Positions 1-64,000 of a DNA stretch of 64,000 nucleotides are shown here, piece after piece (positions within the stretch are counted from its first letter, which is position 1; each line of letters begins with the position of its first letter). The position numbers and the translations under genes are program-made. Source of the DNA: a virus (lineage: Duplodnaviria > Caudoviricetes). The DNA lies in IMG/VR virus record IMGVR_UViG_3300037400_003286; one strand, 5' to 3'. The notes beneath the pieces are model-generated. The model was not told where the DNA came from. It worked only from the letters and a program-made list of their open reading frames with translations, and made no database searches.

Positions 1-1668
1 GGATCTTCTGGAACCAGGGCTGGTGTGACATTTTACGGCTCAAAATCTCAAGATACACAAACATCAAACACAATAACATTTAAATTAAATAACGAAAACG
101 TAACAATAGATAATCAATATGGAAATATATTAAATCCAGCAATAAATGATTTTATTGTTTATGCTGATAACAATATAACATATTTGTTATCGATTGTTGA
201 TATATTAGAAAGTGTATGTTATACTAATGTTGTTGATTCGTGGAATACTCAATCACAGTCATCTGGTCAGCAGCAAACAGACATATCAACAATATCTTTG
301 GATATTGCATGTAATGCTTCAGATAGTCAGGATTATATAGGATATAAAAAATTTATATCAACATCAGTAATCTCTGATATTAATAATCTAGAAACAGCAG
401 AATACACTGGAACAAATGATATAAATGTATTAAAAATGCATTCATCTTGTGCATTTACATTTACAATATCATCAATTAATGAATATCCTATAGGAAATTA
501 TAAAATAGTTATAGAATTTATAACGGATTGGTCTTCACCAGCTATGGATACAAGAATAGCTAAAAAATTTCAAACTCCAAAACTATATAGTGGATTAAAT
601 GAATATGATGAAGACGATGAAGTAACTCAATATCAAACTTTCAGAGGATATTTTTCTAATTATTCATGTAAAGGAATAAGCAATGACGACGCATATACAG
701 ATATATGTTCAGAATGTGGCAATACTGTTAAATTCATGTTAAGTAACGGTAAGATGATAACATCTTGCCCAACATGTAAAAATGTCGTTGTTCTCGATGA
801 TTTAAATCCAAAAAATGCATCCGAAAATTTTGATGATGAAAAATTGGATAATTTTGTTATGACAGTTAAAGATTACAACCAAGGTATTGGTAATATGTCA
901 TATAAATCAACAATATATATTCAAAAAGATGTTATTATAAATGCAATCGAGAAGAATCATCCATATAAATGTAACATGTATATTTACGTTAATGGTATAA
1001 ATGGTTCAAAGGAAAAGGTTTGGATGAGAGATTTATCAACACTTATTAACAATACTGTTAAATTAAGTGACAATGATATATACGATGATTATAAATCAAC
1101 ACAAACAGATGGTGGTTCAATCATAATACCAGAGGAACCAGACTTACCTATCATTATACCAGATATTACAACATATCCTGGAACTAGACACGCTGGACAA
1201 GATTCTAATATGATTTATCTCTATAATACATCAGAATCTTTACAGCCACGTCGTGCTCAATTTGTAGAAGATGAAGATATTCTTATAGATGATGATTATG
1301 TTCAAAATGATCCAGATACATTAATGTCATATAACGACAATGTATATGTTGATAATATAACGATTCAGAGATTTGCTGGTGCAAATAACTGGTGTAAATG
1401 TACATATGATGCAGCAACACACACAGTAACATATAAAGCTCTTTCTCAAAACCCAACAACATCAGTAAGAAAAGCTTACTTTATACACACAACAACGGAT
1501 GAAAGACTTGCTAGAGGTCCTCATACTGGTGATCTTGCTATGTCGCAATGGACTGTTACAGTACAACAAGCAGCTAAAGCTAGTTCTAGTAGTGGAGGAG
1601 GTGGAGGAGGACACGTACAACCATATGTTAGGATAGAAGATAATGATGATATATATATTATTGAATAA
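1..1668 (+). CDS. Partial (5'-truncated) virion surface/fibre-like protein with a CxxC..CxxC Zn-ribbon and a C-terminal BACON-like Ig domain
   Basis: Frame is open from base 1. Contains CSECG...CPTC. NWCKCTYD..TVTYKALSQNPTTSVRKAYF...WTVTVQQAA resembles the BACON pattern (W..N..R..V.Q). Confidence 0.5.
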   Translation, partial: GSSGTRAGVTFYGSKSQDTQTSNTITFKLNNENVTIDNQYGNILNPAINDFIVYADNNITYLLSIVDILESVCYTNVVDSWNTQSQSSGQQQTDISTISLDIACNASDSQDYIGYKKFISTSVISDINNLETAEYTGTNDINVLKMHSSCAFTFTISSINEYPIGNYKIVIEFITDWSSPAMDTRIAKKFQTPKLYSGLNEYDEDDEVTQYQTFRGYFSNYSCKGISNDDAYTDICSECGNTVKFMLSNGKMITSCPTCKNVVVLDDLNPKNASENFDDEKLDNFVMTVKDYNQGIGNMSYKSTIYIQKDVIINAIEKNHPYKCNMYIYVNGINGSKEKVWMRDLSTLINNTVKLSDNDIYDDYKSTQTDGGSIIIPEEPDLPIIIPDITTYPGTRHAGQDSNMIYLYNTSESLQPRRAQFVEDEDILIDDDYVQNDPDTLMSYNDNVYVDNITIQRFAGANNWCKCTYDAATHTVTYKALSQNPTTSVRKAYFIHTTTDERLARGPHTGDLAMSQWTVTVQQAAKASSSSGGGGGGHVQPYVRIEDNDDIYIIE

Positions 1669-1672
1669 AATA

Positions 1673-1700
1673 AAAAGGTTGGAATTATTTTCCAACCTTT
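1673..1700. terminator. Bidirectional intrinsic terminator between convergent genes
   Basis: aaaggttggaa-ttatt-ttccaaccttt inverted repeat flanked by A and T runs. Confidence 0.7.
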
Positions 1701-2650
1701 CTTTTTTGTTCAAGGAATCTATGAAAGACATCGAATACATTCTGTCCACTTGCTGATATAAACAGCGTATGTCTTGAATTCTTCTTATCAACAAGCACAT
1801 CCTTCATCTTCAGTCCGATATATGTAAATGGATTGTTCTCGACATATTCTGTAAGTTTTATCATCTTGTCACAATCCTTCTTTCTCCATTCATTATCATC
1901 CCAGGAGTATCCAGAATATGTCTCGTTGGGTGGTACTGTCTTTACACGGGTTCCTATGTTGTATTTCTGTGGCTTCAATTCATCGTTCACTTCATAGTCT
2001 GGAAGATAAGTGTATGAAAGCATATACAAGCTTTTATAATACTCAGGACCAGCATAATCGATATAGCAGCAACCTATAAGGCAATCATCAACATGATCCA
2101 CACCATCACGAAGTTTCATGTTCCAATCACTATAAAGGAATTTCATTGCATTATCCAGAATACCTTTCATTACGTTCTTATCGAAAATCATAAGATCTCC
2201 ACGAGCATAAAGGTCATCACAATATGCGCAGTTCAAATTTACATAACTGTTAAGTGCGTTACCATACATACTGTTCGGTTTGAATGTCGCAATAGCGGCA
2301 TCAAGAAGATCAATATTCAACCACATAGAAATATTCATACGAACATACCAGTCACACTCATTATTCCTATAAATGTAATCAAAAGCCTTTATTGACTTCT
2401 CGAATGTACGATAAATGCTTTCTTCCTCCTTAACCTCAATAAATTTAAGGTTAGGATATTTTGTTGAATCTGAAACCTTTACTTCCTCTTCCATTCCTTC
2501 ACCACCAGACCAATAGAAATAGAAGTCGTATTCATGCTTAAATCTTTCCTTGTGTTCATTCTGATACTTTACGAGTGTATTCTGTATAGCATCAAGATTT
2601 CTTGTGGACGGCTCTACATTAGCAGCCATCACCATAATTGCAATCTTCAT
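1685..2650 (-). CDS. Putative GT-A fold glycosyltransferase (galactosyltransferase/GT31-like)
   Basis: KSIKAFDYI..DWYVRMNIS, YARGDLMIF and HVDD motifs; adjacent to a second glycosyltransferase. Confidence 0.5.
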   Translation of the reverse strand: MKIAIMVMAANVEPSTRNLDAIQNTLVKYQNEHKERFKHEYDFYFYWSGGEGMEEEVKVSDSTKYPNLKFIEVKEEESIYRTFEKSIKAFDYIYRNNECDWYVRMNISMWLNIDLLDAAIATFKPNSMYGNALNSYVNLNCAYCDDLYARGDLMIFDKNVMKGILDNAMKFLYSDWNMKLRDGVDHVDDCLIGCCYIDYAGPEYYKSLYMLSYTYLPDYEVNDELKPQKYNIGTRVKTVPPNETYSGYSWDDNEWRKKDCDKMIKLTEYVENNPFTYIGLKMKDVLVDKKNSRHTLFISASGQNVFDVFHRFLEQKRKVGK

Positions 2651-2653
2651 ATC

Positions 2654-3508
2654 TTAAATCTCTGTTAAATTGTACTTTGGGTTAATATATTGCTTAGGTA
2701 ATCTATTTACGACAACTTCATAATTAGGTGTGTTGAACATTATAATAGCATTCTGTCCTTCCTTGTAATTATTGTATCTGTCAAGAATTCTTTCTCTCAA
2801 TCCTACAGCATTATCGAAATATTTTCTTGATGACCAGTTATCTATCTTTGATCTTATATCCTGTCTGATCCATGATAGATGGTGCATCTTTACAGTACCG
2901 AAACTTAAAATGCTATAGAATTCACCTTCCTGTGTTATCATGTATCTTCTCGTAGGATCAGAAGGTTTATCGAAACTCCCATGCTTGAAATTAAACCTGT
3001 AATGACTTTCTGTTATAAATGGAACATAACAAAGGAAAGGCCACACCATAAGATGTCTGTAGTCCCTATAATAATTAATATACTGACAGTAAGAAATCTT
3101 TATCTTATCTGTCCTGTCTATAATATCCTTAGCTCTTGCAAAATCCTCTCTGTCGTAGAATTCATCGCTGTCTATTACCATGCTGTGAGAACATCCCTTT
3201 TCTCTCTCAAGATAATCCAGGATGAAATTTCTCTTATCAGTCTCAACGAATCTCGGAGAATGATTTCCCTCATCTTCATGCATGTTTTCTGGTGTAAACC
3301 ATATGACATCATCGACAAGGTTTTCTTCGACAAGGAATTTTACATGATCAATAACTTTAGGATTAATAGGTATTCCATAATATGACTCGTTCTGCAAACA
3401 CACCACGATTTCATCACAAAGTGGTCTAACCTCTGTCAGCATGTTTCTCAGATGACACACATCATCAAATACGATAATTCCGTATCCAAGCTTTGTAATC
3501 TTACTCAT
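2654..3508 (-). CDS. Putative GT2-like glycosyltransferase
   Basis: DEIVV, KRN, DxD motif in IDSDEFY, C-terminal MHHLSWIR. Confidence 0.6.
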   Translation of the reverse strand: MSKITKLGYGIIVFDDVCHLRNMLTEVRPLCDEIVVCLQNESYYGIPINPKVIDHVKFLVEENLVDDVIWFTPENMHEDEGNHSPRFVETDKRNFILDYLEREKGCSHSMVIDSDEFYDREDFARAKDIIDRTDKIKISYCQYINYYRDYRHLMVWPFLCYVPFITESHYRFNFKHGSFDKPSDPTRRYMITQEGEFYSILSFGTVKMHHLSWIRQDIRSKIDNWSSRKYFDNAVGLRERILDRYNNYKEGQNAIIMFNTPNYEVVVNRLPKQYINPKYNLTEI

Positions 3509-3514
3509 TCTCGA

Positions 3515-3703
3515 TTATTCGTGAAACTTTACGATATATGGTTTGTGTGATTTTGTATCTACTATTGTGAAATCGTTACTATTCTCGTTAAACTTATCTG
3601 ATGGGAAATTGAAATAGTTTCCCTCTGGTGTAATTACGAAAAAATCGTTGCTGTCCATTTCAACATCAGCATACAAAACATCGTTCTGTTCATTATCCAA
3701 CAT
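3515..3703 (-). CDS. Hypothetical protein, first gene of the glycosyltransferase operon
   Basis: 62 aa ORF directly downstream of a class II promoter and co-oriented with the GT genes. Confidence 0.6.
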   Translation of the reverse strand: MLDNEQNDVLYADVEMDSNDFFVITPEGNYFNFPSDKFNENSNDFTIVDTKSHKPYIVKFHE

Positions 3704-3723
3704 TTCAATTAAATAAGTTTTCC

Positions 3724-3760
3724 TTTATATTATTATACGGTAAATAAACGAAAACGATTA
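3724..3760 (-). promoter_or_regulatory. Class II (phage-specific, putative middle) promoter TAATCGTT-N13-CGTATAATAATATAAA
   Basis: One of five copies with identical 21 nt offset between the two elements. Confidence 0.75.
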
Positions 3761-3930
3761 AAAAAGGAGGCAACAAATATTGCCTCCAACAAATTCCTAT
3801 GAAAAAAGTAATTGTAAACAGCTGGATACACGAAAGATGTCGTAGCTTTAGCCAAGGATTAATCCTAGGACATGGTGCGTTTACGAGCACTCTTACATCA
3901 TCTGTTGTAAATACAACATTTGATTTGCGT
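3761..3930 (-). ncRNA. Candidate structured non-coding RNA ending in an intrinsic terminator
   Basis: Several hairpins (3852-3869, 3875-3890, 3903-3918), possible enclosing GATGT/ACATC pairing, terminator ggaggcaa...ttgcctcc followed by a T run; no credible ORF. Confidence 0.35.
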
Positions 3931-3960
3931 TATATATTATATATCTTAATTTTGAAAATT

Positions 3961-4029
3961 AAAAAAATGAATTGCCGCGATTCCTATGCGGCACTGAAGA
4001 TATAGCGTTTCCTCGCGCATTTATTTATG
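3961..4029 (-). ncRNA. Candidate ~55 nt late small RNA (ATAAATA promoter, GC-rich body, terminator)
   Basis: CATAAATA at 4022-4029 (minus strand), then gcgcgaggaaacgc..., hairpin tgccgc-N9-gcggca and T7. Confidence 0.3.
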
Positions 4030-4053
4030 AAAAAGTTCAAAGAGAACCTTGTT

Positions 4054-4560
4054 TTACTTAAAAGTTGCAAGATACTTCCATTTTCCAATATTATGTGTCA
4101 TATCCTCAAGTTCGTTAACAATACCACTGTAAAGCTTATCATTCTCAAGACAAGCACACAACTGAATCACAGCTTCATGAAGCTCACAAAGAAGCGGACT
4201 AAGCTCAACCTGGTTTGTCATTGTAGGAACAACAGCACCAACCTGGATTCTGAATCCACAAACACCCATCAGATCCTCAGCAATATTATCCTCGAATTCC
4301 TCAAGTGATGATATAATGTCGTCAGTCAACAGATGTTTTGAATTTCTCTCTGCAACCCAATGTAACTCTCTCAGTCTGATTCTAACGCCTTCTATGTATT
4401 TTATGAAATCAAGAACAGCTTCCTGTGGTGTAACAACCTCTTCCTCTACAGCATTCTGTTTGTTAGCAATAGCCATTATAGCTGTAGCAATTGCATCTGT
4501 ACCATACTTATCTTCCAGGCTCTCAAGAAGCATTCTATCTTGTCTACGTATTCTTTTCAT
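4054..4560 (-). CDS. Ferritin/Dps-like protein with an N-terminal LLES leader
   Basis: LRELHW..H..D...EDNIAE Dps-like metal ligands in a four-helix pattern; late promoter GATAAATA at 4586-4593. Confidence 0.7.
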   Translation of the reverse strand: MKRIRRQDRMLLESLEDKYGTDAIATAIMAIANKQNAVEEEVVTPQEAVLDFIKYIEGVRIRLRELHWVAERNSKHLLTDDIISSLEEFEDNIAEDLMGVCGFRIQVGAVVPTMTNQVELSPLLCELHEAVIQLCACLENDKLYSGIVNELEDMTHNIGKWKYLATFK

Positions 4561-4603
4561 CTTGATAAAACCAAAATCATTTTAGTATTTATCTCGAAAA
4601 CGT

Positions 4604-6175
4604 TCAACTAAATAGACTCTTTTGAGTTAGATCGACATTGAATGTGTTACAAGGGAATCCTCTTTTGTTGTATATGTCTATTCTTTCCATTCCATGCTTG
4701 AAAAGATAATTCTCTTCATAATATCCTCCACCGAATCTGAAATCATCAACAAAGTCAATCATTATAGTCTTGTCCTTTCCCTCGAATTTACGCATACCAC
4801 GACCAAGGATCTGTGCAAGAATTGTATCTGACTTTGTTGTCTCAACCAAGAATATATTCCACATATTAGCAATATCAATACCCTCTGAGAAACATCCCAT
4901 AGAAGCAATTATAATTGTATTTCCAGTAAGATCATCTTCCATAGCCTGTTTCATTTCATCACGAGCATTCGTGTTAGTGTTACCGTCAATATAGAAACAT
5001 GTCTTGTCTGTTGCTTCCCTAACCCTGTCATATATTCTTCTTCCGTATCCATTTTCAACATCAGAGAATATAACAAGAGTATTCTTGGTTGTCTTGCCAA
5101 TCATATCACATATGTAACTTAGTCTGAGTGTGCTATCCCTGGCAATCTCCCTTTCCTTTGCCAATATCTTGTTTCCTATCGTTGGATCATCTGATTTACT
5201 GACAGATCTTATCTTGTAAAGACCTTCAAGCGTCTCATAATCCAAATATCTCAGGAAAAACGAGTTTATATAAACTGGAGTAGCTGATTTCTTTGTCTCA
5301 ATGAGTTCGTAGCTTGGAAGTCTGAACACAACAGGTCCAACATAAGATGCAAGTACAAAGCTCTCATATGAATCATCATCTGGATATGTACCAGTCATTC
5401 CTATCTTATACTGAGCATTGACACACTTTCTTACGATCTTTCTTATACTGGGAGATGTAGCATGGTGACACTCATCTATAATAACAGCATCGAATTTCTC
5501 AAAGAAATCATTACTCTTTCTACAAAGAGACTGATAGTTACCGAAAATTATATTTTCGTCGTAAGACTCTTTTTTCTTGGCCTTAGCATGAACCTCGCTA
5601 TAAGTCCAATCAGTAAGCATTTGATTCGTCTGATCATACTCTACAAATTTATTTGCCGATTGCGTTGTAAGATTTGTCTTTGGTGTGATGAACAAAATAT
5701 GATTGAAATGAAGAAAATCCTTCATGAATCTGAAAAGCATGTAAGCCATCAGCGTCTTACCTCCAGACGTTGAAACCTCTACACAACATCTCATGAATTC
5801 AATCATCTTGAACACACCATCGATCTGATAGTCTCTTGGAGTCATCTTTGAGTTCTGGAACAATCCATTAATGTACTCCTTGAAAGTATCATATGATATA
5901 TTAGGATTTCTTATCTTCTTATCAAAATCATCAATAAATGCTATCTGATAACTGAATCTCTTGCAAGCATTTATCAGTTCTATCCACAATCCAACAGGAA
6001 TAAGACCGAAGTTGTTCATAAAATTCTCTTCAACTACGGCATTAGGATTCTTGCTCTTAATAATGAACCATGATGGTATCTTCTTCGTAAAGCACAACCT
6101 AAGTTGTCTTAACTCGATGACATCACCTTCTACAAGTATCCAATTCTTATCTTCTGTTAATCTCGCTGTAAGCAA
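4604..6175 (-). CDS. uvsW: UvsW-like SF2 DNA helicase
   Basis: PRDYQ, STSGGKT (Walker A), IIDECH, GMTGT, FSEGIDI, QILGRGMR. Confidence 0.9.
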   Translation of the reverse strand: MLTARLTEDKNWILVEGDVIELRQLRLCFTKKIPSWFIIKSKNPNAVVEENFMNNFGLIPVGLWIELINACKRFSYQIAFIDDFDKKIRNPNISYDTFKEYINGLFQNSKMTPRDYQIDGVFKMIEFMRCCVEVSTSGGKTLMAYMLFRFMKDFLHFNHILFITPKTNLTTQSANKFVEYDQTNQMLTDWTYSEVHAKAKKKESYDENIIFGNYQSLCRKSNDFFEKFDAVIIDECHHATSPSIRKIVRKCVNAQYKIGMTGTYPDDDSYESFVLASYVGPVVFRLPSYELIETKKSATPVYINSFFLRYLDYETLEGLYKIRSVSKSDDPTIGNKILAKEREIARDSTLRLSYICDMIGKTTKNTLVIFSDVENGYGRRIYDRVREATDKTCFYIDGNTNTNARDEMKQAMEDDLTGNTIIIASMGCFSEGIDIANMWNIFLVETTKSDTILAQILGRGMRKFEGKDKTIMIDFVDDFRFGGGYYEENYLFKHGMERIDIYNKRGFPCNTFNVDLTQKSLFS

Positions 6176-6215
6176 TATTATTTTCTTCTTTCTGTTTTCT
6201 AACTATTTATCCTTT

Positions 6216-6229
6216 TGCAAATATACAAC
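6216..6229 (-). promoter_or_regulatory. Class I Bacteroidota sigmaA-type promoter element GTTGTATATTTGCA; tandem late promoter at 6204-6211
   Basis: Contains TAnnTTTG; identical 14-mer at 44283, 51930 and 56958. Confidence 0.75.
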
Positions 6230-6286
6230 AAAAATTTCGGCTACAAAAATAACATATACAAAAAATGAGCGAAATGCCTTATATTA

Positions 6287-6294
6287 GATAAATA
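6287..6294 (+). promoter_or_regulatory. Late promoter GATAAATA (T4 TATAAATA-like) for the neck/baseplate operon
   Basis: NATAAATA recurs about 20-70 nt upstream of more than 15 gene starts in the window; a gp55 homolog is present. Confidence 0.8.
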
Positions 6295-6313
6295 GTGAAA
6301 GAAATTACGAAAA

Positions 6314-7852
6314 ATGTCAGTAATAAATGATGTTACATCAATACAAGAGGCTGCAACGAAATTCGTAAGCGATATTCTGGGAGGTCTCAATACAGCAGCT
6401 ACACAAATAGCTGGTGTTGATGTTATGTGGTTCAGACTTCAGCCAGACAAGCGTTCACAAGATGTTATATTCCAGTCTTATACGCTTTATGGTGTTGAGG
6501 ACTGTCCTCTGTCGTTGAAAGCAATGTACGCTGATAACAGCTATGATGATGCAGCAATAACATATAATATCATGGGTATAAACTTCAACGTTCCTATGAC
6601 ACTTGATATTGCACTAAATACATGGAATGAAGCTACTGGAAACGACGGAACAATACCACAGAAAGGTGACATAGTTTTCATACCGATGACAAGAAAGCTT
6701 ATGGAGGTAGTAAGTATGCAACCAGTAAAGCAGCTTGGTGGACAGCTTACATCCTACAAAGTTAATCTTTCAATATATACACCTACAAGAAACAGGATTG
6801 TTGGGGAACAACTCAAGGAAAGCATCGAAAACAACACAACCAATCTTATGGAAAGATTCGGTGAGGATATTCATAAAAATGTCGAGGATATTGTTGATGA
6901 TAACCAGCTTTCACTATTCGATTCGACATCAAAGGATAAACAGAAGAAAGTTACTCCAACAAACACAAGCGAAACAATAATGCTTGATGTAAGGACAATT
7001 ATATCATACGATCTTATAATTGACGGACACACAGTAGCAAGAAACTACTATAATCTTGATTCTCCATCTAAGCATATTGTAGATTATAAGGAACACGATA
7101 TTGTTTCAACAGAAAACGAAAGATGCCTGTCTTGTTGGTTCAAGATAAACGATACAAAGAACACCGCTATCAAAAACATAAAAGACGGTATTATTGTATC
7201 TAAGGAAAATGGTGAATATTTTATAGATACATCTGTTGGAAGCAAATTTGCAAAGGATGAGAATGTTGTGATAAAGAGAGGATCTATTGTTATTCCTGGT
7301 GTTGTTGTAAACGAATCAAGAATAAAAGTAAACGGAGATCTTATAACGAAGATTAACAAATCTGTTCCTGGTTGGAAAAATATGCCAGGATATGCTATCA
7401 CATCAGACAGTGTAATAGGATTGCTGAACAGCGATGTTTTCAATGTTTCTGTCAAGGGTGGTAAGATGATTTCAATATCTACATCAGATGAAGAAGCTCT
7501 CATCACAATGACAGAAGACATAAAGACAGAAAAATGGTATGGTGTTATCGTTAACTTCGGTGATGACTTCAGTGTTGACTTATATACAACAGTTGACGAC
7601 AAACTTACAAACATATCATCAGTTTCTGGAATAAGTAATGAGATTTATGAAAGTGTTGAAATAGATCATTATTACATCAACTCATCAAATGGTGCATTGA
7701 CAAACATCAGATTATATAATACTTTCAACAGAGAAATAGACAAACAACTAACGGATTTGGTATCTTATAACATCAGAAATGATCATAATGCTATCATTAA
7801 TGACAGTGCAGATACTTATCTGAATAAAGAATATAAGGGTAGACAAAGATAA
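6314..7852 (+). CDS. gp14-like neck protein with a C-terminal LamG-like beta domain
   Basis: GVDVMWF and PQKGDIVFIPMTRKLMEV resemble T4 gp14 motifs; C-terminal KWYGVIVN and LTNIRLYN. Confidence 0.6.
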   Translation: MSVINDVTSIQEAATKFVSDILGGLNTAATQIAGVDVMWFRLQPDKRSQDVIFQSYTLYGVEDCPLSLKAMYADNSYDDAAITYNIMGINFNVPMTLDIALNTWNEATGNDGTIPQKGDIVFIPMTRKLMEVVSMQPVKQLGGQLTSYKVNLSIYTPTRNRIVGEQLKESIENNTTNLMERFGEDIHKNVEDIVDDNQLSLFDSTSKDKQKKVTPTNTSETIMLDVRTIISYDLIIDGHTVARNYYNLDSPSKHIVDYKEHDIVSTENERCLSCWFKINDTKNTAIKNIKDGIIVSKENGEYFIDTSVGSKFAKDENVVIKRGSIVIPGVVVNESRIKVNGDLITKINKSVPGWKNMPGYAITSDSVIGLLNSDVFNVSVKGGKMISISTSDEEALITMTEDIKTEKWYGVIVNFGDDFSVDLYTTVDDKLTNISSVSGISNEIYESVEIDHYYINSSNGALTNIRLYNTFNREIDKQLTDLVSYNIRNDHNAIINDSADTYLNKEYKGRQR

Positions 7853-10089
7853 TGGGTGATGACGATAAAATTTACAACGGTGGAAGTATTAATGAAGTAA
7901 CAGTTACTGGTACAGCACCTGCTACCGATGTTAGTAGAGAACAAGAAAAATTCATTAACGAAGGAAGAATGAATCTATTCGATACAAGATTGTATCGAAC
8001 TCTTGTGCTATATAATGAACAGATAAAACATGATCAGGTATTCTATCCACACTTCGACTATGGTTCATATGTCATGGACTTCCATGAAACAACAACCTCT
8101 GTCGAAAGAATGATCGAGGAAACTAATGAAAAAGAACAGCCAAAGGTTAAACAAGGTCTCGAAAAAAGAAAAGATTATATTGACACGTTTGTTAAAGAAA
8201 ACGAAAACAAATATCTTGCTGCTCGTTCATTCATTCACCCTTATGCTCTTGTTAGACTTGCTGGTGCTCATGGTAGTCCAAATGTTGTAGCAAAATTCTT
8301 AACATACGACCAATATAACAAAAGAAGATTCTATGAAATTGATGGTGATCCAGAATATGCTGGAAATTATTCAAGAACACCTACAACAACCACACTTATA
8401 AAATGGGGTAATGAATCAGAAAGAGGAAAGACACCATATTCTTTCCAAGATTTTGTATTCTGTAAATGGTGGAATAAAATAGAAAACAATAGAATGATAA
8501 CGCTTAGACGTTATGCTGCACCAGTAACAGATAATATAGAATTCTCAGATTATGTTGTAAGTGAAGCAGCTTCAACTGGAGATGATAGCGGAACATTTCA
8601 AGTAACCGTAAAAGAAGGTGACAGAGAAGTAGTTAAGAATTATTCTGGTAGAAACAGTACAAACCCTTGGACACCTCTTGCTACAGCCGTTACATATTTC
8701 GGAGAAGGAACTGGAAATGATCTATCTGATATAATGACATTCAGTGCTCACTACAACTGGGCTGAAGTAAAAGCTGAAAAATCTCCTATAGATATAACAG
8801 CACAACAAAATGACGCTGGTAATGGATTAGTTAGTGATGACTTTAGTGGAATATCAAGTGGTCTTGGTACTATAGCTAAATTTATGGGATTCTTAGGTGA
8901 AGCTACAGGCGGAAGAACCATTAATCTTGATGGCGCTCCAAATAACGTTCCACCAGATCCTTATAAAGACGGTCCATACGAAAACAGAATTCTCGGTCCA
9001 ATAAATGTAATAATGAATACAGTAAGACGTGAAAGAGGACTTGAATTCAAACAGGATGGATTGAAAATTACATTCGATTATGTTGCAAGACCTATTGCTG
9101 GTATAAACAGCAAGGCTGTATTACTTGACTTAATGTCAAATATTCTTATTCTTACATATTCTTCTGGCTCGTGGTTTGGTGGTATGTGGAGATTTAAGGC
9201 TATGGGAAATCCAGCCGTATATCCCTGGAAATATGGAGATGCAATGAATAAACTTTATCGTGGTGAGATTTTTGGTAAAAACGGTGCTGTAATGACACTT
9301 ACAAAACACGTATTCTCTGATGGTAAGAATTATCTTTCATCGTTCCTTCCAGATGCAGCTAAATTCATTTCAAACTTGTTCAAAGGAGCAATTGATGCAA
9401 TATACGGAGTTATTACTGGTAAGGACGAAAGAACACAAAGAGCAGCAATAGAGTTCCAAAATGTATTGGGTACTGGTACAGCCAAAGCTATTCAGAAAGT
9501 TATAGCAGCTAAAGCTATGAAAGGAACAACAGTTCCATACATTCAAAATCAAAGAGCTTTGCTTACTGGTGAACCTGTTGGTGACTGGCATTTAACAATA
9601 GGAAATCCTCTTAATCCAATAGCAATGATAGGAAACCTTATCGTCAAGGATGTTACTTTTAAATGGAGTAACGAACTTGGCCCAGATGATTTTCCTATCG
9701 GATTCACAGCAGAGATAACATTAGATCACGGATTAGGACGAGATAGAGATGCAATCGAATCAATGTTCAACAGAGGTTTCGGTAGAATCTATACACTATC
9801 AAAACATTTCAGATCGTCAGCAGACGGAGAAACTAAAGTTGATGCTTATACTGGTGGACAGAACACTAAAAACGGACGTGTTAAATATAATGAAATAAGA
9901 AGCACATATTTCGGTGGCGGAACTAGATTCATAGCTAAGACACAACATTCAGCACTTAGAAATACTGGTGTTATATACACTGGTGCAACAAATGATATAG
10001 CATCGTTGAAACCAACCAACACAATAATGTCAAACCAAACAGTTTCGTCATACTATGTAAATACTTGGCAAATGGGTATGAATATGTAA
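7852..10089 (+). CDS. Baseplate/tail-tube-initiator-like structural protein
   Basis: Lies in the late baseplate operon upstream of the gp53-like gene; C-terminal beta region WHLTIGNPLNPIAMIGNLIVKDVTF. Confidence 0.45.
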   Translation: MGDDDKIYNGGSINEVTVTGTAPATDVSREQEKFINEGRMNLFDTRLYRTLVLYNEQIKHDQVFYPHFDYGSYVMDFHETTTSVERMIEETNEKEQPKVKQGLEKRKDYIDTFVKENENKYLAARSFIHPYALVRLAGAHGSPNVVAKFLTYDQYNKRRFYEIDGDPEYAGNYSRTPTTTTLIKWGNESERGKTPYSFQDFVFCKWWNKIENNRMITLRRYAAPVTDNIEFSDYVVSEAASTGDDSGTFQVTVKEGDREVVKNYSGRNSTNPWTPLATAVTYFGEGTGNDLSDIMTFSAHYNWAEVKAEKSPIDITAQQNDAGNGLVSDDFSGISSGLGTIAKFMGFLGEATGGRTINLDGAPNNVPPDPYKDGPYENRILGPINVIMNTVRRERGLEFKQDGLKITFDYVARPIAGINSKAVLLDLMSNILILTYSSGSWFGGMWRFKAMGNPAVYPWKYGDAMNKLYRGEIFGKNGAVMTLTKHVFSDGKNYLSSFLPDAAKFISNLFKGAIDAIYGVITGKDERTQRAAIEFQNVLGTGTAKAIQKVIAAKAMKGTTVPYIQNQRALLTGEPVGDWHLTIGNPLNPIAMIGNLIVKDVTFKWSNELGPDDFPIGFTAEITLDHGLGRDRDAIESMFNRGFGRIYTLSKHFRSSADGETKVDAYTGGQNTKNGRVKYNEIRSTYFGGGTRFIAKTQHSALRNTGVIYTGATNDIASLKPTNTIMSNQTVSSYYVNTWQMGMNM

Positions 10090-10106
10090 AAATAAGTTTA
10101 ATCAAT

Positions 10107-10715
10107 ATGTTTGCAAGAACTTTAGACGCGAAAGGAACATACAAAATAGATAATGATACTGAAGTTATCGATCTTGCTGATGGAATATTCGATCCAAATA
10201 AGGCAATGACTCAGATTTGCAGTATATACAAGGTCAGAAAAGAATACGAAATGAGACCAGATCTTGTTTCTGCCGCACTTTATGGTACTACGGACTATAC
10301 TGAAATGATCCTGAAATATTCATTGATAAGCAACCCATTTGCAATAGAGAAGGATGACCTTATATACGGTGCATCAATGGCTGATATATATAATCCTGTA
10401 AAGGATACGGCAATAGACAGCACTGGCGTATTCGATGCAGTTAAGAATTATCACAAATACATAGATAAGAGCAAGGTTCCAGAAAAGCCTGGTTCTGATA
10501 AAGTAACAGTAAATATTCCTGGACCTAAGAAATCTGATTCAGAAGCCAATATATCAAAGACTGGAAATACTGGACTTACAGTTAAGGACGGTAAGATTTA
10601 TTTCGGTGACATAGACGATCAGATAACAAAGGTTGACTCATCAATAGTAAATTGCGCAACAAACGGAACATCACTCGGTGAATTCCTCAACGCAGCATTA
10701 AAGAACAGTAAATAA
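10107..10715 (+). CDS. gp53-like baseplate wedge protein (LysM-like)
   Basis: MRPDLVSAALYG...ILKYSLISNPF; likely start is the ATG at 10107 rather than 10065. Confidence 0.7.
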   Translation: MFARTLDAKGTYKIDNDTEVIDLADGIFDPNKAMTQICSIYKVRKEYEMRPDLVSAALYGTTDYTEMILKYSLISNPFAIEKDDLIYGASMADIYNPVKDTAIDSTGVFDAVKNYHKYIDKSKVPEKPGSDKVTVNIPGPKKSDSEANISKTGNTGLTVKDGKIYFGDIDDQITKVDSSIVNCATNGTSLGEFLNAALKNSK

Positions 10716-12346
10716 TGGCAATAGTATTAAATAACATAACAGACAGACCAGCCTCATATAATCAGTTACAAGAGGTTCAATCTCCTAATATCGTGAGACT
10801 TGTAGAAGACTCTGATATTCAGAAGACAATACGCTTTGATGAAATGTCGATAGACGATGGGCCAGATCCTACAACTGAGCAGGGAGGTAACAAGAAATTG
10901 GACGAATTAGGACTTGTTTATCCAATGATACGTATCAATGACATGATACTTTCAAGATCAAACATTCGTTCAATGACATTATCGATGACTGGATTCATGC
11001 CTACGATTTCATTGAATCTTATGTTTGATAATACGAATTTCCTTAGTAAGAATATGCCTAAGGATGGTGATATTATCTCAATATTCATACGTGTAGATAC
11101 TGCTGCCTTAACATACCTGAGAGATGATTTCGTTATCACAAGCTGTTCTGGCGTAAATGCGAACAGAGGTGAGATGAGTTCAAATGTATCATTAAGTGGA
11201 AGATTATTCATAGAAGCATTTGATTCTAGAACATCAATAGACGCATTTGCTGGTTCAAGCAAATTCGTTATGAAGGAACTTGCGAAGAAATTCGGTTTAG
11301 GATTTGCCTACAATGATTTTGATGATACGGATGACTTTATGAACTGGATACAATGCAGGGAGTCAACTCAAACATTCATTGAAAATGTTATGAGACATTC
11401 ATGGAAAAATGAGACATCATTCTTCAAGACATGGATTGACTTATACTATAACATCTGTTTTGTGAATGTTAATAAATTCCTACTTTCAACAGAGAATGAA
11501 GAAGAGGTTGATGTTACATTTGCAACCAATATCATGAACATGTATAATCAGTTAGCTGCTGATACATCAGTAGGAAGTGCAAGAATGTCTGTAAAAGTCC
11601 TGACAACAATGCCAGAATTCAAAAACACACCATTCTTCATAAGAAACTGGAGTCCTGTTAATAATTCATCAGCCATATCAATGTCAACTGGATACAGTAC
11701 ATCAAGTTTCACGTTCAAACACAATCAGAACATGATTAATGGTGGTGACTATAACTGTTTCGAGGAACTTACGAATATTCCAGCATATGACCAGAAAAAG
11801 ACTGATTCGTTCATACTTCTGAGAGGTAGAGCAAAATATGAAGCTGGTAAAAACCCAGATAATGAGCAAGCTCGTGTAAATCACGAATACATAGGAACAT
11901 ATAACAGAGCAGAATGGTCTGGTGTTGAATATGTTATGAGTGACGGTGATGATAAAAAGAATCCAAACGAATGGTCTGGAAATGTTCATAAGAACTATAA
12001 CAGATCACCTTATCATAACACACAGAATTTCAGCGAGTTAAATAAGATGTACATCAATGTTACATGTGAAGGTTTGAATCTACAGATAATGAAAGGTGAG
12101 AGAATACCTGTAATTATAGGATTCACAAACTCGTTTGAAAATGATATGTATAATGCAGCTACACCAAACGATGAGCCAAGAGAAATAAACAAATTCTATT
12201 CTGGATACTATATCGTTGACAGTGTTGAATATCTATATAATCCTATGTCGAATGAAGGTGTTTCACCATATACAACAAAATATGTACTCAAGAGAAGAGA
12301 ATGGCCTGCACCTGAGGCAATCGCAAAAGATAATAACGGTAAATAA
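10715..12346 (+). CDS. Baseplate hub protein (gp27/gpD-like)
   Basis: Between the gp53-like and gp5-like genes; C-terminal YSGYYIVDSVEY typical of hub proteins. Confidence 0.55.
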   Translation: MAIVLNNITDRPASYNQLQEVQSPNIVRLVEDSDIQKTIRFDEMSIDDGPDPTTEQGGNKKLDELGLVYPMIRINDMILSRSNIRSMTLSMTGFMPTISLNLMFDNTNFLSKNMPKDGDIISIFIRVDTAALTYLRDDFVITSCSGVNANRGEMSSNVSLSGRLFIEAFDSRTSIDAFAGSSKFVMKELAKKFGLGFAYNDFDDTDDFMNWIQCRESTQTFIENVMRHSWKNETSFFKTWIDLYYNICFVNVNKFLLSTENEEEVDVTFATNIMNMYNQLAADTSVGSARMSVKVLTTMPEFKNTPFFIRNWSPVNNSSAISMSTGYSTSSFTFKHNQNMINGGDYNCFEELTNIPAYDQKKTDSFILLRGRAKYEAGKNPDNEQARVNHEYIGTYNRAEWSGVEYVMSDGDDKKNPNEWSGNVHKNYNRSPYHNTQNFSELNKMYINVTCEGLNLQIMKGERIPVIIGFTNSFENDMYNAATPNDEPREINKFYSGYYIVDSVEYLYNPMSNEGVSPYTTKYVLKRREWPAPEAIAKDNNGK

Positions 12347-12349
12347 TAA

Positions 12350-14320
12350 ATGGCTATAACAGATCAAATATTAGGAATGGATGGTGGAGGATATGGTAAT
12401 ATCCTTAGTTCTGTCGGAAATATCGCTGGAAGTGCTGGAAGTATAATCAAAAAGATTAAAAGCCTCAGCGGTAAAGAAATGTCAGTAGGTGCTATAAGAG
12501 ATTATAACACTAACGGATTCCTTGCACAAAATAGTCTGTTTATACCAGAGTTCTTTGCAAGAGCGTTTGACGAACCAACATATCTGTCATTCAGGGTTGA
12601 ATTTATGTTCAATGATCCAGAAATGACAATAAGAAATACAGCATACAACAACCAGGGTATCAAAAAAAATGCAATAAGAACTGCGTTTTATGGTCAGATG
12701 TATGACTATATGCCAGAGCCTTTCCTGAATGATTTCTTTACAAGGGACGGTAAAGGTGCTATGACACCAACCGATACTTCTGTTGGTATATTGTATTCAA
12801 CAGAAAATTATCTTGATTTCAACCTTGGTGATCACGGAAGAGCTATGCTTCTGCATACATTCAAACGTGCATTAAAGGATATACAGGAAAACTTCCCTTA
12901 CTATTTCAAATCACTAAGCGGTATCGATACATTAACATCAATAAATCCAGAGGAAGGTATTCGTGTAAAGGAAGGTGAAATTATACTTGAATGTATGGAA
13001 GGTCTTGATCTTAAGATAACACAACTCCTTCAACTTTATAGAAAAATCGTATGGGATGACGTTTATCAAAGATGGGCATTACCTGATATGATGAGATTCT
13101 TCGGAATGAGAATATACGTTTCAGAAATAAGACTTTTCAGTGATGTCAAAAAAGAAAACGATTCACCTGAAGCATTAGATTTCTCTGATGCTGGAATCAG
13201 AAATATGACTTATCGAGGACAGGCTGAATCTGGTGGTGGTGGATTCTTGGGATTAGTAAACAAAGGTGCAAGCATATTAGGAAATGCAACAGCCGTATCT
13301 CAGTCTTTCTTAGGTACAAAAAGCGTGATAACAAAGGCACTTAACTATACATCTGGTACTGTCAATACAGCACTCGGAGCATATAATTCAATAGCTGGTG
13401 CTCTCAACCAACTTGAATATTGCAACAACGCTATAAATGAAGTGATGCCAACATTATGCTTTGAATGTCATATGTGTGAATTTGACATTAAAGATACATT
13501 ATCACATATAGCAGACTTAAGTTCATCAAACCAGGATACATCTTCACCAAAACCAAAAATAAAGATTAAAGTCGGTCAGGTAAGAGAAAAACAGTCATAT
13601 CCACTGAATGCAACATTGAAAGCTGGAAAGAACGGTTATATGAAAACCGTCATTGATAGAATTGATGAAGATGGTCAATTAGAAGGTACTTTAATCAATA
13701 TACACGATTTTGGACCTTTATTCCAAGCCAGAGATGGTAAAGCAGCATTTATGGGCAATTTCCTTAATGATGACGTGCTCAATAAGAAATATTTCCATAA
13801 AGGAATGGGTGATAGACAGAGTGATTACCTGTATAACCTCAGCGAGAATGTCGGTCAATCAAAAGCAAACACGATAAGTGTAAGAAGATTACCAGACAAT
13901 CTTGAAAATGATATGGATAAGATGAGTTATATACCTGAAAATTCATCTCAAGGTGCAGCACAGGCTGGTTTGTTCTCTACAGTAATGAATGAAGCTGTAT
14001 CAATAGCGTCACACGCTGGAGTAGGAAGTAATATAATCGGAACAAAGAGTCTTGCTACCGATCCTCAGAAAGAACAGGTTGAAACTATGGAAGCAATCGG
14101 AGAAATGATGAATGCAGCAGTAGAAAGAATATATAACGGACCAGAAATGAAATCTATGGCAGCACAAGGTGTATCAGATTCACAGCGTGCAGCAATAGCA
14201 AATAATTCGTTTGCTGCTTTCATAGATGAACTTGAACTTTCAGCAGCAACATCAGACGATTACTACATGAAGGAATTCCTCAGAAACTATCGTGTAATCA
14301 AAAACGAAGAACAACAGTAA
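12350..14320 (+). CDS. Virion structural protein, possibly tail-tube-fold baseplate component
   Basis: Long intact ORF within the baseplate operon; the fold assignment is inference. Confidence 0.35.
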   Translation: MAITDQILGMDGGGYGNILSSVGNIAGSAGSIIKKIKSLSGKEMSVGAIRDYNTNGFLAQNSLFIPEFFARAFDEPTYLSFRVEFMFNDPEMTIRNTAYNNQGIKKNAIRTAFYGQMYDYMPEPFLNDFFTRDGKGAMTPTDTSVGILYSTENYLDFNLGDHGRAMLLHTFKRALKDIQENFPYYFKSLSGIDTLTSINPEEGIRVKEGEIILECMEGLDLKITQLLQLYRKIVWDDVYQRWALPDMMRFFGMRIYVSEIRLFSDVKKENDSPEALDFSDAGIRNMTYRGQAESGGGGFLGLVNKGASILGNATAVSQSFLGTKSVITKALNYTSGTVNTALGAYNSIAGALNQLEYCNNAINEVMPTLCFECHMCEFDIKDTLSHIADLSSSNQDTSSPKPKIKIKVGQVREKQSYPLNATLKAGKNGYMKTVIDRIDEDGQLEGTLINIHDFGPLFQARDGKAAFMGNFLNDDVLNKKYFHKGMGDRQSDYLYNLSENVGQSKANTISVRRLPDNLENDMDKMSYIPENSSQGAAQAGLFSTVMNEAVSIASHAGVGSNIIGTKSLATDPQKEQVETMEAIGEMMNAAVERIYNGPEMKSMAAQGVSDSQRAAIANNSFAAFIDELELSAATSDDYYMKEFLRNYRVIKNEEQQ

Positions 14321-15075
14321 TGGATTTAAGTAAGGATTTTTTAGGAAGGGTAGCATTCAATGAGGATCCTACATTCTCTGGAAGATGTAAAATCCAGGTA
14401 TTCGGACTATTCGATACATTTGAGATAGAGAACATTCCCTGGTTTACACCTCAATATTCAACTGTGTTCAGTAGCGGAAACGGGTTCGGAAACCTTTCCG
14501 TACCAAAGGTAGGAACAATAGTTAGAGTAAGATTCCCGTTTGGAAACATATACTCTGGAGAATACAGCAATATACAGAATATCGATCCAGCACTTATCGA
14601 GGAAATAAAGGATGACTACCAGAATACACATGTGATGCTTTATGATTCAGAAAAGGATCTTATTGTCATATACCAGCCTATGACTGGATATAAAATGTGG
14701 CTTGGTGGATCGATGATTCTAATAGATGCAAACGGATCTATCCAACTTAAGCACAAGAATAACAGCAACGTTATTGAAGTAAATAACAATAACATCAACA
14801 TAGCAACTACTGGAGAAGGTGGAAGTAATGCTAATGGTGAAATCAATATCGCTGCTGGTGCTACTGTAAACATCAACGTTCCTACTGCAAATGTTAATGC
14901 AAGCAGTATCATGCTTGGTGAGAATGCTTCGGCGACTGCGGTAAAAGGAGAAAAGCTTATAAATGTACTACAACAGATAGTAACGGAGCTTAATACAAAA
15001 TATCCAGTAGGTGTTTCAACCCTGGCTGGAAGAGACTTTAAAGAGATACTTTCGGATACAGTTAAATTAAATTAA
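14320..15075 (+). CDS. gp5-like baseplate spike (OB-fold plus beta-helix, no lysozyme domain)
   Basis: DPTFSGRCKIQVFG...IPW...SVPKVGTIVRVRF, followed by beta-helical repeats. Confidence 0.75.
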   Translation: MDLSKDFLGRVAFNEDPTFSGRCKIQVFGLFDTFEIENIPWFTPQYSTVFSSGNGFGNLSVPKVGTIVRVRFPFGNIYSGEYSNIQNIDPALIEEIKDDYQNTHVMLYDSEKDLIVIYQPMTGYKMWLGGSMILIDANGSIQLKHKNNSNVIEVNNNNINIATTGEGGSNANGEINIAAGATVNINVPTANVNASSIMLGENASATAVKGEKLINVLQQIVTELNTKYPVGVSTLAGRDFKEILSDTVKLN

Positions 15076-15078
15076 TTA

Positions 15079-15108
15079 TAAGTTGTTGATTTTCAGCAAC
15101 TTATTTTA
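15079..15108 (+). terminator. Intrinsic terminator of the baseplate operon
   Basis: aagttgttga-ttt-tcagcaactt inverted repeat followed by a T-rich tract. Confidence 0.65.
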
Positions 15109-15232
15109 TTTTTATAAACACAATATATAAAATATTATTTAGACAAAATCTAAATTACATTTTTATTTCACTGATTATCAATGAGTTACAAACAAAATGA
15201 AAAAATATTTCGAAAAAAAGTTTCAAAAAATT

Positions 15233-15262
15233 TAATCGTTTTGCAAAAAGTTGCGTATAATA
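15233..15262 (+). promoter_or_regulatory. Class II promoter in a 375 bp AT-rich intergenic region
   Basis: TAATCGTT at 15233 and CGTATAATA at 15254. Confidence 0.65.
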
Positions 15263-15449
15263 AATTGAGGACAATTTGAAAATGATATTATATTTTTTAT
15301 TAATATTATAAATATTCTTAGAACGCAAAACGCCCGTCTAAAGTTAAACTTTTGATAAGAAATTCCTCTGAATTTTTATAGATCGATCCAGAAAAAAGAT
15401 AAATAGGAACGAGAAAGGATTCTCTTAAAAAAGAAAACAAAAACAGAAA

Positions 15450-16196
15450 ATGAATACTTTTTTAAATTTCCTCAAGAATATTTTTGTTTGGATCTTCAAA
15501 GACTGGAGAAATGTTGTTAGTATTGCTTCTCTTATTGCTGTGATCATATTGGCTTGCAAATATAGAAGTCTTAAGAGTGATTACAATGATATTCAGAACA
15601 GTGCTCAGGATACATTGACTGTATATAAGAATAAAGTCGGTGAACTGTATGCACAGCAGAAAACATACATTGTTGAAATCAAGGATCTGAAGAAGCATAA
15701 CCAGGAACTTTACGATGAAGTTAAGAATCTGAAAGATCATCCTATCGTCGTTACTAAGATAAAGACTGTGACGGAATACAAGGATAAGATAGTAAAGGAT
15801 ACCGTTACAATAGATCCATCTGGTAACTATACCTTCAATATGAATTACAATGATCCTTGGCTTAACCTGTCTGGAAAGTCTACATTAAACATAGAGACAA
15901 TGATAGGAACTGCAAAATTCGACTCCATATCATTCCCGAATACAATTACTGTAGATCTTATAGAAAAGAATAACCAGCTTTCATTCATCGCAAAGTCGGA
16001 TAATCCATATTGTCAGATAAATAGTTTAAACGGATCGATCCTGTCACCAGAGACATCATCCGTTCTGAAGAAGAGATTCGACAAGAAATGGGCTGTTGTC
16101 GTTGGAGTAGGCCCTACGTTGTCCGTATATGATAACAAGATTGTAATTCTTCCAGGACTACAGGTGACGATTGGTCGTAAATTATTTGCATTCTAA
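15450..16196 (+). CDS. Membrane-anchored coiled-coil protein, spanin-like candidate
   Basis: N-terminal TM segment with possible lipobox ILAC, coiled coil, C-terminal beta-hairpin ending in Phe; late promoter at 15398. Confidence 0.45.
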   Translation: MNTFLNFLKNIFVWIFKDWRNVVSIASLIAVIILACKYRSLKSDYNDIQNSAQDTLTVYKNKVGELYAQQKTYIVEIKDLKKHNQELYDEVKNLKDHPIVVTKIKTVTEYKDKIVKDTVTIDPSGNYTFNMNYNDPWLNLSGKSTLNIETMIGTAKFDSISFPNTITVDLIEKNNQLSFIAKSDNPYCQINSLNGSILSPETSSVLKKRFDKKWAVVVGVGPTLSVYDNKIVILPGLQVTIGRKLFAF

Positions 16197-18140
16197 ATGG
16201 CACTGAAGAGTAGATTTTTACAGATTAGTGATATTATGATGTTTGAGTACGTCATGCATGAGGGACCTAACAATGCAGACGAGTCAAACCCAACGTCTTT
16301 CATATATACAAAGCTGAAGGATAACCATACCCTTCTGCTTTCACCTATTTCATATGAGTGTGTCAAGACATCGGACGGAGAAAAGGATAAGTATAAAATA
16401 CTGAAGGATCCGCTGACTATCAATACACTCAACCATACGGTTATACCTACTGATGAAAAGGATTCCATGTTCTTCCACTTCCTTGATCCAGATTACAAGT
16501 ATGTGGATGAGTCGATTATGGATGAACTCTACTATAATCAGATTAAGCCAAGGATGTACAATAAGCACATGGTTAATCCTATCGAACCGAATGGATATCC
16601 TCTCAGTGACTATTATTCTGATATTACCGATGTCAGATGGGATTCTGCTAGATTGTATTTCGTTAACGGATATGATTTCAGCAATGTGTATGGTATATAC
16701 ATGAGAATATCTGTGAATGGTAACGATATAAAGGACAGTAAGGGAAATATCGTGGAGAGTGACAGAGTGATCGATCTTTGCGACATATTCATAAACAAGT
16801 CTAATTTCTATAAGCTGTGCAAGTATTCAGTTAATCCGACAATGTTCGGAAACAACATATACGACAGATATATTGAAGTCAATGTTGCATGCGTATGGGA
16901 TCTTATTCAGAACAGATATAACCATGAACATTATGACACTGAACTGTTTGAGATCCTTAACATCAAGGATGATACTCAAGTAAGGTTAAGCTTCGCATAT
17001 ATCATGGATGAGGATATGTCAACACGTATTCTCGATCTTAATGAATATACTGATGCTGATAAGGAGAAGTTCCCTACAATAGATACGGATCAGGTTGTTC
17101 TTGAATTCACTAGATCATCTGTACTTAACGGTACTATACCAAGAGTTGATCTTAATTCGGATAATCTCGGTGCTTATATAGCCGAATGTCAGGATATGCC
17201 TTATCTTATATTTTATGCTACATGGAGGGATAAGCCTCTGACTGCACATACGGTATGGTCGTTCAATAAAGGTATAAGGCTGTATGACAGATCACTTATC
17301 AGGGATGACTATGAAGAAGAAGTAAGTGATGATTATGAACCAGAATATGATATGAAGAAATGGCTTGTCATCCATGAAATAAAGTGTTCATTCTGTATGG
17401 GTGATCATGTAGTCAAGGAAGAGACATATTCAATGACTCAGATTTTCGTGAACGAGACAGATGCTGACAAGTTCTACTACAGACCTATCATATTTGATGA
17501 GGCTGTTGGATTGTATATAGACAATGTTCAGATTGTATATACGATGAGACTTGTTAACTCACATGACAAGATTCAGTTCGTGAAGGTTTCAACTTTGTCT
17601 CTTTATGGCAATATGTCAAAATACTATGTCAAGGGTACAAGCCTTAAGACTGCTGATTTGACACCATATAAGATTTACAATAAGATCATAGAACAGAAGC
17701 ATGAAAATGTACCAAGTGTAAACAATGTACAGAAGACAAAGTATGTAAAGGTATTCTATAATTCAACAGAAGTTGTGCTTGATGATCAGGGTAATGTCGT
17801 AAACGGTGAGTATAACTACACACTTACTGTAAGCCAGGCTCCTAAATCATACAAGTTTGTGTTCAAGACACTCGGTGCTAACGGCACGTATTCATATATG
17901 GATATGTCAAACGGATATTACAAACTTATGTTCAAGGATGAAGGAAAAGAAACTAATTTGATCGATCCTACATTCTCAACAAACATGAATCTGTATATCG
18001 GTGAGCTTGAATTCAATTTCAATATGACTATGCTTAACAAGATGGCTGCTGTACCAGAGGAAGACAGAAAGATGTCTATCGTTGCATACAACGAGGATGG
18101 TTCAGTAAGTTCTATGTTTGATTTCATGTATGTTATTTAA
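16197..18140 (+). CDS. Hypothetical late (probably structural) protein
   Basis: 647 aa intact ORF directly following the upstream late gene. Confidence 0.5.
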   Translation: MALKSRFLQISDIMMFEYVMHEGPNNADESNPTSFIYTKLKDNHTLLLSPISYECVKTSDGEKDKYKILKDPLTINTLNHTVIPTDEKDSMFFHFLDPDYKYVDESIMDELYYNQIKPRMYNKHMVNPIEPNGYPLSDYYSDITDVRWDSARLYFVNGYDFSNVYGIYMRISVNGNDIKDSKGNIVESDRVIDLCDIFINKSNFYKLCKYSVNPTMFGNNIYDRYIEVNVACVWDLIQNRYNHEHYDTELFEILNIKDDTQVRLSFAYIMDEDMSTRILDLNEYTDADKEKFPTIDTDQVVLEFTRSSVLNGTIPRVDLNSDNLGAYIAECQDMPYLIFYATWRDKPLTAHTVWSFNKGIRLYDRSLIRDDYEEEVSDDYEPEYDMKKWLVIHEIKCSFCMGDHVVKEETYSMTQIFVNETDADKFYYRPIIFDEAVGLYIDNVQIVYTMRLVNSHDKIQFVKVSTLSLYGNMSKYYVKGTSLKTADLTPYKIYNKIIEQKHENVPSVNNVQKTKYVKVFYNSTEVVLDDQGNVVNGEYNYTLTVSQAPKSYKFVFKTLGANGTYSYMDMSNGYYKLMFKDEGKETNLIDPTFSTNMNLYIGELEFNFNMTMLNKMAAVPEEDRKMSIVAYNEDGSVSSMFDFMYVI

Positions 18141-18174
18141 TCATTTTAATCAATTTAACGTATAATAATATAAA
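18138..18174 (+). promoter_or_regulatory. Class II promoter
   Basis: TAATCATT at 18138 and CGTATAATAATATAAA at 18159. Confidence 0.75.
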
Positions 18175-18197
18175 GACAAATTATATCTTATAAACAA

Positions 18198-19223
18198 ATG
18201 AAGAAGAAAACTGAAGAGGATTTAATGAGTGCATATGTTGCACAAGAGGAAACTCCTGTGACACAGAGTCCTTTTAAGGAAGCAAAGGTCGAGGTTGTAC
18301 AGCAGCCAGATGAGCCGCAAGTACCTCAGAAGACTATGGCTGAAATTGCTAGGGAAAACAGAACTCACGGTAAGGAAGGAATGCCTTTTACTGGAAACGG
18401 TTCTGGATTGAAATACAGAGACAACATCGGTTGGCTCAAGATTGACGTTAAGACACTTCCTACACAGGGACTTTTCTATCCAGACGGAATGGAAATCAGT
18501 ATCCGTGCTGCAAGAGGTGAGGAAATCAAGCACTGGTCAACAATGAACGATCAGGATATTAACCAGCTTTCAAGGGTTGATGATATTCTTAACTATATGA
18601 TCGAGAAATGCTGCAACGTCAAGAATCCTAACTATCCTGGAAACTGTTGGAAGGATTTGAAGAATGTTGACAGATTCTATATTCTTCTTGCAATCAAGGA
18701 GTTTACTTTCATCGATGGTGAGAATGAACTTATGGTTCCTATTTCTGAGGATAAGCAGATTCCTGTCGTAAAGGAAATGATTGACTTCATCAAGATTCCT
18801 GAAGAGATCATGAAGTTCTACAATCCAGATGAGAAATGCTTCATTTTCAATATCGCTGGTAATCCTATGAAGATTCATGTTCCTTCTCTCGGTGTAAACG
18901 ACTGGCTGAAGAAATATGTAGCACAGAAGATCAATGCTAAGGAAGGATATGATGAGGACTTCATCACATATGCTCCTATGCTTATCAAAGACTATCGTGG
19001 ATTAGGACAGAGAGCATACGAGGAAATGGTCGGTGCTTCACGTCTTTGGAATGTGAAGGAATGGTCTGTACTCGCTTATGTAACGGAAAAACTTGGTGGC
19101 GCAACTGAGCCTAAGATTAAATATACTAACGAGGATGGTGGGGAAGTGGAAATCCCCTTAACCTTTCGCGGAGGTATCCGCTCTCTTTTCGTGCTTTCAA
19201 ATCCGCTACTCTCAATATGTTGA
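18198..19223 (+). CDS. gp26-like baseplate hub/tail assembly chaperone
   Basis: LPTQGLFYP...ISIRAA..EE and L.NVDRFYILLAIK motifs typical of gp26-like chaperones. Confidence 0.65.
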   Translation: MKKKTEEDLMSAYVAQEETPVTQSPFKEAKVEVVQQPDEPQVPQKTMAEIARENRTHGKEGMPFTGNGSGLKYRDNIGWLKIDVKTLPTQGLFYPDGMEISIRAARGEEIKHWSTMNDQDINQLSRVDDILNYMIEKCCNVKNPNYPGNCWKDLKNVDRFYILLAIKEFTFIDGENELMVPISEDKQIPVVKEMIDFIKIPEEIMKFYNPDEKCFIFNIAGNPMKIHVPSLGVNDWLKKYVAQKINAKEGYDEDFITYAPMLIKDYRGLGQRAYEEMVGASRLWNVKEWSVLAYVTEKLGGATEPKIKYTNEDGGEVEIPLTFRGGIRSLFVLSNPLLSIC

Positions 19224-19500
19224 ACTGGAACTGGTGTTCGCAATGAAGCTTAACATCAGTCCTATCGAAATGGGACAGATGTACTTCTATGACATAATGA
19301 TGCTTTATAACAGATATGAAGCATTCTTGAAAGACGAGAAGGAAGCTCAGGACAAACAACAGGCTGAATACGAGGAACAATATGGAAATCCGCAGGATCA
19401 ATATTCAAATATACAAAGCCAGATTTCACAGGCCACAGCAAAGATGGGTTCTTTAACACCAAGCTCTATAACAAGCGGATTTAATTTTCCTAAATTCTAA
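19162..19500 (+). CDS. gp51-like chaperone segment, probably reached by +1 frameshift from the upstream gene (annotated GTG start at 19234)
   Basis: The +1 frame is open from 19162; ISPIEMGQMYFYD resembles the gp51/gpT-type motif; ACC-TTT-CGC shift candidate. Confidence 0.55.
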   Translation, partial: PFAEVSALFSCFQIRYSQYVELELVFAMKLNISPIEMGQMYFYDIMMLYNRYEAFLKDEKEAQDKQQAEYEEQYGNPQDQYSNIQSQISQATAKMGSLTPSSITSGFNFPKF

Positions 19501-19504
19501 TCAC

Positions 19505-19540
19505 AAAGGATCGATCTTTTAATAAGGTTGATCCTTTATT
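19505..19540 (+). terminator. Intrinsic terminator, followed by late promoter GATAAATA at 19541
   Basis: aaaggatcgatctt-ttaat-aaggttgatccttt. Confidence 0.65.
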
Positions 19541-19575
19541 GATAAATAGAAGGAACAAAACGTTTTTCATATAAG

Positions 19576-19899
19576 ATGGAGAAATTGAAAAAATACTGGA
19601 AAGAAATTGTAATAGTGATCCTTGCTATACTTTTCGTATCGAATTGTACAGGAAAGGGTAACTATAAGAGAAAATATGAGAAGCAGATGCAACAGACAGA
19701 ATATGTAAAGGATTCCCTTACACATGTGTTCAGTAATGCTTCACAACACATCGACAGCCTCAACAGTGAGATAAAGATGCTTAATAAGGAAATCGCATCA
19801 TTGAACAATGAGATTTCCATATATAAGGAACAGAACAATAAACTGGCAAACAAGCCTGTAATTGTTCGTGTAAACAATAATAACGGAGAAAAGAAATAA
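19576..19899 (+). CDS. Membrane-anchored or lipoprotein coiled-coil protein (spanin-like candidate)
   Basis: Basic N-terminus, hydrophobic stretch, then FVSNC and a heptad coiled coil. Confidence 0.45.
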   Translation: MEKLKKYWKEIVIVILAILFVSNCTGKGNYKRKYEKQMQQTEYVKDSLTHVFSNASQHIDSLNSEIKMLNKEIASLNNEISIYKEQNNKLANKPVIVRVNNNNGEKK

Positions 19900-20852
19900 T
19901 GAAGAAAAGTTTAACAAACAAGATATTCATCTATGCCTTCCTTTTCTTGTATGCTCTTGTCGCATTCATATCGTTCTGTCATGCGATAGAATTCTTCGAT
20001 ATAGGTAACACACATTGGATGTCTGTAATGCTTGCATTCGCATTTGAGCTTGGTCTTGCTGTGTGCCTTGCATCTATTCTGATAGGAACAAACAAAAGGA
20101 ACAACATAGCATGGGTTCTACTCACTATACTTGTACTTGTGCAGGTGATAGGTAATACATATTCTGTATTCAAATACATATCTGAATCTGGATATGACTA
20201 TTACAATTATCTTGCAAAGCCTATGCTGTTCATGATAGAGGAAGTCAGCCAGGAAACTGTACAGATTATCATATCATGGATTATGGGTGCTATTCTTCCT
20301 ATCGTTGCACTTCTTATGACTGAAATGGTAGCTAACGGTATAAAAGAAGAACAGATGATAGAAGACAAGCCAGAAGAAAAAACAGAAGAGATCGTTCATC
20401 AAGAGGAAAATCATTCTAAGATAGTTCCTCCAGTTATTCCTCAACCAGAACCTCTTGAAACAAAGTATGAAGATGAAAAAGCGGAATCAAATGAAGATGA
20501 GAATAACGAATCTGATGAACAAGAAGTAATTTTAAATGATGTTGATGACGATCCAGAGGAACAGATAAGTATAGATGAGAAGCCTGAAGAACCTGTTGAA
20601 ACACAGGAAAATGTGGAAGATGTCACTCCTTTTGAACAGAAAAGTGTGATTGAACCAGAAGAAACTACGGTTAAAGATGAGGAAACTCAAGTTTCTGTCG
20701 AGCCTGTAATTGAACAGACTCCTGTAAAAGTCAATGAAGATACATCGAATAAAGAATACGAACTATCAAACGAAAATCACAAGAAATTTGTAGCGATAGA
20801 CAAAGAACCAAAGACGATGTTTGATGAATTGCAAAAAGAAAGCCTGAATTAA
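19899..20852 (+). CDS. Four-TM membrane protein with a long acidic C-terminal tail
   Basis: Four hydrophobic segments in the first ~145 aa; E/D/P-rich tail. Confidence 0.6.
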   Translation: MKKSLTNKIFIYAFLFLYALVAFISFCHAIEFFDIGNTHWMSVMLAFAFELGLAVCLASILIGTNKRNNIAWVLLTILVLVQVIGNTYSVFKYISESGYDYYNYLAKPMLFMIEEVSQETVQIIISWIMGAILPIVALLMTEMVANGIKEEQMIEDKPEEKTEEIVHQEENHSKIVPPVIPQPEPLETKYEDEKAESNEDENNESDEQEVILNDVDDDPEEQISIDEKPEEPVETQENVEDVTPFEQKSVIEPEETTVKDEETQVSVEPVIEQTPVKVNEDTSNKEYELSNENHKKFVAIDKEPKTMFDELQKESLN

Positions 20853-21322
20853 ATATTCAGGCTTTTACTTTGTATATCGAGATTATCGCTTGCCGCTAAT
20901 CTGTATCCTCCATATTGATCAAGTCCTTTCGGAATAAGAAGCTCAAGATTATCATCTGCTCTTATCGCTACAAGTTTAGCTGTCTTTAATGATTGTATAT
21001 AAAGACAGACAACTTCACCTTTCTCATTCTTCACTATACGGTTCACAACGCCAGTATAATGTTTATCACCATTATTGAATCCAACACCTCTCACAGTACA
21101 TCCAGGATGAATGTAATATTGGTGCTCTATCTTATTCGGCTTCTGCTGAAGAGTATCAGTCATAGGTAAGATTGAATAAATGTATCCTGGCTGCTTACCC
21201 TGCACATTATATGATGCTGGTGATAACGTATTGTCGTATCCACCTCCACCAACAAATCCGTACCCTCCACTTATAAGCGTACTTTCGTTTATACTTCTTC
21301 TTTTACTCTTCATATTATGCAA
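20849..21322 (-). CDS. Hypothetical late protein with an N-terminal INES motif
   Basis: KSKRRSINES leader; SH3-like beta C-terminal half. Confidence 0.5.
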   Translation of the reverse strand: MHNMKSKRRSINESTLISGGYGFVGGGGYDNTLSPASYNVQGKQPGYIYSILPMTDTLQQKPNKIEHQYYIHPGCTVRGVGFNNGDKHYTGVVNRIVKNEKGEVVCLYIQSLKTAKLVAIRADDNLELLIPKGLDQYGGYRLAASDNLDIQSKSLNI

Positions 21323-22754
21323 ATGCTAAATATTTAACTTGAACTGGGAATGGATTTGGATTATAAACAATTACACTTGGGATAAGGTTCTTTACCTCTG
21401 GATAGTTAGGATCATCAGGAATTGTAGTTCTAGCATAGAACTGTCCTACAGTCATCCAGTTGTTAGTTTTTGAAAGATAAGCGCAATATCCTTCAACACC
21501 CATCTGGTCTCTGTGTTCAAGATTTCTCTCGATCGATCTACCACTGTCTGTATATGATATGCTTGAATTTTCCCATTCATCAAGCATTTCTGGTACAACC
21601 TGAGGTATCTCATCGGAATCAATCCAGTCATCATATACTGAATTATGGCTGTAGAATCCCATCCACTTGTTGTAAAGATCCCTATCATATTCGCACTGGA
21701 AAAGATCATTCACGTCAACAATCTTTCTAACAGCAACGAATGTACCATCCAACAGGCATTCAGGAATAGCATAGAATTCCTGTACACGATCAGCAATATG
21801 AGCAACCTTTACGGCCTTCTGTATAGGTTCGATTGCTTCAGTGTTGTACTGAGGATAAACAATGTTCAGTACAATACCTAGCATAGCACCGTTCTTATAT
21901 CTCTTTGAAGGAACATATCTTCTGAAATCCTCGAAAAGATAAATCTTCCTTACATCATTTTCCTCAAGTATTTCGTTAAAGTCCGTATCAAGACAATTAA
22001 GAAGATTGTAAAGTCTTGTATAATCTTCTTTCTTGAGTATTGATGAATATGCATTTATAGCACCAGGTGAATAATTATCAATATTGTTACCCTTAACATA
22101 TCCATCATCCCATCCATAATCATATGAGTGACCATGTTCAATCATCCACTGGTTAATGTAATAGAATATGTCAGTACCGTCTTCTGAATTCCAGAACATT
22201 ACATGGCTTACCCAGAATTCGTAATCAAGCTTAGTTGCAGTGAATACTACATATCCGTCATCAAAAGTAACAGTGATTGGAATTTCCTTTTTCTCGAAAT
22301 AATTATTCATAGCATCTATGAATGTTATTTCCTCATCTATATTTCCAGTACACTTGATAATCTCTATCACTTTGTTACCAGTCTTAAGGTTAAGATACTT
22401 GATAACAAAGAATATCATTCCTTTGTACATCCAGTCTTCATCTTCTGTGATAGGACCGATTATTCTTCCGTAAGACTTCGAGCAATATGAATCACCGAAC
22501 AACCAACCTCTGATATAACAGAACTCATTTGGCTGGAGTATTCTTGAGTTTGATGTGTACTGTGAAAGTCCGACATGTATATCTGACAGATCGATCGAAG
22601 AAAGAACACCGTTGTTGTCTGTTATCTCTCCGCTTGATTCGTTAATGTCGAATGATAGTTCATCGGCAGAATCACCATTGCTACACAGTATATCGGCATA
22701 AATGTATGATTTTGTCGGATTGTTATAATATTTTGAAAAAAGATCCGTTGCCAT
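21315..22754 (-). CDS. Hypothetical late (structural?) protein
   Basis: 479 aa ORF; canonical TATAAATA at 22765-22772 (minus strand). Confidence 0.55.
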   Translation of the reverse strand: MATDLFSKYYNNPTKSYIYADILCSNGDSADELSFDINESSGEITDNNGVLSSIDLSDIHVGLSQYTSNSRILQPNEFCYIRGWLFGDSYCSKSYGRIIGPITEDEDWMYKGMIFFVIKYLNLKTGNKVIEIIKCTGNIDEEITFIDAMNNYFEKKEIPITVTFDDGYVVFTATKLDYEFWVSHVMFWNSEDGTDIFYYINQWMIEHGHSYDYGWDDGYVKGNNIDNYSPGAINAYSSILKKEDYTRLYNLLNCLDTDFNEILEENDVRKIYLFEDFRRYVPSKRYKNGAMLGIVLNIVYPQYNTEAIEPIQKAVKVAHIADRVQEFYAIPECLLDGTFVAVRKIVDVNDLFQCEYDRDLYNKWMGFYSHNSVYDDWIDSDEIPQVVPEMLDEWENSSISYTDSGRSIERNLEHRDQMGVEGYCAYLSKTNNWMTVGQFYARTTIPDDPNYPEVKNLIPSVIVYNPNPFPVQVKYLAFA

Positions 22755-22778
22755 TCTCTTTTTGTATTTATATTTCTT

Positions 22779-23327
22779 TTAATTTATATCAAACCTGTTA
22801 TATCTCAGGTTTATACTGAATGTGTTGTATGAAGCAACCGTTGCAGCATAACTAAGATTAAGCTCACTTGTATTTGTAGGTGTTATCTCCCAGAATGTAA
22901 ACTCAAGCATTTGGAATCCAGAATCCGAAAGGAATGCAAGCTTCACTGGTTCCATCCAGCAAGGCTGCTTCTGCTTTGGATCATTCACATAATGAAGGAA
23001 TACATCCATCTGATGCCAGAAGATCCAATATGAAAGATAGCTTTCTGTGAGCTTCATTGTAAGTTTGAGGTTCTTGTCTATCAGTGGTTCAAGTTCTTTA
23101 CCACCGTAGTAAGCAACCTCATATTGTCCTCGTTGCTGTGTTGATAAATCAAGGTTCATTGCTGGGAATACAACACCCTGTACCTGATCGTTCATGAAAT
23201 CAGCAACAGATTCATACGGTAGCCTCATTCTCTGTACCATAGGTGTCCACGTCTGAACAACATCGTCATACCAGAAGTTTGACGGGAAGTAGAACGAAAA
23301 CATCTGAGGTAAATTGTTTAATACCAT
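22779..23327 (-). CDS. Tail tube-fold protein (gp3/gp19/gp54-like)
   Basis: VQGVVFPAMNL, LKLTMKLTESYLSY and FSINLRY pattern; late promoter at 23349. Confidence 0.55.
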   Translation of the reverse strand: MVLNNLPQMFSFYFPSNFWYDDVVQTWTPMVQRMRLPYESVADFMNDQVQGVVFPAMNLDLSTQQRGQYEVAYYGGKELEPLIDKNLKLTMKLTESYLSYWIFWHQMDVFLHYVNDPKQKQPCWMEPVKLAFLSDSGFQMLEFTFWEITPTNTSELNLSYAATVASYNTFSINLRYNRFDIN

Positions 23328-23418
23328 CTATTGAGACTTTCTTTTCACTATTTATCTGATCTTACTAATGTATTGAAAACATATAATTTTATAAATTTTA
23401 TAAACTATATAAATTCAT

Positions 23419-24672
23419 TTAAGGGTTAATATTTAACACCTTTGGTGATACAATGTCACCTCTATCTCGTAAGCTAACAATGCTAGCATCTGAGATTTCT
23501 TTTGCTTTTCTCATGATGCCTATAGCACCATTTATATCAGCATTAATTAATTTTCCTGTTGAACTTTTGAACATACCACGTTTTATTCTCCTACCGAGAT
23601 ATTCGTCATGATGTTCCATCGTTTCAAACATTAAATGGTCACACTTTGAAGTATAACTTTCTTCTACTATCTTAAGATTAAGATTAAGATATTTCTCAAC
23701 TTTATAATTCAATATATCAATTAACCTGTTAAACGGAATCGAAACAAAATTCTGGTTATTCCTTTTGCCTAAACTTATATCCTGTTTCCAGTTATTATTA
23801 TGCCCTATACATATAGTTTCAATTTTGTTTTCTAAGCATAACTTAATAATTCTATTTGCAACGGTATGCATGTAATGTTCTATTCTAAGGTTTCTTTTCT
23901 TAGATAGTAAAATAAGTCTTTTACTTGTTTTTCGTTTTTCACCGTTACATTTATTTAACTCAGAAAGAATTTCAGATTTTCTTTTGTTATAATACTGGTT
24001 TATACTTTTTAATGGACCACCCTTAACAACGTATGATATACTTTTGTCGTTTGCAGTTATAGCACATAAATTATTCAAACCAATATCTATACCTATAGCA
24101 GAACCTTTATCAATTTCATTGTCTATATACTTTAAATCTTCATATACTATATTGAATTTTATTTTATCATAAAATTTAGAGAAGGAAATCATATGAACAG
24201 AATCCATTTTTATATGCAAAGGTATCTGTAGTTTATACTGTGTATTAGGGATACGTATTTCATTCTCCTTACACCATTTAGTCCTAAATCTTGATGAATC
24301 TACCTGAACTATATTATATTTCTTTCTCTTATGTAAATAATTAGGTATACAAGGCTTACCTTTAAAGTTAGATGGATTTTTATAATATGATTTCAATGCT
24401 TTCATATAATCCCTCCAGTTCTGTGATACCTGCCTTATAGCATAGGTTTTTGGGCCTATGTCAAGTTTAGAATCCTTATATGCTGGAGTTAATTTTACTA
24501 AATCCCACAACTCCTTAAAAGAATATGCCTTGTATTTTTCATTGTTATTCCTACCTCTAAAATATTCCTGTCTCTGATAATATAATGCCTGATCATAGAT
24601 AGATAAACTATCCTCCATACAACTTAAAAGTTCTGGAGTATTATTTGTTACTATTTGAATTACACTTAACAT
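23419..24672 (-). mobile_element. tnpB: Solo TnpB RNA-guided nuclease (IS200/IS605-IS1341 type), no adjacent tnpA
   Basis: IGIDIGLNNL (RuvC-I), IGHNNNWKQ..NQNFVSIPF, VEESYTSKC, INADINGA (RuvC-III); more AT-rich than neighbours. Confidence 0.9.
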
Positions 24673-24859
24673 TATATTATTAGATATTATCGTTTATATA
24701 TTTATCTATATTTTATAAATAAATTTTATTATTTTTTGATTTTATAATCTAAAATATATATTTATGATTTATATAATTTATATGATATTTACTGATTTGA
24801 GTATAATCGTATTCGCAATTCTCTCAGATAAATAGTCAAAAGGAATCTGAAGCTTTACA

Positions 24860-25093
24860 ATGGCTTATTATTTAAGAAAGAAAAAGGTTGTTGATGAATG
24901 TGACGGTGGTTGTGATGTAGCTTGCGCTGCGCCTATGACTGATATTCCAGACGGAATCGGACCAGTCATTCCTGGACATTCTGGTGACAGGTTTGACAAT
25001 ATATTAGGTGCTGGATTTGTCAATACAATACCTATGATGTCAGCAACATCTAAGAAGAAATACAAGATTCGTAAAAGAAAGACGAAACAATAA
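24860..25093 (+). CDS. Small basic late protein with a VDE motif
   Basis: Late promoter at 24827; stop/start overlap with the next gene; K/R-rich termini. Confidence 0.6.
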   Translation: MAYYLRKKKVVDECDGGCDVACAAPMTDIPDGIGPVIPGHSGDRFDNILGAGFVNTIPMMSATSKKKYKIRKRKTKQ

Positions 25094-26469
25094 TGGAAGA
25101 ACAGAAAACACCTTTATACCAGAGATATAATTTCGATAACGTTTTCAACAGAAGCGTTATTGCTGGTTTATTGTACCTTCTTAATCACAACCTAACATAC
25201 GAACAGGTATGGGATGATAATACTGTTGAACAAGTTACAGTACCGTTTGCATATAATTTCGCACATGCAAGAGATCAAAGATTTGCTCAGGATAACTATA
25301 CATTCTTCGGAAGAGAATGTTTCTCCGATAAATTCATAGACGGTAAGTTCGATATGTGTCCAAGATTCGCAATGACATATACTGGTTCTCAGATTGAAGC
25401 ATCAAACATAACAAACAGATTCGTAAAGGGAACATACATGAAGGATGAGAATGGTGTACTTACATCATATACAGCTTTCATGTACTCAATTCCACTTACT
25501 TTGAATTTTGAATTTGAAGGATGGATTGATACACTAGAAACCGCATTCAAAATTGAACAGGCAATCAGAGAAGCATTCTATAAGAATCAGACATTCAATG
25601 TTTTGTATAGAGGAATGAAAATCGGATGCCGTGCTGGATTCCCAGAATCTTATTCTGTCGGAGAGAAAACCGTAAGCTATTCATTCGAATCTGAATCACA
25701 GCTTATCAAAATGAGTTTCTCTCTTGCAATTGAAGCATACCAGCCTTGCTTTGATGAATCTCAGTCTATACAAAGTGAAAAGAAGATTGAATATTTTGCT
25801 TTCGATCCTGCCGTTTATAATAATCACAACACACCGACAAACAAGCAGATAGAATTACATCTTCATCCTATTGATACATCAATATATTACGCTGCTGGTC
25901 AGACCATAGAAATATCATGGGATGCAATATCAAACTCATCTGACGTATATACAATATTGCTTTATTATATAACACCAGACGGTGACAAACATATAATAGA
26001 ATGTTCACTTCGTCAACACAACTTCTTTGACTGGACTATACCAGGAAACATTTCCAATTTCAAACAACCTAATGTTCTGTTCTATGATACCGATGAAATT
26101 CAGATCAAGAAACAACCTAATATCGTTGTCATACCAGAATCAACAGGATATGTCAACAGTGGATGTTTCGGTATATTGGATCCAGGAGAATTTTCAAATG
26201 ACGGATATGTTCAGGTATCATGTGAATATAATGATGCATCATCGAACATAAAAATACACGATTGTTACATTGCTGAAGTATCAAAAGAAGAAGGTGTAAA
26301 ACAAATTTTCTATTATAAAGATACACCTGTTTATGAAGAGTTTGTTGTAACGAATCCGAAACGCTTAAAATACAAAAAAGGTGACTTTGGAACCGAAATT
26401 ACAGTAGGAATCGCATATCCACAAAATATGGAAATTAAGGATGAAATACATAATTTGTTGATAATCTGA
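25093..26469 (+). CDS. gp15-like tail sheath stabilizer/terminator with a C-terminal extension
   Basis: VPFAY, PRFAM, PLTLNFE and KIEQAIREAF match the gp15 pattern. Confidence 0.65.
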   Translation: MEEQKTPLYQRYNFDNVFNRSVIAGLLYLLNHNLTYEQVWDDNTVEQVTVPFAYNFAHARDQRFAQDNYTFFGRECFSDKFIDGKFDMCPRFAMTYTGSQIEASNITNRFVKGTYMKDENGVLTSYTAFMYSIPLTLNFEFEGWIDTLETAFKIEQAIREAFYKNQTFNVLYRGMKIGCRAGFPESYSVGEKTVSYSFESESQLIKMSFSLAIEAYQPCFDESQSIQSEKKIEYFAFDPAVYNNHNTPTNKQIELHLHPIDTSIYYAAGQTIEISWDAISNSSDVYTILLYYITPDGDKHIIECSLRQHNFFDWTIPGNISNFKQPNVLFYDTDEIQIKKQPNIVVIPESTGYVNSGCFGILDPGEFSNDGYVQVSCEYNDASSNIKIHDCYIAEVSKEEGVKQIFYYKDTPVYEEFVVTNPKRLKYKKGDFGTEITVGIAYPQNMEIKDEIHNLLII

Positions 26470-26562
26470 TAGTTACAATTTTACATTTTTATAAAAATTT
26501 TTTGCGTTTTGAAAATAAATAGTAAAAGGATAATTTTAAACATATTTAACACATAATTTTAC

Positions 26563-29500
26563 ATGGAAAAAATGGAAAACAAAACACTCTCTATGGTCAC
26601 GATCGTACCGATTCGTGCCGCAATTGAGAAGCTTTCGCTTTCCGAGTCAAATTCCATAGCCATTCAGAATTTCTGTAAAGAATATAATGAGAAGCTTGAC
26701 AGCGGATTGCACGAGGAACAGATCTGTGAGCAATTTGTGATCGATCTTTCTAAGATTGCAGAATCCGAAACAGCAAAGGCTGTTCTGAATGACGTGAATG
26801 AGGCTGTGAAAGCTAACGAAGCTAACATTAAATTAGCAAACAATGTTTATAATCTTAGCAAAGGATCATGTATGTTCGTTGCTCCTATGATTGAATCAGC
26901 AGTTGTTGATTACATCATAGACAAGAATTCTACTACAAGAGACAATGTGAAGATTAATCTTTCGTTGTTTGAAAGTGACAGCACAGTTCAGAATATTCTT
27001 GAGACATTGCAATATGAGCAATACGAGGAGAAGAACGGAAAGACTCTCGTAAATGCAGAGTTGAAGGAAGCTTTCAAGACCCCTGAAGTAAAGACTTACA
27101 CACAGGAGGAAGTTGACAGAATCCTTAGCGACAAGGTTAATGAGATGGCAGAAGCTGAGAAGAATGTCGAGAAGAAGACAAAGAATATGATCAAGAGTCA
27201 TATCGGCCTCAGTGAAGCAATTACGGCGATTCTGAAAGAAAACAAGAATGAAAAACTTAAGGTATTCTGTGAGCAGTACATTGATGCTCTTAACTCTGGT
27301 AAGCCAGAGGAGCTTCTTTATGAGTCATTCATTTCTGGTATTTCTAATTGGAATTACCTGAGTGCTGTTGACACAGAGCTTTCAGCATTGAAGGACAGAG
27401 TTTCACAATATAAGCAGGACATTGATCTTAAGAAGATTCTTGAGACGATGGCTCAGACTGGTTCATATTATATTGTTCCATTGATCGAGGATGTTGTTGT
27501 TGATTATGTTGAGAACAAGAACATGGCTACACGCGCTATCCTGTTGCAGAGACTTGAAGCATTCGAGTATGATCCATTCGTGCGTGATATGGAGTGCTTG
27601 ATCACAAGAGACCTTTCAATCGAGAATACGGTTTATCTTGGTGAGTCTGTTGAGTATCTTAACAGCCAGGTTAAGACTGAACTTATTTTCTCTCCTGTTC
27701 AGTACATTAAGGAAAATGAGTGTGTATTCAATGTGAAGGGTGCTTACTACGCAAGAAAGGGTACTAACATTGCAAAGCTTACAAAGAATGAGGTTGCATC
27801 ATTAAGTGAGTCGTTCAAGTCACTTTGTAATCTTGTAAATTCAGATAATGTTAAATTCTCTCAGGAACTTAACTCTATCACAGTTTACGGTGGTGCTAAT
27901 ACTTGTGTTATCACTGAGTCAGAGATCACAGTAAATGGCAAGGAAGTTACTTCAGATGAATTGAAGAAACTTATGGAAACAGCTATCGCCATGAGAAGTG
28001 ATGATGCTGAGTTCTACGCTATGTCTGTCGCATTGAACGAACATTACAATGATATTGCTTATATTGATTTTGTTAAGAGAATCGAGGCAAGAGACAACAG
28101 TGGTAAGTCTTGTGATGTATTCAAGCTGAAGGAGAGTATTTTCGTTAATACTACAAATAGCAATCTTGGAAGATCTACTTTCTATCGTAATGTTAATCCT
28201 ATTCAGTGCCGTAAGTATATCAACGAGCATATGGAAATCAATTGCGGTCCTTTGTTCGAGGATGAGCTTCCAGAGCAGGAGAAAGTAGCAAAGGCTATTG
28301 ATGATAAGAAGAAAGAATATCAGGACTATATCGATTCACTTGAGGAGAAGAAAGAAACTCTCCAGGCTATGAAGGATGAGGGTGCTGATACAGATGATAT
28401 TGATAAGGCTATCGACATGATCGATAAGGAACTTGAGGATACAAAATCTGATTTCCTGAAATATCAGAAGGATGCTGACAAGTATCTGAATGGTGATGAG
28501 GATGATGCTGATGATTCTTTGAAGAATGAAGTTCCCGATACAGAGGATGATGATAAGGAAGGATCAGACGATGCTGAAAATAAGGATGGAGAAAACGGTG
28601 AGGACAACGATGATAGCAAAGTCGGTGACGAGCTTGATCCAGACAAGGAGTCGGCAGAGGACATGGAAAAGCCTATCGAGGGTGAACCAGGTGAAGATGC
28701 AGCAGAGACAGAATTCCCAACAGATGATGAGTTTGCTGATGTTGCTGAATATGATCCAGATTTCGATGTTCCTACTGAGGTTGTAAAGACAGAGACAGAA
28801 CAAGACCAGTCAACTGATATTGGCTACGGCAAGTTCCAGATCGTAAAGGTTTCTTACAACAGAAATGTAAAGACTGGTGCTGAGAACGGTCACGGTGAAG
28901 TTATCCTTGTGATTCCTTCAGTTGATGCTAATGGTGATGTACATGATGATATGAGAAAGGTTACTTTCTATCTTGATCAGGACAAGACACCTACCATCAA
29001 TAACGAGTACATGCCTCTTGATATGTACACACAGATTGTTGACGCAATCGTAAACGATCCTCAGACAGAATCAGTTTCGGTTGGTGATGTTAAATCCCCA
29101 GAAACAGATGAAACACTTCCTGCTGAATCAGTAGAGGAGCCAAAGGATGTAGAGAACATCAACGTTGAAGACGCTGTTGCTACTACAGAGCCAGAGGAAA
29201 AGTCTGAAGATGAAATAAAAATAGAAGATACAAAACCAGCAGAGATTCAGGAAACTCCAGCAGAAGTTCAGAAAGCTGATGCAGAAGAGGCTTCATATCC
29301 TATCACTGTAGGTTTGTATCCAGAAGAGATCGCTCCTATCGAGGTATCAGATTTCGAGAAGGATCTTGATGATAAGATGAAGATCGAGCATACTGAGAGT
29401 GAGGCAAATGACGGAGAAATCTGTTTGAAGATCGCTAATAAGGCTCAGGCACATGCTTTGAAGAAGTATTTCCATGAGTGGAAGGCTTACGATGACGATC

Positions 29501-31209
29501 AGTTCTGTTCATTCTTCCCAGAGTTACAGAAGTGCTTCGATAACAAGCCAGCAAATATCGATGTAATGCCAGCAAATGAAAGTGTTAAGATTACTGGAGT
29601 AAAAGCTATCAGCGAAAGCAAGAAAGAGCCTTTTCGTGTAATGCTTCCATGTAACGAGTCGCTTTGTGAATTGTTCGGTATTGAGAAGAAAGGAAACATG
29701 ATACAGTTCCAGGTTGTTCCTGAGAACAAGGATGAAGAGTATAAGATTTATGAGTCTCTTTACAACTATGCAAGAAAGAACAACGGTAACGTTGAACAGG
29801 ATGTTGTAGACTTCCTTGAGAAGTATGGTGACGAATATGGACACCTTTGTGAGAGCAACTACAGCTACAAGCTTAATGTTCCATATAACAACTTCCTTGC
29901 ACAGAAACTTACAGCCAACGGATTCGAGGTTAAGTCTGTTAACGAAAGCATGTCAACAGAAATCTTGAAGGAAGACTATAAGAAAGCAAAGAAGATTCTC
30001 GAATCATTCTATGGTGATGCTGCACCTGTTGAGGCAAGGGATTTTTTTCAATTCCTCAGTGAGAACGTCAGGATCACTGTAAAGGACGAAACGACTGGTA
30101 AGACCGTCGAGATTAATACTGACGACTTCAATGGTAAGAATGAAGGAACAGCAGATAACGGTGTAGCAGCCGATTTCGATGATTCATTCAAGAACGTTAC
30201 ATTTAACCCGCAAGACAGCCTTGCATTCAAGGATGATGAAGAATCAGCCGATGATGAGGATGAAGACAAGGATAAGAAGGATAAGAATGACAAAAACGTA
30301 AGCGATACTAATGAAGGAACTGAAGACGAAAAGTCTGAGAAAACTGAGGATGTCGAATCCAATAAAGAAAATTCCGAGGAAGAACATAACGAGGAAGAGT
30401 CTAAAGAGGATAATGGATCAGAGGATAAAAAGTCAGAAGACGAGAAGCCAAAGAAGAAGTTTAAATTCAAGGTTAAGAAGTCAAAGGCTGACGAATCGCT
30501 GAAACAGGATGAAAAAAATCATCTTAACGAATCAGATTTGAACATTGCGGAACCAAACGTTCTTGACTATGTTAAATGTAAAGACGGAAACAAAGGTCAG
30601 ATTATCTGCAAACAAGCTGATGGTGACTTTATTGTGAACGTCAATGGTCATACTAAGATATATCCAAAGTCTGATGTAGAATTGGTACATGCAAGATTCG
30701 ATCTTGTTGATACTCCATTCAAGTATGACGATGCTACTCTTAGGGGTGTTTACGAAAGCTATGTAAACTGCGGACTTTTTGTTAATAACACTCAGGTTAC
30801 TCCTAATGATTGCAAAGTTCAGCTTCTAGAATTCATGACAGCAAACGACGATGCAGAAATTAACCTAATTATCGAAGGAGAAAAGACAAAAGCACAGAAG
30901 AAGTATATTAGAATCACAGAAAGCCTTGATGAGCTGATCGATCTTGCAAATTATTCAAAGGGTACTATGACTTACATCGTTGAAGGTGTTGAGCAGAAGA
31001 CCGATGTGTTGATTAATACAAGAGATTATCAGACATACATGGTTATGAATGAGTCTACTATCCCTGTCAGAACTCTTATTTTCGATGAGAACGGTGAAAC
31101 TCATATGAGTAATATTCCTGGTGGAAATCTTATGATTTGTGAATCTGAGGATTACTTCAAGCCAGAAAGTGAAAGATTAATGGAGAGTGCTATTGCAGCA
31201 CTTTCCTAA
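26563..31209 (+). CDS. Large acidic prohead core/scaffold-like protein
   Basis: 1548 aa; more than 25 (I/L/V/M)-x-E motifs; internal duplication; acidic linkers; late promoter at 26514. Confidence 0.55.
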   Translation: MEKMENKTLSMVTIVPIRAAIEKLSLSESNSIAIQNFCKEYNEKLDSGLHEEQICEQFVIDLSKIAESETAKAVLNDVNEAVKANEANIKLANNVYNLSKGSCMFVAPMIESAVVDYIIDKNSTTRDNVKINLSLFESDSTVQNILETLQYEQYEEKNGKTLVNAELKEAFKTPEVKTYTQEEVDRILSDKVNEMAEAEKNVEKKTKNMIKSHIGLSEAITAILKENKNEKLKVFCEQYIDALNSGKPEELLYESFISGISNWNYLSAVDTELSALKDRVSQYKQDIDLKKILETMAQTGSYYIVPLIEDVVVDYVENKNMATRAILLQRLEAFEYDPFVRDMECLITRDLSIENTVYLGESVEYLNSQVKTELIFSPVQYIKENECVFNVKGAYYARKGTNIAKLTKNEVASLSESFKSLCNLVNSDNVKFSQELNSITVYGGANTCVITESEITVNGKEVTSDELKKLMETAIAMRSDDAEFYAMSVALNEHYNDIAYIDFVKRIEARDNSGKSCDVFKLKESIFVNTTNSNLGRSTFYRNVNPIQCRKYINEHMEINCGPLFEDELPEQEKVAKAIDDKKKEYQDYIDSLEEKKETLQAMKDEGADTDDIDKAIDMIDKELEDTKSDFLKYQKDADKYLNGDEDDADDSLKNEVPDTEDDDKEGSDDAENKDGENGEDNDDSKVGDELDPDKESAEDMEKPIEGEPGEDAAETEFPTDDEFADVAEYDPDFDVPTEVVKTETEQDQSTDIGYGKFQIVKVSYNRNVKTGAENGHGEVILVIPSVDANGDVHDDMRKVTFYLDQDKTPTINNEYMPLDMYTQIVDAIVNDPQTESVSVGDVKSPETDETLPAESVEEPKDVENINVEDAVATTEPEEKSEDEIKIEDTKPAEIQETPAEVQKADAEEASYPITVGLYPEEIAPIEVSDFEKDLDDKMKIEHTESEANDGEICLKIANKAQAHALKKYFHEWKAYDDDQFCSFFPELQKCFDNKPANIDVMPANESVKITGVKAISESKKEPFRVMLPCNESLCELFGIEKKGNMIQFQVVPENKDEEYKIYESLYNYARKNNGNVEQDVVDFLEKYGDEYGHLCESNYSYKLNVPYNNFLAQKLTANGFEVKSVNESMSTEILKEDYKKAKKILESFYGDAAPVEARDFFQFLSENVRITVKDETTGKTVEINTDDFNGKNEGTADNGVAADFDDSFKNVTFNPQDSLAFKDDEESADDEDEDKDKKDKNDKNVSDTNEGTEDEKSEKTEDVESNKENSEEEHNEEESKEDNGSEDKKSEDEKPKKKFKFKVKKSKADESLKQDEKNHLNESDLNIAEPNVLDYVKCKDGNKGQIICKQADGDFIVNVNGHTKIYPKSDVELVHARFDLVDTPFKYDDATLRGVYESYVNCGLFVNNTQVTPNDCKVQLLEFMTANDDAEINLIIEGEKTKAQKKYIRITESLDELIDLANYSKGTMTYIVEGVEQKTDVLINTRDYQTYMVMNESTIPVRTLIFDENGETHMSNIPGGNLMICESEDYFKPESERLMESAIAALS

Positions 31210-31228
31210 AAACAAACTGGATTGAAAA

Positions 31229-31666
31229 ATGGCTATAGATTGGACAACAATTGTTGTGACTATAATTGGTCTTATTGGTAGCGGTGGTATCGGTTCTCTG
31301 ATTGCTCTTAAGTATTCTAAAAGAAAGGCTAAGACTGAAGCAAATTCAGCAGCCAATCAGGAACAGGCTGAAAGAATAGATTTGGGTGACAAGTATGTTA
31401 ATCAGATGCTTGCTATGCTTGAAAAACTTCAATCAGCACAGGATCAGAATCTAGCAATGAGTAAGGTTAACAGCTACGAAAGAAAAGAATCCTGGGATGC
31501 TGTTGAAAAAAAGATGACGGAAATTCACGATGACATTGTAAACGTAAAGAGTGAAGTGTCAAGTATTGTCCTGTACTTGAATGGCGGTTACAGACAATAT
31601 AAGGCAGAGCATCCAGAGCTTAAAGCGTTAGATGTAATTTCTGAAGAATCTGAAAGCAACGATTAA
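31229..31666 (+). CDS. Holin-like single-TM protein
   Basis: DWTTIVVTIIGLIGSGGIGSLIAL followed by a basic stretch and a coiled coil. Confidence 0.45.
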   Translation: MAIDWTTIVVTIIGLIGSGGIGSLIALKYSKRKAKTEANSAANQEQAERIDLGDKYVNQMLAMLEKLQSAQDQNLAMSKVNSYERKESWDAVEKKMTEIHDDIVNVKSEVSSIVLYLNGGYRQYKAEHPELKALDVISEESESND

Positions 31667-31679
31667 TGTTTTAAATATA

Positions 31680-31718
31680 AACAAAGAGACGGGAGAAAAA
31701 TCTTCCGTCTCTTTGTTT
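31680..31718 (+). terminator. Intrinsic terminator
   Basis: aacaaagagacgggaga-aaaa-tcttccgtctctttgtt. Confidence 0.75.
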
Positions 31719-31755
31719 TAATCGTTTTTATAAAAAATACGTATAATAATATAAA
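31719..31755 (+). promoter_or_regulatory. Class II promoter driving the late sigma gene
   Basis: TAATCGTT at 31719 and CGTATAATAATATAAA at 31740. Confidence 0.75.
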
Positions 31756-31772
31756 CGAAGAACTTTAAACAG

Positions 31773-32219
31773 ATGTCTACAAAATTACAGGAAAAACTGA
31801 GATGTCAGAAACGTGGAGAGGAATTTGTTGACGAAACACTTAGCAGTATAGGAAGAACACCTGAATCACAGCATTATGTAAAGAACTCAGTATTGCTTGC
31901 TGAAATACTAAAATGTAAGAGAGAGAACAACGGACAGGCGAGCGATGAATTGGCTAAGATGTTTATACAGATTGCAACAAAGCTTTCAAATAAGCTTAAA
32001 TATACAAACGAGGAAGACAGAATAGATTGTATATATACAGCAGTAGGCGACTGCATAAGATATTTCAATGACTTTGATGAGAACGTAACACAGAACGCAT
32101 TCGCTTATATCACTTCAATATGCAGAAACGGATTTGCAAAAGGATGGAGAAATCTTGGATATATGAAACTTCCTCAAAGCATGCAGGTTTCTTTATCAGA
32201 TAATGTTTATTCGATTTAG
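31773..32219 (+). CDS. gp55: T4 gp55-like sigma factor for late transcription
   Basis: HYVKNSVLLAEI, ELAKMFIQIATKLS and NAFAYITSICRNGF match gp55 conserved blocks. Confidence 0.85.
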   Translation: MSTKLQEKLRCQKRGEEFVDETLSSIGRTPESQHYVKNSVLLAEILKCKRENNGQASDELAKMFIQIATKLSNKLKYTNEEDRIDCIYTAVGDCIRYFNDFDENVTQNAFAYITSICRNGFAKGWRNLGYMKLPQSMQVSLSDNVYSI

Positions 32220-32242
32220 TAAATAATAAAACAAGAACAATT

Positions 32243-32662
32243 ATGCAAAATAGTAACAGTTTATTGGATCAGGTTGGTTCTGATCTTGAAAATGGAGGAT
32301 TCGAGTCACTTCTTAGTGATCATGTAAATTCATTAGGTACATCTTCGGAAACACAGGAAGATTCATTGCTTTCGTCTGAAGACACAATGTCATTTGCAGA
32401 ACTTAACAATGATGTTATGTCGGAACATGAGATCGAACTTAGAAGAAAGTTTTTTTCTGATCCAAAGAACCAGGCACAGATTCTTCTTGATAATTACATC
32501 AAGAATCAGACCGTACTTGTAAATCATAGTCAGAGAAGAAGAATATATGCTGAATTCCTTCGTAATGCTAAGAAAGGAAAATATAAGAGAATTTTTGCTG
32601 ATTACATCAATGGTGTATCGAAGGAAGATTCACAGAAGAAATTTGCAAAATTGAACGGTTAA
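32243..32662 (+). CDS. Hypothetical protein
   Basis: 139 aa ORF with an A-rich leader. Confidence 0.55.
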   Translation: MQNSNSLLDQVGSDLENGGFESLLSDHVNSLGTSSETQEDSLLSSEDTMSFAELNNDVMSEHEIELRRKFFSDPKNQAQILLDNYIKNQTVLVNHSQRRRIYAEFLRNAKKGKYKRIFADYINGVSKEDSQKKFAKLNG

Positions 32663-32696
32663 TGTCTTAATAAATAGTCAAACTAATGACAAGTCA

Positions 32697-33059
32697 ATGA
32701 AAAAGATCTACTACGATGACTATATCGACAATGAGGATGAGATTTCAGATGAGGAGATGATGCAGGATTTAGATCCAGAGAATCATGGAATCATATTAGA
32801 GGATCCTGACACGTTAGAATATGACGAAGACTTAGACGATATTCAGATACCAGTTCAGCCGAAAACGCTATTATCAGCATTAAGGGATGAGTTGAAATTA
32901 CAGGAACCAGACAGAGGTGCTCTTTCATTCTCTAAGGATGGTGTTGATTATGAAGGTGTTCCTATGCTTGAGATAAATCCTAACAAATTCGTATTCAAGC
33001 TTGAGCCAGAAGGTAAATTGAAATCATTCCTGCTGTCAGATATTTACGTCACAGCTTAA
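32697..33059 (+). CDS. Acidic hypothetical late protein
   Basis: AATAAATA at 32669; terminator downstream. Confidence 0.6.
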   Translation: MKKIYYDDYIDNEDEISDEEMMQDLDPENHGIILEDPDTLEYDEDLDDIQIPVQPKTLLSALRDELKLQEPDRGALSFSKDGVDYEGVPMLEINPNKFVFKLEPEGKLKSFLLSDIYVTA

Positions 33060-33062
33060 AAA

Positions 33063-33092
33063 TAAAACGTCGCATAATCTGCGGCGTTTTAT
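33063..33092. terminator. Bidirectional terminator
   Basis: taaaacgtcgca-taatc-tgcggcgtttta. Confidence 0.7.
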
Positions 33093-33095
33093 ACT

Positions 33096-33236
33096 TTATA
33101 TTGTCGTTTTCTTACTTGGCTTCCTTATCGGAGATGTCCTTATAGACGTTATCTTGGTACTTTGAGTATCTTTGATCGTATAATCATATGATACAGTCTG
33201 TTGTTTTTTCTTAGGACATGTTGGACACGTTTTCAT
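33096..33236 (-). CDS. Small basic CxxC protein (46 aa; 53 aa if started at 33257), not in the ORF track
   Basis: MKTCPTCPKKKQQTVSYDYTIKDTQSTKITSIRTSPIRKPSKKTTI; AATAAATA at 33258-33265 (minus strand) upstream and a terminator downstream. Confidence 0.55.
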   Translation of the reverse strand: MKTCPTCPKKKQQTVSYDYTIKDTQSTKITSIRTSPIRKPSKKTTI

Positions 33237-33318
33237 TTTATCGACTATTTCTTTCATTATTTATTTGTTCAAGCCTTTTCTTTTTAGATAAATAATAAAA
33301 TGATTTTGCTTTATAGCA

Positions 33319-34140
33319 ATGAAGATTAATATTTATACAGACAAGAAACTACAAGAAGCTGATGAAATTCAGAACGGTGACGGTGAATCTAATGCAAGTC
33401 AGGAAACAAACGTTAATGCTGTAGATCAAAACCAGAACCAGGAACAGAATACAGACACAACCGAACTTTCACAGCAACTTGTTGCATTCGTTAACAGAAA
33501 GACTCAGTTAAAAACTCAATACGATGCCGACATTAAGGTGTTGAACGATCAGATTATACTTCTCCAGAAACAGAGAGGTGATTTGCAGGATGCTGATGTT
33601 CAGACAGATGAACAAGCACAGGCAAACAAAGCAAAGTTAATACAGACAAATATCGCTCTTAATGATCTTGCCAACAAAAAGCTTGTGAAAAAGACAGCTT
33701 ATCAGCAGAATGTAAAGAATATTGAACAACAGATGATTCTTATCAACAAGACTATCGCTGAGAATGGTGGTGATGTTGATGTCAAATGTGTTGATGAGTC
33801 TTTGAAAGCAAAGATCAGATTCAGTAAGAAACTCTATGAGGCTGTACTTAACAGAACAGATGAGATGTATGCTGAAATCTGCATAGCGTTTGACAATATA
33901 GATAATCTGTCATATCGCCCAGATAATACTAAATGCAGAACATTTGCAAAGAACATCATAGCTTATCTTAACAAGCTTGGATGGGAATCTGGAGGTCATG
34001 AAGACGAATTCAAGACTTTCCTTTTCAATATACTGAATGCAAGTCATATTTCACTTGCACAATCAGAGAAAGAGAAATTCGTAAATAATCTGATAGGTCT
34101 AATGAAAGAAAATACACTTTTCATGTGGCTGTTCCAATAA
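33319..34140 (+). CDS. Coiled-coil late protein, first gene of the MoxR operon
   Basis: GATAAATA at 33287; LQEA, VDES and LYEA motifs; Q/N-rich coiled coil. Confidence 0.6.
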   Translation: MKINIYTDKKLQEADEIQNGDGESNASQETNVNAVDQNQNQEQNTDTTELSQQLVAFVNRKTQLKTQYDADIKVLNDQIILLQKQRGDLQDADVQTDEQAQANKAKLIQTNIALNDLANKKLVKKTAYQQNVKNIEQQMILINKTIAENGGDVDVKCVDESLKAKIRFSKKLYEAVLNRTDEMYAEICIAFDNIDNLSYRPDNTKCRTFAKNIIAYLNKLGWESGGHEDEFKTFLFNILNASHISLAQSEKEKFVNNLIGLMKENTLFMWLFQ

Positions 34141-34172
34141 TAAGACAATCAAAAATATTTTAATATATTAAA

Positions 34173-36191
34173 ATGGCAAAATATAAATTAAGAAATAGCA
34201 ATAACGTTGTTAACTGTGAGATTCTGAATGAATCCGCAAACGATTATATTGTTCGTTTTAACAATGGCGTTATTCAGAATGTTCCTAAGGACAGAGTAAG
34301 TCAGCTTGATAATATTGATGAAGGTGTTCTTGACACTGTTAGAGGTGCTGCTGAGACTGTAAACAAGTATGGTCGCAAGTTTGCATCAAAGGTTAAGGAT
34401 ATTGCAAATAAGGTAAAGGAATTCTTGGTTAAGGCTTTCGTTGCTGACGGATTCGTTATTTTCAAGGGAACAGAAAACAAGTATCTTGAGGCAAGCCATC
34501 CAGTTAATGCTATGGAAGGTGCTAAGACTACAAATTGTGTAAACTATGTTCCTGGATCCGATACAGTAGAACTTTGTAACGAACTTGGTATTACACCAGA
34601 AGCTGTAGAGAACTATGAGTTTGAAGGTGAATATGAAGGTGCTATTGATTTCAGTGGTGCAACAAATGAGTCTGTAAAAGGATCAACTAGTCTTCTCAAG
34701 ACTTTGTTCGAGGCTGAGGATACACATCTTAGCAAGAGCGAAAAGATTAGCTTGAAGGGCACTTTCTGTGACTGGTCACAAGAACAGATTGTAAATTATA
34801 TGGCAAACGAATATATGAGTCGTTATGAAGGAAGAAAGCCAAATTCACTTCCTCTTCTGATCTGGGGTGCTCCTGGTATCGGTAAGACTTCTATTATTCG
34901 TTCACTGAAGGAGGTTGTTAAGAACGAAACAGGAAAGGAAATCAATATTATTTCAATCAACGGTGGTAACGTTGGTCCAGATGATTTCACAATGCCTGCA
35001 TCAATTGTAAAGACTATCACATCAAATGATATTGAGGATGTTGACAATGATGACTTCAAGGGTGCAACTCAGACTGTAATCAAGGATCTTCCTAAGACAT
35101 GGCTTCCTGTGTATAATCCACAGAGTGAAGAGGCTGATCCAGCACTTCTTAATGCTATTGCAAACGGTGGTGGTTTAGTTAAGGATGAGAATGGAAACGA
35201 TGTTATCGAAAACGGTCCTGGAGGAATCTTCTTCATCGATGAGTATTCACGTATGACACAGGCTGGTATGGATGCTCTTATGCAGACTCCTACTACTCGT
35301 GAAATAGGTTCTAACTCTACATTAAGATTCGGTGACAGATGGGTTATTATCTGTGCAGCTAACCGTAAGTCTGATATGAGCCGTAGAGGTGGCTCTGAGG
35401 CATTATCGTTTGAGGGTGCATCAAAGACACGTTTCAATCACTGTAATTTTGTTCCAGATCCAAAGGAATGGCTTGATTGGGCAAAGAAGGATTCATCACG
35501 TCGTCCAGGAAGAAAGAACGTTCTTACTGACATTGTAAGCTACATCGAAAGCGAACTCAAGAGAGATCCTAAGGAATTCGGTGATTTCTATGAAATGTGG
35601 TCACATCCAACAGGAGAACTTAACGGTGAGAAGGGTACAGCTAACCCACGTACATGGGAGGCATTAAGTGAGACTTTGATCGATCAGTGCCTTGAGAACA
35701 GATTCGGTAAGAGGTATCCTTCAATTTCGTCTATGCCAAAGGCTGCTCTTGCACATATCGCTTCTGGTATCGTCGGTGGTGACGTTGCTAAGAGATTTGC
35801 AACATTCGTTGCTCAGTTCTCTTTGTTCACTCCAGCCGATGCAGAGAATGTATGGACAAAGGGTGATAATGCTAAATATGAAATCATAAAGCAGCAGAAG
35901 CTTAATTCTTCTAACATTGAGGAATATTTCACTAATCATATCTTCCCACTTCTAAAGGATTGTTATCCTGGTGGACTTGAGAATGGTGTTGCTCCTGATG
36001 CTGCACTTCACTTCATGCAGTTCCTTGAGGCTTGCTGTTATGATGGAGGACAGTTTAATTTGAACAGATTTAAGACTATCAGCACAATGTTTGGATTTGA
36101 ATTTAATGTTGATCTTAAATCACTTCATGGTCCATATGCTGATGCAGCAAATTATAAAGAAGAAGTTATAGCTAAAAACGAATTAGTTTAA
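34173..36191 (+). CDS. MoxR-family AAA+ ATPase with a ~190 aa N-terminal extension
   Basis: IWGAPGIGKTS, FFIDEYSR, ICAANR, KTRFNH, NPRTWE. Confidence 0.85.
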   Translation: MAKYKLRNSNNVVNCEILNESANDYIVRFNNGVIQNVPKDRVSQLDNIDEGVLDTVRGAAETVNKYGRKFASKVKDIANKVKEFLVKAFVADGFVIFKGTENKYLEASHPVNAMEGAKTTNCVNYVPGSDTVELCNELGITPEAVENYEFEGEYEGAIDFSGATNESVKGSTSLLKTLFEAEDTHLSKSEKISLKGTFCDWSQEQIVNYMANEYMSRYEGRKPNSLPLLIWGAPGIGKTSIIRSLKEVVKNETGKEINIISINGGNVGPDDFTMPASIVKTITSNDIEDVDNDDFKGATQTVIKDLPKTWLPVYNPQSEEADPALLNAIANGGGLVKDENGNDVIENGPGGIFFIDEYSRMTQAGMDALMQTPTTREIGSNSTLRFGDRWVIICAANRKSDMSRRGGSEALSFEGASKTRFNHCNFVPDPKEWLDWAKKDSSRRPGRKNVLTDIVSYIESELKRDPKEFGDFYEMWSHPTGELNGEKGTANPRTWEALSETLIDQCLENRFGKRYPSISSMPKAALAHIASGIVGGDVAKRFATFVAQFSLFTPADAENVWTKGDNAKYEIIKQQKLNSSNIEEYFTNHIFPLLKDCYPGGLENGVAPDAALHFMQFLEACCYDGGQFNLNRFKTISTMFGFEFNVDLKSLHGPYADAANYKEEVIAKNELV

Positions 36192-36196
36192 TCACT

Positions 36197-36904
36197 ATGT
36201 ATGTGATCAAATATACAGATACACCTATAGAGACTTCCAGGCTGTTTGAATCACAGTCTGGAAATCCTATTTGGATCAAGAAAGATGGTACAGCCGTTGA
36301 CATGGATACTGTTGTTATGGTTGTTGAAGCTGTAATGCAGGACTTGGCACAGTATTTCCCAAGTGTTGAACGTATCATGAAGCATAAGGATATTATATAT
36401 ACTGATAATCCTTATGTTCCTACTATGGCTACTGACGGTGTTTCTATCTTTATTAACCCAGCTTTTGCTGAACAGCTTATCAATATGGATGAGGACAAAG
36501 GCCCACTCTATGTTGAATTTGTTCTTATTCACGAAGCACTTCATATTCTGTTTGATCACTGTAACAAACACATGGCAAATCTTGATAAATATTCGGATGC
36601 TGAAATAGTAAACATGGCACAGGATTATGAAATCAATTATACTATTGAGAATTTCATGAGACAAGGACCAGGAACAGCACCATTTAAGGGTATCACTAAT
36701 GAGCTTGGTGGATGTTATAGTGATGAATTCGGAAAGAAAGGTCTTACTTGGGAAGAGATATACGACAAAGTACCAAGACAGAAGAGAACAAAGGTTCTTG
36801 AAAAGACATCAGATGAATGGAAGAAAGGTTTTGCTGATGGATATGCAGAAGTTATGGCTAAATTAAGAAAAGAAAGTCTTGTTGAAAAATGCGTTACGAT
36901 GTAA
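36197..36904 (+). CDS. Zincin metallopeptidase (DUF2201 N-terminal type)
   Basis: PTMATDG, LIHEALH (HExxH), NMAQDYEIN. Confidence 0.8.
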   Translation: MYVIKYTDTPIETSRLFESQSGNPIWIKKDGTAVDMDTVVMVVEAVMQDLAQYFPSVERIMKHKDIIYTDNPYVPTMATDGVSIFINPAFAEQLINMDEDKGPLYVEFVLIHEALHILFDHCNKHMANLDKYSDAEIVNMAQDYEINYTIENFMRQGPGTAPFKGITNELGGCYSDEFGKKGLTWEEIYDKVPRQKRTKVLEKTSDEWKKGFADGYAEVMAKLRKESLVEKCVTM

Positions 36905-39900
36905 AGAAAGAAATCAACCAGGTTATACAGGATAAGACATTATCCAAGCAAGAGAAAATCCAGAAGATTAAGGATATTTACAATTCCGCAAATTCTGGTG
37001 GTGTGACTGGTGCTGATACAAAAGATGCTGGTGGTGCTGGTAATTCTGCCTCTGGTGGAAATAGTGGCAACGGACAAAATGATGATCAGAATCAGAATGG
37101 TCAGGGACAAGGCCAGGGACAGAATCAAGGTAACGGTAATGGTCAGCAAGGTCAGAACGGTCAGGGACAAAACGGTCAAGGTCAAGGACAGAATAATAAC
37201 GGACAACAGCAAGGCCAGAATGGTCAAGGACAGGGACAGAATGGACAGAACAATAACAATGGTGTCCATAATGTAAGCCATAATCAGTTGAAGAATCAGG
37301 GTGTTGGTCAGAATGGTCAACAGAATGGTAATCAGCAAAACGGAAACGGATCACAAGGAAATCATGGTAATCAGTCTGGTCAGCAAGGTCAGAATGGTTC
37401 AAATGGTGGACAAAATGGTCAGCAAGGTAATCAATCTGGCAATCAAGGATCAAACGGTGGTTCTCAAAGCGGACAGCAAGGAAACCAGTCTGGTAATCAA
37501 CAGAATGGCGGAGGATCTCAAGGATCTCAAGGTAATCAGCAAAACGGACAAGGTGGTTCACAGTCTCAAGGTCAGCAAGGTGGACAGCAGGGACAGTCTG
37601 GTAATCAGAATGGTCAAGGCGGTGGTTCACAAGGACAGCAGGGACAAGGAAGCCAACAGCAAGGTCAAGGACAAGGTAATTCACAAAACCAGAATCAAAA
37701 CGGTCAGCAAGGACAGCAGAACCAACAGCAACAAGGTTCACAAGGAAATGCTTCACAGCTTGATGAATATTCTATAGGATATATTCTTGGTAAGAAATAT
37801 GCCGAGGAAATGTACAAGCATAGAGGTCTTGCGCCTGTTATGAGAGACCAGGTTGAGCTTCCAGATAATCTTGATCCTATGAAGATTCTCGAATCATTGA
37901 ATGAATCTATCGATGATGATATTGCAGCTTTGCTCGATGATACAAGTATAGATGATGATGAAAGAACAAGCAAGATTCATGATCTGTTCAGAGATACAAT
38001 AAAAGGTGGCGGAAGCAAACAACAGGAACCAGAAGAGAAAGAAATCTATGTTCCAGATGATGTTATTGTCATGAGAAACGGAACAGTAGATCCTGACAAT
38101 CTTCTTAGTGGTGCTCACGTTATTGATGAAAAAATAGGTGATGAAATCCGTAAGGAGATGGGAGTTACTCCGAAGGATCCAGATTGGGGTATGAGTGATG
38201 ATGAGGATGCTATGATTAAAGAAGCATTCCCTATCATTGGTGATATTTTCAAACATGCTCCACAGGATGACAAGGAACTTGTGTCTGCTGCTGAAACAAT
38301 GAAGAATAAAATTGAAGGTCGTATCAGAAAGAGTCGTGAAGGTATTATTGACTGGAAGAAAGCACTCCAGGACTTTATTTCTGAGAGATCTCATACATAT
38401 GAGAAAGGCCCACTCCGTAAGAATGTATATCAGAGAACTGGTATAGGTCTTAGACATAGAGTAAAGGCTTTCAACGATTTTAACAAGTGTGTTGTATATA
38501 TAGATACATCTGGTTCTGTAAACAACGACATGACACAGCTTATTCCTATTATGACTGGTGAAGTTGGAAAAATCATGCAGGACTGTCATTTCAATACGGT
38601 TGATATTCATCTGTTTGATGATGTTGTATATAATGAACACTTTGATGTAGATTCATATACCGTACAGGATGAAAACTGGGGTATTGAAGGTGCTGATGAC
38701 GGTGGTGGTACAAACATCCATGAAGTTTACAAACATATCATCAAGAACTATATGAATGATGGTGAGCTTAATTATGATATTAATGCTATCATTATCATCA
38801 CTGACGTTTCTGGTATGCAGTATTCTGGAAATGTTAAACCATTCGCTGCTAAATTAGGTCAGCATACACTTGAGAGAATGCTTTACGTAATCTATAACGA
38901 TTATGCTAATATGTATCTCAAGGAAGTTACAGCAGAAATGGATCAACTTGTTTCAAAGTATTCACAACACTATGAAATTTCAGTAGAAGCATTTAGAAAA
39001 CAAATATTAAGTGAATCAATGAATATTAACCAAAAGAGAATGAATATGAACGAGGCTCTTGGAGGTTTGAAGAAGATTCAGCAAAAGCAACAGCAAGCTC
39101 AGATCGATCCATCTGAAAGAACAGAAGATGAAAAGAATGAGCGTCTGAGAAAAGCCGAAATTCAGGGTGCTCGTGCTGTCGGTCAGCTTGAGAAGGTTCT
39201 TCCTGAACTTGTTGCTAATCTGGAAAAGTTCTTCCCTAACTGTCGTATGGTAAAGGAATATACAGCTGTAATGGCTACTCCTAATACATATTATGTTACA
39301 GAGGAAGCTCATGTTATTCTTCATATGGATGTTGATGGATCTAACATCAATAATCTCTGCGAAGCTTGTTCCGTAATGACTATCGATCAGCTTATCGGTA
39401 ATGTAACACTGAAGAATGCCAGAACATTCAGAGGATTCCCCGTTGGATTCCCTAAGGAAATAAGTGGTGATTTGGTGATGTTTAATCTTGTCAATTTGGG
39501 CGGATTTGACAATGCTCCACAGGCAGTTACTGGACGTGTTTCAATCAATGTATGTTATCCAATGAACAAACGTATATCAAAGGATGCTCAGAATAAATAT
39601 GTTACATCATTGATGAAGACTCTTACACCAATAGGTGAACTCGAAAATAAACCAAAACATGTATTTACAATGACTAAGAGAAATAACGAAAGTGTAGCTA
39701 ATATCATTAAGAACAGAATAGCTCTAAGTGAGTCATTTATTAATGAAATGGCTATGCCTAAGAAACTTAGTCCTGTTTTCCCAAGACGTTCAAAACCTCA
39801 AGCTGGAAGCAAGGTTTCCGAAGATGATTATATAGCATCAACTGAACTATACAAGAAGAATAGAAATGTATTCTTCGATGTGATTGATCCTCTTCTTAAC

Positions 39901-42036
39901 ATTGGTTGGGGTGATATTAGTGATGATGATGTTACCGTAATCAATGATGTTAGCCAGATTAGAATTGCAGCTAAGGATTCTAAGTATTTTGAGAAGAATA
40001 AGGACAACGCAAATCAGCTTGGATATGCTGGTGTAAGAATTTTCACCACATCAGATAATATTATTAGTGCAGTTTATGCACAATCTAAGAAGGGTGCTAA
40101 ACCAACTATGGTTTATCTAAATGATGATAACGGTGATGCTATCACAGATCCTGAAAAGATTAAGGGCGAAGTTGATAAGCGTTACGATATTTTCAAGCAG
40201 ACATATGATTATCTGAAGAATGTCGGCGTTGAGCCAGGAAACCTTCCAGAGAAATTCTCAGTAATGCCAGGAAAGGGACAAAATGCTACAGTTGAAGCTG
40301 CTGCTCTTCACGTTCTTTATTACCTGATGGCTATGCTTAATGGTACGTCTGGTGCTATTGACTATAAGTTCAAGGTTGATTCTATTGTTGCGGATCAATT
40401 TAAGGATGGTGCTTCTGACAATCAAGAAATATTCGACAGAATTCTCAATTACATTTATCCTAATGCACAGATGGGTAATGACGGAGTTTCTGCAAGAGTT
40501 TATACATCAAGAGGACGTTTGACCGTGAACTTCAACCAGAAGGAAAAGAACCAACCAAACAGCAAGGTTAATTTCAACATGGCATATTTCAATTCTGATA
40601 TCGGTCATAATGTATTTGAATGCTTCTCTGATAATTTCTTGAAAGCTCTTCTTATCGGATCTTCATTAAGAGGTGTTGATAATGAGCCAAGATATAGTGT
40701 AGATGAGATTATTGATGCTGATAGAGATACACTTCTTGAAATGGTAAATCAGGTTAAGAATGTTGAACTTATCAAGACATCTTTGAAGTCACTTTCATTC
40801 AAGGGTAAGAACATGGATGATAAGTACGATCACTCTAATCCATTCGATGTTCTTATGATGTTCCCTGACAAGTGTGAGAAGGAATATGATATCCGTGTTG
40901 ATGTTAATGATGAGGCTCTTAAACTTGTTGGTAAGAAGGTAACTCGTGATATATACAAGTCTGGTATGTATAACGACATCAAGAACTACAAGTACAATCG
41001 TGAGACTGGAGAAAGAGAGCGTGCTGACATTGAAGGCACAGCATCATTAAAGAAGAAAAAGGAAAATCAGCAATTATCTGATGAGTTTACTTCTTTCGAC
41101 TCTGTTGTTAATTATATTGTTGATAACAAAGATATATTTACAGACGCAAAACAGGCTATAGAAAATGCTATTGCAGAATATACTGCAAACCATAGCTGGT
41201 ATTCTAACAAGGAGCTTCCTGTTAAATTTAGTCAAAGTGTTGACAAAATTGTTGATTTCTCTAATCTTATTAAATCTAAGATTATCAACGATCCAGAAAT
41301 TTCTAAGAATAAGGCATCAGTTATTGATCTTATGGTTGAATCAATGGGTGAAGTAATAGGACTTATAGAGAAAATTATGATGCCAGAAGAGGGTGAGGAT
41401 TATAAGACTATTATTGATAACGGTGAAAAGCTTGTTAAAGAAACAATGAGACTTTCTGAGCTTTATGCTAACCTTACTGGAGAATCTGGTGATTGGGTTA
41501 ATGCACAAGGTAAGAAGGTAAGCTACCAGGATGTTGTATCAAAGAAGGTTAATAAGCTTGGTGAGAGAAACCGCAGCAAGAAAGCAGCTACATCAACTAC
41601 TCAGGATACTGGTGATTCAGCTAAGGAAGAGCAGATTAAGGCTAAATATGCACAGGTTATCAACGATTTGTCTGGCGACATCGTTAAGGTAAACGATGCG
41701 GTTAAGAATATTGACTTTGCTGGTGCTTCTGAGGATGCAGTGGATCATTTCTCAACTAAGGAAGACATGATGAGACGTATTGCTAATCAGCTTAACAAAG
41801 TTATTGAGATTGCTAACACAATCAATACAAACGGTTCTGTTGACTGGATGAATACAACACTTCCTCTGTTGAACGATGTATTCTATACTTGCAGTTCTGT
41901 AATCAATGCAAACAATGAGGAGAATATGACAGACTTCCTTGTTGACCTGGATGGTGCTTGCCGTGCTGTTACAAAGGCTGTTAGAGGTTTCGCTACGCAA
42001 CAGACTTACAAACAGGCTGGTGCAGTTACAGCATAA
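36889..42036 (+). CDS. Large vWA-domain protein with a Q/G/N-rich linker and long C-terminal extension
   Basis: IDWKKAL, VYIDTSGSV (MIDAS DxSxS), GGGTN, IIITD. Confidence 0.8.
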   Translation: MRYDVKKEINQVIQDKTLSKQEKIQKIKDIYNSANSGGVTGADTKDAGGAGNSASGGNSGNGQNDDQNQNGQGQGQGQNQGNGNGQQGQNGQGQNGQGQGQNNNGQQQGQNGQGQGQNGQNNNNGVHNVSHNQLKNQGVGQNGQQNGNQQNGNGSQGNHGNQSGQQGQNGSNGGQNGQQGNQSGNQGSNGGSQSGQQGNQSGNQQNGGGSQGSQGNQQNGQGGSQSQGQQGGQQGQSGNQNGQGGGSQGQQGQGSQQQGQGQGNSQNQNQNGQQGQQNQQQQGSQGNASQLDEYSIGYILGKKYAEEMYKHRGLAPVMRDQVELPDNLDPMKILESLNESIDDDIAALLDDTSIDDDERTSKIHDLFRDTIKGGGSKQQEPEEKEIYVPDDVIVMRNGTVDPDNLLSGAHVIDEKIGDEIRKEMGVTPKDPDWGMSDDEDAMIKEAFPIIGDIFKHAPQDDKELVSAAETMKNKIEGRIRKSREGIIDWKKALQDFISERSHTYEKGPLRKNVYQRTGIGLRHRVKAFNDFNKCVVYIDTSGSVNNDMTQLIPIMTGEVGKIMQDCHFNTVDIHLFDDVVYNEHFDVDSYTVQDENWGIEGADDGGGTNIHEVYKHIIKNYMNDGELNYDINAIIIITDVSGMQYSGNVKPFAAKLGQHTLERMLYVIYNDYANMYLKEVTAEMDQLVSKYSQHYEISVEAFRKQILSESMNINQKRMNMNEALGGLKKIQQKQQQAQIDPSERTEDEKNERLRKAEIQGARAVGQLEKVLPELVANLEKFFPNCRMVKEYTAVMATPNTYYVTEEAHVILHMDVDGSNINNLCEACSVMTIDQLIGNVTLKNARTFRGFPVGFPKEISGDLVMFNLVNLGGFDNAPQAVTGRVSINVCYPMNKRISKDAQNKYVTSLMKTLTPIGELENKPKHVFTMTKRNNESVANIIKNRIALSESFINEMAMPKKLSPVFPRRSKPQAGSKVSEDDYIASTELYKKNRNVFFDVIDPLLNIGWGDISDDDVTVINDVSQIRIAAKDSKYFEKNKDNANQLGYAGVRIFTTSDNIISAVYAQSKKGAKPTMVYLNDDNGDAITDPEKIKGEVDKRYDIFKQTYDYLKNVGVEPGNLPEKFSVMPGKGQNATVEAAALHVLYYLMAMLNGTSGAIDYKFKVDSIVADQFKDGASDNQEIFDRILNYIYPNAQMGNDGVSARVYTSRGRLTVNFNQKEKNQPNSKVNFNMAYFNSDIGHNVFECFSDNFLKALLIGSSLRGVDNEPRYSVDEIIDADRDTLLEMVNQVKNVELIKTSLKSLSFKGKNMDDKYDHSNPFDVLMMFPDKCEKEYDIRVDVNDEALKLVGKKVTRDIYKSGMYNDIKNYKYNRETGERERADIEGTASLKKKKENQQLSDEFTSFDSVVNYIVDNKDIFTDAKQAIENAIAEYTANHSWYSNKELPVKFSQSVDKIVDFSNLIKSKIINDPEISKNKASVIDLMVESMGEVIGLIEKIMMPEEGEDYKTIIDNGEKLVKETMRLSELYANLTGESGDWVNAQGKKVSYQDVVSKKVNKLGERNRSKKAATSTTQDTGDSAKEEQIKAKYAQVINDLSGDIVKVNDAVKNIDFAGASEDAVDHFSTKEDMMRRIANQLNKVIEIANTINTNGSVDWMNTTLPLLNDVFYTCSSVINANNEENMTDFLVDLDGACRAVTKAVRGFATQQTYKQAGAVTA
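36991..37758 (+). repeat. Low-complexity coding repeat (GQN/GQQ/GNQ units, ~255 aa)
   Basis: Almost exclusively Q, G, N and S codons; degenerate ggtcag/caagg/aatgg repeats. Confidence 0.9.
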
Positions 42037-42056
42037 TATTACAAACAATATATCAG

Positions 42057-42088
42057 AAGAGAGAATCGAATGGTTCTCTCTTTTTTAT
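42057..42088 (+). terminator. Terminator of the MoxR operon
   Basis: agagagaatc-gaat-ggttctctct followed by a T run. Confidence 0.7.
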
Positions 42089-42137
42089 TTGTCTCGTTAA
42101 ATTCAGATAAATAGTTAAATGAGTTATCAAAAATAGA

Positions 42138-43640
42138 ATGATTATAAAACCTACATATACAACAGAATCAATAGAAGAACAGCATATTGAGGATTTCGAT
42201 CAGATTATACTTGAAAGTCTTGTATCAAGATATGGTTCCGATATTGTATTCCAGTCTATAAACGAATCTCATTCCTATTATGGATCTGGCGGAAGGTTTG
42301 ACCGTACAGGAGGATCCAGGGTAAGCGGTGTAAGTGGATTGCTTCAGTCTTTACCAAGTCTAGCTATAACGACACTTATATGTTGGCCAGCAGTTCTTCT
42401 TGCTGGTCTTGGTGCAATATCACACAGAATGAGAGAAAAATATGAAGACAAGAATTCATGGCTTAACAGATTGAACCCAAGATTCTGGGTTGATTATCTT
42501 GCTACTCCACATAAGAGTAAGTCATCATCTTCATCATCTGGTAAGGAAAAAGAAGGATGGTTCAAGAGATTATCCAAAACCGTTCTTGGTGGTGCTGCTG
42601 GAGCAGGAGCTGTTGCTGGAGCAGCAGCGTTAGCAAAGAATTCAAGTACAGCAGATTCAAGCATAGATCCAGAAGAAGCAAAGAATATAGCAATGAATGC
42701 TATCTTTGTACCATACTGGGTTACTCTTTCAAATGGTGAGATATTGAGGGTAAGAGCAGATTCTGAGGAAAATGCAAAAACTATGGCTAATATGATTATA
42801 GCATATACAACAAAACCATGCTATAATAAATTGAATGAAAAGATCGCACAAGGTTGTCCTAAATACAAGTTCTATTTTGATGACGGTGAAATGTGCTATT
42901 GGTCAGCACCTACACAAAAGCAGGCTTATAATGAGGCTCTTGATACAAGAAAGGAACTTTGTAAGACAATGAATGAAGTAATGTCTTCATCTGTTGCACT
43001 TGATAATCTTGATGAGCCGAAAGTTGATGGAAAGGTTGAAGTAATCAGAGGAGAAAAGATAGAAGTTCCACAACAGAACAGATTCCTTAATGTTACTACA
43101 GTACAGCCTCAACGTCCAGAGGAACAGACTTTGAAACCTCTCCCGAAACCAATGTATAAGTATGGAAGTTTTTCACCATATAAGGTGACATATGCAAATT
43201 TCATGCTGAATATCCCAGGGTATCAGGAAGGTGAAGCAATGGAAATAGCTAAGGATTTCAATTCAAGGACAGCAAGAGATACAATCAGGGATATATATTA
43301 CAAGATGGATAAGCATTACGATCTTTATAAGGTTGCAATGAAAGATGGTGACATCTATGTAATACCAGGAAAAGGAATCAATGAAGTGAGTAAGGTTGCT
43401 GTTGATTTGTATAATGCAAAGGTTGAATCGATAAAATCAGTATTACAGGATTCAGCACTTGAGGAATATGAAGACTTTCTTACAGATTTCGGAGAAAGAA
43501 TAAATTCCGTAAGAGATGTCAAGTTGATCGATCCAGCAGAAGGAAAAGATTATACAATAAAGAAAGGTGATGAAGCGTCTCTTGTAAAGATAACAGATAA
43601 GGAAGAAAAGAATAAGAGATATCCTAATTTCAAACTATAA
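42138..43640 (+). CDS. Late protein with ILES/INES leader and hydrophobic segments (candidate ejected membrane-active protein)
   Basis: GATAAATA at 42106; DQIILESLVSRYGSD leader; hydrophobic AITTLICWPAVLLAGLGA; Gly/Ala stretch. Confidence 0.55.
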   Translation: MIIKPTYTTESIEEQHIEDFDQIILESLVSRYGSDIVFQSINESHSYYGSGGRFDRTGGSRVSGVSGLLQSLPSLAITTLICWPAVLLAGLGAISHRMREKYEDKNSWLNRLNPRFWVDYLATPHKSKSSSSSSGKEKEGWFKRLSKTVLGGAAGAGAVAGAAALAKNSSTADSSIDPEEAKNIAMNAIFVPYWVTLSNGEILRVRADSEENAKTMANMIIAYTTKPCYNKLNEKIAQGCPKYKFYFDDGEMCYWSAPTQKQAYNEALDTRKELCKTMNEVMSSSVALDNLDEPKVDGKVEVIRGEKIEVPQQNRFLNVTTVQPQRPEEQTLKPLPKPMYKYGSFSPYKVTYANFMLNIPGYQEGEAMEIAKDFNSRTARDTIRDIYYKMDKHYDLYKVAMKDGDIYVIPGKGINEVSKVAVDLYNAKVESIKSVLQDSALEEYEDFLTDFGERINSVRDVKLIDPAEGKDYTIKKGDEASLVKITDKEEKNKRYPNFKL

Positions 43641-43643
43641 AAT

Positions 43644-43674
43644 AAAAGAGGAACTTGATTGTTCCTCTTTTTTT
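43644..43674. terminator. Bidirectional terminator
   Basis: aaaagaggaac-ttgatt-gttcctctttt. Confidence 0.75.
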
Positions 43675-44203
43675 ATTCTTCTACGTTTTTGTCGTATTCG
43701 TAATTTCGATCAAAATTGACATATAATTTACCTGTAGCATCACCTATTATGTCTGAGTTTCCACCTATATCTCCAACATGATCATCAATAAATCCATCAA
43801 TCATCAGTGAAAAATCTCTATTTACGACAACCTGAAGCATACCATTGTATTCCTGTATACATCCGCAACTTCCGTCTTGATCGAAGTAGAATGTTGAACT
43901 GTCTTCATTAAGCGTAATATACACTTCACCCGTACTGGCATCGTATGTTATATACCAGTTCTCATCATCAATCCTGCCTTTTATAGAAGCTGTGCTTTCA
44001 TATATGGCTGGTTTTAACTTTGTATACCACAAATACTGTAGGCCAGGCCAGTTCAAATATTCTGTATTTTCCTCCCATTTATTTAATGGAATTATTGATT
44101 TATTATCTATAACATTTGTTGAATATTTCAGACCAGGCCAGTTCAAATATTCTTGATTTTCACCAAATTCTTCTTCGATAATTGTTGTTCTATCATCTGC
44201 CAT
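43673..44203 (-). CDS. Acidic late protein with a duplicated EYLNWPGL motif
   Basis: GATAAATA at 44229 (minus strand); 21 bp direct repeat at 44043 and 44133. Confidence 0.6.
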   Translation of the reverse strand: MADDRTTIIEEEFGENQEYLNWPGLKYSTNVIDNKSIIPLNKWEENTEYLNWPGLQYLWYTKLKPAIYESTASIKGRIDDENWYITYDASTGEVYITLNEDSSTFYFDQDGSCGCIQEYNGMLQVVVNRDFSLMIDGFIDDHVGDIGGNSDIIGDATGKLYVNFDRNYEYDKNVEE

Positions 44204-44282
44204 CAGACAAGAGTATTCTTCTTTTTACTATTTATCTTAAAACCTATTTATTTGTGATTTGATTTTCAGTATTCGCTAAAAA

Positions 44283-44296
44283 GTTGTATATTTGCA
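44283..44296 (+). promoter_or_regulatory. Class I (host sigmaA-type) promoter element upstream of nrdD
   Basis: GTTGTATATTTGCA; an additional AATAAATA at 44344. Confidence 0.75.
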
Positions 44297-44422
44297 TCGA
44301 AATATACGGAAGTCCCTATGGTGGTTGAAGTTATGAAAACCTGAATAAATATCTCACAGCCAACTGAAAATAGTGAGGTATAAATTCACTATTAAGTCTT
44401 TAAAAACAATTAGTAAAATATA

Positions 44423-47400
44423 ATGCGAGTAATCAAACGAAACGAATCGGAACAGGATTTTTGCCTCGATAAAATCGAGAAAGCCATAAGAAAGGCGAAT
44501 GATACGGTTAGTAAAGAGGACCAGATGAATGATGAAGCTGTACAGAAGGTCATCGCAACCGTTCAGAAGAAGCTAACGGGATTTAATTCCGTAAAGGTTG
44601 AAGATATTCAGGATTTCGTTGAACAGGCTCTTGTAAGGCATAACAAATATGCTGTAGCCAAATCCTATATCTTATACAGAGACAGTAAAAAGAAGAATAA
44701 GAAGTTTACAGAAAACGAAGAAAAGATTATTGCATTAATTGACGGAACGTCTTCTTTAAGAGGAGATAATGCAAACAAACATATTGACGACAACGCTTCA
44801 ATTAGAGATTATATTGCTGGAATCATGTGTAAGTCTCTTGCAAACAAGATTCTTCCTAAAGAAATTATAAAAGCACACAACGATGGTGTAATTCATTGGC
44901 ATGATGCGGATTACAGTCCAACCCAACCACTTCACAACTGTGACATCTATGATCTGGAGAACATGTTCAAATATGGATTCGTAATGGGTGATACACTTAT
45001 TGAACCAAACGATGAAACTCCATTTAGAACAATGGTTAATCTGGCTGCACAAATTGCATTATTGATTTCAGGGCGACAATATGGCGGACAGACTATGAGC
45101 TGGATTCATCTTGTACCTTATATTGATCAATCAAGAAAGATTATTCGCAAAAAAGTTATAGAAGATTTCAAAGAAGCTGGAATCGAATTGAACGATGATA
45201 AGATCGATCAAATTACAGAAAGAAAAGTTCGTGAAGAGATAGCAGAAGGAGTTAAGATCTATCAGTATCAGATTTTATGTCACTCTTCAGCTAACGGACA
45301 AACACCTTTTGTATCGAACAATCTCTGTCTTAGAGAAGCACAGACACAGCGTGAACTTGATGATTTTGCAATCCTTATTGAAGAAATCCTAAAACGCCGT
45401 ACAAAGGGAGTTAAGGATCCGTCTGGACACTATATCAGCCCATTATTTCCTAAGCTATTGTACTGGACTTGTGATGGCTTAAATGTGAAGAAAGGTGATC
45501 CATACTATTACCTTACTGAACTTGCAGCTAAATGTATTTCAAAACGTATGCAGCCAGATATTGTATCTGAACCTCAGACACGTAAACATAAACAAGGTCA
45601 GATTATTCCATGTATGGGATGTGTAGACAAAGATGATATTGTCACATACAAATATAAAGATTCTATTTATACTGAGTCTATAAAGAGAATGTGGGATCGT
45701 TTCTCATCTGAATTTGAAATTAAATTACAAGAAGCAACAGACTGTTACTATATTGATCTTGTAGGAGTTTGTATATATGATAGCAAATCTAATGGTTTTG
45801 TTGACTGTTTAAGAATAAACAAAAATGCAGATCAAGGAGATTGGAAACTTGTAAAATTATCAAATGGACGTTCATTAACATGTACATCAGATCATCCGCT
45901 TGCTGTAATAGGTAAAGGAAGAACAGAAGTAAAGGATCTGTGTATAGATGATGAAATAGAAGCAACAGATTTTGCTTATTCTGCTGAAACCGAAAACATT
46001 GATCCAGAATATGCATGGATGCTTGCAACTATTATGTGTGATGGTTGTTACGAAAGACAATTGTCATCCACATTTGCTATGAATGGAGAGGATGATATTA
46101 TTGACAGATATTCTAAAGCTGTTGAGAAATATTTAGGTCTTGGTACATTCGTAAAAGAATGGCATCGTGGTATTAAGGGTGATTATAAAGAAGTCAGAGC
46201 AACAAGCGGAAAATGTACAATAAAAGAAACGCAAGCGAAACTTTATGAAATATTTGGAGGAATGAGAAAGAAAGACAGATCTATACCTTCATTTATAATT
46301 CATGCTAATAGAGACGCTCGTGTTGCATTTATGGCTGGTATCATCGATGCTGATGGTTATATTCATAAGTCAGAGAAACATTTCAATAATATTGAGGTTG
46401 GTTCTACAAATAAAGAACTTGCTATCCAAACAATGTATCTTGCTAATACTTTAGGTTATGATGCTAAGATGTTATTAAATCATTATACATCATCAGATTC
46501 AAGTAAAATAAGATATAGAATCTATTTTAATACAAATGATGAGATCGTTAATTCTATAACATGCCAGAAGAAAAAGGACAATTACGAGACATTAAATAGA
46601 ATTAATCCACGAGATAAACATTATATTGTTACCGATATTATCGATCTTGGATATAGAGATGAGTATTCTTATGATGTGACAACAGGAAGCGACAGATTTG
46701 ATGTTAGCGGAATTCAATCGCATAATTGTAGATCTCTTCTTGGTCCTATCTGGGAGGAAAGAACATATCCAATCGATACTAAATTCTTCTGGACGGAAGG
46801 TGGTACATATCCTTATGAAAAGTTCATGGATGAAAGAACATTCGAATCTCTTCCAAACGGTGAATACAAGACAGGATATGATGAAGGTCAATACTGTATT
46901 AATTTCAGAGGAAACACTGGATGGCTTATCAAGAAGACCGATACTGAAGTTGTTGTTAAACAGCCTATGGTTTATGGTAGATGGAATAATGGTGTAATCA
47001 CTATCAATCTTCCGTATGTTGCCCTTGAGTCAAGAGAGAAGGGTGTTGACTTCTATGAGAATCTGGATCAATGGCTTGAACTTTGCAGAAAGGCAATGCA
47101 GGAGCGTGTTAAGTCTTGCAGAAAAATCAAGGCAAAGAATTCTCCAATCCTTTGGATGTACGGTGCATTGGCAAGACTTGAACCAGAACAGACTGTTGGT
47201 GATTTGATGGATGCTCATCCTACACGTCCTACTGTAAGTCTCGGTTACGTTGGCTTGTATGAAACGGTGATGGCTCTGATTGGTGAGTCTAATACAACCG
47301 ATAACGGGCGTAAGTTGTCAAAGGAGATCATGAAGTATCTTAATGACAAGCTAGCTCAATGGAAGAAGGAGGATAATATTATGTATGCTATCTATGGTAC

Positions 47401-47935
47401 ACCTGAGGAAAGTCTTACATATAAATTTGCCCTTGCTCTTCGTAAGAATTTCGGATTCATTCCTCATATTACAGACAAGGATTATGTAGTAAACAGCTAT
47501 CATGTTGATCCTCGTGAGGAAATCGATGCATTCAAAAAGCTTGAGATAGAAGGTGAATATCTCGCATTGTCTGCTGGTGGTGCTGTAAGTTATGTTGAGA
47601 CTGCTGATTTGGATCATAATCCAGAGGCTATCATAAAAATTATACAGTGGATGCATGAGCACATCATCTATGCTGAGGTTAACAGAAAAATAGGTATTTG
47701 TAAAAAATGTGGATATGAAGGTGACATCGAACTTGTTAAGACAGAGGATGGTAACTTTAAGTTCATCTGCCCTAACTGTGGAAACGATGACGATGAAACG
47801 CTTGATGTAACTGCTCGTATTTGTGGTTATCTCGGTAAGGTAAACGCTGGTAATACAAATAAAGGAAGACTTGATGATATTTACAATCGTGTGATTCACA
47901 CCGATATTGATGAAAACAAGGACGCGCAAGAATAA
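44423..47935 (+). CDS. nrdD: Anaerobic (class III) ribonucleoside-triphosphate reductase with ATP cone, intein-containing
   Basis: VIKRN ATP cone, QYGGQT, GQTPF, FPKL, MG/CRS, YGTPEESL, NSYHV, CxxC..CxxC, RICGYLG glycyl-radical loop. Confidence 0.95.
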   Translation: MRVIKRNESEQDFCLDKIEKAIRKANDTVSKEDQMNDEAVQKVIATVQKKLTGFNSVKVEDIQDFVEQALVRHNKYAVAKSYILYRDSKKKNKKFTENEEKIIALIDGTSSLRGDNANKHIDDNASIRDYIAGIMCKSLANKILPKEIIKAHNDGVIHWHDADYSPTQPLHNCDIYDLENMFKYGFVMGDTLIEPNDETPFRTMVNLAAQIALLISGRQYGGQTMSWIHLVPYIDQSRKIIRKKVIEDFKEAGIELNDDKIDQITERKVREEIAEGVKIYQYQILCHSSANGQTPFVSNNLCLREAQTQRELDDFAILIEEILKRRTKGVKDPSGHYISPLFPKLLYWTCDGLNVKKGDPYYYLTELAAKCISKRMQPDIVSEPQTRKHKQGQIIPCMGCVDKDDIVTYKYKDSIYTESIKRMWDRFSSEFEIKLQEATDCYYIDLVGVCIYDSKSNGFVDCLRINKNADQGDWKLVKLSNGRSLTCTSDHPLAVIGKGRTEVKDLCIDDEIEATDFAYSAETENIDPEYAWMLATIMCDGCYERQLSSTFAMNGEDDIIDRYSKAVEKYLGLGTFVKEWHRGIKGDYKEVRATSGKCTIKETQAKLYEIFGGMRKKDRSIPSFIIHANRDARVAFMAGIIDADGYIHKSEKHFNNIEVGSTNKELAIQTMYLANTLGYDAKMLLNHYTSSDSSKIRYRIYFNTNDEIVNSITCQKKKDNYETLNRINPRDKHYIVTDIIDLGYRDEYSYDVTTGSDRFDVSGIQSHNCRSLLGPIWEERTYPIDTKFFWTEGGTYPYEKFMDERTFESLPNGEYKTGYDEGQYCINFRGNTGWLIKKTDTEVVVKQPMVYGRWNNGVITINLPYVALESREKGVDFYENLDQWLELCRKAMQERVKSCRKIKAKNSPILWMYGALARLEPEQTVGDLMDAHPTRPTVSLGYVGLYETVMALIGESNTTDNGRKLSKEIMKYLNDKLAQWKKEDNIMYAIYGTPEESLTYKFALALRKNFGFIPHITDKDYVVNSYHVDPREEIDAFKKLEIEGEYLALSAGGAVSYVETADLDHNPEAIIKIIQWMHEHIIYAEVNRKIGICKKCGYEGDIELVKTEDGNFKFICPNCGNDDDETLDVTARICGYLGKVNAGNTNKGRLDDIYNRVIHTDIDENKDAQE
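45620..46726 (+). mobile_element. Intein (369 aa) with a LAGLIDADG homing endonuclease
   Basis: Starts CVDKDD, block B LTCTSDHP, motifs MLATIMCDG and FMAGIIDADG, YSYDVTT, ends SHN/C; removing it restores MGCRS. Confidence 0.93.
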
Positions 47936-47951
47936 AAATCCACATTTGATT

Positions 47952-48422
47952 ATGAATTACGCTAATATTAAATATTGTTCTACAACTAACGGCACAGGTG
48001 TCCGTACATCTGTGTTCGTTAGCGGTTGCAGGATTCACTGCAAAGGTTGCTTCAATCAACAGGCATGGGATTTCAAGTATGGTAAGGAATTCACAGATGA
48101 GGTGATTGAACGTGTGTTGGACTCCATTGAACCAGTTTATTGCTCTGGACTTACTATTTTAGGTGGAGAGCCTCTTGATCCAAATAATCTCGAAGGTGTT
48201 AATCATCTGATCGATCGATTCAGGGAAAGATTCGGAAAATCAGAAGAGAAGACAATTTGGTTATATACTGGATATAAATTTGATTCACTTACACAGGAGC
48301 AACATAATGTTGCCAGTAAGTGTGACACTGTTGTTGATGGTCCGTTTGAGCTTGAGAAAGCTGATGTAAATCTGGCTTTCAGAGGTTCATCGAACCAAAA
48401 AATAATAAATGTTAATGAGTAA
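47952..48422 (+). CDS. nrdG: Anaerobic RNR activating radical-SAM protein
   Basis: NGTGVRTSVFVSGCRIHCKGCFN, LGGEP, VDGPF, FRGSSNQ; likely start at 47952. Confidence 0.93.
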   Translation: MNYANIKYCSTTNGTGVRTSVFVSGCRIHCKGCFNQQAWDFKYGKEFTDEVIERVLDSIEPVYCSGLTILGGEPLDPNNLEGVNHLIDRFRERFGKSEEKTIWLYTGYKFDSLTQEQHNVASKCDTVVDGPFELEKADVNLAFRGSSNQKIINVNE

Positions 48423-50040
48423 TAAAAAGATAGAGGGTGAATTCTACACCCCAGAACTGTTTGCCAACTTCGCTCATAAGATACTTGAAAAGCATTTTGG
48501 TAAGAACTGGTATAATGAATATTATGTCTGGGATCCAGCATGGGGTATAGGAAACCTGACAAAATCAAAGAAATTCAAACATCTGTATGCATCTACGTTA
48601 CATCAAAGTGACATAGATGCATCTGATGCTAATAAAGAAGCTGAAAAATTTCAGTTCGATTTCCTTAATGATCCTATCAAGTCGTTGTTCGGATTACATA
48701 TTCCACAAGGATTATATTACGCTTTGACTAACAACAAGCCTATTATATTCCTTATGAATCCTCCATATGCAGCACCTAATGATTTCAAGGATGGATTCAA
48801 GGACGTATCGATAAACACATACACCCAATCATTCATGGGTGATATGAAATATGCAAAACAGAATCTTTTCTCACAGTTCCTGTATAGAATAATGATGCTT
48901 AAGAATTCATATAATCTTACAAATTGTAACATATGTGTTTTCTCAAGTTCTGTTTTCATGTCTGGATCTGGATATGAGAAATTCAGAAAATCATTCCTTG
49001 AGTCTTTCCATTTCATAGATGGCTACCTGTTCAATGCTTCGTATTTCGATGAATGTTCTAAGAGATGGGGTATAAGTCTTTCTGTCTGGAAATCTGGTGA
49101 AGGTGAAAACAAACATGATTTCAAACATCATCTTATTGATGTAAAGAACGGAAAGGTCGAGATAATAGGATCAAAGATTATTTATAATATTGACGGAGAA
49201 AACAGTTTCAGAAATTTCTGTAAGGAAGCTCTAAGAGGAAAGAAGACATATCCGACAATAACACTGAAGAATCCAATAACAGTTGGAACGAAGGATGGAT
49301 CCATGATGACAACAGATGCTATAGGATTCTATGTCAATGCAAGCAATAATGTATATAAGTCATTGCAGCAATGTTATTTCCTCAGCACAGCACCAGACAA
49401 TGTTCTTTCTGGATTCTCTGTAACAAAGGAGAATTTCCTTCCAGTCTGTGCGAATTTCGCATCCAGGAAGGTTATAACTAACAACTGGATAAACAACAAG
49501 GATGAATTCCTTGCACCTGTTATAACTGAGGAAAACCACGAATTGTGGGCAGAATTCATATCAGACAGTATCGTTTATTCAATGTTCAATGCAGCAAGTT
49601 GCCAGAGTGCAATGCAACCTGTATCATGGAAAGGATATGACTACAAGATAAAGAATGCTTTCTTCTTTATGGGAAGAAAGGAGATGATGGAGCTTGCTGG
49701 TACATATGAGTATTATGATATGATCAAGACAACATTCGATGATGAAGACAGATATGCATATGAATTGCTTGAAGGAAAGGTAGGAGAGAAACTTAGCAAT
49801 GAAGGAAAAGTCGTACTTGATTATGCAAGAAACCTTTTATCTGATTCAATGAAAGATCGATCTTCTTTCAACACAGAACATCCAGAACTTCATATCATGT
49901 GCTGGGATGCTGGATATTATCAATTAAGACCATTATGGAAGCAATATTATCCAGAGAGATTGAAGGAATTCAGGTCATTGTATAAGAAACTTGCTAGCAA
50001 ATTGAGAAAACAGGTATATGCGCTTGGTATATTAGAGTGA
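48415..50040 (+). CDS. N6-adenine DNA methyltransferase (gamma class, Type IIG-like, no obvious nuclease domain)
   Basis: GEFYTP, VWDPAWGIGNL (SAM-binding), MNPPY. Confidence 0.8.
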   Translation: MSNKKIEGEFYTPELFANFAHKILEKHFGKNWYNEYYVWDPAWGIGNLTKSKKFKHLYASTLHQSDIDASDANKEAEKFQFDFLNDPIKSLFGLHIPQGLYYALTNNKPIIFLMNPPYAAPNDFKDGFKDVSINTYTQSFMGDMKYAKQNLFSQFLYRIMMLKNSYNLTNCNICVFSSSVFMSGSGYEKFRKSFLESFHFIDGYLFNASYFDECSKRWGISLSVWKSGEGENKHDFKHHLIDVKNGKVEIIGSKIIYNIDGENSFRNFCKEALRGKKTYPTITLKNPITVGTKDGSMMTTDAIGFYVNASNNVYKSLQQCYFLSTAPDNVLSGFSVTKENFLPVCANFASRKVITNNWINNKDEFLAPVITEENHELWAEFISDSIVYSMFNAASCQSAMQPVSWKGYDYKIKNAFFFMGRKEMMELAGTYEYYDMIKTTFDDEDRYAYELLEGKVGEKLSNEGKVVLDYARNLLSDSMKDRSSFNTEHPELHIMCWDAGYYQLRPLWKQYYPERLKEFRSLYKKLASKLRKQVYALGILE

Positions 50041-50122
50041 CGCTATGATACACTGATGAATAATATTATTATTTTAATAATTTCATTTATTAAAAATAAA
50101 TATAAAAAATATAATTTGTAGA

Positions 50123-50989
50123 ATGTTTATAATACAAAAGAAATCACATTCTGTTAATGTTCTGTTTGAAAATCTAGAAGATCAAAACGATAATTTTAAT
50201 TTCGAAATAATAAAATTTTCTAGTTCAATTTTCTCAAATGAGTGTAAAAGAAGATTTGGTGTAAATTTTTCTAAAGATCAAACACCACAAGATATTATGT
50301 TTTTTGTTATACCCTCCGAGAAATTAGACATAAATAAAATCATGGTTAGAGTTTTTTGTATTGTTAAATTTACAGCTAAAGATGGAAAAGAATATAGATT
50401 ATTGTATTATACATCAAGTGGATCTGGTGGAAAAAATATAGAAAACAAATGGTATCCAGTTTTTGGTATATATGATGATGGAGACATGCGTTGGATTATA
50501 AAGACAAACGGAAAAGACATGGAAAATAAAATAAATGGAAAATCTGCTCCATATGGTATAAGAGAACTTGGAATAATAAAAGATTTCCTAGATCTTAAAT
50601 ACGATCCAAAAATGTTTGAAAGCTATTGGAAAAAATATGTTGTATTTGGATGTAAAGTTCAAAAAATAATTATAGAAAATCTTAATAAAATATATACCGA
50701 TGAAGAATTAAAAAAATCTGGAATAACGAATATATTTGAAGCTGATAAAAAATTTTTTCCATTTGATAAACTTATAAATGATAAGACGAATGCATTTTTC
50801 TGTCTTGATAATAAATATGGTCCTTGGAATAAGAAATATTATGTTTCTGGAGATTTTAATGAATTACTTATTGATATAGCATATAATTTTTTAAAAATTG
50901 AAACAGAAAAATATTTTAAAGGAACAATATATGATAAATCATCTAAATGTGCGAAAGATAGAATTAATTTTATAAAATCTAAATTATAA
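50123..50989 (+). CDS. AT-rich hypothetical late protein with an LFEN leader
   Basis: AATAAATA at 50095; visibly lower GC than flanking genes. Confidence 0.55.
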   Translation: MFIIQKKSHSVNVLFENLEDQNDNFNFEIIKFSSSIFSNECKRRFGVNFSKDQTPQDIMFFVIPSEKLDINKIMVRVFCIVKFTAKDGKEYRLLYYTSSGSGGKNIENKWYPVFGIYDDGDMRWIIKTNGKDMENKINGKSAPYGIRELGIIKDFLDLKYDPKMFESYWKKYVVFGCKVQKIIIENLNKIYTDEELKKSGITNIFEADKKFFPFDKLINDKTNAFFCLDNKYGPWNKKYYVSGDFNELLIDIAYNFLKIETEKYFKGTIYDKSSKCAKDRINFIKSKL

Positions 50990-51093
50990 GATAAAGATAA
51001 AAAATAACTTGTAATAGTAAAGTGAACTAACTCTTCAGTCTTTGCGAAATTGAAATTTTAGAATTAATTATAAATGTGAGAATTTTCTAACCT

Positions 51094-51885
51094 TTATCTA
51101 TATTTTTGCATCTGCATACTGCTTTCCATAAACTTAAAATCTTTATAATATATTTCTGATTGCTTAAAATTTGAAAGAACCCATACACTGAAAATCCTTT
51201 CTTGCAGGAATCCACCTATCAGCATATGATACTCTATAGGCTTTAATCTTAATACGATTGATGTATAATTCAGTTTATTTGAAACATACCATTTCAGAAT
51301 ATCTCTATTTAAGAAATTCATACGTATAGCATATGCGTTTAATATAGAGAATAAGAATTCGCAATATCTGCAATATTCACTATATGGAAGTATATATGAA
51401 GATGAGAAGAAAAGTGCATTGCTTTTGTTAAATATTTCATTAAATGCCTTTGAATATAATGGCTGTATTTCATAAAATATACTTTCAAAAGCATCTATGT
51501 TTATATAAGGATGGCATTTTTCTATATGTTTTTTCAACGATAATCCAAGAATCATAGGTTTGTTACATATGATCTTATGTTCATTAAATATGGTATCGAA
51601 ATTAAAATTCTCGTCGAATTGAAGTCTTCTTCTATATTGACATTGACCTATGTATTTTGTCTTAGGTGCATTTTTCCATATCCAGTATGTTCCTGTTGTT
51701 TCACTATAATAAAAATTCTTGTCTGATATGTTATCACCTGTATTGTCTTTAAGATCGCATACATCTACTTTATTACTTGCTGCACCACATTGTAATGGCG
51801 TATACAATGAGTTATCCCATAACCCATAGTTTACCTTGTTATAAGCAAGTTCATAGATTTGAATGTCATCTCTTTTCTGTATCAT
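51094..51885 (-). CDS. DUF4422-like putative glycosyltransferase
   Basis: PLQCGA, DNTGDNISDKNFYYSETTGTYWIWKN, QYRR, GFLQERIFSVW. Confidence 0.75.
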   Translation of the reverse strand: MIQKRDDIQIYELAYNKVNYGLWDNSLYTPLQCGAASNKVDVCDLKDNTGDNISDKNFYYSETTGTYWIWKNAPKTKYIGQCQYRRRLQFDENFNFDTIFNEHKIICNKPMILGLSLKKHIEKCHPYINIDAFESIFYEIQPLYSKAFNEIFNKSNALFFSSSYILPYSEYCRYCEFLFSILNAYAIRMNFLNRDILKWYVSNKLNYTSIVLRLKPIEYHMLIGGFLQERIFSVWVLSNFKQSEIYYKDFKFMESSMQMQKYR

Positions 51886-51929
51886 ATAAAATTTTTTAAT
51901 TGTGATTTATTTATTTGTTTCAAAAATAA

Positions 51930-52002
51930 GTTGTATATTTGCAACGTGATATGATATATATAAAATAATCATTAAGATAACTTTAACGTATAATAATATA
52001 AA
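51930..52002 (+). promoter_or_regulatory. Tandem class I (51930-51943) and class II (51966-52002) promoters for the helicase operon
   Basis: GTTGTATATTTGCA; TAATCATT-N13-CGTATAATAATATAAA. Confidence 0.75.
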
Positions 52003-52017
52003 GATATAAATTGATAA

Positions 52018-53595
52018 ATGGCGAGTAATAACACGTTTATACAAAATGTCTATTATCATTACATATTATCAGAACCGTCCCTTGTAACCAGGTTTGAGCC
52101 AGATTTTTTCTCTGCCAAACCTGTTCAGTATGCTTTCAAGCTTGCAAAGGACTATGCTGTAAAGTATCATCAGGCTCCTACTGTAGATCAGCTTAAACAG
52201 CTTGTTATCGAGAATAACATGCAGGATGTTCTACAGGATGATGTTATTGATGTTCTGTATGCCCAGAGACAAATGTTGTCACAATATACTGATGAATGGT
52301 TATATGATGAGACAACAAACTGGGCTATACTTGAGAATGTCAAGAAATCAATCGTTGATGCTGCTGCATACCTTAAGCTTAACCAGGATGAGATGGAATC
52401 TGGAAATGCAAAGCAGATTGTTGAACACATTAAGACCATGTTCAATAGATCCTGTGTTCTTGAATTCTCTGATGATCTTGAGACTGGATCTGATTTCTGG
52501 GATGCTGAAAGTCACAAGCAGAAGAAACTTATAAGGTCATCATTAGGATATGATTTCATTGATTTCTGTCTTAATGGCGGTGGATTCCCAGGTGCTTTGA
52601 TATGTTTTGCTGGTGCTCCGAAGACTGGTAAGTCCCTTTGGCTACAGAACATTTGTGTCAAGTCTGTAGAGAAGGGTGAAAACAATGCGTATATTACGCT
52701 TGAGCTTCCAGAGGAGATGGTAATATCACGTATGGGTGCTAATATGTTCTCCATACCTTCACTTGAATATGATAAGTATACAAAGGATACTATAGAGTTC
52801 AAGGAGAAGATGACAAGGTACAGAAAGTCAAAGCTTGTCAAGCCTGGTGCTCTTATAGTAAAGGATTTCCCGACATCAACACTTAGCGTTATTGAACTTG
52901 AGAGTTATCTTCTTGCTAAGGAGGAGGAACTTTCTACTGAAGGTCATCCGTTCAAGTTCAAGAATATCTTCATTGACTATCTGAATATCATGAAGAATTA
53001 CAGAAATCCTAATTCAGAGAACACATACATGAAAATCAAGCAGATTGCAGAGGATCTTCGTGCTATGGGTAAGAAGAATGGATGGTGTATCATTACAGCG
53101 ACACAGACTAACCGTTCACAGTTCGATACAAATGACATCAATGCTAGCCAGATTTCAGAGTCTGCTGGCCTTGGTGCTACCGTAGATGCTATGTTCGGTA
53201 TTATTGCTGATGCACTTATGCTCGCACAGGGTAAGTATTATCTGAAGTGTATATATGACCGTGTATCACCTCAGGCTAATAAGAAGAAACTGTTTGACTG
53301 CAACTTCAATTTCCTAAGAATTTCAGAGGATGCGACAGAGGGTATCATTGATACTGCACTTATCAGTCCTGTTGATTCAAGCAACAAATTCATCAGGGGT
53401 GCTGCAAAACAGAGAAGCAAGATCGATCAGAAGTTCGCACCAGGTGCTGTTGATAAACCAGCAGATGAACCAAATCAGGCACATAATCTTGTTGATGTTG
53501 TTGTGCCACAGGCGGTGAAGGAGAATACAATTGCCTCGCCATTTATTAAAGTAAAAGGACAGGGACTGTTCGATCAAAACAAAACAACAGTATAA
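52018..53595 (+). CDS. gp41: gp41/DnaB-like replicative helicase
   Basis: AGAPKTGKS, YITLEL, IFIDYLNIM, TATQTNR, ISESAG. Confidence 0.9.
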   Translation: MASNNTFIQNVYYHYILSEPSLVTRFEPDFFSAKPVQYAFKLAKDYAVKYHQAPTVDQLKQLVIENNMQDVLQDDVIDVLYAQRQMLSQYTDEWLYDETTNWAILENVKKSIVDAAAYLKLNQDEMESGNAKQIVEHIKTMFNRSCVLEFSDDLETGSDFWDAESHKQKKLIRSSLGYDFIDFCLNGGGFPGALICFAGAPKTGKSLWLQNICVKSVEKGENNAYITLELPEEMVISRMGANMFSIPSLEYDKYTKDTIEFKEKMTRYRKSKLVKPGALIVKDFPTSTLSVIELESYLLAKEEELSTEGHPFKFKNIFIDYLNIMKNYRNPNSENTYMKIKQIAEDLRAMGKKNGWCIITATQTNRSQFDTNDINASQISESAGLGATVDAMFGIIADALMLAQGKYYLKCIYDRVSPQANKKKLFDCNFNFLRISEDATEGIIDTALISPVDSSNKFIRGAAKQRSKIDQKFAPGAVDKPADEPNQAHNLVDVVVPQAVKENTIASPFIKVKGQGLFDQNKTTV

Positions 53596-53597
53596 TT

Positions 53598-54125
53598 ATG
53601 CTGGAAGATAAAATATTTGAAAACTCGTTTGATAAAGTCGAGTATGGCGTAGAGAGAACCACACAAGCGTCTATACAGATATCCCCGTTTGTGGAAAAGC
53701 AATATGAAGAAAGCGTATCAGAAAACATAGACGAGATTTATACAAGACGCAGGCTTATGCAACTTATGTATGAACTGTATCTCAAATCAGAATTTTTCGA
53801 TAAGTACGGTCAGAAACAACATGTGGATGCAAGTAAGGATTCAAGTACATTGAACTATGAGGATCTTGTCTATAATCCAGTTGTCAAGAAAGTTGAGCGT
53901 GGTGATCTTTTTAAGATTTATTATCATTTCAAGGATGAACTACAAAAGCAGCACGAATTCTCAATCATACAGATTTTCTGTACTATCGCTGAATTCTTTG
54001 ATTTGAACTACAAGACATTATATAACGATATTCTTACGCTTGAGGATAAGGTTAATATATTGGAACACCTTGAGAAAGAATACGGTTTGGATAAACATTT
54101 TGCAAGATCAAAAGCATTATTCTAA
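53598..54125 (+). CDS. Hypothetical protein, C-terminal part weakly gp33 (late co-activator)-like
   Basis: Helical C-terminus IAEFFDLNYKTLY..LEDKVNIL; resemblance is weak. Confidence 0.3.
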   Translation: MLEDKIFENSFDKVEYGVERTTQASIQISPFVEKQYEESVSENIDEIYTRRRLMQLMYELYLKSEFFDKYGQKQHVDASKDSSTLNYEDLVYNPVVKKVERGDLFKIYYHFKDELQKQHEFSIIQIFCTIAEFFDLNYKTLYNDILTLEDKVNILEHLEKEYGLDKHFARSKALF

Positions 54126-55249
54126 TGGCAAGAACAAAAACAAAAGATCCGTTTGATCAGATTATATTCATATCAGACGTACATTTCGGAAAAGGATCTA
54201 TAGAATGGCTACAGAATATGAAGGATTATTTCGATAATTTCTTCATACCTTTTGTACGTCAGCAGAAGAAGTCACATAATCCTTGTGTCGTAATAGCTGG
54301 TGATTACTTCGACAACAGACAGAGTATCGATATTAACGTTCTTAACGTTGCCATTGATACTATGAAGGATATAGCAAAAGAGTGTCAGGTTTATGTTGTA
54401 ATAGGAAACCATGACATATACAAGAAATGTGAAACAGACGTTACATCATTGAAACCATTCGATGATGTTGAAAACGTATATCTTATATATGATCAATATG
54501 AACTCATTCTAAAGGATGATAAGAAAGTATTGCTTGTATCCTGGGTTGGTGATTTCAAGAAAGAGAATAAGATTATTGCAGAGAACAAAGATAAGTATGA
54601 TCTTCTTGTTTTCCATACTGAGCTTTCTGGAATGACGTATGATAACAACAGACCGATTATCAACGGACTTAATCTTGATGTTGTCGATGATGATAAGATT
54701 GTTTCTGGACACATTCACAAGAGACAGGAATCAAAGAAGGGAATATATCTTGGCTCACCTTATCATATGACAAGATCAGATATAGGAAACAGAAAGGGTA
54801 TATATACTTTCACTGTAGACAATGGAAACCTTGTAAGGTCTTTCTACGAAAACACATACTCTCCAGAATATGTTCTGAAGAGATTTTCTGATATTGGTAG
54901 GAACCCAGAGGACTGGAAGGATATTGTAGCTAACAATTATATGTATATTGTCTTTACGAGTGAGGAACTTGAAGTTGTCAATACTGAGAAATTCATCAAC
55001 GAACTCAGACAATATAAACCAAAGAATATAGAGTTAATCGAGGAAAGAACAAAGGTTGATCTTAATTCACAGCAGGTGACTGTAAACGAAGACGGTGAAG
55101 TGATCGATCTTAATGTAAAACCTGATGCTACAGTCGAGGAAATATTTGAAGTCAAGTTACAGGCATTCAAACTAAAGAAGAAAGAGCAGAAGGAGATAAA
55201 CAAGATTAATATTGAATACTTAAAGAGAGCAGCAGAAGAATTAGCATGA
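54125..55249 (+). CDS. gp47: gp47/Mre11/SbcD-like nuclease
   Basis: SDVHFG, AGDYFD, GNHD, SGHIH, YLGSP. Confidence 0.9.
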   Translation: MARTKTKDPFDQIIFISDVHFGKGSIEWLQNMKDYFDNFFIPFVRQQKKSHNPCVVIAGDYFDNRQSIDINVLNVAIDTMKDIAKECQVYVVIGNHDIYKKCETDVTSLKPFDDVENVYLIYDQYELILKDDKKVLLVSWVGDFKKENKIIAENKDKYDLLVFHTELSGMTYDNNRPIINGLNLDVVDDDKIVSGHIHKRQESKKGIYLGSPYHMTRSDIGNRKGIYTFTVDNGNLVRSFYENTYSPEYVLKRFSDIGRNPEDWKDIVANNYMYIVFTSEELEVVNTEKFINELRQYKPKNIELIEERTKVDLNSQQVTVNEDGEVIDLNVKPDATVEEIFEVKLQAFKLKKKEQKEINKINIEYLKRAAEELA

Positions 55250-56928
55250 AAATAGTAAAGTTACAATGGAGAAACATATTCAGTTATGGTGACGATATAA
55301 CTGAAATCGAATTCAGTGATGAAGGAAAGCTTTGGCAGTTGTCTGGAAAATCTGGATCTGGAAAGAGCAGCCTTTTGTCAATACCTAAGCTGTTGCTTTT
55401 CGGAAAGACTGAAGGTGGTGACGGTAAGCCAGTAGATATGGCTGACATTTCAAACTGGCTTAACAAGAAAGGATGGATTTGCGGTACAATAGTAAAGAAT
55501 AACGATACTTATGTAATCGAAAGAACATTCTCCCCTTCAGCATTGACTATAACAAAAAACGGTGAACCTCTTGACAAGGCTGGTGTAAAGAATATGCAAG
55601 GTATTATAGATACAGAAATCATGGATAATATGCCTTACAATATCTTTGCCAATGTTATGAGTCTTTCTCTTAATAACTTCAAGTCTTTCATTTCAATGTC
55701 ACCAGCAGACAAAAGACTTATTATTGACAAGATATTCTCTCTTGAGATCATTAACAAGGTATATGAACTTGTCAGGAAGGATATGAAGGATTTGGGCAAT
55801 TCCATCAATATAAGCAATTCCCAGATTTATTCGTTGGACCAAACAATAAAGACATCACAGACAGAGCTTGATAACCTTAATTCAAATGTAGAGGTTGATG
55901 TTACAGAACAATTGAATGCTATAAAGCTAAAGCTTCAGAAAGTTGATCAGCTATATGCACAGCAGAATCAGATTTATACGCAACTGTATAATCAGTATAC
56001 TGAATCATATAAAATTGATCAACAGCTTCTTGTTTCAATAAATGGAGAGAATTTTGAGATAGGAAACCTTAATAAGAAGATCGATCTTTTCAACCAGGAT
56101 AAATGTCCTACTTGTGGAACATCATTTGCGTCTGATGAATTCAAGACTCTAAAGGAGGATCTTCTTAGACAACTCAAGGAAAGACAGGAAACACTGTCAT
56201 CATATAATCAGAAGCATAATGAACTTGTTGCACAGTTGAATACAATCAATACACAGATGCAGGAGGTTCAGATTAATATTCAGAAAATCAATGCAAAGAA
56301 AAACGAACTGATTACTGAATACACAAGAACAGAGGCATCAAGTTCAAATGTTCAGGAATCAACAGCAATTCAGAATATCATTAACCAGACTAACAAGACA
56401 AAAGAGGATCTGGAAAAGAGTATCGTTGAGGCTAATGAGAAAATGAAGAGACTGGAGATTATTGAAACAATGTATTCTGCTGACGGTATCAAGCAGACCA
56501 TGATGAATAACTATATTCCTACACTGAATGAGGAAATTGCCGATACATTGAATTTCTTAGGTTTCCCTTATTCACTGGAGTTTGATAATAACTTTGATCC
56601 TCATATGCAGTATCTTGGTAGAAGTATCAAACCAAAGAGCCTGAGTATTGGTGAGCATAAGAAAGTTGATTTAACTGTACTTTGTTCTCTGTTGAAGATG
56701 ATCAAGCGAAAGTATCCTCAGATTAATCTTGTGTGCCTGGATGAGACTGTTAGTTCACTCGATTATGAAAGTTCGACTGAGATTATTAAGTATCTGAAGG
56801 AAATATCAAAGGAAATGAATCTGAATATATTCATCGTTTCACACACTATGCTTGATGAGAATCTGTTCGATGAACACATCCTGGTTGAGAAAAATGCAGA
56901 ATATAGCGTACTTAATAGAGTAAAATAA
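55246..56928 (+). CDS. gp46: gp46/Rad50/SbcC-like ATPase
   Basis: GKSGSGKS, CPTCG zinc hook, LSIGE signature, LDE, IVSH. Confidence 0.92.
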   Translation: MKIVKLQWRNIFSYGDDITEIEFSDEGKLWQLSGKSGSGKSSLLSIPKLLLFGKTEGGDGKPVDMADISNWLNKKGWICGTIVKNNDTYVIERTFSPSALTITKNGEPLDKAGVKNMQGIIDTEIMDNMPYNIFANVMSLSLNNFKSFISMSPADKRLIIDKIFSLEIINKVYELVRKDMKDLGNSINISNSQIYSLDQTIKTSQTELDNLNSNVEVDVTEQLNAIKLKLQKVDQLYAQQNQIYTQLYNQYTESYKIDQQLLVSINGENFEIGNLNKKIDLFNQDKCPTCGTSFASDEFKTLKEDLLRQLKERQETLSSYNQKHNELVAQLNTINTQMQEVQINIQKINAKKNELITEYTRTEASSSNVQESTAIQNIINQTNKTKEDLEKSIVEANEKMKRLEIIETMYSADGIKQTMMNNYIPTLNEEIADTLNFLGFPYSLEFDNNFDPHMQYLGRSIKPKSLSIGEHKKVDLTVLCSLLKMIKRKYPQINLVCLDETVSSLDYESSTEIIKYLKEISKEMNLNIFIVSHTMLDENLFDEHILVEKNAEYSVLNRVK

Positions 56929-56957
56929 TCAATTTCATTTTCACATATCAAATATTA

Positions 56958-56971
56958 GTTGTATATTTGCA
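56958..56971 (+). promoter_or_regulatory. Class I promoter element
   Basis: GTTGTATATTTGCA. Confidence 0.75.
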
Positions 56972-56990
56972 ACAGTAAAGAACATAAGAA

Positions 56991-58004
56991 ATGATAAAAG
57001 AATTTAAGAATATCACAGATAAAGACCTTGCTTATATGCAGACACACAAGGTAACAGTAACAGAAAAACTGGACATGATCTATTTCAAGGTTATTATTAC
57101 GGAGTCTGGTGTTTATCCTTTGACCTCAAAGAATAAGCAAATTGGCAAAGTTGATTGTATTGTTAATTCGATTTATAAGGATATTGTAGATTTTGTTGAG
57201 AACAATATCAAATCGAAATACGATGAGTTGTACAATACATTTGGAAACTGTGAATGTGGATTCTTTTTCAAACCAGTTCCAAAGACTTGCACAATAGAAT
57301 ACGCTAACTGTATTGATAAGTTCATACTCGGAAATTTATATACATCTGTTAAGAGTATGAACGACATGGATAAATTTGCAGATATTATAAATGTAAATTC
57401 GTTGAAACCTATTTGTGAAAAGGAATGTATCTGCAAGTTTGATGATATCAATGACAGTATTGATATTGTGAACAAAATGACTGACGGAAAAACGTGGTCT
57501 GGAAACAAGATCGATCAGATTGAAGGTATCATTCTATCTTGTGGAAAGATGAACTATAAGGTTACTGTTATTGATACCACACCTGATATTGAGAAGACAA
57601 CAAAGAAACTTTATAGGGACACTATTCTTGAGAATTTCTGCCATGTAATTACTGATAATGAGAATGCTGAAGATATAATGAACTCTGAGAAAGATTATGT
57701 TAACAAAGTGTGTGACCTTTTCCTGGAGTACATTAACAAGACAAATATATTTACGAAGATGTATATAGAAGAAGAGGATCTTCTACCGCCTAATTCTGGA
57801 TACATCGGTGATATAGATTATGATTCCTTACCACCTACTGTAAAGATTGTGTGCAAGGTGAATAATACGTATAAGAATATCCTTAGAATTCTTCTAATTA
57901 CCTTCAATCGAAGTGTCTTTGATAATAAGTTCAAGAACTTTAATCCCGATACGAGAGGAAAGTTGACGTACATTTTATCGAAGATAAATAGAGAGAAGAA
58001 GTAA
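56991..58004 (+). CDS. Divergent RNA/DNA ligase-type nucleotidyltransferase-fold protein
   Basis: VTEKLDM (cf. motif I EKxDG), IEGIIL (motif IV), YKV (motif V). Confidence 0.4.
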   Translation: MIKEFKNITDKDLAYMQTHKVTVTEKLDMIYFKVIITESGVYPLTSKNKQIGKVDCIVNSIYKDIVDFVENNIKSKYDELYNTFGNCECGFFFKPVPKTCTIEYANCIDKFILGNLYTSVKSMNDMDKFADIINVNSLKPICEKECICKFDDINDSIDIVNKMTDGKTWSGNKIDQIEGIILSCGKMNYKVTVIDTTPDIEKTTKKLYRDTILENFCHVITDNENAEDIMNSEKDYVNKVCDLFLEYINKTNIFTKMYIEEEDLLPPNSGYIGDIDYDSLPPTVKIVCKVNNTYKNILRILLITFNRSVFDNKFKNFNPDTRGKLTYILSKINREKK

Positions 58005-58059
58005 TCAAAGAATTACAACGAATATTAACATTAAAAACAAAATTAAAAGAATTAAAATT

Positions 58060-59268
58060 ATGGATTCAAACAAGTTATTCAGTCCTGTAGGGGCAACGAA
58101 AGAAGAAAAGACAAACACAGAACAGTACAAAGTATCTTTTAAAGAAGGAAAGAATGGTGTCTATCGCTCAGTGATCAGATTTATTCCTAACTATGCTGAT
58201 CCTAGCAGATGTACGATGATTAAATCGGTTTCTTGGGTTAAGAACCCGATTACCCAGAAGGGAATGTATGTGGACGATCCTCGTTCAGTCGGTCAGCCTT
58301 CTCCTGTAACCGACATGTATTTCAACCTTTACAACACTCAGATTGCAACTTATGTTGATTGGGCTAAGGCACATCTTGGTTCAAAGAAGCAGTATGCGTC
58401 TCTCGTTCAGATTGTATCTGATGAGCAGCATCCTGAACTGGTAGGTCAGATCCGTGTGTTCGTATACGGTAAGAAGGTTTATGAGAAGCTGAACAACGAA
58501 GAGTATCCACAGGGTGCTGGTCAGCAGGGTATCAATCCTTTCCATCCTATCTATGGTAGAAAGTTCTCCCTTGTATGTACAAACCAGTCTGGCTTCAACA
58601 ACTTCGATCAGTCAAGTTTCTTTGACGAGAGAATTAACGGTAATCAGTTAGCACCTTCTGGAATGTGGTACATCGATCCAGCAAATCCTAATCAGTATTC
58701 AATCGTTGATGAGAATACAGATCCTGACGTTTTGATGGATTATCTGAGCAAGAATTCTCCTGATCTTTCCAAGTATGACTATCATGATTGGACAGAGGAA
58801 CAGACAAAGCATGTAGAGGAAGTGCTTGCAATCGCACGTAACTTCATGAACACAGGTTCTATGGCTGGTACTCAGATGCAAACAATGCAAGCTGGATTAC
58901 AGGCAGTTAATACACCTCATGTTCCAGGAGCAGCACCTGCACCAGCAGCACCTACATACAATCCTGCACCTCAGTTCCCTGGTGCTAATACTCCTGCACC
59001 TGCACCCGCAGTAGCACCTGTAGCACAGCCTGGTACATTTACACCAGCACCTGCTCCTGTTGCTTCTCCTGCACCAGCAGTTCAGGCTCCAGTATCTCCT
59101 GCTCCTGCTCCAGCAACCCCAGTGATTCCTGGAATGCCCGCAGCAGCACCTGCACCAGCAGTATCAGGCGTAACTCCTCCTACTGTAACTCCTAAGACTG
59201 TAAATGCTCCCGCAGCACCTGCGCCTGGACAGGGAATGAACATGGATGATATTCTCAAGCAGCTTTAA
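58060..59268 (+). CDS. gp32: gp32-like single-stranded DNA-binding protein with a Pro/Ala-rich tail
   Basis: VIRFIP, VFVYGKKVYEK, NPFHPIYG, NFDQSSF, terminal MDDILKQL; GATAAATA at 57983. Confidence 0.85.
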   Translation: MDSNKLFSPVGATKEEKTNTEQYKVSFKEGKNGVYRSVIRFIPNYADPSRCTMIKSVSWVKNPITQKGMYVDDPRSVGQPSPVTDMYFNLYNTQIATYVDWAKAHLGSKKQYASLVQIVSDEQHPELVGQIRVFVYGKKVYEKLNNEEYPQGAGQQGINPFHPIYGRKFSLVCTNQSGFNNFDQSSFFDERINGNQLAPSGMWYIDPANPNQYSIVDENTDPDVLMDYLSKNSPDLSKYDYHDWTEEQTKHVEEVLAIARNFMNTGSMAGTQMQTMQAGLQAVNTPHVPGAAPAPAAPTYNPAPQFPGANTPAPAPAVAPVAQPGTFTPAPAPVASPAPAVQAPVSPAPAPATPVIPGMPAAAPAPAVSGVTPPTVTPKTVNAPAAPAPGQGMNMDDILKQL

Positions 59269-59288
59269 AAGAGATTAATCATATAATC

Positions 59289-59325
59289 AAAAAAGCAATC
59301 AGGTTATTCACTTGATTGCTTTTTC
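59289..59325. terminator. Bidirectional terminator
   Basis: aaaaaagcaatcaggt-tattc-acttgattgctttttt. Confidence 0.75.
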
Positions 59326-61619
59326 TTTGTATTTGTTGTTGGATTATCCTTTCTTTTCTTTTTAAGGTTTCTTAATGTTTCCTTGTCCGTTTGAACACCA
59401 GCCTGTAAGTTCTGTATATTCATCTTGATTTCGCTTTTCTTCTCTTTTAGATCGTTGATCTTTTTATCTTGTGCTTCAATCATCTGTTTGATTGTTTCCT
59501 TGATTGGCTTGACACTTATAGATGGAATCATCGAAACCGTAGCCTTTATTGTATCAACAGCTATATTAAGTGCTGGTATAAGAGATCCAGGAATATCACC
59601 GAAATTGACAAATAGTAACATAGGTAAAGGGCATATTCCGCATATACCAAGTCCTATTACAACAGTTACTCTTCCTTTAATTACAACAAACGGTATGTAT
59701 ATAATAGGTAATGGTATAGGAACACCAGTAATTACAAGTCCAGTTGGCCAGTACATAGGAAGCATACAGTTTACTATTGTTGCTATTCCACAATATTTAA
59801 CCCAATATTCAAAGTCTGTTATACCGAACTGCGTCCTTAATGTATCTTCTCCGAACTGGTATCCGTTTTCATCTATGTTAGATGGTGGTGTACCGTTCAT
59901 ATAAGGAGCATTTATTTTCTCTGTTGTCGTTGTTGGCTCTGATATGTAGAAGAAATCATGCGGTTCATTATCTTTGAATACTGTGCTTTTTCCACTCCAA
60001 TCAGCTTCCTGGAATTGATCGAATATCTCTCCAGAGTTAATCTTAGGATCCTTATCAAGATAGAAACTTATAGCCTTATCAGCAAGTTTCCTAAGTATCT
60101 TCGCTTCAGACTGTACCATTTTCTTAAAAGGATCAAGATACTTACTTTCAAATGCATTATATGCTGATTGTGCTGATGCTATCACGTCTGGATTACCACC
60201 AGCAACACATATATTGTTATATGAAAGTATATACTCCTTTATATTCTGACTTCCTAATTGTTCCTTCAGAGTGAATATGTCATTATAGTCATCAGTTGAT
60301 GCAAACTGTTCAAAGTATTTCGGATCGATCTCTGATTCAATCTTTCTCAACTGCACAAAGAATATTGCGATTTTCTTCAGGTTGTTATAAAGCTGTTTCA
60401 TTGCTTTCTCTGAAGCAGTATCCTGTATCTGTGCATTATTGATGATACTGTTCACATCCATGTCTTTGTACTTCTCTTCTGCCGACATAGGTGGAGTATA
60501 GTTACACAGAGTCTCAAGATATTTGAGTACCTTTGAATACAATGTCACTCTTTTCTTGTCATATATGCTTGCCTCAATCAGATCCTTATCGTTATCCGCA
60601 TAGAAATCATAGAAGAATATCTGCTTGATCCTTCCATAGTAGTCATACATTTTGTCATCCCAATATTTTCTTATATTGTCATTACACAATGTATTGAACT
60701 TTGATATAAGACCAGCAATATTTGAACCGTTAAGCTCAAGTCTGCTTCTAACCTGTAGGAATGTTGTTAGATGATAGAAAAGCTCAACGACATATGGATT
60801 CTCATCATCATACACAAAATCATCACTTGTGATGTAGTCCATATATTCATCATAAAGCATCATATCACTTATTCTTCCAGAATTGTATCCGAATGACGGT
60901 ACGTTATTGTATTGCCATAATATCTGATCGAAATACTTTTTCTTTGTGCTGTCAAGAAGTCGTTTCAATCCCATCAGGTTTTCGTTCTCACAATAACTCT
61001 GTATACTTGATGCTTGGCATATATTCCTCATTTCATCATTATATCTGTCTATGATATTATCCGCAGCCTCATTGTAAATCTCACAGATACGTGACGTATT
61101 GTTATAAGCAAGAGATACACCTACGGATGTATGCTGGATATAGTTGTTTGCAATATCAGCACATCTGAATCTGAGTATATAATCTTTTATGAAGTTATTA
61201 GTAAATGAACTTTCCTTGAGAAGATCATTAAGCTGATCAAACTTGCTTTCCTTTTTGTCTGTAAATAGAGTCTGTAATGATTTATCGGAGAAATCCTTCA
61301 ATCCAAGATCGCTCATCAGATTATCGGTTGCCTTATCATATATACCGATGAAATATCTGTCAGTTACATCGGTTATGATTCCGCTTATCTTTGAATTTAC
61401 AGGAATTCCTCTCATATATCCTATTGTCTGATCTACACTTATTCTCTGTCCTGGCTTGATAAGTATTGTAGGTTTTTCTGATCCAAACTCAACAACGAAT
61501 TTATCTGGACCAGCTATTCCACTGAATAGTCCAGTTCCAAGAACGTAATCCAGATCGGTTGATGAATCAGGATCACATAATGATATGCAACATGGAAATA
61601 ATGTAGATGTATCGTCCAT
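59304..61619 (-). CDS. Hypothetical protein with an N-terminal lipoyl/biotinyl-like beta motif and a Pro-rich hydrophobic C-terminal region
   Basis: LIKPGQRISVDQTIG..SKISGIIT; GVPIPLPIIYIPF..GICGICPLP. Confidence 0.45.
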   Translation of the reverse strand: MDDTSTLFPCCISLCDPDSSTDLDYVLGTGLFSGIAGPDKFVVEFGSEKPTILIKPGQRISVDQTIGYMRGIPVNSKISGIITDVTDRYFIGIYDKATDNLMSDLGLKDFSDKSLQTLFTDKKESKFDQLNDLLKESSFTNNFIKDYILRFRCADIANNYIQHTSVGVSLAYNNTSRICEIYNEAADNIIDRYNDEMRNICQASSIQSYCENENLMGLKRLLDSTKKKYFDQILWQYNNVPSFGYNSGRISDMMLYDEYMDYITSDDFVYDDENPYVVELFYHLTTFLQVRSRLELNGSNIAGLISKFNTLCNDNIRKYWDDKMYDYYGRIKQIFFYDFYADNDKDLIEASIYDKKRVTLYSKVLKYLETLCNYTPPMSAEEKYKDMDVNSIINNAQIQDTASEKAMKQLYNNLKKIAIFFVQLRKIESEIDPKYFEQFASTDDYNDIFTLKEQLGSQNIKEYILSYNNICVAGGNPDVIASAQSAYNAFESKYLDPFKKMVQSEAKILRKLADKAISFYLDKDPKINSGEIFDQFQEADWSGKSTVFKDNEPHDFFYISEPTTTTEKINAPYMNGTPPSNIDENGYQFGEDTLRTQFGITDFEYWVKYCGIATIVNCMLPMYWPTGLVITGVPIPLPIIYIPFVVIKGRVTVVIGLGICGICPLPMLLFVNFGDIPGSLIPALNIAVDTIKATVSMIPSISVKPIKETIKQMIEAQDKKINDLKEKKSEIKMNIQNLQAGVQTDKETLRNLKKKRKDNPTTNTKKKQSSE

Positions 61620-62200
61620 TAGTTCAATGAAAATCCTTTTTCTTTTGCTTCACACAATTGCATGACTATGCTTCGTTGAAGGTTCTTTGCTTTTTCCTCA
61701 GCACATTTCTTTGCTGCCGTTTCTGAATTTACTGTATCTGGAAAGTCTGGATTCGTGTCTGGTTCTGCTGCTTCCTGTTCTGCTTTTTCAGCTTCCCTTA
61801 ATGCAAGGAACAATCCAGCAAGCATACCGATAAGAGGAAGTAGCATAGCTATAATTTTCCTGAAGTCTATTCCAGATTTATCTTTTCCGACATTAATATC
61901 TTTTATAGCGTGCATTTTTCCTATCACGCTCTCCCAAACTTTCTTTGGTGTATTCTTACCGTTATTGACAGCATCAAGTACTTCAGACAGAATATTGAAC
62001 TGCATCATTTTCAAGAATACCATTCGCTTGAAAGGAGGCATCTTGTCAAGTTTCTGATACAGTTTAGTTTTGGCATCAAGTTCTTGACCGTTATGAATCT
62101 GATCATTCGGTGTACTTTCGTTAGGTGTTGGTGTCGCTGTACCATTACCTAAATTGGTATGTGTTTTAGGATCGACGATCCCTGTACTTGTATCTGCCAT
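61619..62200 (-). CDS. Single-TM hypothetical protein
   Basis: IIAMLLPLIGMLAGLFLAL. Confidence 0.55.
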   Translation of the reverse strand: MADTSTGIVDPKTHTNLGNGTATPTPNESTPNDQIHNGQELDAKTKLYQKLDKMPPFKRMVFLKMMQFNILSEVLDAVNNGKNTPKKVWESVIGKMHAIKDINVGKDKSGIDFRKIIAMLLPLIGMLAGLFLALREAEKAEQEAAEPDTNPDFPDTVNSETAAKKCAEEKAKNLQRSIVMQLCEAKEKGFSLN

Positions 62201-62203
62201 TTA

Positions 62204-63739
62204 TTATAATATTTCTGGTTGTCCGTGATGTCCTGCTGCCGCATTTGCATCGTATGCTGCCCAGAACTGCCTACGTGTTCTACCAGATCCAGTTTTATAT
62301 CCCATGTGTACCCAACTTGTAGTTGATGTAGCAACGGATGATCCTTTATATTCTATAAGTATCTGATCAAATTGTATATGCTTGTTAGCTTGTAAAAAAG
62401 CTTTGATGAATCTAGAAAGGTATCTTGTTGCTGTTCGTTTTTGATCACCACCTCCTAAGAATCTTTTTAGCTGCACATCTATAGCGTATCCGTATTTATG
62501 TGCTGAGTTTTTGGCACCTCCTATCTGTGAATTGTATGCTGTAGGTCTGTATCCAGATGATATATGCCATGTAGGATCTATATGAAGCGTATTTGTTGCA
62601 TATTCTTCCCATGCTTTTCTTAATGGAACGAATAGATTTCTCATAGCTTCACCTACATTCTGCTTTGCGACATAGTTTTCCTGTGCTGTTCCATAATTAA
62701 CACGAGGATTATATATATTAAGATATGTAACTTCCTTATATTCTATAGCTCTGTCACTATCTGTTATTTCAACGTGCGGTATTTCTCCAGTAGGAAGATA
62801 CATTCCACCATCGTCATCTGCTGGTTCAGCAGCATCATATGTAAATTCTATAGGTTCATATTTTATAGGAGGTTCAATTACAGTTTCAAATAAAGCAACA
62901 CTTTCTCCTTCTTCTTTTGCTTGTTGTTGATAATATGCATCTATCTCTTTCCAGTAATCGCTATTATCTTCGAATAATGGGTTTACCTGATTTGCTGGTG
63001 CTTGCACTACCTGTGTTTGAGCATTAATTGTTCTTGATGTTGTAGCGTATATGTTTTCCTTAACTATCTTTATATTATGGTTAAGAACATCCTTAGGAGC
63101 AGGCATACCAGCTATTGTAGCAACAACATTTTCAGCAGCAGCCTTAACTTCTGATACAAATTCACACGGATTCTTCGACAGATCTGGCAGTGCAACTGTA
63201 ATCATAGGAAGCTCAAGTCCTTGATTTTCAGGAAGTTCTGTATCTAATGATTCTATGGATTTCTTTATTTTTTCAAGCTTTGATCGAATTTTATCTGTAG
63301 GCATCTTGATACCGTTAGCCTTGTTATATTCTATTACTGCATCCATCCAGGCATCTGTTTCTACCTGAGTATCAAAGTCTAATCCCCATCCAGTTCCAGA
63401 TTTGATCAATTGACCGTTTACTGTTTCTTCATATTCATATGCTCCTCTTGAATCAACAGACTTTATATTGAATTTTACATTGAATCCTTCCCCAGCATCA
63501 ACCTTATCGTTGTGGTCATATATGAATGACTCAACAGCATCTCTCCACTTATCAACTTCAAATGAAGGAATACCGTCAATACCATTTCTAACCATATATT
63601 CATTAACGTCACCGTTGAATGTTTCTTTTCCTTCCTCATCTACTCTTACGGTATGATAAAGGTCAAGTTTTGAATATATGAACATCGATGGTGTATTTTC
63701 TATATCACTTCTTGATATTGTATACTTAACTTCAGCCAT
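62204..63739 (-). CDS. Peptidoglycan hydrolase with a C-terminal peptidase M15A domain
   Basis: ISSGYR, GGAKNSAHKYGYAIDV, FDQILIE, WVHMG. Confidence 0.8.
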   Translation of the reverse strand: MAEVKYTISRSDIENTPSMFIYSKLDLYHTVRVDEEGKETFNGDVNEYMVRNGIDGIPSFEVDKWRDAVESFIYDHNDKVDAGEGFNVKFNIKSVDSRGAYEYEETVNGQLIKSGTGWGLDFDTQVETDAWMDAVIEYNKANGIKMPTDKIRSKLEKIKKSIESLDTELPENQGLELPMITVALPDLSKNPCEFVSEVKAAAENVVATIAGMPAPKDVLNHNIKIVKENIYATTSRTINAQTQVVQAPANQVNPLFEDNSDYWKEIDAYYQQQAKEEGESVALFETVIEPPIKYEPIEFTYDAAEPADDDGGMYLPTGEIPHVEITDSDRAIEYKEVTYLNIYNPRVNYGTAQENYVAKQNVGEAMRNLFVPLRKAWEEYATNTLHIDPTWHISSGYRPTAYNSQIGGAKNSAHKYGYAIDVQLKRFLGGGDQKRTATRYLSRFIKAFLQANKHIQFDQILIEYKGSSVATSTTSWVHMGYKTGSGRTRRQFWAAYDANAAAGHHGQPEIL

Positions 63740-64000
63740 TCAGGTCTTTCATGCATGTTTTCAGGTTCCAGAAAGAATCAGCAATATCATCCATACATAA
63801 TACGTAGTTTGACTTCTTTTTAAGATAGTCTGGATTATCATGCAGGACAGATATAAGATGATGATCAACGATCTGTCTTCCCATTGCTTCAATCATCGCG
63901 TCCTTTCCAAGTCCTTTCTTTGAACAATCTGCTGTTTTCTTAATTGTTATAGGAGAATATGTCTTGAGGTTTTTATATCCATGATTCTTCAAAGCCTCCA
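63732..64000 (-). CDS. C-terminal part of a RuvC-like Holliday junction resolvase (truncated by the window edge)
   Basis: YSPITIKKTA..GKDAM..DDIADSFW; frame open to the window end. Confidence 0.55.
   Translation of the reverse strand, partial: EALKNHGYKNLKTYSPITIKKTADCSKKGLGKDAMIEAMGRQIVDHHLISVLHDNPDYLKKKSNYVLCMDDIADSFWNLKTCMKDLNG

Follow-up and report, generated by a model that had tools for sequence, protein, structure and literature searches.

Do the two overlapping reading frames at 18,198-19,500 of this phage sequence encode two separate proteins, or are they the two parts of a single gene whose translation is shifted from one frame to the other? In the window, by which we mean the whole analysed stretch of 64,000 nucleotides (IMG/VR virus record IMGVR_UViG_3300037400_003286), a gene of 341 codons is overlapped at its 3' end by a +1 frame that is open from 19162 up to the TAA at 19498-19500 and whose translation begins PFAEVSALFSCFQIRYSQYVELELVFAMKLNISP. 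A first-pass annotation, made from this sequence alone, had pointed out both the open frame and its overlap with the end of the upstream gene, and these are confirmed by inspection. It had also proposed that a programmed +1 ribosomal shift at ACC-TTT-CGC, which is indeed found at the start of the overlap (19161-19169), fuses the two frames into a product of ~430 aa. Comparison with related loci supports this proposal, with a predicted length of 433 aa: very probably, this giant gut phage produces from one gene both a short and a long form of a baseplate-hub protein by a +1 slip at UUU-C. As judged from the aligned sequences, none of the related large phages that we have looked at lacks the UUU-C arrangement, and in none of them is it annotated as such. 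The features of the locus are collected in Table 1.

Table 1. Features of the overlapping hub-gene locus, in positions of the window.
Feature	Position	Strand	Remarks
0-frame hub-type gene	18198..19223	+	341 codons, from ORF and translation; stop TGA 19221-19223
+1-frame TAA	19159..19161	+	one codon ahead of the proposed shift site; closes the +1 frame upstream
Proposed shift site TTT_C	19164..19167	+	codon 323, Phe TTT; UUC is 19165-19167
0-frame A-site codon CGC	19167..19169	+	rare Arg codon in this phage
0-frame C-terminal tail RGGIRSLFVLSNPLLSIC	19167..19220	+	predicted in the short (unshifted) product only
Inverted repeat GCGGA-ggta-TCCGC	19168..19181	+	present in the sequence; probably incidental
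Proposed +1-frame transframe extension	19168..19500	+	110 codons and TAA 19498-19500
+1-frame motif LFSCFQI	19183..19203	+	conserved; within the overlap with the 0-frame gene
GTG in +1 frame	19234..19236	+	
ATG in +1 frame	19243..19245	+	Met26 of the extension; possible secondary start, not conserved

The protein encoded by the upstream gene is 44% identical to its homologues in the Lak megaphages of Prevotella, and weaker similarities link it to proteins of uncultured huge phages (LR7565xx), of Flavobacterium phage MaF61 (ORF155), of the Chryseobacterium phages MA9V-1/2 (059 of MA9V-2), of the Tenacibaculum phages PTm1 (ORF-022) and PTm5 and of Sphingomonas phage PAU (gp93). Its AF2 model has a pLDDT of 72, with a confident core at residues 78-322; the predicted fold stops at residue 322, that is, before the shift site at codon 323. 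A Foldseek search of BFVD with this model returns the PAU/PTm1 family first and then proteins named baseplate hub subunit, hub assembly protein, T4 gp51-like and Gp26 (E 1e-5 to 4e-2 and TM 0.35-0.5 for these hub-type matches); among solved structures there was no match. The first-pass annotation had labelled the protein gp26-like, and some weak support for this comes from the predicted fold and from an hhalign comparison of the upstream profile, distant members included, with T4 gp26 (probability 31%, E = 5e-4). Pfam, on the other hand, gives nothing for the window protein, which has no match to PF12322 (T4_baseplate) above the gathering score of that family; only two of 26 homologues match it, at E = 0.028, and a PHROGs search finds only one unnamed family. 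To call the protein a gp26/gp51-like baseplate-hub protein is thus sensible and has weak support from the fold, a label that is reasonable but unproven. Among the neighbouring genes, the one at 14320-15075 matches baseplate and gp5-type families, and those next downstream encode a 107-aa coiled-coil protein and a 317-aa membrane-like protein.

Taken by itself, the openness of the +1 frame in the window is not beyond what chance would give: when synonymous codons were resampled with the window protein held fixed, the frame was open in 81% of the trials. It is only when related loci are compared that it becomes significant. The composition of the overlap is as the first-pass annotation had described it, GC-rich (0.468, where the window averages 0.357; among 62-nt windows this ranks in the top 2.7%) and furnished with rare codons: the gene's only two CGC codons (324 and 328) both lie there, together with a CCG at codon 336, and CGC accounts for just 12 (2%) of the 631 Arg codons in the 42 ORFs of the window, as against 429 for AGA. 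The codon TTT is the minor one for Phe in this sequence (299 TTT versus 553 TTC); in-frame TTT_C is depleted three-fold (14 observed versus 41.9 expected), and codon 323 is its sole occurrence in the gene. The inverted repeat just after the site, which had been put forward as a hairpin, is certainly present, but shuffled sequence folds just as well as this region (z = 0.28) and RNAalifold detects no consensus pairs among 21 loci. We have rejected it as a stimulator on both of these grounds.

Related loci were gathered by means of the upstream protein (53 from metagenomes and 7 from IMG/VR, plus Lak-C1, Lak-B5 and MaF61), with the addition of seven distant phage loci and of nine IMG/VR loci found through a homologue of the downstream ORF. 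This gave about 70 loci in all, from Lak, PAU, PTm1, MA9V-2, MaF61 and metagenomes; tblastn and an IMG/VR scan aimed at the loci of four database proteins that have long N-terminal extensions recovered only related lineages. Relative to the hub gene, the downstream ORF occupies the +1 frame in every one of these ~70 loci; it is open from an in-frame TTT_C, for at least 53 nt ahead of the 0-frame stop and for 160-470 nt past it. Some of the loci belong to phages in culture, with Sphingomonas, Tenacibaculum, Chryseobacterium and Flavobacterium as their hosts. Synonymous resampling with fixed proteins gives a joint probability of such openness of ~1e-15 over 27 lineages, a value that overstates their independence because the loci are phylogenetically related, although it is still far from chance. 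In the records of MaF61, MA9V-2, PTm1 and PAU the +1 ORF is annotated as a separate mini-gene of 40-58 codons.

The shift-site Phe is found 19 codons ahead of the 0-frame stop, and in 60 of the 62 unique loci it is encoded by TTT with a C following. The two exceptions, PTm1 and MA9V-2, have no Phe at this column; in each of them TTT_C occurs in frame just once, at a distance of a few codons, and these displaced sites fall inside the open +1 frame. On a tree of the 62 proteins, made with the C-terminal columns excluded and having a total length of 26.3 substitutions per site, there are 0 switches between TTT and TTC at the shift-site Phe, as against 12, 9 and 11 at three control Phe columns. 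The residue that comes after this Phe has changed 12 times on the tree, only among R, Q, P, L and H, which are exactly the amino acids that have CNN codons, so that the C after TTT has been retained; where the residue is Arg, it is encoded by CGN without exception and never by AGA, the usual codon for Arg. An invariant TTT with a CNN codon next to it is what a requirement for UUU_C at the level of the RNA would predict, and selection at the level of the protein would not. The surroundings are much less constrained. There have been 22 changes in the codon that precedes TTT, so the E-site codon is not conserved, and the A-site codon, CGA in the close relatives, is CAA, CAG, CCC, CTC or CAC in other clades (CAA or CAG in both the Lak and the freshwater clades, CAA being a common codon in Lak). 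No conserved stimulator was found among the loci, whether an RNA structure, an E-site codon or a slow A-site codon throughout; a G-rich tract 15-30 nt upstream may be a candidate in the window. In the alignment of homologous loci that the first-pass annotation had recommended as a check of TTT-CG and of dual-frame coding, TTT_C and the dual coding are thus conserved, but the G after the C is not. The other slip sites that it had offered, CTT-TTC and CTT-TCA, do not hold up, since they are absent from the Lak clade, which has ATA-TTC and AAC-CTC there.

The coding capacity of the +1 frame begins practically at the shift site. In ~28 unique loci, the window among them, there is a +1 stop one codon before TTT and no ATG, GTG or TTG ahead of a conserved motif that follows six codons later. 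This motif, which reads LFSLFQI in the freshwater clade, the PAU-like phages and MaF61, lies inside the overlap, and the 0 frame carries its imprint: synonymous diversity goes from 0.39-0.49 upstream to 0.20-0.26 in the overlap, and in the freshwater clade it is 0.00 for a run of 8 codons that underlie the motif. The Lak phages have an insertion of ~45 residues, which has shifted the motif past the 0-frame stop, into plain non-overlapping coding sequence; the overlap there encodes linker only, and its synonymous diversity is near normal. The LFSCFQIRY... of the window and the LFKIPY... of the Lak clade can be aligned without gaps over 34 residues. In this coding stretch of the Lak clade, Lak-B5 has a TAG (=Q) codon at a position where Lak-C1 has Glu. 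The Lak relatives use TAG=Q, which leaves the junction unaffected. Recoding of TAG or TGA as an account of the locus has been rejected: the stops at the junction are TAA and TGA, and the window ORFs need no recoding. Further evidence of coding comes from just beyond the 0-frame gene, where the 18 nt from the window's TGA to the ATG vary 2/1/6 by +1 codon position, the same coding-like pattern as in the next 150 nt (26/18/48). That there is dual coding, an invariant TTT_C and no usable start codon is shown by the comparison of these sequences. The first-pass annotation had named a conserved independent start of the second ORF, with no conservation of the +1 frame upstream of it, as the pattern that would speak against a shift, and the homologues show neither.

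The 0 frame does not degenerate after the shift site. It keeps F[RQ]GGI[KR][SA][IL]F in all the clades, with free synonymous change there in the Lak clade. With the tail conserved in this manner, the short and the long products are both under selection, and this fits with the lack of in-frame fused homologues: there were none among the longer proteins, nor among the best 150 of the 427 matches of a profile search with the extension, these 150 being all 63-278 aa long. A lineage with both parts fused in a single frame, if one were found, would directly show a functional fusion protein; none was seen in our searches.

In the AF2 model of the 110-residue extension, residues 11-70 form a helical domain (pLDDT 79-94), and the first predicted helix (residues 14-27) begins ahead of Met26, the residue encoded by the ATG at 19243. 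Besides this domain, which is small, the extension of the window has a charged linker and, at its C-terminus, an F-x-x-P-K-F peptide; the alignment indicates that the corresponding peptide of the family is of the F/M-K-x-P-K-I/F type. A profile search with the extension yields 427 clusters, defined at 50% identity, at E <= 1e-3, and the family, with at least that number of protein clusters, has hosts that range from Bacteroidota to Alphaproteobacteria. The gene-called proteins in this search have starts that are scattered over profile positions 1 to 45. The downstream ORF matches no Pfam and no PHROG family, and a structural search with the extension gave no match better than E = 0.5. The first-pass annotation had taken it to be gp51-like, and this is unsupported: an hhalign comparison of the extension profile with T4 gp51 has a probability of 0.1%, and there is no likeness to T4 gp26 or gp28 either. 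No late-promoter-like GATAAATA occurs between 16023 and 19541, so the extension is without an evident promoter of its own.

The best-supported reading of the molecular event is a slippage of tRNA-Phe in the ribosomal P site, and we infer that it would proceed as follows. Most ribosomes would read through to the TGA at 19221 and make the 341-aa baseplate-hub-type protein, and a fraction of them would shift at Phe codon 323. With the rare 0-frame codon CGC waiting in the A site, the peptidyl-tRNA-Phe (anticodon GAA) on UUU 19164-19166 would re-pair one base ahead with UUC 19165-19167, where its pairing should be better, as a G:C replaces the G:U at the wobble position. Decoding would then restart at GCG 19168 and end at the TAA 19498-19500. 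The resulting long product should have 323 + 110 = 433 aa, with residues 1-323 of the hub-type protein and then AEVSALFSCFQIRY. In the clade of the window, the A site holds a rare Arg codon (CGC or CGA), which should promote slippage in the way that it does in PA-X and the amalgaviruses. Since the 0-frame tail is under selection, the shift is presumably a minority event. As to its purpose, the long form may tether the hub protein to another component of the tail or baseplate at a fixed short-to-long ratio; by analogy with lambda gpG/gpGT, the helical domain, linker and C-terminal peptide of the extension could serve to attach the hub protein to such a component in a low and constant proportion.

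The most conventional alternative is that there are simply two ordinary genes, the small ORF being started at the ATG 19243 or the GTG 19234, possibly by ribosomes that re-initiate after terminating at the TGA 20 nt before, to give a product of 85-88 aa, and that the openness of its frame farther upstream is incidental. The first-pass annotation had credited this ORF with only a weak GTG start, which is wrong given that the ATG is there as well. It is kept in most of the close relatives of the window, the MaF61, MA9V-2, PTm1 and PAU records all have a separate small gene, and an open +1 frame is expected by chance in the window on its own (P = 0.81). Nevertheless, the ATG is not conserved: two other loci (L015 and L020) have Leu at its position, the freshwater clade has N, D, Y or K, and a further locus (L029) has no Met anywhere in its downstream ORF. 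The starts chosen by gene callers are scattered over profile positions 1 to 45, the conserved motif and a confidently predicted helix both precede the ATG, and the 18 nt ahead of it evolve in the way that codons do. The +1 frame, moreover, is there in every locus, and two ordinary genes would leave the invariance of TTT_C without an explanation. We consider this alternative to be improbable. In the window and its closest relatives, which do have the ATG, an independently initiated product of 85 aa may be made in addition to the transframe protein.

It could also be argued that what the comparison demonstrates is +1 coding without a start from ~19168, not the molecular event behind it, and that the +1 ORF might be reached by another route, such as non-canonical initiation in the overlap, a -2 shift, ribosome hopping or slippage of the RNA polymerase. 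The details of the site make this less likely still than two separate genes. The sequence between the +1 stop and the motif in the window, CCT TTC GCG GAG GTA TCC GCT, has no near-cognate start; the T run of 3 bases is too short for known transcriptional slippage; the 22 changes in the codon before TTT are unfit for a re-pairing at -2; and the C that is needed after TTT is the exact prediction of re-pairing from UUU to UUC. Finally, the bare fact of two adjacent ORFs in different frames could suggest a sequencing indel or a recent frameshift mutation that has split a single gene. The same layout in ~70 loci from independent samples and cultured phages, with both frames under purifying selection, has already refuted this explanation, to which we attach practically no probability. 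A +1 slip of tRNA-Phe at UUU_C is thus the reading that we compare with known systems in what follows.

A +1 shift is known at UCC_UUU_CGU in PA-X of influenza A and at UUU_CGN in plant amalgaviruses (PMC3498833, PMC5052127); in bacteria, UUU_Ynn is prone to +1 shifting and has been proposed as the site for Yersinia YopN-TyeA (PMC5009743). The locus described here would be of the same UUU_C type, with tRNA-Phe moving from UUU to UUC in the P site, a C required next and a transframe fusion that has a new C-terminus; in the window clade, even the rare CGN in the A site is shared. It differs from PA-X, where the UCC matters, in that its E-site codon is not conserved, and from these systems generally in that it belongs to tailed bacteriophages, involves an unrelated gene family and has CAA, CAG or CCC in the A site of most clades. 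Among phages, Listeria phages PSA, A118 and A500 have +1 frameshifts in capsid and tail genes, at CCC_UGA and ACA_CCC (PMC5009743). There too, a +1 shift in a structural gene gives a second, C-terminally extended product; the Listeria cases, however, employ tRNA-Pro on CCC with a stop codon or a pseudoknot, whereas here the site is UUU_C and has neither.

The lambda gpG/gpGT pair and the frameshift in tail-assembly-chaperone genes that is conserved in tailed phages (Levin 1993; Xu, Hendrix and Duda 2004, as they are cited in PMC5009743) offer another parallel. In both cases a structural-assembly gene would give a short and a long product with a common N-terminus through a shift near its 3' end, and both arrangements persist among phages that have diverged widely, in whose annotations they regularly appear as a pair of genes. 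However, the shift here would be +1 and not -1, the junction lacks a slippery heptamer (X XXY YYZ), and the fold is gp26/gp51-like, with Foldseek matches to baseplate hub proteins and not to tail assembly chaperones. Nor is a location between a tube gene and a tape-measure gene apparent, as in lambda G/GT; the genes for the coiled-coil and membrane-like proteins are next downstream. The assignment to G/GT-type chaperones in the first-pass annotation is consequently unsupported, and lambda serves as an analogy only. Gene 26 of T4 may share the fold class, and its locus also yields two related polypeptides according to the T4 annotation; the second of these (26') comes from an in-frame internal start, not a frameshift, and the sequence similarity to the window protein is marginal. 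T4 gene 26 has no TTT_C site and no +1 extension, and gene 25 follows it directly. With these comparisons in mind, we lean towards a more general view, in which UUU_C by itself is the obligatory +1 site, without the help of a stop codon or of any conserved E-site codon or stimulatory RNA structure; it would have been kept throughout the PAU/Lak-like jumbo phages and megaphages, where it would set the ratio of short to long hub protein and so be the equivalent of lambda G/GT in the hub of contractile tails.

In the literature that we have searched, whose coverage was partial, there is no description of this hub-gene frameshift or of its transframe protein. If the interpretation is correct, it adds a deeply conserved programmed +1 frameshift to the few that are known in bacteriophages, with a minimal signal, UUU_C, for which the documented cases have so far come mostly from viruses of eukaryotes, plus a single secretion gene of bacteria. 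It would also correct the annotation of this gene pair in the Lak megaphages, PAU, PTm1, MA9V and MaF61, as well as in metagenomic phages, hundreds of which now have the second part as an orphan mini-ORF with arbitrary starts, and it would point to a ratio-controlled long form of the hub protein in the assembly of giant-phage baseplates. Several of the relatives are in culture, so the prediction is directly testable. For the long product of the window the expected junction peptide would be YTNEDGGEVEIPLTFAEVSALFSCFQIR, and its unshifted counterpart YTNEDGGEVEIPLTFR.

A purine- and G-rich tract precedes the proposed +1 shift site (TTT_C, 19164-19167) in the window and in the compared loci (see the table below); its sequence is GGTGGGGAAGTGGAA in the window, GAGGTC in the PAU-like phages and GGCGCGGAGGCAGAA in Lak. 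The codon for the conserved Glu316 is GAG in 53/61 loci and shows no synonymous change within either the Lak clade or the freshwater clade; for Pro320, 38/54 loci use CCG. The tract could be a Shine-Dalgarno-like or other stimulator, or it could merely reflect codon bias. With respect to the shift site itself, in-frame TTT_C is three-fold under-represented in the 42 ORFs of the window (14 observed versus 41.9 expected) and two-fold under-represented in the homologous hub genes, leaving out the shift site (43 versus 80.9). Such a scarcity would fit with a general tendency of UUU_C to cause errors in these hosts.

Features at the hub locus and in the compared loci
Feature	Location	Strand	Remarks
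Purine-/G-rich tract	window 19137-19160 and homologous positions in compared loci		15-30 nt 5' of shift site
Inverted repeat AAAGGATC...GATCCTTT, with GATAAATA after it	window 19506-19548		repeat immediately 3' of +1 ORF stop
GATAAATA	window 19541-19548		28 nt before next gene (start 19576)
Gene flanking hub operon	window 15450-16196		coiled-coil protein; weak spanin-like or DUF6549 matches
Gene flanking hub operon	window 19576-19899		coiled-coil protein; transmembrane-plus-coiled-coil pattern
T4 gene 26	L071 3803-4429	minus	two products annotated, gp26 and gp26'
Extra ~45-residue segment of +1 ORF, Lak clade	L001 3793-3935		between 0-frame stop and LFKIPY motif
In-frame TAG, Lak-B5	L002, about 3860-3862		inside the extra Lak segment; GAA at same place in Lak-C1

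The C-terminus of the extension encoded by the +1 ORF carries, in our family alignment (A2), a short peptide of the form F/M-K-x-P-K-I/M/F, which is present once to three times and is preceded by a Q/E/K-rich linker; the window has GFNFPKF, the freshwater phages GGFKVPKMNIPNIPKPRF and Lak NFNIPKI. This looks like a putative docking peptide. In the Lak clade the +1 ORF also contains an additional segment, and the TAG that Lak-B5 has where Lak-C1 has GAA fits a recoding of TAG as glutamine in a late gene. The profile search also returned two proteins, P0087 and P0038, in which part of the extension domain is linked to unrelated sequence: an N-terminal HD-like region (HDLSKY...HHPEYH) in the former (190 aa) and a C-terminal tail of ~160 aa in the latter (278 aa). 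These joins may represent either different architectures or gene-calling run-throughs.

In the T4 record, gp26' is the C-terminal 95 aa of gp26, made from an internal in-frame start. By eye, the gp26 C-terminus (CPECG...RGLKEFFELL) looks similar to the tails that distant members of the family have in the 0 frame (C..CG.EV...F.GGLKSLF...DELL); however, hhalign aligns it instead with the family profile's middle CxxC.

Downstream of the +1 ORF, the octamer GATAAATA is one of 14 copies in the window (7.1 expected), most of them situated shortly 5' of ORF starts. The flanking gene that follows it is succeeded by one for a 317-aa membrane-like protein.

Follow-up and report, generated by a model that had tools for sequence, protein, structure and literature searches.

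The 64-kb window, that is, the whole stretch of viral DNA analysed here, contains at 33287-42088 a unit composed of a promoter-like box, four closely spaced genes and a terminator (Table 1). Successive genes are spaced by 32 nt and 5 nt, followed by a 16-nt overlap between the peptidase and vWA genes; this overlap is arranged alike in the related sequences L003 and L005. A hairpin with a T run at 33062-33092 delimits the unit on its left side. The GATAAATA box occurs in 14 copies in the window, versus 7.1 expected; ten of these are intergenic, on the correct strand and 22-52 nt ahead of a start codon, with GATAAATAG being the commonest reading (most of the intergenic boxes). A gp55-like late sigma gene is also present inside the window (31773-32219). 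Since a copy of the box is also found ahead of a helicase gene (6175, minus strand), its late timing is presumptive. The four-gene unit between a late-type promoter box and a terminator, as described in an earlier note made from the letters alone, was recovered with its ORFs, box and hairpins, and the gene identities proposed there (coiled coil, MoxR, peptidase and vWA) hold, those of MoxR, peptidase and vWA being backed by Pfam and PHROG matches. The synteny of the unit is kept in L005, in which the MoxR identity is 38%.

Table 1. Features of the four-gene unit; nucleotide positions refer to the window, residues to the respective protein.
Feature	Position	Strand	Remarks
GATAAATA promoter-like box (putative gp55-type late promoter)	33287-33294	+	32 nt 5' of the first ATG
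ORF1, 273 aa	33319-34140	+	Q/N-rich coiled-coil N-terminal half and conserved C-terminal domain
MoxR-type AAA+ ATPase, 672 aa	34173-36191	+	AAA+ and phrog_1297 matches
MoxR beta domain	residues 1-45		LNES at 18-21
MoxR disordered linker	residues 47-88		starts with IDEG at 48-51
MoxR small domain	residues 89-149
MoxR disordered linker	residues 150-182		TNES 163-166, LFEA 178-181
MoxR AAA+ module	residues 190-672
DUF2201_N zincin peptidase, 235 aa	36197-36904	+	PF13203, 35 bits vs cut-off 23.2
vWA/MIDAS giant, 1715 aa	36889-42036	+	16-nt overlap with peptidase gene, -1 frame relative to it
Q/G/N/S low-complexity tract	37024-37779	+	giant residues 46-297
Tandem ILES-LNES	37885-37908	+	giant residues 333-340; low-confidence linker, ~35 aa past the low-complexity tract
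vWA domain	38371-38997	+	giant residues ~495-703; complete MIDAS
LSES (707) and MNEA (720) pair	39004-39057	+	low-confidence linker, giant residues 704-744
Domain D3	39121-39621	+	giant residues ~745-911; alpha/beta
NNES (935), LSES (946), INEM (951) cluster	39691-39750	+	low-confidence linker, giant residues 912-952
D4 and helical C-terminal region	39751-42033	+	D4, giant residues ~955-1350, confidently folded; C-terminal region, 1351-1715
Terminator closing the unit	42055-42084	+	intrinsic; 13-pair stem, then T run

The MoxR protein matches PF00004 with 22.2 bits against a cut-off of 21.2, and scores 18.1 bits against PF07728 (AAA_5), below the cut-off of 22; its distant homologues carry PF07728, and one of them PF20030. 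The Walker A motif GAPGIGKT, the Walker B residues D356-E357, and N397, R398 and R420 are invariant among 23 sequences. Structural comparison revealed that the best size-normalised matches are NorQ (PDB 9qh8 and 9qhd) and CbbQ (PDB 6l1q), with TM scores of 0.5-0.58 and a probability of 1.0, followed by MCM and sigma-54 activators at lower coverage. The vWA gene follows MoxR in this operon at a distance of 700 nt, a pairing kept in L003, L005 and G001.

Ahead of the AAA+ module, the ~190-aa N-terminal extension of MoxR folds into two domains separated and followed by disordered linkers. Residues 1-55 are the most conserved stretch of the protein, in which L18-x-E20 is invariant and I48-D-E50 is conserved at ~93%; further downstream, E180 is conserved at 87%. 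In the model, IDEG, TNES and LFEA all fall in the two disordered linkers, whereas LNES is part of a folded beta hairpin. LNES, IDEG and LFEA, which make up the [LIVM]-x-E-[S/A/G] sites of the extension, are all kept at 29% identity. A search of residues 1-190 against 1.84 billion representatives gave 53 matches, each being the N-terminus of a homologue of MoxR size or a fragment, and BLAST detected no second copy of the N-terminal domain in the window. The domain is thus confined to MoxR homologues, and no shared capsid-targeting leader was found.

The zincin peptidase has its HEALH motif at residues 112-116 (36530-36544), and three sequences show no change at H112, E113, H116 or H121. Relatives have fused peptidase-vWA forms of 1400-1600 aa; the two halves of phrog_1314 are divided here between the zincin and residues 465-641 of the giant, the latter matching the C-terminal half at 4.9e-12. 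The zincin ends in ...LVEKCVTM, and the fused relatives read L-[VI]-E-S at the same point, so that this tetrapeptide coincides exactly with the gene-split point of the present phage. The unit represents the known MoxR and zincin-vWA pair in split form.

The giant begins with a conserved 35-aa helix, followed by the low-complexity tract, the length of which varies from 0 to ~650 aa across homologues. The tandem ILES-LNES pattern beyond this tract occurs in 13 of 18 homologues, with the P1 Glu residues conserved at 79-86%, compared to 46% for the flanks. In the vWA domain, the MIDAS residues D539-T-S541-G-S543, T608 and D639 are all invariant. Structure searches matched this domain to vWA domains, the NorD VWA among them, with VIA Z values of 11-12 and a Foldseek probability of 1.0; at the sequence level the giant scores 16.7 bits against PF09967 (DUF2201 vWA), below the cut-off of 26.4, and PF09967 is carried by the fused relatives. 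Of the pair behind the vWA domain, LSES 707 is retained in homologues at a fraction of 0.71 and MNEA 720 at 1.00; the pair appears as VSES...INEA in the fused relative P0119 (22% identity) and is lost in G001. The third cluster is kept as LVES...LNEA in both P0119 and G001. D3, which has LCEA 823 inside one of its modelled helices, and D4 gave no fold match, and the searches yielded no family assignment for D4 and the C-terminal region. For ORF1, the family search likewise returned no match. Its LQEA lies at residues 11-14 and its VDES at residues 158-161 (33790-33801), where the two halves of the protein meet; both are kept in L003 and L005 (54% identity), and the VDES position reads TNES in G001.

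All motifs that the earlier note had listed (LQEA, VDES, LNES, IDEG, LFEA, LFES and the clusters of the giant) are found where it placed them, and we agree that they are of the T4 gp21 type, with a hydrophobic P3 and Glu at P1. Their clustering at module junctions is seen in the AlphaFold models as well, in which the three conserved site clusters of the giant correspond to its three low-confidence interdomain linkers. Six of the seven small-P1' sites of the giant lie in segments of pLDDT <50, which form 26% of the model, and several sites are modelled as helix ends. The [LIVM]xE[SAG] sites of the giant are retained in homologues at 0.67, versus 0.27 for the others (Mann-Whitney p=0.0013), and D, K and N controls in the same retention test gave no comparable effect; at retained sites the P1 Glu is conserved and P2 is variable. 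Conservation is found for the small-P1' sites of the giant but not for the post-vWA pair in G001, nor for the peptidase LFES (16-19), which is present as described and lacks conservation in homologues. Measured against G001, the module keeps five of ten sites, one of the five being the catalytic HExxH, compared to eight of 32 elsewhere.

Motif abundance is less distinctive. By the refutation test that the earlier note set for itself, the density of [ILVM]-x-E should have exceeded that of replication genes; it equals theirs, with 1.3-2.6 per 100 aa in the module versus 1.8 in NrdD, 2.1 in the DnaB-like helicase and 3.0 in SbcC. For the longer pattern [LIVM]xES, five sites are found in the giant, where shuffles give 1.3 (p=0.002), and eight in the module against 2.4 expected; 8 of the 15 ES dipeptides of the module complete the pattern, compared to 24 of 71 elsewhere in the window. 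The module enrichment is marginal, since the remainder of the window also exceeds expectation (24 vs 16.7). The giants of L005 (2 vs 1.6) and G001 (8 vs 4.8, rank 23/343) show no significant excess. A neck-like protein (6314-7852) also has three sites against 0.6 expected, and a neighbouring acidic protein of 1548 aa has 20 against 2.7, a 7-fold excess. The gene of this acidic protein lies 2 kb upstream of the module, with synteny kept in L005; in G001, ~45 kb separates the acidic giant from the module. A search of the 64-kb window found no gp21-type protease gene. The 364-kb relative G001 has a match to the gp21-type prohead protease family PF03420 at 1.8e-13, and among its proteins ranking highest for the motif are the acidic giant, this protease ORF and ORFs of the capsid operon. 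The protease ORF has four [LVM]NES against 0.09 expected, and this peak points to autoprocessing by the protease. Prohead proteases of T4, phiKZ and SPN3US cut after Glu, often at multiple sites per propeptide (PMC5694885).

The closest known counterpart is the MoxR and zincin-vWA pair of T4-like jumbo phages, for which roles in virion assembly and peptidolytic processing were proposed (Iyer et al. 2021, PMC7824862). The group 2.2 (T4-like) pair and the present unit share a MoxR-type AAA+ ATPase, a DUF2201_N zincin and a DUF2201 vWA domain, encoded by adjacent genes of a large T4-like myophage. However, the zincin here has its own gene, which overlaps the vWA gene, the giant adds the Q/G/N tract and ~1000 residues comprising two folded domains and a helical tail, MoxR has a conserved two-domain extension, a coiled-coil gene leads the operon, and the linkers bear conserved gp21-type motifs. 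Cultured phages show no more than ~25% sequence similarity. NorQ-NorD and CbbQ-CbbO, to which the ATPase comes nearest among solved structures and which are also found among the vWA matches, share the logic of a hexameric motor with a client-holding MIDAS adaptor, but serve metal insertion or enzyme reactivation and lack the peptidase, the giant extensions and the viral context. Acidianus two-tailed virus (ATV) likewise has a MoxR-vWA pair, p618 and p892, in virion morphogenesis, yet this spindle-shaped virus of archaea grows its tails outside the cell and lacks both a zincin and prohead-protease processing. The virion contains p618 as a major component (PMC4124505), which provides a precedent for a particle-borne MoxR. 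The candidate sites also resemble those of gp21-type substrates (T4 gp22, gp67, gp68, IPs and Alt; inner-body and ejection proteins of phiKZ and SPN3US) in the hydrophobic P3 and Glu P1 and in the occurrence of several sites per linker or propeptide, and those substrates, like MoxR, combine a conserved N-terminal segment with a divergent remainder. In contrast, they are scaffold or internal proteins, whereas the candidates here belong to an enzyme machine, the cleavage of which is putative; moreover, T4-type CTS cargo share a short N-terminal leader, and none was found shared here.

We propose that these four genes, carried by a divergent jumbo gut phage of T4-like type, are transcribed late as a translationally coupled operon and would supply a MoxR motor, the 1715-aa vWA/MIDAS adaptor, a split-off zincin normally fused to this adaptor, and a coiled-coil partner. 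By analogy to NorQ-NorD, CbbQ-CbbO and ATV p618-p892, the MIDAS would grip a client by one of its acidic residues, the MoxR hexamer would remodel this client with ATP, and the zincin would trim it; a component of head morphogenesis is the likeliest client. The [LIVM]-x-E-[S/A/G] motifs at the junctions of the giant, in the MoxR extension and in ORF1 would be prohead-protease sites; the module might join the prohead core, inside or on its surface, be cut into modules at maturation, about four for the giant by the earlier note's reckoning, and then be released or cleared. A late MoxR-vWA-zincin operon with prohead-protease sites in its linkers is the best explanation we can offer, and we put its chances a little short of even. 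Loading of the module into the prohead is plausible, if uncertain. The fuller picture, in which the machine resides in the prohead and undergoes gp21-type cleavage, the giant behaves like a polyprotein and the zincin-vWA split falls exactly at a cleavage site, is possible but doubtful.

That the proteins instead act as a purely cytoplasmic assembly chaperone outside the prohead, with the motifs being uncleaved acidic, helix-prone linkers or docking motifs, seems to us somewhat unlikely. The literature reads the MoxR/zincin-vWA pair as a virion-assembly chaperone and cochaperone. Also in favour of this reading are a 3-mer density equal to that of replication proteins, an enrichment that is marginal in this phage and not seen in relatives, several sites modelled at helix ends, and a search that found no portable targeting leader. 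The Bacillus phage BpSp virion proteome, in its summarised form, lists neither an AAA ATPase nor a metallopeptidase, and no homologue; for Staphylococcus phage DC4, detection rests on a single peptide, alongside GroEL and UvsX. Uncleaved linkers, however, account poorly for retention that is selective for small-P1' sites with a variable P2, for clusters that match all three interdomain linkers, for a site at the gene-fission point, and for a 4-mer that marks the protease gene and head genes in G001.

The motifs might also be read by the module itself, the MIDAS binding the Glu of [LIVM]-x-E-S and the zincin cutting there, with the 1548-aa protein as client and the sites of the module as autoprocessing or autoinhibitory pseudo-substrates. 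Ligand carboxylates complete the MIDAS metal coordination in integrin I domains, Rea1/MDN1 and CbbO, and here both the MIDAS and the HExxH are intact, next to a syntenic, motif-rich gene. Iyer et al. proposed that the fused peptidase processes structural proteins by peptidolysis. We nevertheless consider this improbable: it is T4-type prohead serine proteases, not zincins, that are documented to cut after Glu with I/L at P3, the prohead protease ORF is the most motif-enriched in G001, and the acidic giant lies far from the module in that genome. Still less probable is an effector role, in which fragments of MoxR, the vWA protein and the zincin would remain in the mature head after processing and enter the host along with the DNA, there to remodel or degrade targets such as defence proteins. 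Processed, head-internal ejection proteins are known in T4 (Alt and IPs), phiKZ and SPN3US, MoxR-vWA modules reportedly occur in bacterial conflict systems too, and D3 and D4 could serve as effector domains. On the other hand, our search gave no match to a defence or anti-defence family, a hexameric ATP-dependent motor would be an odd cargo, and several sites per linker suggest clearance over maturation of a stable product.

Altogether, we tentatively favor the late operon with prohead-protease sites in its linkers. The MoxR/zincin-vWA kind is already known in jumbo phages; what is distinctive here is the conserved Glu-containing motifs at the interdomain junctions of the MoxR-vWA-zincin set, which, as judged from the sequences, suggest that a head-maturation protease cuts these proteins.

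MoxR-vWA pairs are widespread, and the locus at 33287-42088 is an elaborated, split and new form of the MoxR-vWA-zincin module known from jumbo phages. Its four ORFs, all of them real and tightly packed, encode a coiled-coil protein (ORF1, 273 residues), a MoxR ATPase (ORF2, 672 residues), a zincin peptidase (ORF3, 235 residues) and a giant vWA protein (ORF4, 1715 residues). ORF2 is an AAA+ ATPase with matches to PF00004 and phrog_1297, and its Walker A, Walker B, sensor and arginine residues do not vary among the 23 homologues compared, whose identity ranges from 27 to 95%. The top size-normalised structural matches of its AlphaFold model (mean pLDDT 76) are the MoxR ATPases NorQ and CbbQ, the former solved with the vWA domain of NorD. 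ORF3 is a DUF2201_N zincin that exceeds the Pfam cut-off and has an invariant HExxH motif, and ORF4 has invariant MIDAS residues and a model that matches vWA domains with Z up to 12. Fold searches with this 1105-residue model, which also contains domains D3 (residues 745-911) and D4 (residues 955-1350), gave matches dominated by the vWA domain. An ESM Atlas search with residues 955-1715 gave no usable match, a PDB sequence search returned only generic AAA+, low-complexity or coiled-coil matches, and searches of defence and NCBIfam libraries yielded nothing meaningful.

A single PHROG is common to ORF3 and ORF4, its peptidase half matching the former and its vWA half the latter. As longer relatives carry both in one chain of 1400-1600 residues, the module is a split form of the MoxR and [zincin-vWA] pair, reported from T4-like jumbo phages by Iyer et al., who proposed for it a role in virion assembly that involves peptidolytic processing (PMC7824862). 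Two relatives, L003 and L005, show the same arrangement throughout, down to the overlap of the split genes; L005 is a 181-kb contig with the same flanking genes and a MoxR of 38% identity. A programmed -1 frameshift joining peptidase and vWA was rejected, since the overlap contains no in-frame slippery heptamer, the peptidase end and the ATG-led start of the giant are both conserved and the overlap geometry is recurrent; translational coupling explains the overlap. Immediately upstream of ORF1, L005 has two additional genes (L005:5070-8693, +; 1051 and 149 residues), the longer with repeated ...DSGKKASDFAT... blocks and a fibre-like look.

The window is a piece of a very divergent T4-like large myophage. 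Besides a gp55-type late sigma factor, it encodes NrdD, NrdG, DnaB-like and other helicases, SbcCD, and neck and baseplate proteins; the NrdD gene (anaerobic ribonucleotide reductase, 44423-47935, +) is split by an intein that bears a LAGLIDADG homing-endonuclease domain. No cultured relative was found when the region was compared with phages by megablast, and tblastn with the vWA giant found no phage match. The best cultured relatives of the ATPase, at about 25% identity, are in Lak, BpSp and Staphylococcus jumbo phages; further homologues come from metagenomic contigs as long as 320 kb, and one of these homologues, 88% identical, is recorded under Sharpea azabuensis.

The octamer GATAAATA ahead of the unit occurs 14 times in the window against 7.1 expected, and 10 of the 14 copies are intergenic, in the right orientation and 22-52 nt upstream of a start codon. 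This excess and placement make it a genuine promoter-like element, and we infer that it is late because it resembles the T4 late promoter and the window has a gp55 homologue. Directly after GATAAATA, the leaders of ORF1 (33295-33321) and of a ferritin-like gene at 4560 (minus strand, 4560-4585) have AAAATGATTTTG in common, and each has an upstream ORF of 7-9 codons overlapping the main start codon; the two may represent a common translational leader. A 53-residue ORF with a CPTCP motif (33096-33257, -) lies between the upstream terminator and the operon promoter box. Downstream of the module, in a conserved placement, a 500-residue protein (42138-43640, +) has a GATAAATA box and a terminator of its own, as well as hydrophobic segments, a Gly/Ala-rich stretch, and N-terminal TTES, ILES and INES motifs that are partly retained in L005.

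Coordinates of the features in the window, in the module proteins and in the 364-kb relative G001
Feature	Coordinates	Remarks
gp55-type late sigma gene	31773-32219	
Terminators flanking the unit	33062-33092 and 42055-42084	
GATAAATA promoter-like octamer	starts 33287	ahead of the unit
ILES-LNES tandem	vWA-giant residues 333-340	in low-confidence segment 296-341 (model)
LSES-MNEA pair	vWA-giant residues 707-723	in low-confidence segment 704-744 (model)
NNES-LSES-INEM cluster	vWA-giant residues 935-954	in low-confidence segment 912-952 (model)
MoxR beta domain	MoxR residues 1-45	AlphaFold model
MoxR disordered linker	IDEG at 48-51, at its start	between beta domain and second small domain (model)
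MoxR second small domain	MoxR residues 89-149	model
MoxR second disordered linker		contains TNES and LFEA (model)
G001 gp21-type protease ORF	L181:10382-12448 (-) = G001:C1:350382-352448	688 aa, ~3x Pfam domain length

All the motifs listed in the earlier note, which read the module as prohead-loaded cargo cut by the prohead protease, are present. This reading fails the density test that the note itself had set: the module proteins have 1.3-2.6 [ILVM]-x-E 3-mers per 100 residues, compared to 1.8 in NrdD, 2.1 in the DnaB-like helicase and 3.0 in SbcC, and in the module these 3-mers mean nothing. The narrower [LIVM]-x-E-S motif, by contrast, is real in this phage. A neighbouring acidic giant of 1548 residues (26563-31209, +) has 20 copies against 2.7 in shuffles, or 26 when A or G is allowed at P1', and in its homologues in L005 and G001 the enrichment and the majority of these sites are likewise present; the protein is probably a core or scaffold polyprotein that the prohead protease cuts. 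The vWA giant has five copies against 1.3 expected (p=0.002); summed over all four module proteins, the count is eight against 2.4. The rest of the window is likewise raised (24 against 16.7), and the share of Glu-Ser dipeptides with the preceding hydrophobic residue is not clearly higher in the module (8/15) than elsewhere (24/71), so the module enrichment alone is marginal. A neck or head-closure-like protein (phrog_679; 6314-7852, +) has three copies against 0.6 expected; either the protease cuts this protein as well, or the excess cautions that the motif is not restricted to the head interior.

Conservation and position provide stronger evidence than enrichment for candidate protease sites. 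Among 14 homologues of the vWA giant below 62% identity, retention is 0.67 for [LIVM]xE sites with S, A or G at P1' and 0.27 for those with another residue there (Mann-Whitney p=0.0013), and the same P1' split of [LIVM]xD, xK and xN controls showed no retention effect. At these sites the P1 Glu is conserved well above its flanks and P2 is variable. The structure model, which covers residues 296-1400, has three low-confidence interdomain segments (296-341, 704-744 and 912-952), in addition to a long disordered stretch (370-464) ahead of the vWA domain. The earlier note had placed motif clusters at module junctions, and in the model three conserved clusters indeed coincide with these segments; six of the seven sites have pLDDT <50, a class comprising 26% of residues. 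The tandem site always lies about 35 residues after the Q/G/N tract, whatever the length of the tract, which ranges from 0 to about 650 residues. A fused relative (P0119) of 22% identity still has both the post-vWA pair and the pre-D4 cluster, and of these G001 has the pre-D4 pair only. Fused proteins carry L-[VI]-E-S exactly where the peptidase ORF of the window ends, as would be expected had the gene been divided at a proteolytic junction.

In the MoxR extension, all three [LIVM]-x-E-[S/A/G] sites (LNES, IDEG and LFEA) are kept in G001. LNES at residues 18-21 is predicted to lie in a hairpin of a folded domain, which counts against a protease site there. Residues 1-55 (34173-34337, +) are the best conserved part of MoxR, with 85-89% identity in homologues whose AAA+ module is just 38-57% identical, a pattern that suggests exchange of modules or tight constraint by contact with a partner and recalls the conserved propeptides of SPN3US paralogues. 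A search of 1.84 billion representatives with MoxR residues 1-190 found this N-terminal region only at the N-terminus of MoxR-sized homologues; it is therefore no portable targeting leader. A likeness of the MoxR N-domain to residues ~1340-1375 of the acidic giant was seen by eye only, had no BLAST support and was dropped. For ORF1 and the peptidase, motif conservation is based on two or three sequences: VDES of ORF1, at the coiled-coil/globular junction, is invariant in three, and the peptidase LFES, also proposed as a site, is unconserved.

As the window is without capsid genes, we turned to G001, a 364-kb, 94%-complete IMG/VR relative with a MoxR 29% identical, an acidic giant 48% identical and a fused zincin-vWA protein of 1602 residues. 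It has genes for a gp21-type protease (PF03420, E 1.8e-13) and for a capsid protein of the Gp23 type. Among all 343 ORFs ranked by [LIVM]xE[SAG] excess, the acidic giant comes first (21 against 7.3), and the protease ORF and adjoining capsid-operon ORFs are within the top twenty; the fused vWA protein ranks 23rd and MoxR 32nd, both in the top tenth and neither individually significant. The protease ORF has four [LVM]-N-E-S motifs where 0.09 would be expected, suggesting that it encodes a protease-scaffold fusion that processes itself. Cleavage after Glu is documented for the prohead proteases of T4 (at ITE-6 and LTE-619 in Alt), phiKZ and SPN3US, and a propeptide can carry several sites (PMC5694885). 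Together with this precedent, the G001 ranking and protease-ORF sites make [LIVM]-x-E before a small residue credible as the cleavage motif of this clade.

The inference that the module proteins are cut by the prohead protease, and hence reside in the prohead, thus lost its 3-mer argument and survives better through motif conservation and linker position; we hold it tentatively, at somewhat under an even chance. Site retention against G001 counts against it, since at 5/10 in the module (one being the catalytic HExxH) it is not significantly higher than the window background of 8/32. That the pieces would go on to remodel the head interior, or be ejected as effectors, is a further conjecture. 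That the module is instead a cytoplasmic chaperone with incidental linker motifs seems rather unlikely to us. It would accord with the marginal enrichment and with the L005 vWA giant, in which an overall motif excess is absent; the P1'-dependent retention in the vWA giant speaks against it. A third reading, in which the MIDAS and zincin of the module itself recognise or cut the motif and the acidic giant is their client, would suit the invariant active-site residues and the motif-rich neighbour, and we regard it as quite improbable beside the motif-bearing gp21-type protease ORF of G001.

Proteomics of distant cultured relatives is uninformative on the module. In Staphylococcus phage DC4, the homologous ATPase gene adjoins a metallopeptidase gene, and the ATPase was detected by one peptide, alongside GroEL and UvsX, a detection doubted by its authors. 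The RaK2 paper mentions none of MoxR, vWA and metallopeptidase; the abstract of the Bacillus phage BpSp paper, in summarising 23 structural proteins, names neither an AAA ATPase nor a metallopeptidase, and its text has nothing on the homologues by gene number. An archaeal precedent for a particle-borne MoxR is ATV p618 (PMC4124505).

Were the motifs uncleaved, the locus would still be an example of a known chaperone pair, elaborated to an unusual degree. If the proteins are prohead-protease substrates, this would fix where and when the module acts: within the head during assembly, ahead of DNA packaging. It would then be the first known AAA+ chaperone as a capsid-internal component of a tailed phage, in parallel to the archaeal virus ATV, and a concrete example of a gene that split at a proteolytic site. 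An [LIVM]-x-E-S/A cleavage motif, with x often N, would also be defined for a large clade of uncultured gut jumbo phages, and the motif could then serve to predict the head-internal proteomes of the clade.
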